DNA of 64,000 nt, from positions 7,192,001 through 7,256,000 of the forward strand of contig OZ234494.1 in the NCBI GenBank assembly GCA_965153455.1. Reading direction: 5' to 3'. This DNA is from Sphagnum compactum. Lineage: Eukaryota. Within the stretch, counting starts at the first letter, position 1. Every line of letters begins with the position of its first letter. Below are positions 1 through 64,000 of this stretch, one piece after another. The translations under genes were made by a program, and so were the position numbers. A model generated the notes under the pieces. That model searched no databases and had not been told where the DNA came from. It was given only the letters and a program-made list of their open reading frames with translations.

Positions 1-164
1 ACACCCACAATGTGAATTTGCTTTATAATCAAGACCCCAAGTTTTGAAATTTTCTAATGCTGAAGAATGTTGGATCAAGTCATCAACACCCAAGTATTCT
101 AGCTACATGACTTCTGGAGGTTTGATGATCAGAGGAAATTTTATGATCTAGAGCAAGAACTTAC

Positions 165-376
165 TCGTAATCAAGGCTTTCGATGGGCGAAACCTTGGCT
201 CCAATCATGGCCAAATGGTTGATGCCATGATTCCCCTTTCCAATAGCTGAAGGTTCATGCAAATCTAAAGCAAGACTTGCTGCTTTCTCTGAGTCCTTGT
301 CAAAGAGTAGGGGTTGGTACAAATCAAGCTGTGGTGGATGCTCAGCAACCTCCACACGATCCCCATTTATGTCCAT
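165..376 (-). CDS. CLC: CLC-family chloride/nitrate channel-transporter, first coding exon (gene continues beyond the left edge)
   Basis: ATG at 376. Translation ends ...LAMIGAKVSPIESLDYE, matching the N-terminal GAxVxxIESLDYE motif of plant CLC-a/b/c proteins. It is followed by a GTAAGT donor (164-159), so the apparent stop in the ORF track lies inside the intron. Confidence 0.88.
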
Positions 377-3300
377 TCTTCAAATTTTCCCACAACCCAA
401 ATCACTGAACTTCACAAACTCTCTCCACAAATTTTTCACACTCCCCAACACAGCCACAAACTCCCAATTCAGATGAAACCCAACTACGAAGAACAGAGAG
501 TCTGATGACTCTTGCTCAATACTACACCAGCTTCCATGCAACAAAAATCAGAAAAAAAAGAGAGAGAAAAAGACTATCCCTCTGAATGATATGCACACAT
601 TCTCTACTGATTTCAATGCAAAAGAGGTCTGGTGGAAAAAAAAACACTAGAGAACTCTGCAGCAAGAGCAAAGAAGCCGAGTCATAACCAATTAGTAGTA
701 CTACACAAGGACTACACAAGGTAAATTGAACACATTTGTTGTGAAAATGTGCATTAGAAATGTAGTCTGAGAAAGAGTGAGTTGGAGAAAAATTGTTGGG
801 ATTTAAACTAAGAATTGTTGCAGCTCAATTGCATCAACAGTAGTAGCTAAGATCTACGTTTGAAAATAAAAGAAAAAGAAGTCATCCAAATGGAAATGTG
901 TGCTTTTAGAAAAACCAAGCAGTGCCAGAAAGTGAAGAAAGAGGAGCCGTGGCTTTTCTTTTCCTTTTTCTTTAATAGACAGGCTCGATTTTCCAAAAAG
1001 CCTGCCATCATTTTTTCATGGCATTGCAAAAACCCTTTTTTCAAAAGAGTGCGACGATTTTTTTTTTATGCTGTGTAAATCCAACCCTGCAGGCTTTACC
1101 CTACAGGAGCTTTCATGTTTCAAAAAGAGAAAGAGAAGACCTTGCTTGGTTTAAGCCAAAGTCTGTTGGAACTTTGGGCCTTCACTTTTTGACTCTCAAA
1201 CCAAGCCGGTGCCAATACCACCAGGTTTCCACCATATCTCTGGATATGCATTTACGTTTTTTTCACTTTGTTGTTGGTCTCTCAGTAGATTTTATTTTAT
1301 TTTTTTTCCTGGCGAATTTTCAGCACTTGGCAACCAAAACAAATCCAGCGCCAATTATACAAAGGATTTTTGTGCAAGAAATGCACCAAAGGAGCTAGAT
1401 TTCTTCAAGGGAATTTTTTTATGAAATAGCTGTCTTTCGATACTGGATTTCAGCAAGTTGCCACAAAATATAGCAGAATTCTTCATTTTTTCTACTTTTC
1501 TCTCTGACCTGTAGCCAAACTTGGCTACAATTTGTTGAATAAAAACAATTGTGTACACAAGCCAAAGCAGACAGCTCAGTAGACAAAAAGCCTGTTTCCT
1601 GCATGGACAAAACTTTTTATGGTCAATGAACACCCATGCGGCCTGCACCTCAAAAGCTGCTGTGCAAAGGAACACACCATTGTTAAGAGTTTTTCAATGC
1701 CTTCTTTTCTCCTTTTTGGAAAGGAGAAAGATGCCTACAAGCATCAAAAAGGGCAAAATGTGGGGTGCAATGCAAACCCCATCACTAACCTGGCCTCACA
1801 CAACAGGAAGTCTCCACTCTCCACCAGTGTTGGGCAGGTCTTTGATTTTGGACCAAACACCCACTGGAGGGTTAGACATGGTATATAGGAATATATAACT
1901 GGCAGAGGCCAAAATTTGAAACACTTGCCCCCAGCAAATAGAATTTTTGTGGTACCTGCACTTGACTCCTACCCAGCAAAATATCTTAAATTCAAATTAC
2001 AAACTTGAAAGTACTTTGCCGGTTCTTGCATGAAACCTGATGGTTCTTTGATTCTGATTTCCTCCAAATACCTGAAACCAGCCAGTTCTTTGATTCAGGT
2101 TTTTGAAATACCCAAAACTGGCTGTCACTAAAAAAATCAAGTAAACACACCTACACTGACCTCAACCTACACCCCTATTTGGGCCTCTACTAGTGTTTAC
2201 TACATTCCACGAAGAGTGTGGATTATACCCATACCCACCAATGAACATGAAAAATTGAACATCCACAAACTCTGCCTCTGTTACCTGTACCCACACTTTC
2301 ATTTTGACGCAAAAAATTTCCAAAAAAGTTAATAGAGTCAGAAATTCACACTTTCAAAATTAAGGAAATGAGGAGTTTTATGACCCACTGGAGAATAGGT
2401 TTCTGCCAAATTGGCACAACAAAAAGATTCCTTGAAAACATTGACACCATGTACTGATAAGTTCATTGTAGTGTTAATTTTCAAATATTGAATAATTTCT
2501 TTATCAAGGATTAGAACATAATAAAACAGCAGAAATATACTTTTACAGTCAAAACCTTTACAGTGACAAAACTGTTGATAAAAAATATCCACCCCAGAAA
2601 TTCTTTCAACCAGCATCATTTCTAGATTCACATTTGAGAATTCAACATATATAAATTTCTGCCAATTGCAAATCTTTTTGACAATGAGAATGTGGTTACC
2701 TGAAAAGTGTCAGAATTCAATGTGGAAAATCTCCAAAGCTATTCCCATACAACAAGCAAGAGATGTGGTTGCCTATGAGGCTTGAGACCACCTCCCCCTC
2801 TCACGTCCTCCATTCACAAGCCATCCCAACACTCTTGCCTAAACAGTTCTCCAGCAGTCCAGTGTTAAATCAACCTCTCAAAGAGTCATAACCAAGCATG
2901 ACATACTTTGTTGCAGTTCCTGTTGAGATGACACTAGCAACCTCATGCATGCATCTGCTCACAAGATTGTCTGGTAGAAACAAAAGGTTTCCTATGCTAT
3001 ACTATCCACATTAACTCATTCACTACCCAGAGTTCTTAAACCCAACAGAGTGCTACATACTATCTTTCACAGCATCAAAGAACACATTACTTCTCTTTTT
3101 CTCCCCAAAAGCCAACCCATAAGGTCCAGAACATGTAAAAACAGACACCCAAGAGTCCTCATTGGCTGCACAATACAAAAACTGACTGACCATGGTCATC
3201 ATTTAGAGAAAATACATTTGGCTTTTCAGCTACATTTTCTCTACTCCATAAAAACTAACTGACAACAGTCATTATTTAGAGAAAATATATCTGGCCCTTC

Positions 3301-3421
3301 AATTCCATTTTCTGTCCTCCACAGCACAAACCCTATAGACTCTTCCAGAACCTTGTGTCTACCTACTGAACATACCAAAATTGATTCCTTATGTTTGCTC
3401 AAGTGGATCAGTTTCACAATT

Positions 3422-6298
3422 TCACTTTTCTGGAATGGTTGGCTCCCCTAGATTTACAAATGCCTTGGCTCGAGCAAGGCGCCCTGCCACAGCCTCCCAG
3501 GAAATGAGCTTATCCAGAAATGTATTCAAGTAATCAGGCCGACGGTTCTGGTAGATCCCACCACCCAAATGTGTTATGCAAAACTCTGGTTGGGCATAGC
3601 AATCCACAGCACCATAGCAAGATTTTATTGCAAGTCTCTCTCCTTGCAAAATTTTAGGAGAGAGACTTGCAATGTAGTAATTTGGCCTGCTGATGCTGTT
3701 AGACACAAGTAAGACATATCAAGCTTGGACTTCCCCAGCAGAACTACTGGGCAAATATGGACAAAAAATATGTAATATTTCCACTGCAACAAGGACAGCC
3801 TTACTAACCTGAAAGTCAAGGTAATACGCATGCTGCAGCCCAACAAACCCCAAAATCCCATTAGTTCTAGAACTGTCACATTCAGATGACAATGATACAT
3901 GAATGTATGTCAGCATTAGCAAACAAGCCTGAATTATTTATAGTGTTGTAAGACCTACCCAATTCTTAAAGGTTCAAGAAAATCGAGGTTGACATCTGTT
4001 GCAGAGTTGAAGAGTGTGAACTTCCCTAAACCCTCTAGTCTTAATAAGCCATTAGAAGCTTTGAAAACCCTACCTGATCAAAAGACCCAACTCTCTGGAC
4101 CAATAGGCACTGCACCTCAAAACATGCAAATGTCCAAGGGAAACTGACCAAATGTACATGTTAACATTGCAACCAAAAAAAAAGTATATACATACCTCCC
4201 AGACATCCACAACCGTCAATGGCTGCAACATGTCAAGCAGCATAAGTTAAAGTTGTATTTTGTTCACAACACAAGAAACCAAGGTAACTTTGACCTTCAC
4301 TTGTCACAAAGCAGAAGTTGTAGAATGTAGGTATCCTGCTGAAGTTGCAACAAACAAAAAACAACTTCCTTACAATGTATCCCCAGATGAGAGGGTTGAG
4401 AGCATTCGAGGTCTTCAAAACTGAAAGCTTTGCATCCTTCACTGCACTCTCACAGAAGACTTCAATGTTAGTCTAAGACCCATCTGCAGGAGAGCATAAC
4501 AGGTTCTTCTTGACTGTATCCACTCAGGATCAAAACTGCTAAGGAGGACAGTGGCAACAAGCATTTGAGTCACCAACAAAATGGTCGTGCACTTACATAT
4601 CAGCCACACCCAGCCAGAGCCAAACTGACTCACACCTGCAGCCTTGAACTCCTTTGCAAACTCCTCAAACGACCCAAAATCTCGCTCAATCAACTCCAGC
4701 ACCTCACCATCAGGTTGTCCACCACCACCCGGATATATTGATGACCAGAAGAAGTCATGATTCCATGCCTGAAGGTAGTTGGACCATCCATCCAATCAAT
4801 GAACCAGCACTGTAGTGCAAAACTGCCACAGTAGTATTCATAATTCATGGATTTGAAGGTTTCTATGAATTCCAAATAGCAAAAAATATTCTAACTTCCA
4901 ATTTTACATCAAATGAAGAGGTGGAAGTTGAACCTGGCCAGCATTATTGAAGCAAGCTTGTGGATTCCCATTGTTGTAGGACAACTTCACAAGCTCTTCA
5001 AGGTTTTTCCTTTCTAAATCTGTGCCATCAATTTGCTTATTGAGGTTATCAATGTATGCCCTATGATGTTTGCCCCAATGAAATTCCAGTGTCTGCTTGC
5101 TCATGTGCGGCTCCAACGCATCCTGCCCTTACACACAAAACCCAAGTTCAGAAAAACCCCAATTATTTCAACTCCTTATCACATTACCAGAATGGTTTCG
5201 TTACATATTGAAGCATGCTTTTTTTTAACAAAAGGGTAGCAGGACTCACAAGGGCATAGGGAGGTGTTCGCAGTTCAAATTTTGCCATAGGAAGCACCAC
5301 TTGCTGTGGCCTCCATGCTGCCCTTCTCTGCAGAGATTCAAATCATCTAGGTTGTCAGAACCTCTCGCACAATTGCTGCACACATTACACAGATTAGTGC
5401 TGTTTGTCAATGTAAAAGAAAGGCACTCCAATCAAGACAAATCAGATCATGGTTCTGCGGCATAGTGAGACTTTGGGAAAGGGTTTAAGGTTTAGGGTTT
5501 TAGGGTGCACTCCTACTACTTCTATGCACAAATCTGATTGAGCTTAACAAATGATGGCATGGAATTATCTGAATCTTTTTCCTTTTTTCATGTGGGGCTC
5601 AAGGACAGCAATCTGGAGCTAGGATCACCAAACCTGAGATCCACTCAGACACATGATTTGAGGCAAGAGAATTCTCAATTCCATAACGAAGTGATGAGGA
5701 CTGCTTCGTACAACTTTCGAGCAACAAGTTTCAAGCCCTAAACCCTAAACTCTAAAGTCCTGGTCAAGAAACAGAACATACTTAGACTTCACATATTCTC
5801 TGCATGTAAAGCTTGATTATATGACTAGATTTGTGAAAGAGAATTCTCAAATTCCAAAACGAAGTGATGAGGACCGTTTTGCACAACGTTCGAGCAACAA
5901 GTTTCAAACACTAAACCCTTCCCAAAAGTCCTGGACAAGAAACAGAACATAAGACCCTAACATATTCTCTGCATGCGTGCCAAGCCTGATTATATGACTA
6001 CAGCAGTGACTGGCCCCCAGCCAGGACCACGCTACAAAGCCACAGTTCCAACAGGAAGCCAAAGCACGAAAGTGTAGAGTCGAAAACACCGCACCAAAAT
6101 GACTGTACTCACACAGACACAGACATCGCGTGTGCTGATAATATAATATAATGTGAGGAACATCAGCTTCGAAACAGAAATCTCAAGACAAGACATTGTT
6201 CAGAAATTACATAACTCGGGAGAGGAGCGGCGGCCGGAGAGGGGAAGCAAGCGTGGACGATAGAAGAGGGAGCTCGTGCACGTCGCCGTGGCTGCCAT
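3422..6298 (-). CDS. FSD3: Plastid iron superoxide dismutase, FSD3-like
   Basis: GT-AG exons 5327-5250, 5122-4934, 4768-4597, 4441-4374, 4222-4196, 3832-3809 and 3547-3422 join in frame: [32 protein letters not shown]...[14 protein letters not shown]...QFGSGWVWL...[18 protein letters not shown]...[17 protein letters not shown]. All metal ligands are present, the NNAGQ Gln is Fe-type, and the VNLGEP tail is FSD3-like. A likely transit-peptide exon starts at ATG 6298 ([18 protein letters not shown]...); its exact splicing to 5327 is unresolved. Confidence 0.93.
5667..6000. repeat. ~170-bp tandem duplication in a 5' intron of the FeSOD gene
   Basis: AGAATTCTCAA..AACGAAGTGATGAGGAC..TTCGAGCAACAAGTTTCAA..CAAGAAACAGAACATA..CATATTCTCTGCATG..TGATTATATGACTA occurs at ~5667-5827 and again at ~5840-6000. 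Confidence 0.85.
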
Positions 6299-6435
6299 CG
6301 CTGCTCCCCCCTCTCTTCTCTCTTGTGCATTCCATGTTTCTCCCAGCTGCCCGAGATTATATATCTGCACATAGTTGTTACTGCGGGCAGGACAAAGTAC
6401 TGCCTGGTTTTGTTTTCCTTGTCTGCCCGTAGGCT

Positions 6436-6722
6436 CTATCCATCTTTTTCTTAAAAAGATCGTTCATGTCTGGGTATCATCCATCTTCATCTTCATCAGC
6501 AAAAGATGGATGATACCACACACTTGCTTTAGACCCATGATATGCATGTTTGGGCCCAATCCATCTTTTTTCAAAAGATCATCCATTTTCAACAAAAAAG
6601 ATGGATGATACCCATACACACTTTGGACCCATGTTATGCACATTTTGGCCTCATCCCTCTTTTTTTCAAAAAGATCATCCATGTTTAGGTATCATCCATC
6701 TTCATAAAAAATAGATGGATAA
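6436..6722. repeat. Foldback/MITE-like block of short inverted repeats upstream of FeSOD
   Basis: Recurrent ATCATCCATC...AAAAGATGGATGAT pairs at ~6476-6513, ~6578-6610 and ~6691-6722. Confidence 0.55.
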
Positions 6723-8879
6723 TAATACTGCACACAACCCTAAACCCTAAACCCTTCTAACTACTGTATATGTACCTCCCCAAACTCTGTCATAATTTGA
6801 TCTCTTGCAACATTATGGTGCTACCACCCATCCATTTCCAGCTCTTTTAAAACCATCCTCAAGATACAATTTTGCTTTCTTTAAGACATTATTGTTGCTA
6901 CATACCTAATTTGAAGAAGCAACATTATCTGAAGTGTTCCCTTATTTAGACTTGCCTTCCTTCTTGCTAATATGCCTAAGATTTGATTCTAAGCTAATTT
7001 GCACATGGTGGCACCACACTATAGTCCTATTATCGAGAGACTGTAATGGCATTGTTTGGGCATAGGGTCTGTCGCAATGATCTTACTGCCAATGCATTAG
7101 AAGGATGTGGATGTCTAGTTGGCTGCATCAAGGGTGAAATGAAGAAGATTTCAAACAATTGATTTCAAAAAATACATTCCGACTGATCAGATCATAGAAA
7201 ATTAGATTTTGCACTACTCAACATATTTATTTCTTTGCAAGTTTCATGAGGTAAGTACACCCATAAACCACAATGTTTTCTTATGCATTTCAGTGTTATT
7301 CGTTTTATGGGTTTTATGTTCAATCATGGTTGGTTCATGCATTTTAATGTGATAATTTAGGGTTTAGGAAGGTGACAGTTGATCAACGAAGGGCTAGTGT
7401 GCTTCGGTCAAGTTTTTCCAAGCGTGTTAGCAATGCTGGATGGGAGACCTTGAGTAGGGCAAGATATGCCATTGATGAGAAGTTGGCTTGAGAGGGAGAG
7501 GTTGAAAGCGAAAATGATGTTTTTTTTATGCCACCAAAAAGCCCCCAAATAGAAGATCCCAATTGTAATGTAGTTTCATATACCCAAGCTCATTTAGAAG
7601 TGAATGGTGTTGTGCACGCTTATGTTGTTAAACAACTAACAAATTTAGAAATTGTTCATTCTTTAAAGTCTCATGCACTAGAGTTGTCTAAATCAAAACA
7701 ATCTTGGAAATCTATTAAAGTCATCAAATTAGGGGTAGTAAATCACCATTAGTACCCCCTAGATTTGATCATAGTCGAAGAGAGGACCATAAATTATCCC
7801 ACTTTGTGGAGGGTGAGCAAAAGATATCCACATCCAAGCCACTACATCAACCTTTGCAAATCCGAGTTCTAGGGGATAGCCAACCCCCTTCCACTTTTAC
7901 AATCATCAAAGTTGAAATTCCATCAACCAAATTTGTTTTTTGCCACTAAAACACAGTAGATGTTTCCATTTCTTGGTTATGTTTTGTCAGTTTTTTGTTG
8001 GGTTTAAATGGGTTATTTTTTCAGAATAAAATTTCCTTAGCACATGGTGCTTTTATGAAATTCCTTTCAAAGCCTATGGCCATGGTTTCATATGCAGTTG
8101 ATTACTACTTAAAAGAAATGATTAAAAAATGTAGCAAGTCCTATTGAAAGTATGTGTGCCTTGACACTTTAGTCATGGGTATTGCCATAACAAACAATCT
8201 TAGTTCCATAACTTGGTTCTAGAGTTGACATTTAATAAAGCCATGGGTATCTTAGTTTTGACTCTTTTAATATTACTATGAAAGGTGCTTATGGTTGTAA
8301 TTTAGGTGCTAATGTTTAAGGCTTAAGGAATTGATGCTATTGTTTTCAAATATTTTATTTGAACCTCTAACTCACTTGTTGGGATCTGTATGTATATTTA
8401 ATTTTGGTTGTTGTGTTAGGTTGTTGGAACATATAGTAACACCATGAAGAAGTTACCGAAAGTGGTGAAATTTGCACGATCTAGTAAGGAGACTAGATTA
8501 AGTGAAGATGAAACAGAGACAATCACTAGTCTAGAGAAAAGTATTAAATCAATTAAAAACATTGATTATATTATCAATTAGTTGTTGAAGAATCCTCCCC
8601 CTAATGCTTTTCCTTTCAATGATTTCAAGGATTTTCACAACTTGTCGCATGAAAGAATTAACCGCCATAGGTTGAAAATTGGCAAGGATGTTTTGGAAAC
8701 AGAAATGATTCAGGTGTTTGGCCATGCCAGAGGAAGAAGTGGGTATTTTTTTGAAAATGTCCATGATGATAAGGTGTTGGATAGGATTAAAGAGTTATAT
8801 CCTATTGTGTATGGCAAATATACTATCTCAAAGTCTTAAGCTACTAAGGAAGGAATTTGCAAAGGGGATTGTGGTAGAG

Positions 8880-10143
8880 GTGGCACTATTATGGCACCTA
8901 TCATTAAACTGACCAAAAAAACAAAGACTTGTTTCTAGATAGAGGAGTGTTAGAAGGCTTGGGAGTTGATCAAATAAAAATATATTGAAGCATCGATATT
9001 GAAATCACCAAATTGGAAGGTGGAGTTTCATGTTCATGCATATGCATCATAACTAGTTATAGGAGCTAAGTTGTTACAGAATTTGATAGGGAAGAGTGAT
9101 CAACTGGTGGTGTATGCTTCTAGATTTCTAAACAAAGCAGAACAAAGTTATGGCACAACAGAAAGAGAAGCTTTAGCAATGGTTTTTGCTTTGCCCAAAT
9201 TTAGACATTATTTGTTGGGTAATAAGTTTGTATTTTATGTAGATCATGTGGCATTGGTCTATTTGGTCAACAAACCACAAGTTTAAAGGATAATAGCTAG
9301 GTGGTTGTTATTGTTCTTAGAATATGACTTCACAATAGTGTATAAGCTAGGCATAACTCATGTAGTTGCAGATGTATTGTTAAAACTACTAGACATTATA
9401 AAACTCATAGGTGTGCCTGATCAAACCACAGATGCAAGTCTATTTTACACAAAGCCAGAATGGCTAAATGATGTAAAAGATTTTATGAAAATAGGGCAAA
9501 TTGAGGGAACATTATATGTACAATAGAAATAGAGACTAGTAAGGAGAGTAGAACCTTTCGCATTGAAGAATGGTGAATTGTATAGAATGGGCCAAGACAA
9601 TAGATTACAAAGATGTTTGACAACTACAGAAAGCATAGATGGTGATGAGAGAACTGCACAAAGGACCATCAGGAGGTCATTTTACAACTGAAATCATGAA
9701 GAGGAAGATATTGGATGCAAGATATTGGTGGCCAACTCTGTACAAAAATGTGAATGATTACTGCATATCTTGTGATGCATGCCAAATAATAGGAGGATCG
9801 ACAACTCAAGGTTTTGCAAAGTTAGTCACGAGTCTTCTAGAGGAACCATTTATGACATGGGTACTTGATTAAATGTGGGGCTGATTAAGCTAGTAGGTAG
9901 ATATATATGAACAAATACATTCTTGTAGCCATAGATTCTGCTACTAAGTGGGTGGAAGTAAGAGCATTGAAAACCAATACTGCAACCGTAACAACAAAAT
10001 TTTTATATGAGTGCATATTAACTAGGTTTGGATGTCCTTTAACTATAGTCATAGATTAAGGGGTTCATTTCAATTAATGATGTTATCAAATATTTGATTT
10101 TAATTTTCTGTTGAAACATGTGAGTTCTACAACCTATTATCCT
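8880..10143 (+). mobile_element. Degenerate Ty3/gypsy LTR-retrotransposon pol fragment (RT C-terminus, RNase H, integrase)
   Basis: YASRFLNKAEQSYGTTEREALAMVFALPKFRHYLLGNKFVFYVDH (RNase H). ELHKGPSGGHF...YWWPTLYK..NDYCISCDACQ (integrase H2C2). [14 protein letters not shown]...[12 protein letters not shown] (integrase core). RT-RH-INT order is gypsy-type. Many stops; truncated at STTYYP. Confidence 0.92.
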
Positions 10144-10680
10144 TACTACTAAGAGATGTGGTCCTAGTTAGTACACGGTCCACTCATTTTTTAGTGGATT
10201 AGACCAATTCCATTATAGTGACATAGTGGAATGGGCTAGTGATTGGGGTTGTGTGGCAACGACCAGTGGAACCCTAGTGGATTGGTCTACTGATACTATC
10301 TACCACAATCATGGAAAACCATCCAACGGTCCATATTGGGCCTTCTTTGTCATTAGATCAAATGATTAATTTAAAATATGGCAAGTTTTTCTCCATTGAA
10401 ATGATGCCATGTGGCATGTGTAGGCATTCATTTGATGTGTTGCCACATGGCAAGCATAGGCATCCAAGTATATGTTGCCATGTGGCAAACATTAGACATC
10501 CAATGAGGTGTTGCCATGTGGCAAGGCTAGGCCGATGCACCTATCCACTAGGTACCTAGGTAGCTAGACCTATGGACCTAGGTACTTAGGCCTGGTCAGC
10601 CTAAGTTAAAAAACTTAACCTACTAGGTGGCTAGCATGGCTAGTGAAACCTAGTAAGCCTAACCTAGGTTGGTTTCGCCA
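10144..10680 (+). mobile_element. Candidate CACTA-like left terminus and subterminal repeat region of a large DNA transposon
   Basis: The gypsy integrase stops abruptly at TACTACTAAGAG (10144), which resembles CACTACTATAGA at 28363. It is followed by clustered TGCCATGTGGCA/TGCCACATGGCA palindromes and CCTAGG runs. No right terminus was identified. Confidence 0.45.
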
Positions 10681-10695
10681 ATTAGGTTGCAAGAT

Positions 10696-10760
10696 TTAGA
10701 ACTTGAACCTCTCACCTCCACTTTGAGGGGCCAAGTCCTCACCCATTGCACCACTTCCTT
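10696..10760 (-). other. tRNA-like (Pol III A-box/B-box) relic inside TE DNA
   Basis: Minus strand reads GGAAGTGGTGCAATGGGTGAGGAC...GGAGGTGAGAGGTTCAAGTTC, with an A-box-like TGGTGCAATGG and a B-box-like GGTTCAAGTTC. No convincing cloverleaf. Confidence 0.45.
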
Positions 10761-11769
10761 TTTATGTGAAATAACATGTCAACAAAAACTCATAACACAT
10801 TTAATTAATTTAGGACTTTACAAAAGTTCGAAAATGCTAACACATAAATTTCAATGTTAAATTTTTTAGTCTTTCAATTATAAATGACTTGCTAGTCACC
10901 AAGAAAAAGTTTGCTAACCATAAGAAAAAGCTTTTGAAAAACTACAAGTTACATTCCAAGTTGTACAAATTAAATTTTGAAGACACCGTGGCAAGTTGTT
11001 TAAGAAAAACAAAAAGAATTTGAATGATGAATTAATGAAATACAATTTACATAGATCAAACAAACATTATATTCAATATTAGAAAATTCAATTTGAATCT
11101 TCAGGTGTGTGGCCATTAGGCTTGGAACGAGATGAAAAGAAGTTGCAATAATTAAAAAATCCTGAAATTTATATAACAAGAGAAAAAGTTGTGAAATATA
11201 TTCATGTTGTATATTACATTGAACAACCTTCATTAAATGTTTTAGATACAAATTGGACTTGGTGGCCACCAGGTTGTCCAAACAGTTGTCCTAAATTTTT
11301 AGGAGTCCTGAGATAGAATATCCATTATATTAAAAATCTTTGTATGGCAACCTAAAGGGCACTTTAAATTTGTGGATAATTTTAAACACAATGTGAAATG
11401 TTCCTAGTGTTAGAAGTTTTGTGACTGTCCATACTTGAATTTGCAACAATAACGACACCGTTTCGGAATTAAAAATTGATTAACAAACATTGTTTTTCCC
11501 CTTTCATAGATGCAAACAATGTTGTGTACTTTACGAACAACGATCCAATTCAACTACACAGAAAAGTCAAAACCAAAAAACAACTGCATATTAAAACATA
11601 TAACAATTATATGTAAAGTAACAAAAAATGTAAAAAATAAATAAAATAAAAATGGAATGATTTAGATTACATACTTAAATAGGGCTACTTCTTGCGAACA
11701 TCAACAATATCATTATACATATAATAGAGGAACCAAGAATAATTTTTCGACGAAGAATTTAAACAAGGC

Positions 11770-12360
11770 TTAGAATACTTAACCATAAAGTCATAATGAA
11801 CTTGAACCATTTTGGCCAGTGGCAATCTGACCAAGGGTGGCCACAAATGGGATGGCAGGTCTAACCATTGCACTTTATTTTTTGACAACATCTATCCCTT
11901 GAATGATTCAAGAAAAAGACCAGTCCATTTCAGATTCTGAAGCGCCTCGTTGGGTTCATCGTCAATTAACAATGTTTGATCTTCATTTCCATAATCTTTC
12001 CCATGGCAAACATAATAAACACATTTCAAATCTTTTAAGGAATAGTGGGACCCATGTGAAATTTCACCAGACGTTTTGGAGCATTGTTCACGTCCTTAAT
12101 TGAAAACGAATCGCAAGAAACTTTTAGGCATGAGCATGGGAAGAACTTCCAATACATCCTCATAATTCATACAAGACCAAATTGCAATATGAAACTTTTG
12201 AAATGCCTTACTGAGAAAATTCTCCACTTTAGCTCTAACTTCCATTTTGGTCTTGTCAACATTTTTTCCAAACACTTTAGCATTCCTTTGTAGAATAATT
12301 TAAGGTGGGAAATAACACAACATGCCATTGACGCTGAAAACCAACAAGTTTGTAGGCTCA
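11770..12360 (-). pseudogene. FCP1/NIF-like HAD phosphatase pseudogene (copy 2)
   Basis: Frame-shifted pieces: NLLVFSVNGMLCYF (degenerate DxDx motif I), RAKVENFLSKAFQKFHIAIWS, DQTLLIDDEPNEALQN (motif IV, ~11975-11945). Confidence 0.7.
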
Positions 12361-12959
12361 AGAGATAACGAATGTAGACATGAACACATTGAATTGCCTT
12401 TGACCACTACAGTCAGCTTGGATGAAACATTGAACTAAAACAATAAAAAAACTGGTCAACAAAATGAATTAAACATGTGGGAAAGGATAATGTGCTATCA
12501 AGATTTACAATAATAAATTAAGAGCAAAATGTCCATGTGCTAACAATAAATATTTTTGTAAGTTAAATATCTAGATAACAATATGCAAGAAAACATCAGG
12601 CAGCCGCTAGGTGACCTAATAATAGATGGAAGAAAATGATACTTAAAAAAGTCATTAAAATACAATGGAATTACTAAACTATGTGCATGAGGCGCTTGGT
12701 GGCCACAAGGCCATTTGCATTAAAATTTTAGAATAATTTATGAAAGACTAACAATATGTTTGTGAAATGCCCAATTATCAAATTAGAACTAGTGGACGCT
12801 TGTGGGAGAGTAAATGATATGGAACAATCCTTACATTGGACTTTAGTACATTAGGCAAGAAAACAATTGATGAAGATAAAACATGCACCCATCGAAATTC
12901 AAGTTAGTAAACCATCCATTCATAATGATTCCATAATAAATAAATAAAATAATTCATCT

Positions 12960-13620
12960 CTTTTTATTTAAAAATCTCAATTTCACTTTGTTATAAAACG
13001 TTTCATCACATTTTGCATAACAAAGAGTAATCAATTTTGCATACTGAAGGTCATCAGGAAGCACATCTGTAACCTTACCAAAAGGATTCAACTTCACAAA
13101 TTTATAAACTTGCATTCCAAAAAAATGCAAAGATTCCAAATAAGGAAGAATGGTTTAGAGCAAATAATTAACCTCACTATGTAACCCGTAGAATGTCTAA
13201 GAAAAAATGGCATTAAAAGGAGGATTAAACAAACTCTTATGAGGCATATCGTCTATCAACAAGGTATTTTCAAATCTTGTACCAGGAAATTGAACAAAGA
13301 AATCGCGATGGTTTTTATGGAAAACTGGTTTGTTTGGCTTTTCAGGTAAGAAATGATCATTTTTGAAGCGAATGATTGGTTCACTATCCTACAAGATAGA
13401 AGGGTAACGCCAATTTTCTTGGCGATAATTTCCAAATGCCTCAAAAAGTTTCTTTTCACTGTTGAGGACCATATGTACACCGTAAATTTTTTACACAAGT
13501 GGACAAGAATTCCTTGAGGCCAAGCCTTAAAACCATCAGGCGAGTTCTAGTTTGATCCTCACTTGTAGCAACAAGAACACCATTCAGGTCGTAAATTAAA
13601 TGATAGTCACTCACCTCCAA
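12960..13620 (-). pseudogene. FCP1/NIF-like HAD phosphatase pseudogene (copy 1)
   Basis: YHLIYDLNGVLV...LRLGLKEFLSTCV / KFTVYIWSSTVKRN...KPVFHKN...ENTLLIDDMPHKSLFNPPFNAIF. This is the motif order of plant FCP1-homology domains, broken by frameshifts. Confidence 0.8.
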
Positions 13621-14839
13621 TGAAGCACGTTTTTCCTGCGTGGTATGTGTAAGAAAACTAGAAGCTGTTGTCATTCTTGCACGTCACCCTTGCGAAAACT
13701 TGAAGTGGCTTCATTGTCTTAGCAACTGACATTCACCAAACTTGAAATATTTGGAATCTTTTGTAAAACAAGCTTCAAATGTGGAGCTTCATTAGCAAAA
13801 CTAGAAGTGTTTACAATTTCCTGGAACTTATAATGGGCAAAACCGGAAGACTTTGCATTATCTTGCGAAATGCCAAGTATTGTAAGTGGAGAAAGGAGAA
13901 GAGGGCTTAAACATACCCCTTCTAAATCTAAATTGAAAACTAAAATACTCTTTTAAACACCCTCATCTACAATATTAACAATGGAAAATGTAGAAAACCC
14001 TCTTATTCCTATAAAAAAATAGAAAAAATGCCCCAAAAGATGGTCGCCAAATGGTAGATGTGGATTAAATCCTGCAAACCTCATCCACATTTACTATAAC
14101 AACATATTTGCATTACAATATGCACATATTCACAATTCTTGCATTGATTCTACACACACCTGTCTCTATAATTCATCAAAACACCATATTCATGGTTATT
14201 CATATAACCAGAATTTGTACTTCAAAATACAATGTAAAAGATCTAGAAACAGAATTACACTTTATTTCCTTATATTTTTGATACTATAGAAAATTCACAC
14301 AACAATATGAATATGAAAATCATTACAGAAGTATGTACTTCTCTCTTGTTTATTGAAAACTTCAAAAAAACTACAGCAAAAGAATTCCATGTTTTGTTAA
14401 AATGAAATCAAAACAACAAAATTAAATTTGTGGTATCTCCAAAACATAATCTCTTGTTTCTGTTACAAATTAGCTACACCTATCTTCACTCCCAAAATTG
14501 TGTGTCAAAAAATGAAATCCTTTCCCCCATAACTTCCATATTTGGGTAGTCCCAAGTCACCATTAACATGATTCAAAACCAAACAAGAATTCAAAATTTA
14601 AAACCTCCAATGTCCAATGATCAATTCCTATCCTTAATGCCTTATTCATTCAAAATAATGCAATCAACCTACCCCCTTAACAATTGTCAACTGCATTTTC
14701 TCCCTCAACCGCATTTTGAAGGAGGAGGTTGGTACTTGGATTTGCTTAGTGGGATGGTTCCCGCTAGGAACAAACTCTTTTTGAAGATTGTAAACAAAAA
14801 GTAGACCAACAACAAGAAGCTGGATTTTCAATCAAGCAC

Positions 14840-16118
14840 ATGCCTCCTATGATGACACAATATGAGTATTCAAAGTGGCCCCCCAAATCCAAAAAAAGGA
14901 AGGAACCTACATCCACCATTGTTGATTGGCTTGATGAAGTTCGTTCATCAAAACAAGGACAGTTAAGGAGATCACCCTCCATCCATGTTCCACACCCAAG
15001 ATCTTTGATGTCACATGTATTGATTGCCCCTGTTCCTAACCTTGGGATAATCCCTAGTTTTGTTCCGATGGTTTCACTTATAAACTACAAATGGCATGAT
15101 TGTGAAATGCATGTTCAATTACACAAAAAGGTCTTGCTAGATTTCAAGACCTTCACGAAATGGATGAAAGACGTTTCAACAAATAATGTGAATTTGGTCA
15201 AAGGCATAGACTCATGGAGATGTGTAGACATGGTTTTCATAAACATTCCTAATAGCTTGCATGTGCATGACATTGAAGAGCACGTCCCTTCTTGGAACAC
15301 CCTACCTTGAGACAATTGGTTTCATTCCTTGTTCGGATTTTTGGAATATGTTTTATTCGACAATGGATGTGCACTTGTTTGGTGTAGTGCCAAATTGCTG
15401 TGATTACAAGAAAGGCTTCTGGCATTGGCATGTGGAGGCCACATTGAGAATGACCCAAACTTTCGTGTGAGTGAGCTTGTGAAGACAAATATAGTCATCA
15501 ATTGCTTGCCACAACTTGGTCTTACTTTTGGTTCCATCATAGCCATCTCCAACGTTTTGGTTTTCAAGAAACCACATAGTGCATTTGATTTTTCAAATGG
15601 AGCATCTTAGACAGATCCTTTTGTAGATGTCAAAATGTTGGACACCTTATTCAACAACATCACAATCGACATAATGTTTTGCAAGCCGTCTGGAGAACCT
15701 TGGAGAGGGGGAAAATAGAGAAGCCCTATTGTGATTCAACAACTCATTGAAGCTTGTTCACCTCCAGAAGGTCGTATCCTTGATCTTTTTCCTATAACCA
15801 CTGAGTACCAATTGTGTGTTGGTTTTTTGCCTAGGCTCAAATTCATGCATGAGCTTCATTAACATCCAAGTGCATTCTATTGGATTTTAGGGTCTAGCTT
15901 TCTTACTGCCAAGGCATGTGGGAGGCATGTTTTTGGGTTTGAATCTGATGGGGAGATTCATGATGGCTTACTCTTGAGCATTATGAAAACATTTCATGTT
16001 GTAGACTTGCATGAGGAAATCTCTTCTCCGCTTGAACCCTCCTCCAGTGTAGTCGACTTTCAAAACATTGTGCCCATATCAGACATAGATTCATGGCTGA
16101 TCTTGAGGACTTTGACTA
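14840..16118 (+). pseudogene. Beta-class N4-cytosine/N6-adenine DNA methyltransferase (N6_N4_Mtase-like) pseudogene with intron(s)
   Basis: One frame from 14840, read through stops at 15308, 15401, 15608 and 15716, gives VDMVFINIPN (motif IV position), EYVLFDNGCALVW, and PWRGGK*RSPIVIQQLIEACSPPEGRILDLFP. After a 90-nt intron-like gap (15801-15890, ends TTTTAG) it continues GSSFLTAKACGRHVFGFESD, matching the LDPFxGSGTT..A...GR..IG.E.D SAM-binding end. A further GTAAGT donor lies at 16119. Confidence 0.78.
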
Positions 16119-17265
16119 GTAAGTATTTTTCATTTATACTTTCTCATCAATTTTTTCCATAACATTCTAGTGCATGTCAAATAGTTGCTAAAGTGCATTG
16201 TTTGCCAAAGTCCCTTCAACTCCAAGGCTTGATACAAGTTTGCCACTGTATGTAGAACATGAGGCACAACAACATGAAATAAGGTAGGCACATGAGAGGT
16301 GAATGAAGCTTCTACATTGGGATTGCAAAGGCAAGTAGAAGTCTTCATGGACGTGGAAGAGCAAGTGAAGATTAGATTAGTAGAACAACGCTAAGCTGCA
16401 TGGTTTTTTTAGCAATGTAAGTAATAGACTTGCATTGTAATAGTCAATTATGTTTTATGTTCTCACTTATGTTTAGTTTGAAATTGCAATAGGTTCATTA
16501 CCTACATGTGGGCTACTCAACTTGGTTTCGAATATATGACATGTTTTTTTAATATTTTTTTAATAAATATGATTTTTTGAAAGTGATGATTTTTTATAAT
16601 TCAGTATTTTGTCTTTTAAAAATAATAACAATTTCAAATCATAATCAAAAATTGATTTTTTAAATTTTTATGTTTTCTTGTATAATAAGCTACAACTTTT
16701 TTTAACACATCATATATATTGTATTTTATTTATATGTAATAAAGAACTTTTGAAATTCTAAAATTCTAAATGAATTTTGGAATATTTTTTAATTTCAAAA
16801 GTTTTAAATCTTCACATATTTTAGGGTATGAGTGTTTTTTGAATGTGTTTAATAGGTATTTACTTTCTTAAAATTTTCCCATCAATAGTTTTATTATATT
16901 CGTCCTTCTGATAGTCCTTAACAAAATTCATTCCTTTTGATGCAATAGGTGTTCACTTTCAAAGGCTTTAAATTAAAATTTAAACTCAAAATTTAAATTT
17001 ATCAAATGGATTTATGGTTTGAATTATTTGACATTCATATGAATGAAATATTTTTTTTGCCATGATTGCCATGCTTTTAAATGGTAAAACATAATTTTTT
17101 TTTAAATTTTGACTTTTTTTTGCCATCGTTCGATACTCTTTTTGACTCATTTGATTATGATTACACTTGAATTGTATTTGTAATGAGGTAGTTCAAAACT
17201 CAAAAAAAGAAAATTTAATTGATTAAAATTAAATTTTTAGTTTAGGACTTAAAAAAATTTGGTGA

Positions 17266-17390
17266 TTGGGATGAACTTCACTTAGTGGCCATTAGATTTA
17301 GCAAATTTGTGATCATTTTACACATGAATGTCATTTGAATGGATGTCTCAATTAGCTTATTGCTAAATTAATATGATAATGTCATCGAAA
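17266..17390 (+). repeat. Dispersed repeat shared with ~40743-40860
   Basis: GGGATGAACT[T/C]CACTT[A/G]GTGGCCATTAGA[T/C]TTA[G/A]CAAATTTGTGATCATTTTA is present at both sites. Confidence 0.75.
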
Positions 17391-17958
17391 ATTCCCAAAA
17401 AATAACATCAATGGGTCCAAATTCTTTAAGATGAACCAAAATCTTGTCACAACGTCACCTTTTTTTTCTGTTTTTTTACCTCAAATGATTTTTCATTCTT
17501 GACTTCAAGCTAAAAGGCTAAGAGCTAAAAGTTAAAAAAGAAAAAGAAAAGTGCATGTCAAATTTTCAAATGTCTTTCTCCCTTGGGGAGAAGAGGACCC
17601 AATTGCAAAGGAAAGAAAGGTGTTGAAAAATTTGATTTTGATTTTTTTTTTTGGGTCATAATTTTTTGTTCTTAACCTAAACCATTTTAGATATCCACAT
17701 TTCAAGAGCTTTTCAATGATATAAAGAAAGTTTTGATTTGAATAACATTGCCACTTGAACTTTCTAGTCAAACATTCAAGAACTTTTTCCTTGGGAAGAA
17801 TTGTTCCCCTGAGGAAGGAAACTAGTCCCCTTCTCCCAAGCAACTCCCACTAAAAGCAAAGTAATATGTCAGTTTACTTCCTGACAGAACCTGTTGCTAG
17901 TGTGTCTTTGTACTCTGTATAAAGTTTGTCTTACTAGTTTGTACTATAAACCCTAAAG

Positions 17959-20546
17959 CTACCACTGTAGCTGCCGAAGAGAAGAACTTCGACGTTCGTT
18001 TTCGGCAGCGACATTGAGGAGAGCTTTTCTGAGATCCTCTGCCTCCATTAGCTTGTGGCCGTTCATCTGGTCATAGGACACGCCGCAGCTAGAAATTAGT
18101 ATCAGTATTGAGATCAAAAGTTACAAAACTGTTTCACGTAGTACAGAACCAAAATTTTAGTGAAGCGCTACAAATTCAGAAACATGTATGTACATGATGA
18201 GCTAGAAACCAAGTTGCAAGAACGACACAAAACATGAGACGTGTTTCGGCTAAATGTAGCTGGTCCCCCAAAGAGCAATAACGATTACTAGTTTCTCTGG
18301 GATGCTTGAGAATTTATTCCAATGTGGCCCAGCTTTAAGTAAATTTTTGAAGTTGGATGAACGGGGTGTGAATGTGTAGCAACAAAATGTAAATTCTAGA
18401 ATTTACCAGTTCGGGAATTCTGGATTTTATGTCCAACCGACCCTAGTGTTTTTGCTACTGGGCATCGATCCAGAGGCGCACCTCGATAACGATGTTGTTG
18501 ACAAAAGTATCTGGAGTTGATGAATGGGTGGCATGTAGAATATCAAGGCCCAGTAACTCCAGAGATTGCACCAGCCGCAGGAGCACACCTGGATTTCTCT
18601 TGCAAGTTATGCGGAGGTGGTATATCGCACGCTGATCATTTATTCTTTGAAGTTGGACCTGAGACTAGCCAGCATTAATTTCCTTTTGAAATTTGGTATC
18701 TAAGAGTTAGCTATTGATCGGAAGAAGATCGAGAAGAGTCTTCGAGTTTCTCATGTCGACCAAGTCTTGAATTCTATAGACTCAAGATTCAGGAACATTC
18801 GAGACAAGATTGATGCATAAAAGAGACATGCATGTAGGACCGGCCAGGATTTTGGAGAAAAATAACTTACAACCTGAAGAGATTGGCTTGTGGATCCTGG
18901 GAATCCTCCAGATTCCATCGTTCTAGCAGACTCGGCAACAAATTTCCCTAGATTGATACCACTGCAATCGCTTATGTTTGAAACTGGGTCGCGGACTCCA
19001 ATTGATCTAGCTGAGCACTTCTGTTCCAGTGCTGCAACCTCAGTTTCAATATCGATCACCTCCTTCTTAAGTTCAATGACATAATCGATCGCATCACCTA
19101 AAATTGAAACTTTGTCCATCTGCAGACATACATGTAAACGATCGAATTTCACGACCATTGCTCATATACTGCAAACGTTCAGCACTAGCGCCGTGGACAG
19201 ACAAACGCAAGTACTCAGAAATGGTTAGCGAGTGGCTGTCGTTGTAGACCTTCTGGTTGAGGTTTCATGGCACTACGTACCGGTGGTACTTCATGGGTCG
19301 CTGTTGCAGAGCAGGGCTGTTGGTTGACGTCTTTTGGTGAGGATAACAAAGAGGACAAGGAACGAGGGGACCTTTAAGAGATAAACAAACCGTAGGCAGA
19401 GGACTTGAATCAATATTGAGACTACACAAAGAAGGGTTACAGAAACAAGCTGTCCTATAATTCGTCGAAGCTTTGTTGCTCGCTTTCCGTTAAATGTCAG
19501 TACATTTTAAGCTTAAGGTAAGATAAGGTGCACTAGCTAGTTAGTCACTGGAGGTTTTGAAACTCTAAATGTCATATGAGAGTACCTCGAAAATTGAGAC
19601 TGGATCTCACTCTCGAAATGCAATGCATTCTGTTGCAAGTGTTAGTGTTGAAAAATTCGGAGACCTAGACTATAACTGCGGTCGTATTGATAGAGCAATT
19701 TACCTTGCTGATTTTGGGAACCAAGCCTCGTAGAGAGTAGAGACTATCATTGAGCTTCTTCCTGCGCTTGCGCTCCGAGGCCAAATTCTTGGACACTGTC
19801 TTGCAGCCAGTATAGAACCTTCTGATGCCTTTTATTGGGTGCAACACCGCCTCCCGTAGTTGTTCGGGCGAGTTAGTGGGGGGCCTAGTTGTCACTCCTG
19901 ATATCTCGCGCGAGGACTCAACTTCTCGAGGAGGACTCGACACTATACGAAGGTCTTGTACAACAAGATTTGATGCCCCGTCTATTTCACCAGATTTAGA
20001 GTTTGATTCATGTGGGTGATCTCGTGATCCATTATTTGTAACTACGACCTCATATTCGTGTTTTCTAAATTTCTCTTCTAAGCCTGACGTATCTGACTCT
20101 CTGATTCTTATCTTTGCTGAAGTAGTGGACGTTACTATATTGCCTTCCATTCGCTGCTCTGGGGGTGCCTGAAATTCATTCAACAACTCCTGCCAGTCCC
20201 ACATTTGGTCATGATCGACTTTAGAGTCATTCGTAGCGAAACTGAACACGCTCGCGTGAACTCCGTGCTGTTCATATGCAATTGGTAAAGAATTAGTTGG
20301 AGCTGAGTATAGTCCCTCTAGCGTCCAGAGGGGATCTTCACATCGTGTTGAACTTTTGAGCAGCTCTGGTTCTTGATAGGTTTGACGGGGCGTGTTAGTT
20401 TCCAGTACTCTCACCTCTTGTTCTCTGACGTTGCAACGACCTCCACACATTTCACGATGCCGATCGGCCTGCAGTGGGTTGATGGGCATCGAAGTAACTC
20501 CGATCACTTGTGGCGGGCCATCATATGTTCCAGCTGCTTCGTACAT
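17959..20546 (-). CDS. Group III bHLH transcription factor with C-terminal ACT-like domain (AMS/ICE/FIT-related)
   Basis: Exons ~20546-19704, 19119-18871, 18658-18482 and 18066-17959 give SKNLASERKRRKKLNDSLYSLRGLVPKISK|MDKVSILGDAIDYVIELKKEV, then YHLRITCKRNPGVLLRLVQSLELLGLDILHA and MEAEDLRKALLNVAA...*. The intron at ISK|MDK is in a position typical of plant bHLH genes. The start is uncertain and further 5' exons are possible. Confidence 0.88.
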
Positions 20547-23500
20547 GTTTGAAGCTTCGTCATTCTCGGTTGTGAATGGCTCCAGAGTCTCTCCAGGGTA
20601 ACCGGCAAGAAAGTAAAACTGGTTCTGAAACATCACAGTAGGAGAGAGGGATATATGTGGACGAAAACGAAATCTTCCACGGCACTGCTTGTCACAAATG
20701 TTGCCTCAAGTTGCAGATGTACAAGTCGATCACCTACAGTCCGCCCATGGATCCAATTTCTTTTGTTGTTAGCACATAGTGTCGACAGTTTTCAGGGCCT
20801 CTAGACGTGTGCCATAATCCTGCGATAAGAAGTGAAAGAGTTGTGTTTTGGATATAGAATTGTCAGGCTCTGAAGTATGGACCTACTTAACCAGTGTACC
20901 TGGCATCACCAAGCGCTCCCCCTCGGCCTAATACTGCGATGACGCCACAGAGGAGCAACGCTCGCTTGGAATGATTTTACGGAACTCTCTTGGTATGATT
21001 GCACTAACTCAGTTCAAGCGCCTTTACACCATTTGTACCTGCCATTGAATGCACGATGAAAGCATATCATTCCTTCAAGTTGATCGATGACCCATCTAAG
21101 AGGTGCAGGAATCTCCTCGGAAAGGGCTATCAATATGTAAATGGTTCTCACGTTACTACCCCAGCTTTGTTCTAATTACTACTTGGTCTCAGAAACAATC
21201 AGACGATCGAGGTCGAAGTTGTGATCGATGACATTCTGCGGAGATCTCTCATCAGTGTTTGTATGCGTAGAACACATTCAAGGTCCAAGGGATTCTGTGC
21301 TTAATTTTTAACAAGTCCTCCCATTCTAGTTGCTTGGAAATTTTGCCATATGCAAGCATGAAGAGCGAATCGTAACTTTTGAAGACCTATTATAAAATCA
21401 AAACCATGGCCAAGTTCTTCCATCTACCTGATGGCACCAAAAATTCTTAGACACTCTGCCCTCGTCCTTTCTTTAAGACGCATGGCATGCTCTCGGACAC
21501 CTGCATTCTCATCACATAATTCTGAAAACCAATGAATATTTGCACAAACCCTGTCGTCACACAGAGATTGCTGCTCTGAGGAATAGGGTAAACCATAAAA
21601 CTCTGACGATCTCCCGCATGCATCAAAATTCTGTAAAACTCTATGACCAACAGGACATCAGATGAGCAACTAAACGACTCAACAATTCAGAATCTTACAT
21701 CAATATTAGGAGCAACTAGCTAGGGAATCAACGATCTGATCGATTACTAGACACCTGAAGAATGTAAACACACCTTCATCATGAGTAGCGATGAACGAGG
21801 TAGGCTCCGCAGTAATCTTGACATACAATTCAGCAGTCTATGATCTGGTCATATACACCTCAAGGCTCAAGCCTTACAAACAAGATGGAGCATTCTTTTT
21901 TCTTTTTTCTCCGAAAAGTTAAAAGCTTGAGACCACCAGCTAGGCAAGCTGGGAAGATGCTATAAGCTATGGAGTGACCAGTGCTGCGAACTATTTAACA
22001 CCGAGTGACCGGTACTAGTGTCGATCAATTATTTAAACTTGAGGAAACTTCATTCCAGAAAGGATGCGTGATAATAGTGCGCGTGCTTGCCAAGTATGCG
22101 CTTGCACCACAACTCATGCATTGAATCAGCGCCTTTCTACAAACCTGCTTGCAACCGGTAAATCCAATGCTGCATTGACCACGCCCTTGGATCTAGACAC
22201 CCAACCACAACCTCTACAGTGATGGGTGCAAATCACGAAGTGATCTTTTTCAGTGGCGAATTCTCCATCGCCTATGTACAGCTCGAGCCTGATTCCGCCA
22301 TCAGTTTGAGTCTGGTCACCTCCACGCTAGATTCTTGGGGGGTCTTTGGATCCAGAGTTGACCAGTACTGGGCGGCGGTTCTGTCTTTTCATGAGAACTG
22401 TTGGTTCCGGTTCTTCTCAACACTTGAGAGAAAGAATCGACCCGGTTCTCTTCTCAAAATTATTTTAGATTTCTCTTAATCAATCAGGGTATTGTATTTC
22501 CTTTAACATTTGATCAAGCTCATTCTCAGATAGGACGGTTCTCATAAATTTGATAACAATTAATTGGTTTTCATATCCAGTTTTCACAATCCAGATCTCA
22601 AATTTATTTTTATTTTTATTAAAAAATTCAATCAGAAAATAATAAAAAATAAAAAATAACTAAGTCTAAAAACTATTAAAATGTGACACAATTTTTTCTA
22701 TAATAAACTATATCTCAAAGTCTCATCTTTTTCAACTGTTTTTTCAAATTCATTTAACTCCTTTTTTAAAACTTTGCTTCGATTTCATTTAACTTCACTA
22801 AACTAGAAAAAGGTTTACAACCAATCCTAGGGTCATTAGGCCAATTTCTTTTCACAAAAAATAATTAATTTAAATTATCCGACACAAATGACATCTCTTA
22901 AGATGAGTAAATATTCTCGCCAAAAATAAAATCATTTTAATCTTAATTTGTGAACCAACAATGTTTAAAATTTGACAAGTAAAGAAATCCAACTATACAA
23001 AAAAATAGATTCTTGCTTTTCTCACCATTGGAAAAGACATTTGATATCTTTGCATTGAGTTGTAATTTCCTGAAAATCAGAAGTTCCTTGTCACTAATTC
23101 ATTTATGCTTATTGTCATCTCAAAAATGTGCAAACTACAATTTTCATCAACACCCTAGTCAATAGTGACATTTCAAACAAAGGGTGCATATGATGATGAC
23201 ATTTTAATTACTTGGGATCTACAAGGTTTTCCTATCATATCTTCAACGATGGCCTTGCCTTCCTCAAGGCCAATAAATGAGGACACCAAATGTAAGTTTT
23301 TGAACTTAGGATCCAACATCAAGGACAACATGTTATGGGCCTTCTATTTTCAAATTAAAAATAAAATTAAACATCACAAGTTTTTTTTCTAATGTTAGAG
23401 GCCAAAAAAACTAATTTAAAAGCAACAATGGATTCCTCTTCCATAAAAGTATCAAAAGAAACTAAAATTTCAATTTCTTCTTTCAATTTAAAATAAAATG

Positions 23501-24649
23501 AAAATGGTAGAATTTAAAGCATCATTTCAATAGCCAATGACCTCTAGATTGATTTGAGAACACAAGTAAACACAATAAGGGAAAAGACATCAACAATGAT
23601 TGAAAGATGTGCCATATTAAAAGAAAAAACAATCATGTAGTCATCATAATAATAATCTACCTAATATAATAAAAAACAATGGTTTTTGAAATTGTAATGC
23701 CTCCTTTAAAAAGATAATTTTGCTCACAAATCTACAAAAGAAAAAACATTTGTTAGAAATTATTGTTAATTGAAACTAAGTGCAAAAAATACAACATATG
23801 GGTGAATGCAAGCTATGGTGGTTCACTTTTGGAATCACAGTAGTAATTTCTATATAAGGTGTTTTGTGTTTAAACTTTAAATGTTTATGGAGAATAATTT
23901 AATCTTAAATGTATTTGATGATGATTGATTCTTGATTATGAAAACATTTGCACAATTATTTTTTGAAAATAATGCATTCATTATCAATAGTGAATTTTTG
24001 AAATAAAAAATATGGATTGATCCGTTCATTGGATTATTAAAAAATTTAGGAATTCATATTGCAATCCACTCCAAATTGTTTATAATGACTAATTAGTATG
24101 GGTTAAAGAATGAAATCATAAAATTAAATGTGAAATATTGTTTTGTGAAACTTTAACCAAATGGTAGTTATGAATTTTTGAAAGGTCAAAATTGAACCTT
24201 GTTTTCAAAAGTCCTTTTGAAATGATTTTTTTTTTTGGGTCAAAATTTCTTTGCCCAATGGGTACATAATTGAAATATCTAAATGGGCTTTTATTCTTAT
24301 GAATTTCATGGGTTTTTCAAAGTGGTTTTATCATACTAGTTAACAATAACATTTTTCAATATGGATTTTGACCTAGTTTTTAAAGGTTTCATAAATGAAT
24401 GAAATGTAGTAGTCAAAACTTACATTAATGAAATTTTTTATAATTAGAAACCATATCTATATGTATAATATACATGAAAACCTACTTATGAGTCTTGTGA
24501 ATGTTATATCTAATAAAATGAACCACCAAATAATGCATACACCCATATATATTTATCATTGTAATAATACATCAAATAAAAAAGTTATTTTGTCTTCACT
24601 GATGTATTCAACTTCATTAGGGCTAAACCAAATTCGACACGTGCTTTGT

Positions 24650-26330
24650 TCCACATTTGTCAACCTTTCCCAAAAACATTTGGTCAAAATAATACATTTC
24701 TGTCGAAGGTGAAAGCACACTAAAGTGTAACATTTTGGATGTCGGAGTATCCATTTTTCACAGTTTTTAAACTTTCAATAGTAGTTTATTCCAATTGATA
24801 TGTGCGAATGATGAAATGGGACTCATGTCAAGAATGAACTCATACATTGAAACACTATGTTAAAATTTCATGGTCAAGTCTTTGATATTCAATTTGTTAT
24901 GGACTTTTAAAGTTGTACAAAAACACCTATATGATCAAAGATAAATTCAATGGACTCAATACACCTTGATATAATGTTCTTCATAAATAAATGACTCAAT
25001 GGTAATATAGTATTGTGGCAAATTGATATTAAATAAGGCAATTTGAAAAGATTTGAGGATTCAATTTTGAGATGTATATCAAGTATGAAGCTTCTGAAAG
25101 ATGCTCGTATTTCAAGTATAAGATTACCATAAAATAAGCTAAAGATGCTTAAATCCTTATGGAAAATTGTTTTATATCACCTTGCCACATGGCCCATTTG
25201 ATTCAAAATATCTTGTTTTTGCCTGTTTTTGTCATACCTTCCTAGTGTATTTTATCTCATAATGGATTAAAATGGACTTGCATGATGTGTCAGTTTTGTT
25301 CCATCTTGGTGTGCTTTCACCCTTGACCTCCTTGTGTAATCAAAACATAAATATATATCAAGTTTTCACAATTTTTTTCATTTTTGGTAACATATTGACA
25401 AGCTTTGGAAAATGCATGCCCAATGCAAGTGCCTTGATAACTTTCTTCAAAACCTAAAATGTCATAAGTTACAACTACCTTTAATATAATAGTCATTGTG
25501 TTCAAATTAGATCTTTCATTTTAAACATGAACAATAAATTTTATTAAGAGTTATATTTTTTTAATAATTCAATCAAATTCTTGGCCAAGTCTTCCATGAA
25601 ATATCTATAACTTCAAAAAGACCAAGTGTAACATGTTTTGGCTACCAATTAGCTCTTAAGAAAACAATCACAAGGGAAAATTGTCATGAATTCCTTTTGA
25701 CATCCAAAGATCAAAGTTCACTATTGCAAAAGTATATTACACCAAAGCTAGTAAAATATATAAATGTTTAGTTTTTCCCACCAACTCAACAAACATCTCT
25801 TGTGAAAATTAATTTTTGGAAAGAAAAACAAATCTTGGACACAAATGCAAACATAGGCATTTCATCCATAGACTTTCCACAAAATTACATGGGCAAATGA
25901 TTTTTAACAATCAATGTAAGCCCATATCCTCAAGGAATAATTTCTACTACATCTTATCCTTTTGGAAAAATTCTTTGACACCAAAAAATTTGAGAATTGC
26001 ATTGCCAATGGATTTGATTTTTTTTGGTTACTTATCTGTCCATTTCTTTTCTCAATGGATTGTATATTTGCTCCTCAAACATTTTTGCAACAAAAAGTTT
26101 GCATTCACATGTCCTTTTGATGTTATTATTCTATTTGTTGTATTGTATATGATCACACATTTCCTTACTTGAATTTCAAGGTTACAAAACAAGACTAGAC
26201 TATTGTAACACAAAATACATTTCATGGTTTGAGAGCATTTCACATCAACATTTTTGTTGTCATTCACATAGAAAAACCAACATAAACATGTGATTTCCAC
26301 ATTTTCCTTTGAACATGTAATTTTCAAAGT
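24650..26330 (-). mobile_element. Degenerate hAT-like transposase (BED-finger-like N-terminus and catalytic-region fragments)
   Basis: CWFFYVNDNK...MKCILCYN...IIYNTTNRIITSKGHV (BED-like finger) and LGFEESYQGTCIGHAFSKACQYVT (CxxH motif). Many stops and frameshifts. Confidence 0.65.
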
Positions 26331-26489
26331 TATCAACATTAGCCTTGTCACATCATGCCAGTTTAAGTTCAACGTAGGGTCAATGTAGGTCAAAGCAATA
26401 ACTTTTCATGTAGGGGTAAAACATTTACTCGAATGGCAACTGAAAATTATGATTGTAAAAGAATAAAAATCTAAACTGTTAAATCCAAT

Positions 26490-27410
26490 GACTTGAATTT
26501 GGTCTTGCCATTTCAATAGCCAAGAGTTTTGGTCAACCAGTCCACACCTTGATCCCAATTTGACAATTTAAAACTGATCACCAGTGCAAAAAAAAATAAA
26601 AATTAAAATAATTTAATAATTTAGAACATTAAAAAATGGTGATTTGATTTTGGTCATCATTTGAACGACTAGGATTTTTTTATTAACATGTCCACATCTT
26701 AGTCATAATCCAACCTAAATCTAGTTTCTTGTGTGGGAATTTTTTTTTAAAAATGTGGATTATTAAAAGTTATCAACCTAAATTTAGTTGCCTTCTCAAT
26801 GGCCATGACTTTTCAGTTGATTGATCCACACCCTAGTTGCAATCCAATGACCTACATTTGGTCATTAATGTAGGAAAAAAAAGTTGATTTTTTTTTTAAC
26901 CATTATAAAATGGCAACTAGATTTCAATCACCATCTGAATGGCCAAGATTTTTTGGTCAACCTATCCTCACCTTAGTCACAATCCAACAAATTAAATATG
27001 GTTGCTAATGCGTAAAAAAAACTAAAAAAAATATGGACTGTTAGAAAATGACACCTTGATTTTGACCATCATTTCAACGACTAGGATTTTTTGATCAACT
27101 GGTCCACACTTTGATCGTAATGAGGCAACTTAAATTTGGTCATTTCTAAGAAAAAAACTGAAAAAAAATCTAGTCTATTGAAAAATGGTGACCTAATTTC
27201 AATTGCCATCTCAATGGCTATAGATTTTCAGTTGATGAATCCACACTTTAATCATAGTCAAGCAACCTAAATCCAATTGCTTGTGTGAAAAAAATTTGAA
27301 CCATTAAAACATGGTGACTTGATTTCGTTCGTTATTTCAGCGGCCATGATTTTCAGTCATAACCGATCCACACCCTGATTGGTGTTTAATGATTGAAATA
27401 TGGTCACAAA
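26490..27410. repeat. Degenerate tandem array, ~7 units of ~135-150 bp
   Basis: Repeated ...ATGGTGA...TCATCATT/CCATCTCAATGGCCA..GATTTT..GTCAAC...TCCACAC(C/T)TT.. cores, with TCCACAC-like sites at about 26541, 26690, 26825, 26965, 27102, 27240 and 27367. Confidence 0.75.
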
Positions 27411-28790
27411 ATGATTTATTGATGAAATATAGATTTTTATAAATAATAATGAAAGTATTAATAATTAATAATTAAACTTACCTACATATTAAAAAAATCA
27501 TATTTTTATTTTTATTGTGGGAACGTTTAGTCAACATCAGTGTTGACTCAACAAACTGACGCATCACAACTAACATTGATGTGACAACCCACACAAAAAT
27601 GGCACATCATGTTAGTTTTAACAACCTTAGTAATTTTATTTTATTTTTTCATTTATTTAATTTTAGTTTTTAAATTTTGGCTACTTTTTGTTTGAAGACT
27701 AAGGTTTATTTCACATTCTTACACATTCTTTTTCCATGACATCAATCATGAACATTTCACGTGTATTTTCAGTTATCATATTTCCATTTTTAGAAGATTA
27801 GATCATTTTCAATTTTCACAAAAGAATGCAACTCTAAAATATTAAAAAACCAAACAAATGTATGATAAACAAATACACCAAAACCTACCCTACAAACTAA
27901 AATGCAAGCATTTACAAAAAAAATTTACAAATTGTTCCTCAATTGTTTTGGTAAACATATGCAAATAAAACATGTTTAAATGTTAATATTAGACTCATTT
28001 GAAAAATCTTGAAAAAAAATAACAAGGTTGTAATTAAACAACCCAAAAAATATTTTCTTTGAAACAAACAAGAAATTAAAAAAAGAAAAAGAAAATAATA
28101 ACAAGGCAAACAAAAGCAAGAAATGGAAAAAAAAATAAAAAACAAAAAACAAAAAAGTGGAAAGACTTACCTTTTCCCATTTCAAATATATTATGATGCA
28201 TGTGTTAAAGTCTAAAGAGTATAACAATGGGATTGCAAAAATCACATTTCAATTATTTAATTTGGTTTGAATTTGAACTTGAATTTACCTTAAAAGAAGA
28301 CATACTAATAGGTGCAAATAATGCCCAAGCTATGGCATTACGACTTTCAATTTTCCAATAATCACTACTATAGATCATGATTTTTAAAATTTTAAAATTA
28401 ACTAATTTGTCATTTTTGACTAATGGACATGTACATTTTGATTATAGGTTAAGGACTTGAATGACACATGTATTTTTTGACTTTATGGGTTTTTTTTATA
28501 CATATAATCAAGTTGTACAACCTTAATCAAAATGGCCAATGGTCTTTAATCAAGTGGAACATTTAGTTAAAATGACCAATGATTTTTAATCAAATGAAAC
28601 ATTTAGTCAAGATTATAATGATTTTTAGTCAAAATGGTCGATAGTTTTTAGTCAAAATGGCCAATGGTTTATAATCAAATGAAAATTTAATCAAGATTAC
28701 AAGAACATTAATCAAACATTACAAGAAATCGTGGTTTTTTGACTGGGAATTTCAATTAAAAAATCCCCCTATGGTTTTTTTGCCCCCCAT

Positions 28791-31385
28791 CACTAAAAGA
28801 AAAACAAGTACTTCAACTGGTCTTTGTGGTTAAAATTTAGTCGTAAGTGACATTTGCGACTGAAATCTCATTAATCACCTTAGACAAGTCACATGCAATA
28901 TTAATCGTAAATGACAAAAGGTATTGTATGAAAGAAAAAATCAACAAATACAAGTTCATCCTTTGACTCCATTATATACATATTGTCACATGCAACTCAG
29001 ATGCAATTATTTTGGTCACAATTGAAAGCAAATGATGTGTTGCCATGTGTCTTAATATTTAATTATTTAAAATATAATTATTATTACTATTTTGAAATAA
29101 TTTAAAACGTTCAATTCAAATGTTTGGATGATTCTATATTATGACATGTGGCCCAATGTACATATGCCACGTGGCATTTTGAAATGAATTTAATACAAAA
29201 TATTAATATTAGGTTGCTAAGTACTTAAGTAGGTATATAAATAGGTGTTTACAAATTTAAGTCACACCTACCTACCTACTTAAGTAAAAAGGTAGGTTGG
29301 TAGGTAGGTCTTACCTTCTTAAGCTAAATACCTACTCATATAAATTGGTACTTAGGTAGGTAGGTACATAGGTTGATTTAAGTGGGTAGGTTAAACTAAG
29401 TACCTACCTTGCATAAGTTGGGGAGGTAGGTAGTTTAAAATTGTGCATTACTTTATTTTATTTTTTGGGTTAAGCCTTTCAATTGGTTCATCCCATGTGC
29501 ACAAATTTTTTAATGTGATATTGGATGACCACACCCCTTATTTATATAGTGTTCAAAATAGAAATGCAGAACAAACAATATGAAATAAGTTTTGAAATTA
29601 CAATTTTTTCACAAACTAAGTTACAATTCCAAAACTTTCCTCATGCCTTTGCTTTTAATTTTTAGATTTATAAACAATTACAATACATGGCTCACTATAT
29701 AATTACATAATCATTATCAACTACTTAAATTAATAATAATTTCTTAATATTAACTAACTAGCTATGTAGTTATTCAGAATTGTCAACACATAAATCATAG
29801 ATAAATGAATAACTATATATATATATATGTTTTTTTTATTACTCTTCAAAATATGGCCGAATAACAGATAATTTATTTAATGTAAAATAATATAATTACT
29901 GTAATTTAAAAACTAAAAAATCAAATTACTTTATAATAATTCCTGAAATTACAATCATTACAATAATTATTTTAACTACATTTTAATTTATCCAAAATTT
30001 TAATTCAGATTTAAAGTTATAAATTACAGATTGTGAATAATTATGTTCAATTAGAAAAAATAATTATTTATATACTATAATTAATTCTTATTTGAAATAA
30101 CTACAAATGATTTTAAAGTAATGTGACATTAATTATAGTAATTCATTTCTTTTACTATAAGAACATAAAATATATAAAGTAAAAATCTATGTTTTAAAAA
30201 TAATTATTTAGTATATAACTTATAATTAGTAGACCTAATTATTTATAAAGTGATTCATTATGGATAACACTAGTAGAAAAAACCCTTAAAACTCAATCAA
30301 TAGTTTTCTGAATTGAAATATTAATTTTAGATTCCAAACAAATAAATTCAGAATTCAAATATCAATTTTTAAATCAAATAAGTCTTTTGAATTTAAATAA
30401 CAAATTTCAGAATTGAAATGTCAAATTCAGATTCAAATAACTATATTCAAAATTGAAATGTCCACTTTTCGACCAACTAATAATTTTCTGAATGGAAATA
30501 TTAATTTTGAGAATCCAAAATAATAATTCGGAATTGCAATTTCAAGTTTCAAATCAAATAAGTTTTTTAAATTTCAATTTAAGAACTCAGAATATAAATA
30601 TTATTTTTTGAATCAAAAATAATAATTTAGAATTTATATATCAATTTTGAGATCAAATAAACTTTTTGAATTTAAATAATTTTTTTCAAAATTCAAATAA
30701 TTCTTTAAAAATTGTAATATAATTTTTAGGATCATTGTTTTAAAAAATTCAGAATTTAAATATTAATTTCAAATTCAAATAACTAAACAAATAATTCCAA
30801 TAACAATTTTGAATATTAAAACAACAATTTTCAAATTCGAAATTTTTTTACTTTAATAATTGAAAAATGAATTCCAATAGCAATTTTCGGAATTGAAACA
30901 TCAATTTTAATGTTGAAATATAATTTTCATAATTCGAATTATAATTTTAGACTCAAACATATATTTCTGAATAAAACTAACAATTCTAAGAATTCATATT
31001 TAAAACTTCAAATTCAAATATTGATTTTTAGATTCAAATAAATTTTTTCAAAATTGGAATAACAATTTTTCAAATTCAAATATAATTTTAATACATACAT
31101 AAAATACACCCCTATGTCATCATAGAATACCTTTAAGATGCAACTAATTTGGTGATAATTACAACTAATGGGACATATCAATATATTAATGGACAAAAAT
31201 TAACTTAAAAACCATACAATCGATAGAATGAAGTTTCCAATAGTTACATCATAGTTGTAAGAATGACCAAAATGGTTGAAATTTGATCTTATAGTTGTAA
31301 AGACTTCCAAACTTAGTCACAAACAATTACAAGTCTCATGTAGTCACAAACGGGATGGTTCCATTTTGGCTGATTTCTACTAATG
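28791..31385. mobile_element. Non-autonomous CACTA (CMC/EnSpm) element with 3-bp TSD, nested in another CACTA-like element starting at 28363
   Basis: Left end CACTAAAAGAAA (28791). Right end TTTCTACTAATG (ends 31385; reverse complement CATTAGTAGAAA). Both sides are flanked by CAT. TAGTC(G/A)/TAGTTG subterminal motifs lie near both ends, and a further internal CACTAGTAGAAAA terminus is at 30268. Confidence 0.65.
30290..31090. repeat. AT-rich degenerate ~20-bp minisatellite
   Basis: Many diverged AATTTTCAGAATTCAAAT-like units following the CACTAGTAGAAAA terminus at 30268. Confidence 0.6.
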
Positions 31386-32299
31386 CATGTCCAACTTGAC
31401 CAAAATGTCATTTTGAACAAATCGATTTAGACACAATCGTTTTGATTAAGTCTTTTTGGTTGGTTTTTTTTATTAGGTTTTTTTACCAAGTTTTGTTTAA
31501 TAAACCATCATGACAATAATATAATTTAGGCAATGACCAAAAATATATATTATTTCAATTCTTTTATTTAAAATTAATATGAAAATATTAGTAATTAATT
31601 ACCTAACTAACTTTACCTACTTTCAAGGTTGTCAAAATCGGCATGACGTGCCCATTTTGCATTAGGCATCACGTTAGTGTCCGTTTTAACACGTCCATTG
31701 CATCCATTAGGATGAATGTAAAAAAAATCTTTCATCATACTCGAACTACCCCATTATGATTAGTGACCGAAAAGGGATTTCGGTCACTAATCTTGGGGCG
31801 ATTGAAAATTTTCTATCGCTATCTTTTTAGAATGTCACTATGGCCTTACCATTTAAATGAAAACATATCTTAAGGCAAAAGAAAAATTATGGAAATTCCA
31901 ATATTTCACCATGCAAAAATGTAATCTTCAAAAAAACAAATCCTCTAAAAGAAACCAAACTCTTTCAAAATATCACAACTCTATCATTAATCCCAAATTC
32001 CTACACGAGCCAAAATATCATTTTTCAAAAATCCTCACATAAAAATAGACCTACTACATGTGGGCCAAAATCCATTAAGCTATTATACTCTATATAATGA
32101 ATCTAAACACAATATCCTCACCTTGGTAGGCAATGCTAAAAATTTGTGTTTTATAATGATGATAAAACACAAATTTGGACACAAATTTCAAATGTGTAAA
32201 GAAGATATATTCACAAATCTCAAATTTGATTATGCATGACAACATGATTCATTTACAAAATTGGGATTTATAAGATTCACAGGTCCAAAACATGTCATG

Positions 32300-34006
32300 T
32301 TTGAAAGATCATGCAAATTACACCATATTCCATATCTAGCAATTACAAATTGTCTATGGCTACCTTCGATAACACTTTTCAGGTGTAGTCCAATTATATG
32401 GAGGCCCCATCAATGTGCACATGGTGTGTTGAATAGTTCTTCATGCCTTTGGATTTGGGTCATAAATGTCATGGATCAGTTTCCCAAATGACATCTTGGT
32501 TGAATTGTCCACAAAATATTTTGCATCCCAATCATCACCCCATATGACATTTGTTGGCCTATCCACTAAATTTGTTTTAGACTTCAAAGTTGTGGCGTGT
32601 TGCTTGGCCGTTTGTCAAAGGGAATTTGTAATTCCTAACTTGCTATAAAACAAAAACAATTCTAGGGCAACCCACCAATGCAATTTTTTTGCGTTGGTGG
32701 CATCTTGCTCCTTTGCAAAGCCATACAATGATGGCATCACCCCTTGCAAATGCATGGCTTCACCCCAATCACACATGCCTATGTACACAACATCTAGTTT
32801 GTCTGTCAAAAAATGCAACATAATGTTGTTCTTAGACAAGTCATTGTGCAAAATTCCACAATGATGTACATACTACATTCATAATGTTTATGAATGCCCA
32901 TGCCAACTTCACACGATTTCGCCTGAAGCTGATGCCTTCTCATGTTCGCCCTTCCATATCTAGCCCCCCCTTGCCACAATAATGTATGATTATTAGTAAT
33001 GGGGGAATTTTTGTGTTGTAATCCAACATTTCTCGAAGAGTTCCCCCATTCCACCATAATGTGTATGCCTCCATGGTCTCTGTGTGGATGGCAAGGAATT
33101 TGATGACACCTAGATGTTTGCATGGGCATGCCAAGGCTTTGACTAATCATTGCTTACATGTTTTTCACTTATCATTTGTCTTCGGTGTCTTCCCCGCCAA
33201 TTCAATTGTGCTTGGGATGTAAATGAATATTTCAATTCGAACCTTGTGCACCACACCAGAATCACCTTGACTATCTCCACTTAACAATGGGAGCACATTT
33301 GTTATGCTTAAAATCCATAACACATCACAACTTCCAATTTGGGCTAGAAGGTTTCAAGCACCTTCTGCCATCCATGGTGTAAGCTTAACCTTTTTTTTCA
33401 ACCAATTTTTGAAGAATTTAACTTACCATGAAATTTTCTCTCACAAGCTCACCACCTCCATGGTCTAATGCACCTTGTCCCTTTGTAGATAAAGGACATC
33501 AAACCATTGCAACAAGTTTGTGGCTAAATTTGAAATTTTACATTCAAACCATTTCAGAAACCCCTCACAAATCTGAAGTTCAATGTATTGCAAGGATTTG
33601 TTTAGTTCTACCAAAATTTTATGCTCCATGACTTGCTTATATTTCTTTAGGCCAATTCCTTGTTTGGTCACAAAAGCACTATTGAGATATGCCATTGTGT
33701 GTTTTATAAAAAATGTCATGACAATTTCCTAGAATCATTGTGTGGCGATTTGTTTAGGATCATTGTCTTCAAGCTTTTGACACTTTCGGGTTTGTGTTGA
33801 TGAAGTGTTCTCCGTACTGGACATTTCTATAACCTTTCGTTTACGCATGGTTAAAGGTGGGCAACTCAAAGGTCTAGGGGGTAAGTCCCAAATGATGTGT
33901 GGGATAACTTGTTTCGGGGGTTTCGGTTAAATTGACCGCTTGATGATTGTTTGTTTGATGGTGGTCTACCCGATGGTTGTCTACTTGATTGTCCAATTGA
34001 AGTCAT
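32300..34006 (-). pseudogene. TE-embedded protein kinase pseudogene
   Basis: GDSQGDSGVVHKV (Gly loop), IELAGKTPK (VAxK-like), CKHLGVIKFLAI, GILHNDLSKNNIMLH (catalytic loop), YIGMCDWG (DFG-like), WWVALELF (APE-like). An upstream exon ends at a GTAAGT donor (~33426). Multiple stops and frameshifts. Confidence 0.82.
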
Positions 34007-34289
34007 CTTTCAAATTTTGGATGACAAAAAACCAAAAGTCTTTCCAAACACTAATTCTTAAAAACAATTAGAGTCTCAAAAACTCAAGGTTCAATGTGAT
34101 CCAAAATATTCGCAAAATGTGAAAAAGATAGTCCTTCACCAAGGACTTGATCACTTCAACTCACCCAAGGTTCCACACAATGGTTATAAGGGGGCAATCA
34201 AAGACACAAAACCCAAATGAGAACAGAAATGCTCAAAAATAAATCATGGGTTGCATTTTAAAATTCATATACCTTGAAAAAACCTCTTC

Positions 34290-34705
34290 CAAAATCAATC
34301 GCCATCAAATGTTTACAATAAATTTGGTCGCCATCTGATGGTTCCCAAATGGCAACCAAAAATGCCAACAAATTCATTTGCAATGACCAAAACAAATAGC
34401 CACCGTTCAATGGCGACCTAATTTAACCAATGCCATCGGATGGTGATCGAATTTAGTTGCCATGTGACTATGGCAACCAAAAACCTTTCGGTCACCATAT
34501 GAAGGTGGCTTGATAAAAAAAAAATTAAGTCGCCACGCCCTCATGGTGACTGAAATGTTTTCACTCACCACGCCTATGTGACGACCGAAAACCTTTCAGT
34601 CACCACAATGTCTTTCGCCTCCCCCCACCTTTCAATTTTTTTCCCTTCTGCGCTATCCCTGCCCCCCCCCAATGACAACCGAAACCCTTTCAGTCATCAC
34701 CTTAT
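34290..34705. repeat. Cluster of short hairpin-type subterminal repeats (GGCGACCGAAA...TTTCGGTCGCC family)
   Basis: Examples: GGCAACCAAAAACCTTTCGGTCACC, GGTGACTGAAATGTTTTCACTCACC, GACGACCGAAAACCTTTCAGTCACC. A perfect 15-bp-stem version lies at 31758-31792 on the other side of the kinase. Confidence 0.65.
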
Positions 34706-37700
34706 GTGATCCTGTCATAAAAAACTAAGGTTACTAATGGAAAACTTGAATGGAGTATGTTGCGAATAAATGGAAAAATAGAAAACAATCCTTCCTTATT
34801 GGGAGCAAAATTTGATGCAATTTTGTAACACAACTAAATAACTTGCGCTCCATGTTGCTACGCACTACCATTGATGATAAACTTTTACACACATTTGGAA
34901 TTGTACAACAAAATTAGAATAAACAAAAATCAAAGGAAGATTTCTCAAAATTTTCAAAATGCAATGCATTTTCCTCTCTTACATTATACAAGTAAAAATG
35001 AAAAGAAAGGCCATGAGTGTCGTCAAAAGAAAGAAAAAAAACCATAGCAACTTCCAATAGAAAAAGAATCAAGAGATTTCAAAAGATGCATGTAACAAAA
35101 ATTTTTAAAAGTAAGAAATCCAAAAGGTTCAAAGCATATAAAAGGTCGTTACATGAAGAAATCATTCTAGTAGTTATATAACAAATTTTGAGTTAGAATA
35201 ATTCATTTTAGCCTGTTATGGAAAGGAATATGGTAGGACGAAATAGTATGGGAGCCTATTGTCATCCTACGTAAACCATTTTAGATGAAAATTCATCGTC
35301 ACTGGAATTGCAATTATATCTATTGTTTAGTGGAATAACAATTAGCTTACCCTCAAGATTACAAAGATCTTAACAACTTGAACCAATATATTCAATGATT
35401 TTTACATGTACACAAGTAAGGGATTGTCCATGCATGGCCTACCTCCAATAATCAATTCACAACATAACTACAAATTTCATGGACTACATGGTGACAAAAA
35501 TGGAAATGGAAACAATTAAATTGAAAACTTTGTCCTCAAGATTAGATTCATAAAAAACACCATAATATTTGCCAAGGAAACATTTGCAAGCTTCTAGCAC
35601 CTTTCATCCCATTGGCCAAATGAAAAACATGTTTCTTCAAAACTAACCAATAAAAGCAAGCCAAATCAGTTAAGGTGCCCCAAGCATGCCTAAAAAGGTA
35701 CACTCCTTGATATACTCCTATTTTTTTTCAACTATTTGTATAAATAAAAAACCTCAAGCCCACGCGCCCTCCATTATAAGCCAATAGGCTAATGCTCTAA
35801 GAGTAAAATAGTCAACAATGTTTTTAGGAACTATCTTGACTTCCCTAGGATAAAAGTTTAATAAAGCCAATTCAAACTAGCTGAGGGTTTGGTCTGAAAT
35901 TTTAGATATTGGTGGGCCCCTAGCTTCACCATTATTTGTCAAATGAAATGTAGATACTCTCCTTAGGAGATACATATCCCCAGAACAAGAGCTCGATATA
36001 ATGATCAAAAAGTTTAAAATATTTTTAAATATAAAAAATTAAACCACCATATATTTAAGACTATCAATATTGTACATTTTACATCCACATGTATGGTGAA
36101 AGAAAAGGATCCAAAATACAAAATATACAAAAATATATAAAGTAGATGTGGAATAGGCTTGTGATTAAGGATGAAAAAAAGTTTAAATGGCTAATCTATT
36201 TGTTAGAATGGGAGTGTTAAATTGTTTTGAATGATTAACTTTAGTAAATTGGCACTTAATAATTGTTCTAATAGGATCATAGGCTTAACCCTAGGTGCAA
36301 GAAAAAATATTGTTCAATGAGATTGTTCAAATTGATGCCTTGAATTGTTTTCAAAAGTTGCTCTAATGAACTATTGTTTAGATGTTGCATGCAAACAACA
36401 TGCAAATTGCAAGGAAATTTAAACAAGAATTTGGAATTATAACACAATTTTTAAATTTTACTTAGAGACTTTACTCAAGTGTTTTTCATATTGACACTTG
36501 TGGTGTTTGTTTATTAAAATGTCTATTCCTCTTGTTTTGATGTGGAATAGAATTCAAGACAAGTTTGAATGTTGTCTTTCCATTTGTTTGTTTTGGATGA
36601 TGCATTTGTCACCTTAGCTTTAGTTTCAACCAATCTTGGTCAATTATTGGGACTTATAAAAATTGTAATCAAATTAAGTCTAGAGTTTTTTTGGTGAAAA
36701 AGGAAGACCCTCTGGTTTTGGGTGTAAAAAATAGATTTTCAAAAATTAAAACCCATTGGTTTTGGGGTTGGTCAAATTTTCTTGACCATTGAATTTGGGT
36801 TTGATAGGTTCAACCTTTACAAGAATCTTTGATTTTAATTTAGATCATGGTTAGTTCCAACTTATTCTTGGGGATGGTTCCAAAGTTTATTTCTAAGAAA
36901 TTTTGATTTTTATGGATTTTGGTGTTCCCAAAGTGTTCCCACCAAATTCCCATGATCTTCCATTAACTTCCAAATGGGTTCCTAAAGTGTTTATATAATT
37001 TTGGACCAGACATTGATCCTACTCCTATCAAGACAAGAGGTTTTTGGATAGGAAAATAAACTAAAAATAAGCAAACACAAAACAGGAAGAAGATTGCCTT
37101 CAGGAATATAATCTTGCTTTCAATCTAGAATCAACAAAACAAACTCAAGAAATGGAAGGTATTGTGAAATCCATAATGAAAAAATGGGAGGGGGGCTAGA
37201 GGGTAACTACTTTCCAATCCCTAAAAAATACCTAATTGAACCAAAAATACCATCATAATTATTTGTCCCCTCTGTTAGAGTTGATGCCTTCCACCAACTA
37301 TTTGTAAGCTATTCTTATCGTCTTGCTGCAATTACCTTCCAACAAGTTATTAATTTCCAAAGGGAGTGTGTGAAGGTTATAGAACTTGATGTGTTTTGTT
37401 TTATTATAAATATGTTAGAAGTATTGTTCTTTCTTCTAACATACAATCTTTACTCCATTCCTCCATAATCTCCTCATACATGAATGAGAAGAATTTTCCT
37501 CCTAATCCCTCTCCTTTATAAACCACACAAGGATCCACCCAAACAAATAAGTCCTTATCATAATCCTTTCACAATCTTTTATATTTGATTAGTAGATAAA
37601 ATGTTAAGTTTCACCCATTCCCATGGGTTAACTTACCCAATGGCTTCACTTTCTAAATAAACTAGAAGACAATAAGTATGTTTATCACTAGTAACTACCT

Positions 37701-40700
37701 AATTACTAGGAGGCTAATAGGACTAGTTCATTTAGAAATATTTTCTACCTTTAACAATGTTCCTTAACACATTCTAAAGAGAAATATTATGAGAATATAA
37801 TATGTATTGTGTACTCATATTAATTAGTTAAAGGGGGTGCACATAAAACTTTTTTTTCTTTCACAATGAACCCATTTGAGTGGCCCATCACTACAAAAAA
37901 ACATTCAAACTTTTGGCACTCCCCAAATACAAAGTTTGAACTTTGCACTGCCAAAATAGAAGTATAAAAAAATATTTTCATTTGGTTATATATAATTTCA
38001 AGAATATAGTTGAGCTAAGGCTATGTGATAAAAGGGTGGTGAAAAAATTTGAACTTATAGAATGCTAATGCATCACCTCAATTGCATGACTCATTTGCAT
38101 AAGTAGAATTTCTATTGCTAAAAACAGTAGTCACCATTTTTGGCCTAACTGTAAGGAGCATCACACCTTTATCCCATATGCTTTGCCCAAAATTGTAATG
38201 AGGAAACCTAAGATGGTGTCCAAAGGGTGGAGATGTAGAGTGTGAAAATGTTTGATGTTAATTACATTCTAGACCCTACTTAGTCTTAAGAGCCAGATCC
38301 TTGGACCTGAATGCAACCTGAGAAAAGACCCTTGGACCCATTCTAGATCTGAGTTTAATCGACCTTGGCTTTTCTCAGGTGGCATTCAGGTCCAGATCTT
38401 GAGGTAGGGTCTTGACCTGGGCCACTCGTATGGCAGGTCTGGTCTTGTGTAGACCCACTAATTCTGGTTATTATAACTGGGCCTTGGCCTGGTTATTAGA
38501 AATGAACCTGAACCTGGATTTGGCCAAAAACCCAAACTTGCTTTGAACTTTCTACCCTTCCATCAAAAACTCATTAAAAGGTAACAAAGAAGCAAGCCCT
38601 CCCATCTTACGCATATCTTGCTCATTTGACATGGCATGAATCACTGGACCTGCACTCAAAAAGAGTAATGCTTAAAAAAAGGCATGATTCATTAAATGAA
38701 ATACGTTAACAGAATAGTTGGAAATGCCACAGGCAAAGATCATATAACCTAATCGACTACAAGTTGAATAGGGCATACAATAATAGTCATTATTTCTGAC
38801 AAAATGCGTTTCAGTTGCAGTGGGTTATATGTTATACAGCTGCCATGTGAAAAGCTGATTTTCTGTGGCCATAACATGATGGTGAAAACTGCATATATAT
38901 ATATATATATTCCTAGATTCACTTTCGTGGTTCCTAGGCTTGGAATATAAGAGCAAACCCCGTTCTCTCCAGGATACCAGGTAAAAAGCACACGGGCTTC
39001 AGGCCTCCTTTGTCGTTGCCAGGGGCCATTCACCGAAATGCATTCATAATCTAGGGAGGAGGGGTTTTCAAACAAAGGTGTAAGGGAGTGGGCAATCATC
39101 AACTATCAGGTACCTGAAACTTGTTAAACAATCTGGTTTGGTGGCATTCCCAGTGGTGTCCACCCAATGTTCAAACTGGACATCCCCCTCAACAATTGTT
39201 TCTAGGCCATATTCCTTAGTAAACCCACGTGAAATTCCTGAAACATGATTCCTGTGTGCATAATAGGAAACTTGGATAGCATGGATTCACTGTTGTTGCA
39301 GTGTTTCAAATGTTCTACTAACTATAGATCTCTACAATCCTTGGCAGGCCACCTTCGGCTGTGCCTTCACCTTCTTGAATGGGACCACATCGTTCACAAG
39401 AAATGTTAGATTTGGGTTTATATTGTGCATTTGACCACCAATCATCTGATGCAACACAACATGGTTTTTCCTATGGCAGTAGGCCTGGCTGGCTCAGGAC
39501 ACTTGTTGAGTAATATCTGGAACTAGTTGTGTGATTTTTTTTCTTTTTCAAAATTTCAAAGAAAGTCTTTCTGGTATATGTGGACACTTGACTGGTGGTT
39601 CTCCAAAACTCAATAAAATGAGTTCTGAAAAAACCCTTGCCGGAGGCTCTGAAAAAAAGTATGAAAAGAATCCCCTTTCATATGTAACCATGGTTCTAAA
39701 GAATCAAAAAGAATCATGTCAGTTCTTCTTTCCTGGTTCTTTCATGAAAAGTGTGGGTCCTTTGAAAAAAAGAATTGCAAAAAACTAGAAACCAAATTAG
39801 GGTTCTTCTATTCTGAAAAGTTCCAAAACCACCAACACCAAAGGTTCTTCACAAAAATCAAGAACCTCACAAACACTGATTGAAACCACACAGTTCACCT
39901 CACACTTTGTGTGTCATAAGCCAAGGCCTACTCACTCCGGGGAGGAAAAAGCCATATTCTTCTGCTGCTGCAGTGATGTGTACTAACCACGATAGAGGGG
40001 TGGTGTGTGCTTGAGATTGGATTCAGGGGAATATCTGTCATGTCTTCCAAATGGACAGTTCTACTGGGTCACATCTTGTAGGACAATATTTCCCGAATCT
40101 CAACAACCGAGGGCGCGCGGCACGCACTCTTAACATGTTAACTCAAATGGTCAAATAAGCGGGGCGCGCGCGCCTTTCCGTCTCTCAGACTTTTGTTTTG
40201 CTCTGCATGGGGCCACTGGCACCGTAGCCATGAACAACTGGAGTCTACTCCTTAGCCAGCGACCTATTGGTCACCGCCTATCTATTCATCTATTAGAGAC
40301 GATTCTGTTTCAAGTTCATAGCATGAAGTGGATGACACCTACAAGAATCTCAGTGTTTGCTTCTCATTTTTGTGAGGAAACGGAAGTGGTCATCCATCCA
40401 TTATACGATGATTCTCGTCAAATATGCCTATAAAACTAGAAAGTCGAAAAATTAAGCATCCATCTACATTTCTGGCTACCTATTGAAAACCTAATATGAA
40501 AATCTGGAGATTTTTTTATATTTGCCAAATCTGCCAAATTCAAGCCCTTTTATTCAAAAGATCCATGAGCATTTTTTTCAGCAAAATTTCACCACTTTGC
40601 TTTAAAATATCCAATACAACTCATTCAAAGGATTGTTAGAACAGTTTTAGTGCAATGGCATTAAATGAAAGTATGTTAGAACAAGAATTTAATTAATTTA

Positions 40701-42659
40701 AGATTAAATGATTAATTTAGGACTTTACTTAACCTAGTGGGTGGGATGAACTCCACTTGGTGGCCATTAGACTTAACAAATTTGTGATCATTTTAGAATG
40801 CCATTTTAAAACATGTTTCAAAAAAAAGTATTATTAAGCATACATAGCAATGTCACTCGGAACAATAGCAAAAACAAATATTAATACAAAAATTGTTTGA
40901 CATACATAAATATCTGAAGAACATAAAACATTTTAATATAATGGGATTCAAGTTAAATTCAAATCAATAAACTTTTAAACATTTTATAAACCTCATCAAA
41001 TTGAAGTCAAGATTTTGAGATCACATTTCAGTACTCAATCACCTTGTGGTCAACAGTAATATTAAATTATCTTACGTTTGGGTGAAAGCATGTTAAAATC
41101 TACACAAAAGCTAAATTCATATTTAAATCATGTTTTTGAAAATACATGAATTTTTTTTGCAAGTAGTTGTTTTCTTTTTCGAGCATCTCAATATTGATGT
41201 GATGAACATTTTAATATTTTATTTTTTTTGTAAATGGAAATTTTTTCATAGTTAAAATCATCCTTAACCTTGTAAAAAATATTGAAAATTTTGGGATTTT
41301 TTGGGTACTTTTTCAAGTCCAAATGATAATATGACATAAATTGTTTTAAGAAGTTATAGGGAGCTTGCTAGAGATGCCCAATATAAAAAGTAAAGGTTTC
41401 ATTTGATTTGGGATGTTAAAGGTTGAAAGTTTTTTAAATTATTTTTTTCTAATTTAAAAGAAGAAAACAAGGATATAAGTATGTACATTTTATCTTGATT
41501 GCACATGTTTAAAACTTATCAAACAAACAATAACATAATTAGTAGATTTGAAATTTATATACCATGAAGGAATATTGCACTTGGTGGGCACCAAGTATTT
41601 TTTCTTTATGTTAAACTTAAATATATACATACATACATAGTACATAGATAAATGTATGTACACAAACATGTCAAAACATAGTACATACATGTTTCTTAGC
41701 ATATCTTATTACATTGCACATGCAAGACCATGCACAAAAAATAAAAATATAATAGTGAAAATAATTAAATGATAAAATGACATTGATATACCACCAATAT
41801 TTTATTAAAGTCACCAACATCCTTCATAAATTACTTGATGCATTAGCAACATCAAAATTGGCGTTAGCTCAATTAGTACAAATAGCAATAATAGTGTCTT
41901 GATTTTTGTTAATTATATTTTTTTCAAATAAGGAATGGAAAAAAAATCTAAGATGTTGACCCATTGTTCTAGATTTGCTAAATTACTTTTCTACTTGCAA
42001 TTCCAACAATCTTCATATAAACTTTGTTCATTAGCGTTTGATGCTTTCTTAACTAAAACCCCACATTGAACCCTAAACATTACAAAAGAATTATTTTGAT
42101 CATCCTTGACAACATCCACTACACCAATAAGCATCAAGTTCACTTTATTTTTCATTACATTCTGAATGAAATTAACCAAATTTACCATAGTGAAAAGTGA
42201 CCAAATCCTTAATGAACAAGGACTAGTTATTATGGATAGGTGAATTCGTTAATAATTAATCAATTAATAATAAATTCATTAATAGCTAATTATGAATTTA
42301 GAGTAGGCACCTAGGAACCTAACCAGCTTAAACACTTATCCCACCATCTTAAGGTGCACGTGTGAAGGTTTGAACCCTTCACCTCCTTTCACCTCCATGT
42401 TTTAGGAACAAATCCTTAACCATTAAACCTCTATTTAAATGAATGATATTATTTTGCAATCACATATTATTATGCATGCTTTTTTTTTACTTTAAATTAT
42501 TCTTGGTTATTTTTTACTATTCTACCATAGGATGTTTTTGGCTATTTTATCGGAAACTATTATTGGTTATTTTATAATAGGTTATTATGTTGTAAATTAT
42601 TTTTGGATATTTTTAAGTAGGTTATTCTTGGCTATTCTATCATAGGTTATTATTGTTTA

Positions 42660-43543
42660 CTAGTGGGTACCCGTTAATTGTTTCAACCAATTAATAACTC
42701 TTGTTGTTGTTCTGTCTGTGTACTATATAAGCAATGTTGGGCGGGTATTTGATATGTTGAATAACCTCCACGTCTGGGTATTTGTAAAATGGGAATTAAA
42801 AGAATTAAAACTCGAAATCAAAGAATCACAAGTTTCGGGTATTTGAAAAAAAAAATTCAGAATCAAAGAACCGCTGCCAGTTCTGGTTATTTCAAAAAAA
42901 CCTCACAGAACTGCCGGGTTTCACGAAAACCCGGAAAAGAAGAGCCAGGCAGGTTTTTGGGCGGTTATTTTACTTTTACAATTTGGGATCTGTGTTTCAG
43001 GACCTCGACAGACGGACAGATGGGATCTGGGTTTCAGGACTTCGACAGATAGACAGACGGGATCTGGGTTTCAGGACATTGACAGACGGACAGACGGGAT
43101 CAGGGTTTTTGTCTCCTCGAATTGGTACTTCGAAATTGGCCCCTCAAATTGGCACCTCGACAGACGCACAAACAGTAGCATCATGCCTGTTATAATCACC
43201 AGTTATAAATTCAACAGTTAACAGTGGAGAATTTTTAACAAAATGCACATACAACCCCCCTTCCTTCTTTGTACCCACCGTTTGCTCGGTGCGCGATGGC
43301 AAGAGCGGTGGCGGCGAAGGGAGAGCTTGGAGAAGAAGGCAAGCTGTTCCCTTGGTTTGCTTGGTGCGGCCTCGTTTATATCTAAACTATCTGGTATATT
43401 CAGAGGCCGGGTTGGTTCTGCCATAGAAAACAACACTGGAATTGCCGCCATAGCAGACAATTCCAATTACGCCTGTGGGGACTTAGTCTGTCTGTGTGCA
43501 GAACGCCCTGTCACAGACAGACTAAGCGAATTAATAGATTAGA
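42660..43543 (-). mobile_element. Short non-autonomous Helitron
   Basis: Minus strand starts A|TCTAATCTATTAATTCG and ends with a TTAATTG...CAATTAA hairpin followed by CGGGTACCCACTAG|T. It is inserted at an A|T with no TSD, and the host AT-rich repeat continues across the junction. Both ends are shared with 48356-48836. Confidence 0.8.
42985..43105 (+). repeat. 37-bp tandem repeat (3 full units plus a partial) inside the Helitron
   Basis: GGGATCTG(G/T)GTTTCAGGAC...GACAGACGGACAGA(C/T) units start at 42985, 43022, 43059 and 43096. Confidence 0.9.
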
Positions 43544-43999
43544 TTCTATTGTAGGTTATCATTAACTATTGTATCATAGGTTATTTTTGGGTATTTTAAG
43601 ATTTTTGGTTATTTTAGATTATTTAATTGTAATTTATTCTTTTTTTGTCCATTTTAAATTATTACTAATTATTATACCTGAGGTTATTCTATTATATTCT
43701 AAGTTATTTTACATTTTTCTATCTTATGTTATTTTAAGTTATTATACATTATGATAAAATGGTTTATAATAACACATAGTAAAATGAATTTGAATGGCCT
43801 AAGGTATAACTTGAAGTAACATATACTAGTTTAACTTAAAATAGCCTAAAGTCAAAAACTTAAGTTAAAATATAACCTATGAAACCATAAGGTAAAATAA
43901 CTTATAATAATTTTGGGTATAATTTAAAATACCTGGGGTATAGCTTAAAATAGGATAAGGTATTTAAAACAACATAAAAAAACCTATTTATTATAGTGA

Positions 44000-45215
44000 T
44001 TGTCTTGTTAGCTCAAATTTTGACAACGAAATGGCCTAGAATGATGAGTCTGTCCAAATTCCTATCCAAAGGCAAATGGCGCTCAACCTTCCAACTTCCT
44101 TGTTCAATTGCAAGTTTTGTAATCCCCCCCCCCCTTGGTGCATTAACAATTACAACGGTCAAATTTATTATGTTTTACATAGATTCCAATCTATTTTTAA
44201 AATGACCATTCACCTTGGAGTGCACTTGCATCTTGTTGCACATGGTAGGTATAAAGAATCTATGGAGGAAACAAAAATGTTGATTGAAGAAGAGGTGAAC
44301 CGCACCCCCAATTCAAAAATCTTTGCAATTTTCTTAATCATGAACAAATTTTTTTGGCCAAACACATGTTCAATGAAAAAAAATGATGGCACTGTCAAAA
44401 TTCTTAAAGGCAACCAAATTTAACAAATTCATGAAAAGTTCATTGAATTGAATTCTTCAAATGTCTATAACCTAGTTTCAATGTTCAAGCCTTATTCAAA
44501 TGGAGGTTACATCAACAACATTCTTCAATTGAAATCCAAGAATCATTACAATTATATCCAAGATATTGTTTTCTTGGCCAAATTTTTAAGCAAAAAGTTT
44601 TTCTTTTCAAGATGTCGATTGATTGGGCAAGGAGTAGAACAAGCCTAATCGCTCGAATGCAACTTTAAAAATTATGTCCAAATTTTTTTTATTATGTTTG
44701 ACCATGTCAAACACTTTGAACATTGGACAATAATGGCTTGTCATGTTTATGATCCAACCTATTATAAAGGCATGACTATTGTGGTTTGTGACATGTAGTT
44801 TGAAAACACAAAAGCACAACAAATCATGTGGACAAAACTAAATGCCATAATGCTCAAGCATGGGTTTCATAAACTAAATTTCAAAGGATTTATGGCTAAT
44901 ACTAAACAACACACTTGAACCAATTGGAATGTTGTTAGAATTGTTTATAGTTTTAGGGATCTAACTATCAAGATGGTTGACACAAAAGTGAACATGTTAG
45001 ACTCAATTGCTAAATAGGCATACCAAACAGCTAATCAAACCTAAGCTTTACAAGATTGATTAGCACAAGGCCTTCTGCTACCATTACAAGAATACAACAT
45101 CCTTAGAAAAGGTTGACACTTGTTATGCAACAATTCGTTGATGGTGGCTCTTGTTAGGTGCTGTGTGTGAAACTGGAATTCATGAAGTTGGTAATAGGCT
45201 AAGTTTTTAACATTT
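44000..45215 (+). mobile_element. Degenerate Mutator-like (MULE) transposase
   Basis: Cys/His-rich N-terminal part (CKFCNPPPWC...IHLGVHLHLVAHG), then FDHVKHFEHWTIMACHVYDPTYYKGMTIVVCDM*...KLNFKGFMAN...NWNVVRIVY...HTKQLIKP. This resembles the MULE DDE core (FMxD...A..N.V..VF). Stops and frameshifts throughout. Confidence 0.6.
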
Positions 45216-45939
45216 TACAAAATTATTTCATGGCAAATGTGAATATCTATTCCACTAGTTATGCTTAATTTATCATCATTTGGGTTACTTTGCATATGTG
45301 GATTATTTTTTCTTTTTTTGGTATTTGCAGAAGTTCAATGACAAGGAGTGCGTAGACATAGGTGAAAACATAGTACAAGGGGCCCACTTTAAGCATTTTC
45401 ATAACATGTATATAAAATACATTTATGCAAAACATATTGCATTTAATTTTGGGTTTCACTTTTAGTGTTTGGCTTGATATTTTGATTTTCACAAAGTTAA
45501 TGATATATAATATTATTTGAAAAAATAAAATAACATTTAAAAGCTTAAATTCAAGGAATAATGAATATATTTATGGTATATACAATAGAATAAAACTTGT
45601 TTCTATTTTTGGACTACACTAGGTTTGGGTTTGAATTAGTCAACCAAAAATTGTTTGAAATGAAAATTTTAAAAATGACCCACTTCACATATCTTGTCAT
45701 CTTCCATTTGAAGTTTGTCAAAATGTTAATTTACCACATACTTATGGTCGTCACCCCCAAAAACATACATTTGTGATATGATAATTATCAAACTCTTCAC
45801 ATGGCTCACAACTTTGCTATACTAGCATATGCCTATCTATGGTAGCATAGATAATATACTAACCCAAGTAGATATATTGAGTATAATAACTTAAGTATAT
45901 ATTAATTTAGGCCATAATTTTTATGGCAAAGGTTCATTT

Positions 45940-46106
45940 TGTACACAATTAGTTGCATGTTAATTGCGCACACAATTATATAACCCAAAAATTATACAAT
46001 GTCAATTTTGTAATTGTAAACATGACTCATGATTTAGTTGAAAATGACCACTAGTTGCACACAAATTACAAATGACTAGTTGCATATTACAAGTTTTTTA
46101 TTAGTG
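45940..46106. mobile_element. CACTA-type right terminus
   Basis: Ends TTTTTTATTAGTG (reverse complement CACTAATAAAAAA), preceded by several TAGTTGCA subterminal motifs like those in the 28791-31385 element. Confidence 0.5.
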
Positions 46107-48355
46107 TTAGAAATTGAATATCGTGCCTCGGTAGAAGGATCAAAAGAATTAATCTGTGGTTTGTAAATTTACTTTAGGAGCTTGGATTTCCTCTATTGAA
46201 ACCCATGACTATTAATAACCAAAACTAATCAAGATGGTGAAGAATCATGTTTTACATGTGTGAATGAAACATATTGAAAAGTCTTGCCATTATGTCCATG
46301 ACCACATCAAGCAAAGATGAATTGCTTTAAATTTTGTGCGATCTAAGGGTCAAACAACATACATTCTCATCAAGCCCATTAGTGAAGTGGGCCTTTTAAG
46401 AACTAAAAATATGCTTGTAACTCAAAACATTCAAAAAATTCCAAATGTTGCAATAAACAATTTTTATTTAAACAAAGAAAATGACATGTTAGTGACAAGG
46501 TTAGTGTAGTACCTAGAGTATCATCTATGTTCATATTTGCTACTATTTGTGGAATTCACAAGTAAGGTTAGCATTGAACCATTCACAAGGAATAATGGCT
46601 CATTTAACACCACATTAAGGTTTCCCATTTCAATAACAAATCTTTCAAACCTAGTGAGTCTCTTGTGATGTCTTCACCATTTATTGTGAAATGTTCAGAT
46701 CTCAAATTGTCTAACTTAATGAATTCAAGTGCAATCCACTCTAAAGCAGTTCCAATGAAATCACACCACTCTATATTTATTCAATGTAGACAATAAGTGA
46801 AATAGACTATGATACTTTCATTGCATTTAAAAGTGCTCCCTAAAAATAATTATTAGGAAATAGTGAAAACAAATGCACACTTGTTTGTAAGTTGGATGAG
46901 ATTGCGTTGAAAGTAGAAATCATCTTATTCACAAGACTTAGGGGGAACATGCCAACTATGGAGTTTCTTTTCTTGTTGATTTGATGAACTTGTTATATGT
47001 GATATTATTGAGGTTTTTGTTTTGGGAAGACCTTATCAAGATTTATTGCAACAAAGACTTCAAAAAACTCATCATATTTGTCTATTGGTGATGGTAAAAT
47101 TGCTCCCAAAAACATTTTCAACTTGTAAAAGAAGAGGCAAACTAACATGAAAAAAAGCATGAGGATTCCCATGATGACACCTACTTAAAAGTTTCTCTAG
47201 CCCATATGCCCACTAATATTTTCACTATAGTCAACATCCTCACCATCTATTTAATTATTTCTAGGTTACATAATAGTGGATTGGAGTGATGGAGTTGGGT
47301 CATGCATGGATAGTCCCTTACTTGTGTATATGTATAAATCATTGAATAGATTAATAGTTCAAGTTGTTAGGATCTAAATGATCTTGATTAAGGTAAGCCA
47401 ATTATAATTCTGTAAACAACAATATCTTAATCACCTTAATCTTTTGTTTTATATATCTTTGCATAGGCATTTGGTAGATAACATATGTGGTGATAACTTT
47501 AATTTTAGTATCCTTTATTGATGGCCTTGTATCTTTGTGGGTATTCAATTTTGAGAGGCATGGACAATTATACACTTATATATTTTGTTGGAAATTTTAT
47601 GTTTCATTACTATTGAACTTGATTGTTCCATTTTGCTATTGTGATTGTGTCAAATGCATGAAATGTTGACATTGTTTTTTTGATTTGTCAAATGTTTGTT
47701 TCATTGGTGAATCCAATTTTGCATTGGTTGCTTGTCATGGTTAGGTTTCTTGTGCTTTGTGTGATTGTTAAATCAAAGTTAAAAGATTGGCATCATTTTA
47801 GATGTTGAGATTGTATAGCTTGTAGCTATATACGATCAAATTGCATTCTAAGAACCACATAACTCTTTCATTTGGACTAAAAAAATCATGTTTGGAATCT
47901 ATTGGTTGGCATTTTTTTATTGGTAAGGACAACTTGCTTGTTAAAAGTTGTAAACCCATAGATATTGCAATGCATTATTAGCAAATCATAGTAAACAATT
48001 AGTAATATTTTCACCCATAAATCTACTATCATGAAAGGTCTTATCAAATATGACAAAAATAATGGCATTACTCTTATACATTTTGAAAAACTTGACATGC
48101 TTTATATCTTAACGGGTTATAGGGCCCTTTCCACTTGTGATCTAACCTTTGGTTATGCAAGTTACTCTTAAGCCAATGCCCCCGTGTTGTGTTTCCATTT
48201 TGTTCTTCTCTTATAGAAGAAGTATTTCTTGCAATGGTCACAAATATTTTGAATTTGCATGTCTTGCCAAATTTTGCATCTACAACAATTGGGTCTACAA
48301 GTTTTCATTTATGATGTTTAGAAGTGGCATGCACACACTTACTTTAGTACTCATA

Positions 48356-48836
48356 TCTTATATATTAATTCACTTGTCTGTCTGTGACAGGGCTTGGAAA
48401 GGGGGTTTGGCAGAACCGGCCGGCCTCTAAATATACCCAGATGGGGAAAACATAGTTTATTTCGACCAATCGACAGAAACGAGAGTAGCTGACAGAAACG
48501 AGGTCCCGAAATGAGCCGCAACTGGCCTGAAATGTTTCAGCGCCAAGTGCGGGTCGTGGTGGCGGAGAGACACCTAGCCTGAAATATCTTTTTTTTATGG
48601 GAAACTCTTTTTTTTCCCCTCCTGGAAATGTGGCGATTTTTATTTTTTTTTGAAAATTTTCCAAAATGCTCGCTTCACCATGTATGTTTTCATGGGGGAC
48701 TTTTCAACGGATTTTCGTCACAAAAAATAAATAAAATAAAAATAAAAATAGCTGCTTTGCGCCTTTGTGTGTGTCTCTCTTGGTTTAAAGAAATCGGGGG
48801 ACTTCACAATGTCCAAAGGTCACGGGTACCCACTAG
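48356..48836 (+). mobile_element. Short non-autonomous Helitron (same family as 42660-43543)
   Basis: A|TCTTATATATTAATTCACTTGTCTGTCTGTGACAGGGC...GGCAGAACC..CCGGCCTCT.AATATACC at the 5' end and CACGGGTACCCACTAG|T at the 3' end. Confidence 0.8.
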
Positions 48837-48839
48837 TAT

Positions 48840-49520
48840 GAATAAAGCAAGGATCACTACACATGCTACTGGTGGGTTTTTTTGGAGTGAATGAAATAAG
48901 TAGGATTTGCATGGCTATGCAACTCAAATCTTTCCTAGCTTGAGAAGTTTTGTTCGTTTCATCATGTGGTCTCATATGTAAAAGATGAAAGCAATAACTT
49001 GTCAATCATGGCAACATCATTTTGCTCCCTCATTAATGATGTTGAACCTTTGAGCCTTCTAAGGGTCTCTAAAAATACTTGGTTTGGTCATGTGTTGTTA
49101 AAAACATGCTGGTATGTTACAAATGACAACATGGATTCAATGGGTCTAAAGCAATGGCCACTTCAGACTTGAACCTTATTATAAGTGCACATGTGATGAT
49201 CCAATCAAGAGGTCATTGGGTATGTCAAATGCCTTGATTTTTGTTATTAGTATATGAATAAATTTGAAAGCTAAGATGGCAAAATTTGCTGATGGGTCTA
49301 AAAACTCTTAACCAATTTGGTGTGAAACTACTCTTCTCACATATAGAAACATGTTGCATGAAGTTACTAAGGTGATCGAATCCTCTCTAGTTTGTGAAAG
49401 CATTTGATCCAGATCAAGCTCACAAGTACCAACATGATAACAAATCTTTACAAGTTGTGGAAAACTGTGGGGCATCATTATGCAATTTTTCTTGATTTTT
49501 AATACAATGTGAGAACAATT
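48840..49520 (+). mobile_element. Degenerate hAT-like transposase fragments
   Basis: YVKDESNNLSIMATS...KNTWFGHVLLKTCWYVTND resembles the GTCIGHAFSKACQYVT piece at ~25400. Confidence 0.5.
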
Positions 49521-49986
49521 CTACAATCCTACAGGTTACAAGAGAACTTAGATTGAATCATCACTGGTTTAAAACTGGCTAACAATCCACACTTGAGTAG
49601 CAAGCTGGATACATCTAGAGGACTAGATGAAAGTTTAAAATGCTGTGGCCAAAGAGAACTCCAAATTTGATAGAAGCAGCAGATTACTTTGAAGAGCCAC
49701 AGCCTACAGTGATTGATGCTTCGATGCCCTCTTAATTCTTACTTGGGTTCAAGCACATGATCAAGTTCTTACAAAATTATGGCCACTCAGATACTAATGC
49801 AATTACCTTCCAATGTCAGTCGTTAATACGACTGCTGACAACACACCAATCCACACTTCAAAGTTTTACACCTCAGTTTTGACATCATTCAATGGATACA
49901 TGGTCAAATCAATGAAGCAACAGTTTTCCTGTCACTAATATGGTAATTGGGGTAAAATAAAAGGACTGCAAAGGATTAATTGATTT

Positions 49987-51731
49987 CTAATCACAAACAA
50001 CATCAGAGTAGAAGGCTATAGTTCTCCTTGTACAATCCTTGACATCCAACAACTCCACATCAAACACCTCAAATTGCTTTGCACTAAAAAACGTTGATGG
50101 ACCCACCTGCACAAACCACCATTTGTCTCAGTATTCATTCAAATAGCTGCGAAGACCAATCATTCATTCTGCCAATTAGTTCAGGTGTCTAGTGTGCAGT
50201 TTTCTGAGCTGGGAATCCAGTGACCCACTTATAATCAGGACACATAACAAGATAGCCCCCAGTGCTTTATTTTAACCTGGTTTGAATCCAAATGAAGTGG
50301 TTAGCCAGTAATAAGCCAGGGTATTTACATGGCAGAAAGGCTTTGACATCCACAGTTTGACATACTTTTATGGTCAGTGGACTTACTGGAGGCCCAAGTT
50401 CAGGAGGGATGACAATTCGTCGTGTGCCACCAAGGCGCATAGTTCGAATGCCCTCTTCAAACCCTGGAGAATGCCCACTGAATGTGTCAGAAATCACTAA
50501 AATGTTTGAATCTGTGAAGTGTTTGGCCAATTTGCACTTTCCAGTTGTCCTGTAAAGCTGACAAGAAGCCATCAGAAAATGTAACACCCTCAAGGAACAG
50601 ATCTCAACACAAAAAAATGTAACAGAAGAGCAAAAAAGACTTACCAGGAATCATGCCTTTGATACCAAGGCGGGTCCGTGCTGGTTGACCCTGCTGATAG
50701 CTGCTGTCCACTCGGCGCCCGTTCTCATTGTATCCTGTATAGTGAAATACCACCTGCCTCCAATAAAATCCAAGAAATAAAAACTTGATTGGTTCTTGGT
50801 TCCAAAAACACTTCAGACAGATACATCATCACAAGTTCTCCACACAAAAATGATTTGTCCTCCCAACAGGAAAGATCAGGTTTCTGATTTAATGTTTAGA
50901 CACATGGGTTAGGGTTTAGACCTGTTGACCATCACTGGGAGTTTTGCCTTCACCTTCAATAAGGTCCAAATATATGAGCCCTGACTCTGCCTTCACATAC
51001 CTACCATCGGTAACAACTTTCACTTCAAACCCTGCCAACACAAAGGATATTCTATAAATGAAGCTGAAAGTGAATCTATTGAACATTTATGTCAAAACTA
51101 ATAAGATCCACAACTTTTCATCAGCAATTCAGGGACCAGGCAATAGGAGAAAAATGAGCAAGACATTATTTTGTAGCAAGGATTAACACCCAAACATTTC
51201 GATTCCTGACATGATCAGACAGAAATGTAGTTAAGGTCACACAAAACAGGACAGAAATTCACATCAAACCTGAGCCTTTAGTGAGAACATGGTACCTTCT
51301 CGAATGAAGCCTGGAAAGTCAGGGGGTGCATTGTTCAATTTTTGCATGCGCTTGTTTTGCTCAAGCAGGCGTTTCTCATCATAGGGACTATTAAGTGCAT
51401 CCTGCTTTCTAGCAACTGCCAAAGCAGACTCTTTTTCTCCCCATCTTCCTCCAATTAGAGCACCTATGAGTCCTAGTGCCAAGTTCATGAAACCTCTTCG
51501 CCCTAAATGTTTATTAGATTTAGAATCGTCTAGTTTGATTTGATGTACACATCTGCACACAAGGCATTTCGATGTCGATTCTCCCTGGCTCTCATAACCT
51601 CCAAATGTTGGGTTATGTGACTGCAGTTTGACACATCTGTTTGGAGTTGTCAGATTGGAAAGTTTGCAGAATCCCCCAGTGGAATTCCAAGAATTAACTC
51701 TGCATGCATGTTTCAACAGCCACGCTGCCAT
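49987..51731 (-). CDS. FKBP20-2: Thylakoid-lumen FKBP-type peptidyl-prolyl isomerase FKBP20-2
   Basis: Exons 51731-51296, 51031-50922, 50753-50645, 50463-50387 and 50106-49987. They encode a transit peptide with a twin-Arg signal (LGRRGFMNLALGL...ALA), then SPYDEKRLLEQNKRMQKLNNAPPDFPGFIREGFEVKV...FHYTGYNENGRRVDS...RRIVIPPELGPPVGPSTFFSAKQFEVFDVELLDVKDCTRRTIAFYSDVVCD*. The C-terminal Cys pair is retained. Confidence 0.95.
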
Positions 51732-53629
51732 AGAAAGAATTCATAAATAAAAAACCAAAAATCAATGATCCATTGCACCAAAATCCTCAGGGCATAACTG
51801 GAGCCAATTGCACAAATAGGAAACATCAAACATCTTCCAACTTCTTGAAAGAGATGGATTGTCTTTCATTTGCATTAGAAATCAAGCCCACAGGTATTTG
51901 GACATCTGAAAATACAGCTTCCCCTCAGGAAAAAGTAAGGACACTTGCCTCTGCTTTGCTCAGTCTCACAGTCATCACCCGGACCATCTCTAACATTCAC
52001 AGACACTTCCAGTCTCTTTGGGAAATTCTTGGTGCTGATGCTAAATGCTTGATCACATCTGCTGGACTGCATAGGTCAAGATGAAGAATAGTTTGGAAGG
52101 AGAAAAGTGGAGTTGATTACAAAACACTGCATAAGATCCATGATTGCTGAGGTATGAGTGCATCATGGCACATAAGACACCCACATGAACAGTTTTTGCA
52201 ACCCCAGTTGTACAACATGACACTAATCTAACCATGACAACCTGGTCATAGTCATCCCAGGCACTGCATAAAGACATTATTCGCATCCTACAGCTTAAAT
52301 ATATGAAATCAAGCTCCTTGATGTCAGGTCATAAATTGCAAGGATAGCTTCCAGGCACAAAAAGCCTCAAATTTCAATATGATTGAGGACATTCAAATCA
52401 AAGATTCCAGAAACTTGTTGATTGCTTGGCGCTCAGTAAACTGCCATGATAAAGAAACACCTCACCACACATGCCAACTGACTAAGTGGACCAACCTAAA
52501 ACAGGGTAGAGACATAAATGGAACATCATAGTAATCATCACGTATACCAAGCTACAAAACAAGTAGGACAGACTGCATAAAATTGTATAGTGGAGGTAGA
52601 ACTTGAGATGACTTGAGGACAACTTCAATTTCCACAAGTTCCTAACTCTCACAAAACCATGGATTACTTGCCTATCACCTAGCATATTGTACACTCAGGC
52701 TCTTCAACAAGTCAATTTTCACATTCTGCTGGTACCATCCAACCTCACATCTGGTTTATGCCTCTGCACATTAATTGTGTAGAAATGATGTATGCATACC
52801 AAAGCATTGCAGCTTAAGGTTGGTCACACAAATCATTTTACCACTAGCACATAAGCTTGGCCAGTAGGGTATGAATCGAAAAGACCTAATGTACACAACC
52901 AGAGCTTCAGGCACTACGATTCTTAGCCCATGCCACAACCATAAGATTCAAGGAGGCCATTGTCAACAATTTTGCTCCCACGTACGTATTACTTTCACAT
53001 GAATGCATGAGCCCAATATCCCGCGAGCTCTCACCAGTGATAGGGAAGTACACTGTAATGATCTTGGTGGGGTGGGGCAGTCATGTAAATGTCAATGAGC
53101 TTGCAGAGAAAAACTCCACAAAACACACTTTGACCAGTCATCAAGACTGAACTTCAAACAAAATTGCACAATCTCATTCCTATGGAGAATCCAGAAAAAT
53201 GTCGATGGTGGACTTTCATAAAGCAGACGTTTGGGGGCAAAATAGCTACGTACAAGGAATTAGGTCATGAGGAAAGGAATAGCATTAGTAGCAAAAGACA
53301 GACAGTAGACTCAAGAAACTGTAGGCTACCAAGAATTCACAAAAAGAATTATAAATGCAACTAAGTTTTCGCCCCGCCCCTTAGAAGATGCAGCAATTAC
53401 TTGAGGGAACAAAACAATTCTTCTCTTATCATGGGTGAAGCTTCTTTTGACATGATTTTCACGTAATTGGCGAAAGGCGGAAAGAAAAAGTACTGACCAA
53501 GCGCCCAAACCCAGAACAAGTTGCTAGCTCTACCATGTCTGTCGTTGAGGGGCTGCAACCTTGGCTTCCCAAACTTGGTGCGCAATGTAATCGAGAAACA
53601 CCGCACGCGCGCAAACATTCATCACACAC

Positions 53630-53690
53630 ACAACAAGCCCATAACCCTAGTAGCTACTAATTCGTAGGTGCCCAAATAAACCCTAATTCC
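53630..53690 (+). promoter_or_regulatory. Telo-box and site II-like motifs in the divergent FKBP20-2/CSN5 intergenic region
   Basis: AAACCCTAA at 53678-53686 with nearby AGCCCA and GCCCAAA, about 400 bp upstream of the CSN5 ATG. Confidence 0.4.
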
Positions 53691-54080
53691 GAAGTCCGAA
53701 GTAAAGGGCGAGCGGGAGCCAGGGGTGGAGAGATGTGGTTTCTCCACGCTGAGTTTTCTAGATTTAGATTGTTGGTCGCAGGGTTCGGCAGCTGAGAGTA
53801 GGAGTTTTTACTAGGAAGTGGTGCGTACATTTGGGTGGAAGGAAGAAAAAAACTTTGTTGAAGTTTTTTTTGGAGCTTTGCTGAAGATCTGTGAGAGATA
53901 CAGGAAGAACGAGAAAGTCGATACTCTTTTATTCAGTGCTATTTGGTGATGTAGTTAGAGAGGGAATCGCGATTCTTGCAAGGATAGTGGGGAAGGGGAG
54001 CGTAACAGAAAGAGTAAGTGGGAGAAAGTTTTAAGAGACAGGACAGAACGGAGTGGGAAAGGGAGAGAGCGAAGGAAGAG

Positions 54081-56438
54081 ATGGAGGCGTCCACGTCATC
54101 GGCGGCAGTGGCCAGGCAGACGTGGGAAATCGAGAATAACATTCCCATGGACACGCCGTCCGGCGACTCCGATGCGATTTTCGAGTACGACGAAGCGGCG
54201 CAGAGCGCCATTCTGCAGCAGAAGCCTTGGACTCGGGACCCTCACTACTTCAAGAATGTGAAAATCTCCGCCCTTGCACTCCTCAAGGTACTTACTATTC
54301 CTGAGCTCTCAAAATAGATTTCGAAGATTTGCACGCTAGTCCTTTGCTTCAGTAATTCATAGGGCCCGTCTTAACCCTAATTCAAGCACAATTTTGCATT
54401 CGTGTGCCAATTTCTTTGACCAGAAATTTCCATATGCGTTTCCCATACGGTACTCAATCCTAGTCTTGCTAGCTGTTCCTAAAGAGAGAATGTCCTGTTG
54501 TGGATTGTGAAGATGGTAGTGCATGCACGATCTGGAGGCACTATTGAAATCATGGGTCTCATGCAAGGCAAGACAGATGGCGATACTATTATCATAATGG
54601 ATGCATTTGCATTGCCTGTTGAAGGGACAGAAACCCGCGTCAATGCACAGGCTGATGCCTATGAGTACATGGTCCAATACTCACAGACTAATAAACAGGT
54701 CAGTTTTTCATTTGAGTAGCAACAAATGGAATAGCCTGTTCGTGCTTGCTTGAGGCCAAATGATGCTGTCTCTGCAGTAGCTCAGGAATGCTATAGTTAA
54801 TATGAATGCATTGCTGTTGGAACAGGTTGGAAGGCTGGAGAATGTAGTTGGGTGGTACCATTCACACCCTGGCTACGGCTGCTGGCTTTCAGGCATTGAT
54901 GTCTCAACACAGATGCTGAATCAGACATACCAGGAGCCCTTTCTGGCAGTTGTGATTGACCCTACTCGCACAGTATCAGCAGGGAAAGTGGAGATTGGTG
55001 CCTTTCGAACATATCCGCAGGGTTACAAGCCTCCAGATGAGCCACCATCTGAATACCAAACCATTCCTCTTAACAAGATTGAAGATTTTGGTGTGCATTA
55101 CAAACAGGTCAGAGAACACCTTTTGTGGATTACTGGTGACTGATATCCAGGAGACAAAGTAGGACTCACTGTAAGTTTTGTTGCATTGGTGAAAGCCCAT
55201 TCTAAGTAGAATCACCAGGTGGAAAGTATGGAAAACTACAATTGAAAAGCCCTCCTGTTTGGGTTGCAGTACTATTCTTTGGACATAACATACTTCAAGT
55301 CAACATTGGATTCACACCTGCTAGACCTTCTATGGAACAAATATTGGGTTAACACCCTTTCATCATCGCCTCTGCTTGGTAACCGTGATTATGTTGCAGG
55401 TCAAGTGGCTGATCTTGGTAAGCACACCTCTCTTCAACACTCATGTTTTGGTCTCAGCTTAGAATTTTCTTGAATAAGTGATTTTGCTATCATCAGTTAT
55501 TTATAGAGCTCATATCTTATCAGAGTATCTACTGGATATTATTCTGCAATGACAGATCTGTAAGCAGATTGCCAGTTTTGTCAAAAAGGTAGATTATTGT
55601 GAACGTTTGTGCTGTAGAAAGTTCAGGTTGACTATAAACCCTTAACTTGTGTTAGGATGATACCCTTCAGACTCTCAATTGCAGTTGTGCACCTTCAAAG
55701 ATGGCATTTGTCGGAAGCCTAATATTGTTGCATCACTGCAAAACCCACTTGTAGTGAGACTGTATACATTTGAGGTCTAAAGGTAGATTGCTTTTTTATT
55801 TTGTGACAGCTGAGAAGCTAGAGCAAGCTGAGAGCCAACTAGCACACTCAGGGCGTATGGGAGGTTTTTTCATGCCTGTTCAACGTAAAAAGGAGGTATG
55901 GAAGGCTATTGACCCTTCTGCCATCAGTTATGTGTTTGCTGCTTGTTCTTTGTGCTCAATAAGAATTTTCCCTGAACATATGTCAAAACAGAGTTGTTTG
56001 CTACATATGGTTTGGTGGCTTGGAACAGGAAGAGTCACAGCTTGCCAAAATCTCACGAGACAGCTCCAAGATCACTGTTGAGCAGTTGCATGGTCTGATG
56101 TCACAGGTGAAAATTCCTTCATCATAGCATTGAATGCATTTATGTGCTTTATTTTTTAAATGCTGCATCCTTATGGATCAGTCTACAACTAAAAGGAAGT
56201 TGCTGAAACATGTTTGGAAAAGAAATTTCCATCTCTGTCAAGGATGAGATCTTTCCCACCACAGTAGTTTGGGCATGATGCAACAAGAGCATGCAGAGCT
56301 AGTGCCACTGACACAGATTGTCATGTGTTTATGCTGCAGGTCATCAAGGACACATTGTTTAATTCAGTGACACCAGCAACCACAGCTCTTGGTTTGAGTC
56401 TGGATATGTCAGGACCTGAACCTATGGTGGAGACATAG
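54081..56438 (+). CDS. CSN5: COP9 signalosome subunit 5 (JAMM/MPN+ deneddylase)
   Basis: Exons 54081-54287, 54513-54698, 54826-55107, 55270-55417, 55810-55895, 56029-56106 and 56340-56438 join in frame: [29 protein letters not shown]...[19 protein letters not shown] (intact JAMM motif)...[16 protein letters not shown]...GPEPMVET*. Confidence 0.97.
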
Positions 56439-57054
56439 TACTTTGACACATTGATAGATTGTGCTGTGAATCACAACACTATATTGAGGGATGGGACTGC
56501 TGGACATCTTTTGTGGTGTCAAAGAACAATGTTATGTTTTAAAACAGACTTCAAGATCAGCACTTTATGTAAGTGAGCTTGAACATGTGTGGTGTCATCT
56601 CCTGATATTTGCTCATGACACTAGACACATTACTATTGGTACATCTCTTGCAACAAGATTATGCTGGAAGACTTTTGTTGCAGGTAGAACATTCAAATTT
56701 AGTAGTGCAACTTGCTGGCAGTAGATTCCAGCTTTCCTACTTCACATTTCAAACAGTTTCTTGTCTACTATAACAGCATCAAAGATGGAACTCATTAACT
56801 TGAACAGCAAGGAAATGTGTCAAGAAGTAGCCACAGATGTTAAAGCATTAAATTGCAACAATCTGTAATAGTGCATACACAATTTCTGTGGTATGTTTTT
56901 GGCATAAAAGATAGCTCCATCCTTTGGATGGAGTTTCTGTATATATCATACATGGTAGCTTATGGTCTGATTTCAACTCAAAAAGGATCTAGACTATCCA
57001 ACTGAGTAACATTTGCACTTAATTTTCACCCTAATGTAAAGCTAGACACAAGTT

Positions 57055-60000
57055 CTAAATCACTGTTCCAGGCACAATTGTTGAGTTCTTCAAGATAATT
57101 GTGATGCCAGATCGGATGTAGAACCCTTCCTTTGGTCTTGCAGCTTCTAGCACACCCTGCAAAAAGCAATGTTTAATACCCTTCACAAAATTAGCCTCTC
57201 GGTGATGGTTGCCTAATTACTTTCCTTCTTCCCTTCACTCGTGGAAGAAGTAAATAGAGTACACAATCTTGAATGAGATTCTTTCCACTTGTACAGTTTG
57301 TTGAATATCAATGGCATCTACATATAACGCACATGAGTGTCATGAAGGTAGAGTTCATATAGTGCATCCTGTGTATGACCCTTTGATCACATGAAGGTCG
57401 AGAGCAATTACTCTAATACACACTTGATTTAGTGGCAAGGAGTTTAGGAACATACATCAGTGTTTGCAATGACCACATTATGGCCAATTCTTGCGTTCTT
57501 GTCAACTATACAATTGCTGCAATCAACCAATTTGATGTGTATCGTTAGCAGTTTGCCCCACTTAAAAATTCAAAGTGCCATTTTTTCTTTGTAAGGAGCC
57601 CACCAAATTCTGAAAGCCCAGGCATTTTATGATTGACCATGTACAAAATAGCCAAGAACAATTTCTTCTTCTGTATTCTATTATGTTTGCATGGAAAATA
57701 AAATAACAATAGCAATCCCAAATAAAGTCCAGCCAGTTGGTTTCAGCAGCACACTAATGCACAAAACACTTCACTAAATCTGGAAGCTACAGATATGACT
57801 GATAGGTAATGTCAGGTTCAATTAATTTCTTCAATATATATTCTATTAGGAAAAATATGAGAGACTCTACTCCTCACTTATCCTGAGAGTTAACAGAGCA
57901 GCAAGTTCATGAGTTAGCTCTCAAATTGAAATATATTTCAACATACAACCACAAAATTTATTGAGATTTCAGACTTCTCCTCCAAGAAGAAAACATGATT
58001 TACAACTCAGATCCAGGGTCTGGTCAGGATTGCAGACCTTATTCTTGTGTTCTCTCCAACACCCAGAGGAACCTTGCCCTCGCCCAACATGGTGGACATC
58101 TCCACCTCTGTCTCATAGGTATCAGCACCCATCATCACAGTGTCCTGCAATTTTTACCCTCTCAAGGTCAGAAGGAACAGATCACAAACTCGCAAAACTT
58201 TGTACTTTTGTATGCAATCAAACTGAAGCACTGCACAGATGGAATGCAGGTCACATCAATGGTGACAACTTTGGTGTTTCCCTTCATACCTTCAACTGAA
58301 CTCCACCTTCAAGTCGAGATCGAACTCCAACAACTGAATGCTCGACACTGCATTCTCTCAGAAAACAACCATGGGAGATAATAGAGTCCTTGACCTGCAC
58401 AAATCATAAGGATACAAGATAAACCTTATTGATTCTCATTGTTCCAACTCCAGATTTTGCAAACACAGAGAGTACTTAGAAGAAGATTCCATATTTCCCT
58501 TTTGTAGTTCCATTTCAGCATGTGTACAGAAGTCAGGAGAATGCCCCGTACTAACCCTGCATCTTTCTATCTTGGTTGGTGGAAGATATCGAGGTGATGT
58601 GAAGGTAGGCTTTGCAGCATCATAGAAGCTAAATTTGGGTGGCTGCCAAAACCACATCAAACACCAAATGCATCAATTTTCAATGTTCCGAACAAGAGCA
58701 GTCCAATCCGCACAAGCTGCTTTGACTGAGTGGAAAAGGCAAGCAGGAATACCTGCACTGTAAGAGCTAAGTTTGCATCAAAGAAGGACTTGATGGTGCC
58801 AATGTCTTCCCAGTAATCCCTGAAGAGGTAGGCCTGTCAATGCAAGAAACAATTAGTCTCTCATAATCACTCAAAAGACATCACAACATCTCAATGCTTG
58901 TCAGCCACCTCTAATGAGTCAATCTGATGAGAGCCATCTTTCATTGCAAGAAATGCCACACCTGAACATTAAATTCATTGACAGATGCAGGTATGATCTC
59001 AGCTGCGAAGTCATTTGCACTTGGGTAACGCCATCTGTGTCAGTTATGTACCATGTCAGAATGACCAAGTTGATGAGGAATCATCAGGACCCCAAAACTC
59101 ACTGTAATACATCCTCAACAAGCAACTGAGCTGAAGTCTATAACAAAGTGATCCATGACAGACCTCAAGAGCTTGAGAAGGACCCATTTCTTGAAGACAT
59201 AAATGCCCATGGATGCAATGAATGGCTTCCTTCTCGCCTCATTTGGAGAGAGCCCCAATACTGTAGCATCCACTTGCTGCAAAACCACAACCTCCATTAA
59301 CTCTCCTCATTAACTGGAAACACTACTTTCTTGAACCAGGCTTCCAATGGAGGATATTTTAAGCAGTTGAATTTGCATGTTCCAGACAATGCAGACATAC
59401 CATAGAAGTCAGACTTTCACGTCGGGGCTTCTCGTTGAATTGAATAACCTGCCCTTCATTGTTAATCTTCATCAATGGGTATTCTGCTGCATGGCTGTCA
59501 CTCCACCCACATATATTACTATCAATGCACAGCTTCCATGACTCAACCTGACTGACAAATATTTGTTCGCAGATGGAAGAGCTGAAAGGAGGGATAGCAG
59601 CAAGTGTACCTGTAGTCCATTGGCACACATGCAACAGTGACATCTGCATCTGTGTCCTTGTGTCTCTGCAAATTCATGAGATGTCATCACAAAATTAGAC
59701 ATTTACAAAATCATCAAACAATGTATTATTCTCAATACCAAACAACTCTTGTATATGATCTCATGTAAGTGCTTCTTGTACAACAAGATAGAAAAGGAGG
59801 ACTAACAGGCTGGACTACAAACCTGGACAAACTTCAAGTAATCCATACGGTACAGATGATCCCCTGACAGAATGATGACATCCTCCACATCCTTGTTCTT
59901 AACATCCTGTAAACACAAACAATACACTCTGGTCATGTTATTTCTCAGTCAAATCCGACAAAATAAGAAACAGTCGTTTGTGACTATGGTAGAAAAGTAA

Positions 60001-61612
60001 TTTGATCAAACAATAAAACCACTTACCTCAAACAACCACATGTATTGCCTAACTGCATCAGCTGTTCCTTGGAACCAGCAGTCCTGGCCACCTACCCCAG
60101 GTCTCTGTGTTGCTGCCAAGACCTGTCACAGTGTACGACAGCTCGTATGAAGACCGCAAAATTTGACTGTATTCTAGTGCAGTGTGGCAGCACAGTGATC
60201 TTCCAACAAAGTAGATTGTGCCCAAAACCTTTCTGTCCTTCATGTTCCTATTGAAAAGAATTCATGAATACATGATAGATTGGAGCTCGTAGTCAATGCA
60301 CATACCTCCACATATCCATTGCCAAAGTTTACACCATTGCCAAAATTGTATGTGTGTGCAAGGTGACGGTTGAGGGACGTTGAATTATACTGGGTGAGAA
60401 TGTAGATCTTGTTGATCCCACTGTTGATGCAATTGCTCATGGGCACATCAATTAGTCGATATGAACCTCCAATTGGCACCTGGTCACAGCAGGGTCTAAG
60501 CTTTTCAATCTCTTAAGAAGTGATCCAAAAAATCTGATGTAGTTGGCTTTGAACAGTAAAAGAAAAGGCAACTACTTTGGACATCTCTTCACCACTCTGC
60601 TCCAGGGTGGATTCTTCCCAACAGAGGAGGAAAGTTTCAGAGAACCTGAAGAAGTAGAACTTACAGCAGGTGTTGCACGTTGGAGTGTGAGTGGGTTGAG
60701 ACGTTTGCCTGCTCCACCTCCCAGGATTATGGAAAACACTGTATTGGGGTTTGCTAACTTCTTCACTTTCTGCTCCCTTGGTGCAACCTGCTTGTTTTAG
60801 ACAATAACTGCATCTGGTCAGACCAAGGGAAGCTGCAACTGTTCACTATGAAGCAATAACTTCAGCAAATCTTGAGCTCAATGGAAAGAATAGACACCAA
60901 GGAAGATGCACCAACAATCTCTTCTGAGGCCAATTTCATGTCACAAGCCCATAATCTGCTTTGAGACTGATTTCATGTGACAAGAAGCATGAGCTTGGCA
61001 TGGATAACGATCATAGACCATCACCAAATTAGCTTAATTAGTTCACAATTCTTGATTCCCAACTTCACAAGTTTAGAATTTGCAAGTCTTTCAGATCATG
61101 AACACAAGACAGATTTACAGTATTAAAACCACACACACAAACCACCCATCAGAGAAAAATTCTCTATCCATGGAACTTCTATGGTTGCTCAGTATCTGGA
61201 GAATTTTTCACACATTTGCGTAGCACAAATTGTGTGATGGTTGTGCTATAGATAGATCAAGAACCCACAGAACCTGAACAGAGCAACAGACACAACAACA
61301 GTTCGGTTTTGGCCAGGATAGATAGGCTTTCAAGCTCACCACGGTCTCCATAGGAAAGTCAGCAAGTACTGATGAGACGACCAGGGATTGCTTCTTGGGT
61401 CTGATTCTCGACTGCGCTTTGCCTTTGAGGGAAGTGCATTGTCCCGTTTTCAGAAACCCATGAACAACTCTCTCACCCATGAAAGCAGAACCCCCCAGAT
61501 TGCAAACCTGCTGCTTCTGTTGCTGCTGCTGTTGTATGCCATTGCTCTCTCTTGCAGAAACAGGGACATTACACTGCCTCGGTACTAATGTACAACTCCC
61601 TGTGACTTCCAT
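57055..61612 (-). CDS. APL: ADP-glucose pyrophosphorylase large subunit, plastid-targeted
   Basis: 15 GT-AG exons: 61612-61340, ~60787-60665, 60479-60306, 60122-60027, 59906-59823, 59665-59610, 59494-59401, 59276-59164, 59034-58962, 58833-58753, 58642-58556, 58394-58290, 58144-58038, 57516-57456, 57156-57055. Motifs: [80 protein letters not shown]. Exon layout and C-terminus are large-subunit type. Confidence 0.96.
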
Positions 61613-61677
61613 CTCTACGCAATTGGCTGCAACCCAAAACCTCTCGCACCTCCCCAAACCCAAAAACCAAGAACCGC

Positions 61678-61681
<4 letters not shown>

Positions 61682-61721
<40 letters not shown>
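61682..61721. repeat. (CT)n/(GA)n microsatellite in the AGPase 5' leader; a second run lies at ~62196-62219
   Basis: Direct dinucleotide runs. Confidence 0.95.
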
Positions 61722-61723
<2 letters not shown>

Positions 61724-62239
61724 GTTCCACAACCACACACTCCCTTCGTCGATGTCTTCTCTCGTCCAACAATGCAACCTCAAAACTCCCCACGCTACCC
61801 AAAATCTCTGCTGTTCTCAAATGCTCTCTCTACTTGAAATTTGCAGTCACTTTCAAAGCAGCAAAGTCATAAATGCTCCACTTTGCTGCCGCTGCTATAG
61901 ATGTAAAACAAAGAAACAACGACAACAGCAACAGCTCAAACAGATTTTGAGATGTTGGGGGTTTATGGAATCCGTGCAAATTGGGTATCTGAAAAAAAAT
62001 CAATCAGCAAAAGATCAATCAGACTTGGGTTCTTTCAAAACAAAATACTTGTGAGCTCGGTGGGGAGCCAATTAATGAGTGTACAACAGTTGCAACAGAA
62101 TGGATGAGAAGAAAATTCGGAAAACAAGGTTTCTATGACAATGGGTTTGTGCAAAAGAAGCCACGGGTATAACATGTCCCCGTGACTCCTGCCGTTCTCT
62201 CTCTCTCTCTCTCTCTCTCGCGCAAATCCCTCCCTCTCA

Positions 62240-62490
62240 ACCCAAATTTTGCCACTTCCTCTCCCGTCTCTTGTAAGAAAATCCTTCCTTGCTGTCAACC
62301 CAATATTGTCACTCTCTCTCCCCTCTCTTGTAAGCAATTTGGGCCTCACTACCAGCTCCAAAAATTTGCCACTCTCTCCTTCTCCCTTCCCTTGTAAGAA
62401 ATTTGCTCCTAAATCCCAACTCACAAACAAATTTGCCACTCTTTCTCCCCTCTCTTTCTCCACAAATTTGCTCCTCACTCCCAACTAAGT
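62240..62490. repeat. Degenerate pyrimidine-rich tandem repeat upstream of AGPase
   Basis: AAATTTGCCACTCTCTC...CCCTCTCTTGTAAG(A/C)AA-like unit recurs about every 60 bp (about 4 copies). Confidence 0.6.
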
Positions 62491-64000
62491 TTTGGTACTC
62501 GCCTCTCCACTTCTGATGTCTTTATAAAACACCGCCTACACCCCTCTCTCTCTCTCTTCTATGTCACCAACAAAATAAAATCACACTCCAATGGCAAAAT
62601 CCAAAATAAGTAATATTTTAAGTACGTAACTTACCTGAAAATATATGTTTCAATAATTTATTGTATACTAAGGCCCCAAGAATGCAATATTCCTCTTAGT
62701 GGAAAGCCCCAGGGTGGGGGGGGGAAGGGGGAAAGGAATTCCCAAAATAAGGGACCTAGGACAAGGAGGCCATAGCCATGTCCAGCACCACAATTGGGGA
62801 ATGCCTCCCACCCATGGACTTTACCCAGCATCAAGTGTGAGAGGCCAAGGATATCATGAACCTAAAAAATATGTCCAAGTTTCAGCGGGGGAGGGGTTTT
62901 CATGGACCTAAGGGACCTAGGACGAACGAGGAAACCCTTCAACGACACTTAGGAAATTAAATTTCTCTAAGTGCTTTTTATGTGTAAGGTAAAAACCCTG
63001 GCGTCAAGGACCCCTTATTTCAGGAATGCCTCAGCCTAAGGGCACGCACGGGGGGCATTAAAATGTAAGTGTTTCACATGTAGGGTTAAAGCCCCAAGAG
63101 TGGTTAACATTCTCAAAATAATGGGCCTAGGACAAATAAGATCCATTCATCCCGCTCCTAATGAGTAGGTGCAAGACCCCTCCTCTTTTCTACTTAGGAA
63201 TATTGATGAATTACAAGGTGCCCACCAAACCAAATACGCTACGAAAATTCCTCAGCAAAAAAACTTTTTGGTCTACTTGGAGGACACATTATAAGAAGCA
63301 AAATGTATTCTCCACAAAAGGCATGGTGTTTTATACATGGAGTGTAGGGTAGACCAGCTCATCGTCGATCACCTGCCGATGACTGAACATTTATTTATAT
63401 TTTCATCGTATGTGCTTCATCTCGAGTGATTTAAAATATTATTATGGGAGCGCTACCTCAAGCTTTAGAAATCAGCTTTGAAATGCAAAGGAAAAGGAGT
63501 TATGAAAAAATAACAAGAAGAAAATAAGCTTTTCAACTTACAAAACACGTTTTTTTTGTTTTTCTTTTTTTTTGGAATTTTTTTTTTAAAAAAAAAACCT
63601 CATAACTTTTTTATTTCTTATTCATTTTAAATGATTTTAAAGTGCTATATGAGTGCCACCTGAAGTTCTACAAATCATCTTGGAACTCTAATAGCAATAG
63701 AGCAAACATATGAGGAATGTTTTGGGTGTTTGAGAACTGGCCTTTTTGGTGTTTGGGAACTGGCCTTTTTGGTGTTTGATGGTTTTTTTTTGAGTTCTTG
63801 ACCCCTTTACTTCGGGGGCCCAGAACTTTCTCATTGCTGATATTTTTCACCATCTTGTAATTTAAGTGTTAATCATTATGTTGAAGACCTTTGGATTGAG
63901 GGTCTATTTGTTGATTGTTTAATCTGATGTTAATTATCATGCAGCCAAGATACTGCAAAATCACAAACATTGCATTGCTTTGCAAATTTGTAGTTGGTTA

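Follow-up and report, generated by a model that had tools for sequence, protein, structure and literature searches.

A decayed moss locus is probably a remnant of a scattered gene family with an intron and a divergent beta-class methyltransferase-fold core

A reading frame in a 64,000-nucleotide stretch of Sphagnum compactum DNA (the window) raises the question of whether a moss genome carries a DNA methyltransferase of bacterial type. Bacterial-type amino-methyltransferases are rare in eukaryotes, and the two that have been studied, N4CMT of rotifers and MpDN4MT1 of Marchantia, reportedly altered views on 4mC. A preliminary description of the window took the frame for a horizontally acquired N4C/N6A enzyme, split by an intron and forming cargo of a DNA transposon family. 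Our analysis indicates that the locus is likely to be a broken relic of a dispersed, intron-bearing family with a divergent beta-class (PF01555-type) methyltransferase-fold core.

We translated the forward-strand read-through frame (14768–16119) and found that a stretch resembling motif IV precedes one resembling motif I, the latter interrupted by an intron-like gap. The strand and loop equivalent to motif IV, VDMVFINIPN (15224–15253), have NIPN at the position of the beta-class DPPY and share one frame with EPWRGGK*RSPIVIQQLIEACSPPEGRILDLFPITT (15695–15802) and GSSFLTAKACGRHVFGFESD. Translation thus confirms at these coordinates the earlier placement of VDMVFINIPN N-terminal to the SAM-binding end. 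The exon-1-like body (14768–15803, forward strand) spans everything from a run of basic residues (KKRK) through the first half of motif I, and four stops interrupt it in frame; fragment relatives match it with 71–79% identity, and the intact Ceratodon purpureus protein P0034 matches it with 26.9% identity (E = 2.3e-10). The end of this body (15695–15803, forward strand) comprises a motif-X-like segment, EPWRGGK*RSP..QQLIE, and the opening half of motif I (RILDLFPITT, followed by base 1 of a Gly codon), and was aligned to YhdJ and M1.HpyAVI. After the gap, the exon-2-like part (15891–16119, forward strand) completes motif I (G-SSFLTAKAC) and supplies motif II (GRHVFGFESD) and a C-terminal tail. 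Positions 15884–16081 were matched by the relatives P0012 (85.7%), P0016 and P0025, and a tail in a shifted frame, ..RFMADLEDFD*, matched the end of P0012. The gene had been thought to start at 14840. Its features stand but that start does not, because homology begins at about 14679 in another frame: a forward-strand N-terminal segment with a GGGWYLDL motif (14679–14762), out of frame with the main body and part of the same gene, was matched with 60.7% identity by residues 21–47 of P0023 and 47–73 of P0074 (tblastn), and the matches to both proteins resume in the main frame at 14768.

This copy is heavily damaged. Four exonic stops interrupt the frame (15308–15310, 15401–15403, 15608–15610 and 15716–15718), a further in-frame stop lies at 15860 inside the intron-like gap, and frameshifts occur near 14765 and near 16078; the true stop is the TAG at 16117–16119. 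The ratio of observed to expected CpG was 0.26 in the pseudogene, compared with 0.82 in a neighbouring bHLH gene. With four exonic stops, two frameshifts and, at the conserved splice junction, no GT, the copy is dead, as had been proposed, and we conclude that the window locus is a pseudogene without function.

The gap, originally described as 90 nt long (15801–15890), was upheld together with its TTTTAG acceptor, but homology to the spliced Ceratodon protein sets its bounds at 15804–15890 on the forward strand, a phase-1 interval of 87 nt. It starts with AGTACC, contains a TAA and ends with TTTTAG at 15885–15890, directly followed by GSSFLTAKACGRHVFGFESD. On the donor side its first two bases are AG, with no GT at the homologous junction. 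The annotated spliced Ceratodon proteins read ..NTGASI.. across the junction and lack the insert; ORF-called fragments from other subfamilies (P0035, P0037/P0061, P0043, P0047 and P0049) have, at this position, in-frame inserts that are unrelated and some 30 to 45 residues long. The intron splits the codon of the single conserved motif-I glycine, and its position recurs in subfamilies with a mutual identity of only about 25%. These comparisons place the gap in motif I at an intron position held in common by several subfamilies, compatible with the proposed spliceosomal intron. This sharing argues for long residence in plants and leaves recent horizontal acquisition without support.

We searched the read-through frame against 1.84 billion representative proteins with phmmer, which returned 49 proteins at E ≤ 1e-3, 20 at ≤ 1e-10 and 5 at ≤ 1e-30; judged by these scores, the similarity of the frame to its relatives is far above chance. 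One match, the Neisseria invasin-domain protein P0020 (E = 2.3e-11), owes its score to the summing of repeats, each of which scores only 31–33 bits with about 40% identity over 53 residues, and was discarded as an artefact; no other prokaryotic relative appeared among the 49. Source names were checked for 10 of the 49 matches: the only named relatives were four intact C. purpureus hypothetical proteins of 758–810 amino acids, and no named Marchantia protein was among those 10. The remaining relatives are ORF fragments from unnamed contigs. It had been suggested that intact relatives may exist elsewhere in the same genome; those that we found are the four Ceratodon proteins. They are encoded on four chromosomes (contigs of 16.8–28.7 Mb, locus tags 1G, 3G, 6G and 9G), and two of them, on different chromosomes, are identical at all aligned residues. 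Identity among the Ceratodon paralogs was 88.6–91.4% in the methyltransferase-like domain, 76% in the N-terminal part and 60% in the linker. Such strong conservation in Ceratodon shows that the domain has some role. Family members have an N-terminal extension of 150–430 amino acids without a known domain, and an Atlas search with the first 260 residues of P0034 had no usable match.

Many decayed fragments with 30–80% identity lie on separate contigs. A metagenome scan with the relative P0005 identified, three times over, a second decayed, isolated copy (L001) on a contig of another source; L001, the only other locus compared at the DNA level, has no more than 221 bp of coding similarity to the window copy, at 67%. 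Among the sequencing runs searched, no RNA library was listed as containing the sequence, and small shares (0.05) in runs labelled 'moss metagenome' and 'organism B' carry no weight in the argument. The same type of scan with the window protein gave no match. Word-based homologue searches returned nothing with the window frame, only three Ceratodon proteins with P0034, and 11 proteins, none of them new and long, with a 46-sequence family profile (A1). Our literature searches turned up no account of the family; supplements to papers may list such genes.

We next related the family to known enzymes. When A1 was compared with PDB sequences, five of the six matches at E ≤ 10 were beta-class DNA methyltransferases, the best being M1.HpyAVI/DpnA (E = 1.8e-5 and 2.4e-5). 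Pairwise profile alignment (hhalign) with E. coli YhdJ gave a probability of 90.5% (E = 1.3e-6) over 203 columns, covering YhdJ residues 31–257 of 294. The alignment was colinear from SVDLIFADPPY through GRKFIGIE, in the order motif IV, target-recognition region, motif I, and placed the family consensus cVDmIilDI.Dg on YhdJ SVDLIFADPPYN. As a negative control, PrmA gave a probability of 0.35%. The proposed assignment to PF01555 failed on the window itself, where the read-through frame and its pieces matched no Pfam family at E ≤ 10 and a six-frame scan gave no PF01555 match. Among ten relatives, PF01555 was the top family in three, at 15.7, 15.1 and 12.4 bits against a gathering threshold of 26.7 bits and always at the same C-terminal region of the profile, and was absent from the other seven. 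The best NCBIfam match among nine relatives was CcrM, in one of them (E = 0.087), and a phmmer search of the window's C-terminal part against PDB sequences returned only a chance match to the RuBisCO small subunit (E = 1.2). AlphaFold2 models of P0034 at full length and of the domain alone were of low confidence (mean pLDDT 37.7 and 46.1). All listed Foldseek ranks from 1 to 38 for such a low-confidence model were beta-class amino-methyltransferases or Type III Mod subunits, with a best E value of 1.8e-3, none at or below 0.001, and TM-scores of 0.2–0.3. In the Atlas, 22 of 30 matches fell in a PF01555-bearing set (score 0.94), a weak language-model lead. As the models and Foldseek scores are poor, the fold assignment comes mainly from sequence profiles. 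The beta-class order of motif IV before motif I is borne out, with homology to PF01555-type enzymes at profile level only.

The catalytic motif is a different matter. Our motif table contained 26 rows, from which three misaligned C-terminal fragments were removed. The motif IV signature (D/N/S)-P-P-(Y/F/W) was present in none of the 23 members that cover the position, intact proteins included, and none has P-P or an aromatic residue there. The tetrapeptide is NIPN in the window copy, DAPE in Ceratodon, and DILD, DVAD, EIPD, DIPN or similar in other members, giving a family consensus of [DNE]-[IAV]-[LPA]-[DEN]. Motif I reads D-x-x-x-[SNG]-T-G-[AS]-S with one conserved Gly; FxGxG is missing, and its Phe occurs in few members. 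Intact members may retain some residues of the AdoMet pocket, namely the motif II glutamate, which occurs in 12 of 14 members, and the K-x-P of motif X. With the tetrapeptide absent from all 23 members and FxGxG reduced to one glycine, canonical N4C/N6A activity is unlikely, and the intact members probably do not act as canonical N6A/N4C DNA methyltransferases. It had been suggested that the substrate could be read from SPPY versus DPPY. This is impossible here, since the window's NIPN is not a decayed form of either and the intact Ceratodon proteins have DAPE; marking of DNA with 4mC or 6mA by the family is likewise doubtful. By analogy, it is more likely that the intact members are non-catalytic or re-purposed modules, like METTL14 and MTA9; a derived active site acting on another substrate is possible.

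These features can be compared with those of characterized enzymes. Class beta is defined by the linear order motif IV, target-recognition region, motif I, in the account given in PMC7544214, and the moss family shares with beta-class enzymes (M1.HpyAVI, CcrM, E. coli YhdJ, M.PvuII and M.RsrI) the order IV, variable region, X, I, II. It is colinear with YhdJ 31–257 and M1.HpyAVI 74–229 through the hydrophobic beta-4 strand vDmI..D, the strand ..nGC.l.., the start of the K-x-P helix, the beta-1 strand ..vLD.. and motif II (GR..a.E). Unlike these enzymes, it has sub-threshold Pfam scores, no (D/N/S)-P-P-(Y/F/W) and no FxGxG, and it differs from bacterial members in being eukaryotic, in its intron and 150–430-residue extension, and in having no restriction partner. 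Bdelloid rotifer N4CMT and Marchantia MpDN4MT1a/b, the latter from a fellow bryophyte, resemble it in combining a PF01555-type fold with introns in a eukaryote. They are described as active and as clustering or aligning with prokaryotic N4C/N6A enzymes (PMC8885841; bioRxiv 10.1101/2021.02.12.428880), whereas the moss family appears far more divergent, with an eroded motif IV, a comparison that for MpDN4MT1 relies on its published description. N4CMT chains appeared at Foldseek ranks 14–35 with the low-confidence model and were absent from the A1 sequence-profile search. The best functional analogy for the intact moss proteins may be METTL14 (EPPL) and ciliate MTA9 (NALW), presented in PMC7544214 as non-catalytic subunits in which selection kept the fold while motif IV degenerated; both belong to the MT-A70 family rather than PF01555, and the moss family has no known partner.

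We then weighed how such copies came to be dispersed. One possibility is an N4C/N6A DNA methyltransferase of bacterial type that was acquired horizontally, travels with a DNA transposon family and, in intact copies, marks DNA with 4mC or 6mA. It would account for the beta-class homology, for the scattered copies with their identical Ceratodon pair, for the CpG-poor, decayed state typical of silenced repeats, and for the intron, which fits DNA-level transposition. We nevertheless consider it quite improbable. The catalytic tetrapeptide is found in 0 of 23 members. No Pfam transposase domain was detected on either strand of positions 9000–18001, on the forward strand of 1–9001 or on the forward strand of L001 4000–13000. 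Inverted repeats flanking the window gene gave chance-level matches alone (E of at least 0.15), none bracketed the L001 copy, and the window contains neither an LTR pair nor a second gene copy. The absence of prokaryotic relatives apart from the P0020 artefact and the intron common to subfamilies about 25% identical also argue against it. With no transposase, terminal inverted repeat or LTR pair around the gene in the window or at L001, the transposon-cargo proposal remains conjecture. We also considered a giant-virus or phage origin, against which stand the intron and the absence of viral neighbours. Ty3/gypsy remnants lie 4.5 kb upstream on the forward strand (about 9000–10100), with RT_RNaseH (E = 6.6e-24), Integrase_H2C2 (2.4e-11) and rve (1.2e-3) domains, and LTR elements with adenine methyltransferase domains have been reported (bioRxiv 10.64898/2026.05.21.726589). 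That the gene is an extra ORF of this retrotransposon is, however, barely credible: retrotransposition would remove a sense-strand intron, the remnants and the gene are separated by two opposite-strand NIF-like pseudogenes, no LTR pair is present, and the L001 copy has no reverse transcriptase or integrase on its strand. The preprint describes its DAM-TEs as prokaryote-derived, T4/E. coli Dam-like domains with a conserved Asn-Pro-Pro, multiplied by DIRS/LTR retrotransposons within their polyproteins, negative in heterologous assays and absent from Streptophyta; on that description they belong to a different, unrelated methyltransferase family.

A non-mobile host gene family, expanded by segmental or tandem duplication and leaving one pseudogene here, fits the Ceratodon members, whose annotated genes contain introns and encode long N-terminal regions, the methyltransferase-like domain being their best-conserved part, and the position of the window and L001 copies, each solitary near host genes and without attached transposon proteins. 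Against this stand the members on four chromosomes, one pair identical at all aligned residues, the many decayed fragments (30–80% identity) on separate contigs, and the strong CpG depletion. Dispersal, decay and CpG depletion make the family look more repeat-like than a stable host family, and we regard the host-family explanation as unlikely. Chance resemblance of an unrelated frame would explain why the window has no Pfam or PDB match of its own and why the structure models are poor, but four kinds of comparison agree on the enzyme class and on colinear motifs, and the PrmA control failed as expected; we give this explanation almost no weight. For the preferred reading, a relic of a dispersed, intron-bearing family, the dispersed, decayed and CpG-depleted copies suggest a repeat-like history. 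Copies would have spread by DNA-level duplication or inside a mobile unit, and would then have decayed under cytosine methylation, as the CpG ratio of 0.26 hints.

The main value of the locus is cautionary. It has the motif order of a DNA methyltransferase, yet, since the catalytic motif is lost throughout the family, it should not be taken to indicate 4mC or 6mA in mosses. To N4CMT and MpDN4MT1 it adds a third lineage of the fold, from plants and much more divergent, which database annotation overlooks: Pfam makes no call, and the Ceratodon members carry the label 'hypothetical protein'. It is conceivable, if on balance doubtful, that mosses harbour a mobile-like family of nuclear proteins built on the beta-class fold, with an acidic [D]-[IAV]-[LPA]-[DE] loop and a constrained domain, acting either as methyltransferases with a new substrate or chemistry or as AdoMet- or DNA-binding pseudo-enzymes. 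A selfish element might, for example, encode such a pseudo-enzyme as a partner, decoy or regulator of the machinery with which the host methylates DNA. Intact members, should they prove functional, would add a new case to the conserved pseudo-methyltransferases, perhaps with a link to a repeat. Their basic KKRK/RKNK stretches indicate that the intact Ceratodon proteins are probably nuclear.

The methyltransferase-like locus in the window is a pseudogene; its family forms a divergent branch of a known fold, eukaryotic and so far without annotation. Translation of 14768–16162 in one frame gave CVDMVFINIPNSL, with VDMVFINIPN at 15224–15253 and, further on, EPWRGGK*RSPIVIQQLIEACSPPEGRILDLFPITT at 15695–15802, and the same frame encodes GSSFLTAKACGRHVFGFESDGEI after a stretch ending in TTTTAG at 15890. 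The motif-bearing features of the preliminary description were therefore present in translation, with only small coordinate corrections. The copy is also dead, as had been proposed, owing to in-frame stops at 15308, 15401, 15608 and 15716 (with an extra one at 15860, within the intron-like stretch) and two frameshifts. Upstream homology with a GGGWYLDL motif lies in a different frame at 14679–14762, which places one frameshift near 14765, and the C-terminal tail RFMADLEDFD*, ending with the TAG at 16117–16119, is reached only past the second, near 16078. When all fetched relatives except the artefactual P0020 were compared with the window, every match fell within 14679–16081, indicating a single copy.

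A phmmer search of 1.84 billion representative proteins with the read-through frame returned 49 matches at E ≤ 1e-3, of which 20 had E ≤ 1e-10 and 5 had E ≤ 1e-30, a resemblance that goes beyond chance. The majority were short ORF fragments from metagenome or assembly contigs, with 30–80% identity. P0020, a 5362-aa Neisseria invasin-domain protein, was rejected as an artefact of ten weak repeat matches summed. The only full-length relatives of named source were four hypothetical proteins from a moss, Ceratodon purpureus: M758_9G084500 (758 aa), 3G218200 (810 aa), 1G310400 (788 aa) and 6G158200 (803 aa), encoded on four contigs of 16.8–28.7 Mb; intact relatives thus do exist elsewhere, in Ceratodon. 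Residues 436–651 of P0034 (locus tag 9G) aligned with window positions 15224–15979 at 26.9% identity (tblastn, E 2.3e-10). Across the methyltransferase-like domain (residues 386–665), P0034 is 91.4% and 88.6% identical to the Ceratodon proteins P0075 and P0076, respectively, compared with 76% over the N-terminal 230 residues and about 60% in the linker, a pattern of conservation that points to constraint on the domain.

We detected no Pfam family at E ≤ 10 in the window frame or its pieces, and thus no significant PF01555 match, the check that had been proposed for membership of the beta class (amino-methyltransferases with motif IV before motif I). A six-frame Pfam scan of 9000–18001 likewise found no family at the methyltransferase-like gene, and phmmer of the window frame against PDB sequences gave a chance match only. 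Three of ten relatives had sub-threshold PF01555 matches (15.7, 15.1 and 12.4 bits; cut-off 26.7), each falling on the model's AdoMet-binding C-terminal portion. The profile A1, built from 46 sequences of the family, matched six PDB sequences at E ≤ 10, five of them beta-class DNA methyltransferases. The best were M1.HpyAVI/DpnA (5hek, 1.8e-5; 5hfj, 2.4e-5; chain residues 74–229), followed by CcrM (0.68) and two M.BceJIV sequences (1.7 and 2). Alignment of A1 by hhalign with E. coli YhdJ, annotated as a DNA adenine methyltransferase, had a probability of 90.5% (E 1.3e-6) over 203 columns (YhdJ 31–257 of 294), placing the family's cVDmIilDI.Dg opposite SVDLIFADPPYN and its vLD...T|GaS...GRH..a.E opposite a 16-letter YhdJ stretch; in a control with the non-permuted methyltransferase PrmA the probability was 0.35%.

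AlphaFold2 models of P0034 were poor (mean pLDDT 37.7 and pTM 0.27 at full length; 46.1 and 0.43 for a 283-aa domain). Foldseek with the low-confidence domain model found nothing at E ≤ 0.001 (best E 1.8e-3, TM-scores 0.2–0.3). All rows listed at ranks 1–38 were beta-class amino-methyltransferases or Type III Mod subunits, including CcrM, M1.HpyAVI, M.PvuII, M.BceJIV, M.MboIIA, rotifer N4CMT, M.RsrI and TTHA0409, which would be consistent with the beta class as a weak lead. An Atlas language-model look-up placed 22 of the 30 nearest clusters in a PF01555-bearing set (score 0.94), and is only a lead. Taken together, Pfam searches of the relatives, the PDB profile matches, hhalign, structure and Atlas mark the domain as remotely homologous to beta-class enzymes of the PF01555 type, a relationship upheld for the family at profile level by the PDB and YhdJ comparisons.

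The proposed activity as an N4C/N6A DNA methyltransferase was not supported. According to passages of PMC7544214, motif IV is (D/N/S)-P-P-(Y/F/W), its aromatic residue stacking on the target base, and motif I is FxGxG. Of 26 A1 rows covering the motif IV site, three misaligned C-terminal fragments were dropped, and among the remaining 23 neither Pro-Pro nor an aromatic residue in fourth place occurred. The tetrapeptide is NIPN in the window, DAPE in all four intact Ceratodon proteins, and DILD, DVAD, DVAN, EIPD, DIPN, GIPE or similar in other members. Since intact members also lack the canonical form, the window's unusual motif IV is a family trait and not a decayed DPPY, and intact copies cannot be read as SPPY or DPPY, a distinction proposed for separating 4mC from 6mA enzymes. 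Motif I of the family, D-x-x-x-[S/N/G]-T-G-[A/S]-S, has only one glycine. In motif II the glutamate is retained in 12 of 14 rows, and there is good conservation of W-[RK]-G-x-[KR]-E-K-x-P, the counterpart of HPTQKP. Judged by these motifs, the family does not resemble active amino-methyltransferases. METTL14 (EPPL) and MTA9 (NALW) are described in the same passages of PMC7544214 as non-catalytic partner subunits with a conserved class-beta-like fold and an eroded motif IV, and they are our preferred analogy for the moss family, which may have a comparable non-catalytic partner role.

This family is a divergent eukaryotic branch not previously annotated, although the fold itself is already known, and the literature searched, supplementary files aside, held no prior description of it. 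According to PMC8885841, rotifer N4CMT is active and alignable solely with permuted bacterial N4C/N6A enzymes, and bioRxiv 10.1101/2021.02.12.428880 has MpDN4MT1a/b clustering with prokaryotic N4C methyltransferases and needed for sperm 4mC. By comparison the moss family is far more divergent and without the catalytic motif, being set apart from MpDN4MT1a/b by their description. The methyltransferases of DAM-TE elements, described in part of bioRxiv 10.64898/2026.05.21.726589 as Dam-like, with conserved Asn-Pro-Pro, and as absent from Streptophyta, belong by that description to a different family.

Horizontal acquisition, also proposed, found no support. No prokaryotic relative was identified among the 49 phmmer matches (source names checked for 10) save the P0020 artefact, and the closest solved bacterial enzyme was reached at profile level only, at E about 1e-5. 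With the shared intron position, these observations give no support for recent acquisition; in general terms, an ancient prokaryotic or viral source of the fold is likely. Annotated Ceratodon proteins are continuous across the junction (DWSANTGASIIAC), and homology to them delimits a phase-1 intron-like gap of 87 nt at 15804–15890, which is pyrimidine-rich at its end and closes with TTTTAG. ORF-called fragments of at least five other subfamilies (P0035, P0037/P0061, P0043, P0047 and the P0049 cluster) have in-frame inserts, unrelated and about 30 to 45 residues long, at precisely the point that separates ST(G) from (G)AS. The putative intron is thus supported by comparison between relatives. 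At the homologous junction its donor lacks GT (G|AGTACC), a GT one base downstream would shift the frame, and P0001 and P0033, two further relatives, read through the same EYQ (GAGTAC) there. That subfamilies only about 25% identical have this position in common is an argument that the intron has been in plant genomes for a long time.

The idea that the gene is cargo of a DNA transposon was likewise not supported and is conjectural. Inverted-repeat matches around it were at chance level, self-BLAST of the window found no LTR pair or second gene copy, and the Pfam matches in 9000–18001 were gypsy and NIF. A truncated Ty3/gypsy remnant lies on the + strand at ~9000–10100 (RT_RNaseH 6.6e-24, RT_RNaseH_2, Integrase_H2C2 2.4e-11, rve 1.2e-3; six-frame Pfam), with no RT, gag or any other Pfam family upstream on the + strand of 1–9001. 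A decayed NIF (PF03031) phosphatase copy lies on the − strand at 11856–12257 (6.9e-11), and a second at 13197–13683 was read from ORF translations (DLNGVL, LLIDDMPHKS), so that two NLI-interacting-factor-like copies form a tandem pair oriented opposite to the methyltransferase-like gene. Downstream, a likely host bHLH transcription-factor gene at 18751–20705 (− strand) was read from translations as at least two exon-like ORFs (ERKRRKKLNDSLYSLRGLVPKISK, MDKVSILGDAIDYVIELKK). CpG observed/expected was 0.26 for the methyltransferase-like gene and 0.13 for the gypsy remnant; the bHLH gene, at 0.82, differs in this from the repeat-like DNA next to it. The low CpG of the methyltransferase-like gene, copies on four Ceratodon chromosomes with one pair lacking any aligned difference, and the family's many decayed fragments among the phmmer matches point to a repeat-like history. 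That pair is P0034 and P0050 (locus tags 9G and 3G, on different chromosomes), whose alignment shows no substitution and 52 gap positions as the sole difference. It suggests either that duplication was very recent or that these are alternative gene models for a unit copied not long ago.

A single other locus was compared at the DNA level, on a 106-kb contig from another source (L001, with L002 and L003 representing this locus again at 99.6–99.9% identity). Its decayed copy at about 9371–10761 has 33.8% identity to the window read-through over 314 residues, and lies between an alpha/beta-hydrolase-like gene (1225–2145) and a PPR-like gene (18662–20305), as read. No inverted repeat brackets this copy, Pfam found no family on the + strand of 4000–13000, and tblastn found no NIF in the contig. 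Its decay is independent of that in the window, and its C-terminal exon is not detectable.

Several repeats were also observed in the window. At 10392–10532, immediately 3′ of the integrase part of the gypsy remnant, a unit of ~35 nt occurs four times in tandem, with the palindrome-like TGCCATGTGGCA at the centre of every unit. A 34-nt imperfect inverted pair just 3′ of the pseudogene (16616–16649 and 17150–17183) could be a small MITE-like insert. A 110-bp dispersed repeat occurs at 17212–17320 and 40686–40795 (82.7% identity), GA/CT dinucleotide-type simple repeats at ~61200–62500 show up in translated ORFs as long stretches of ERERER and SLSLSL, and a 200-bp imperfect direct repeat lies at 62234–62486.
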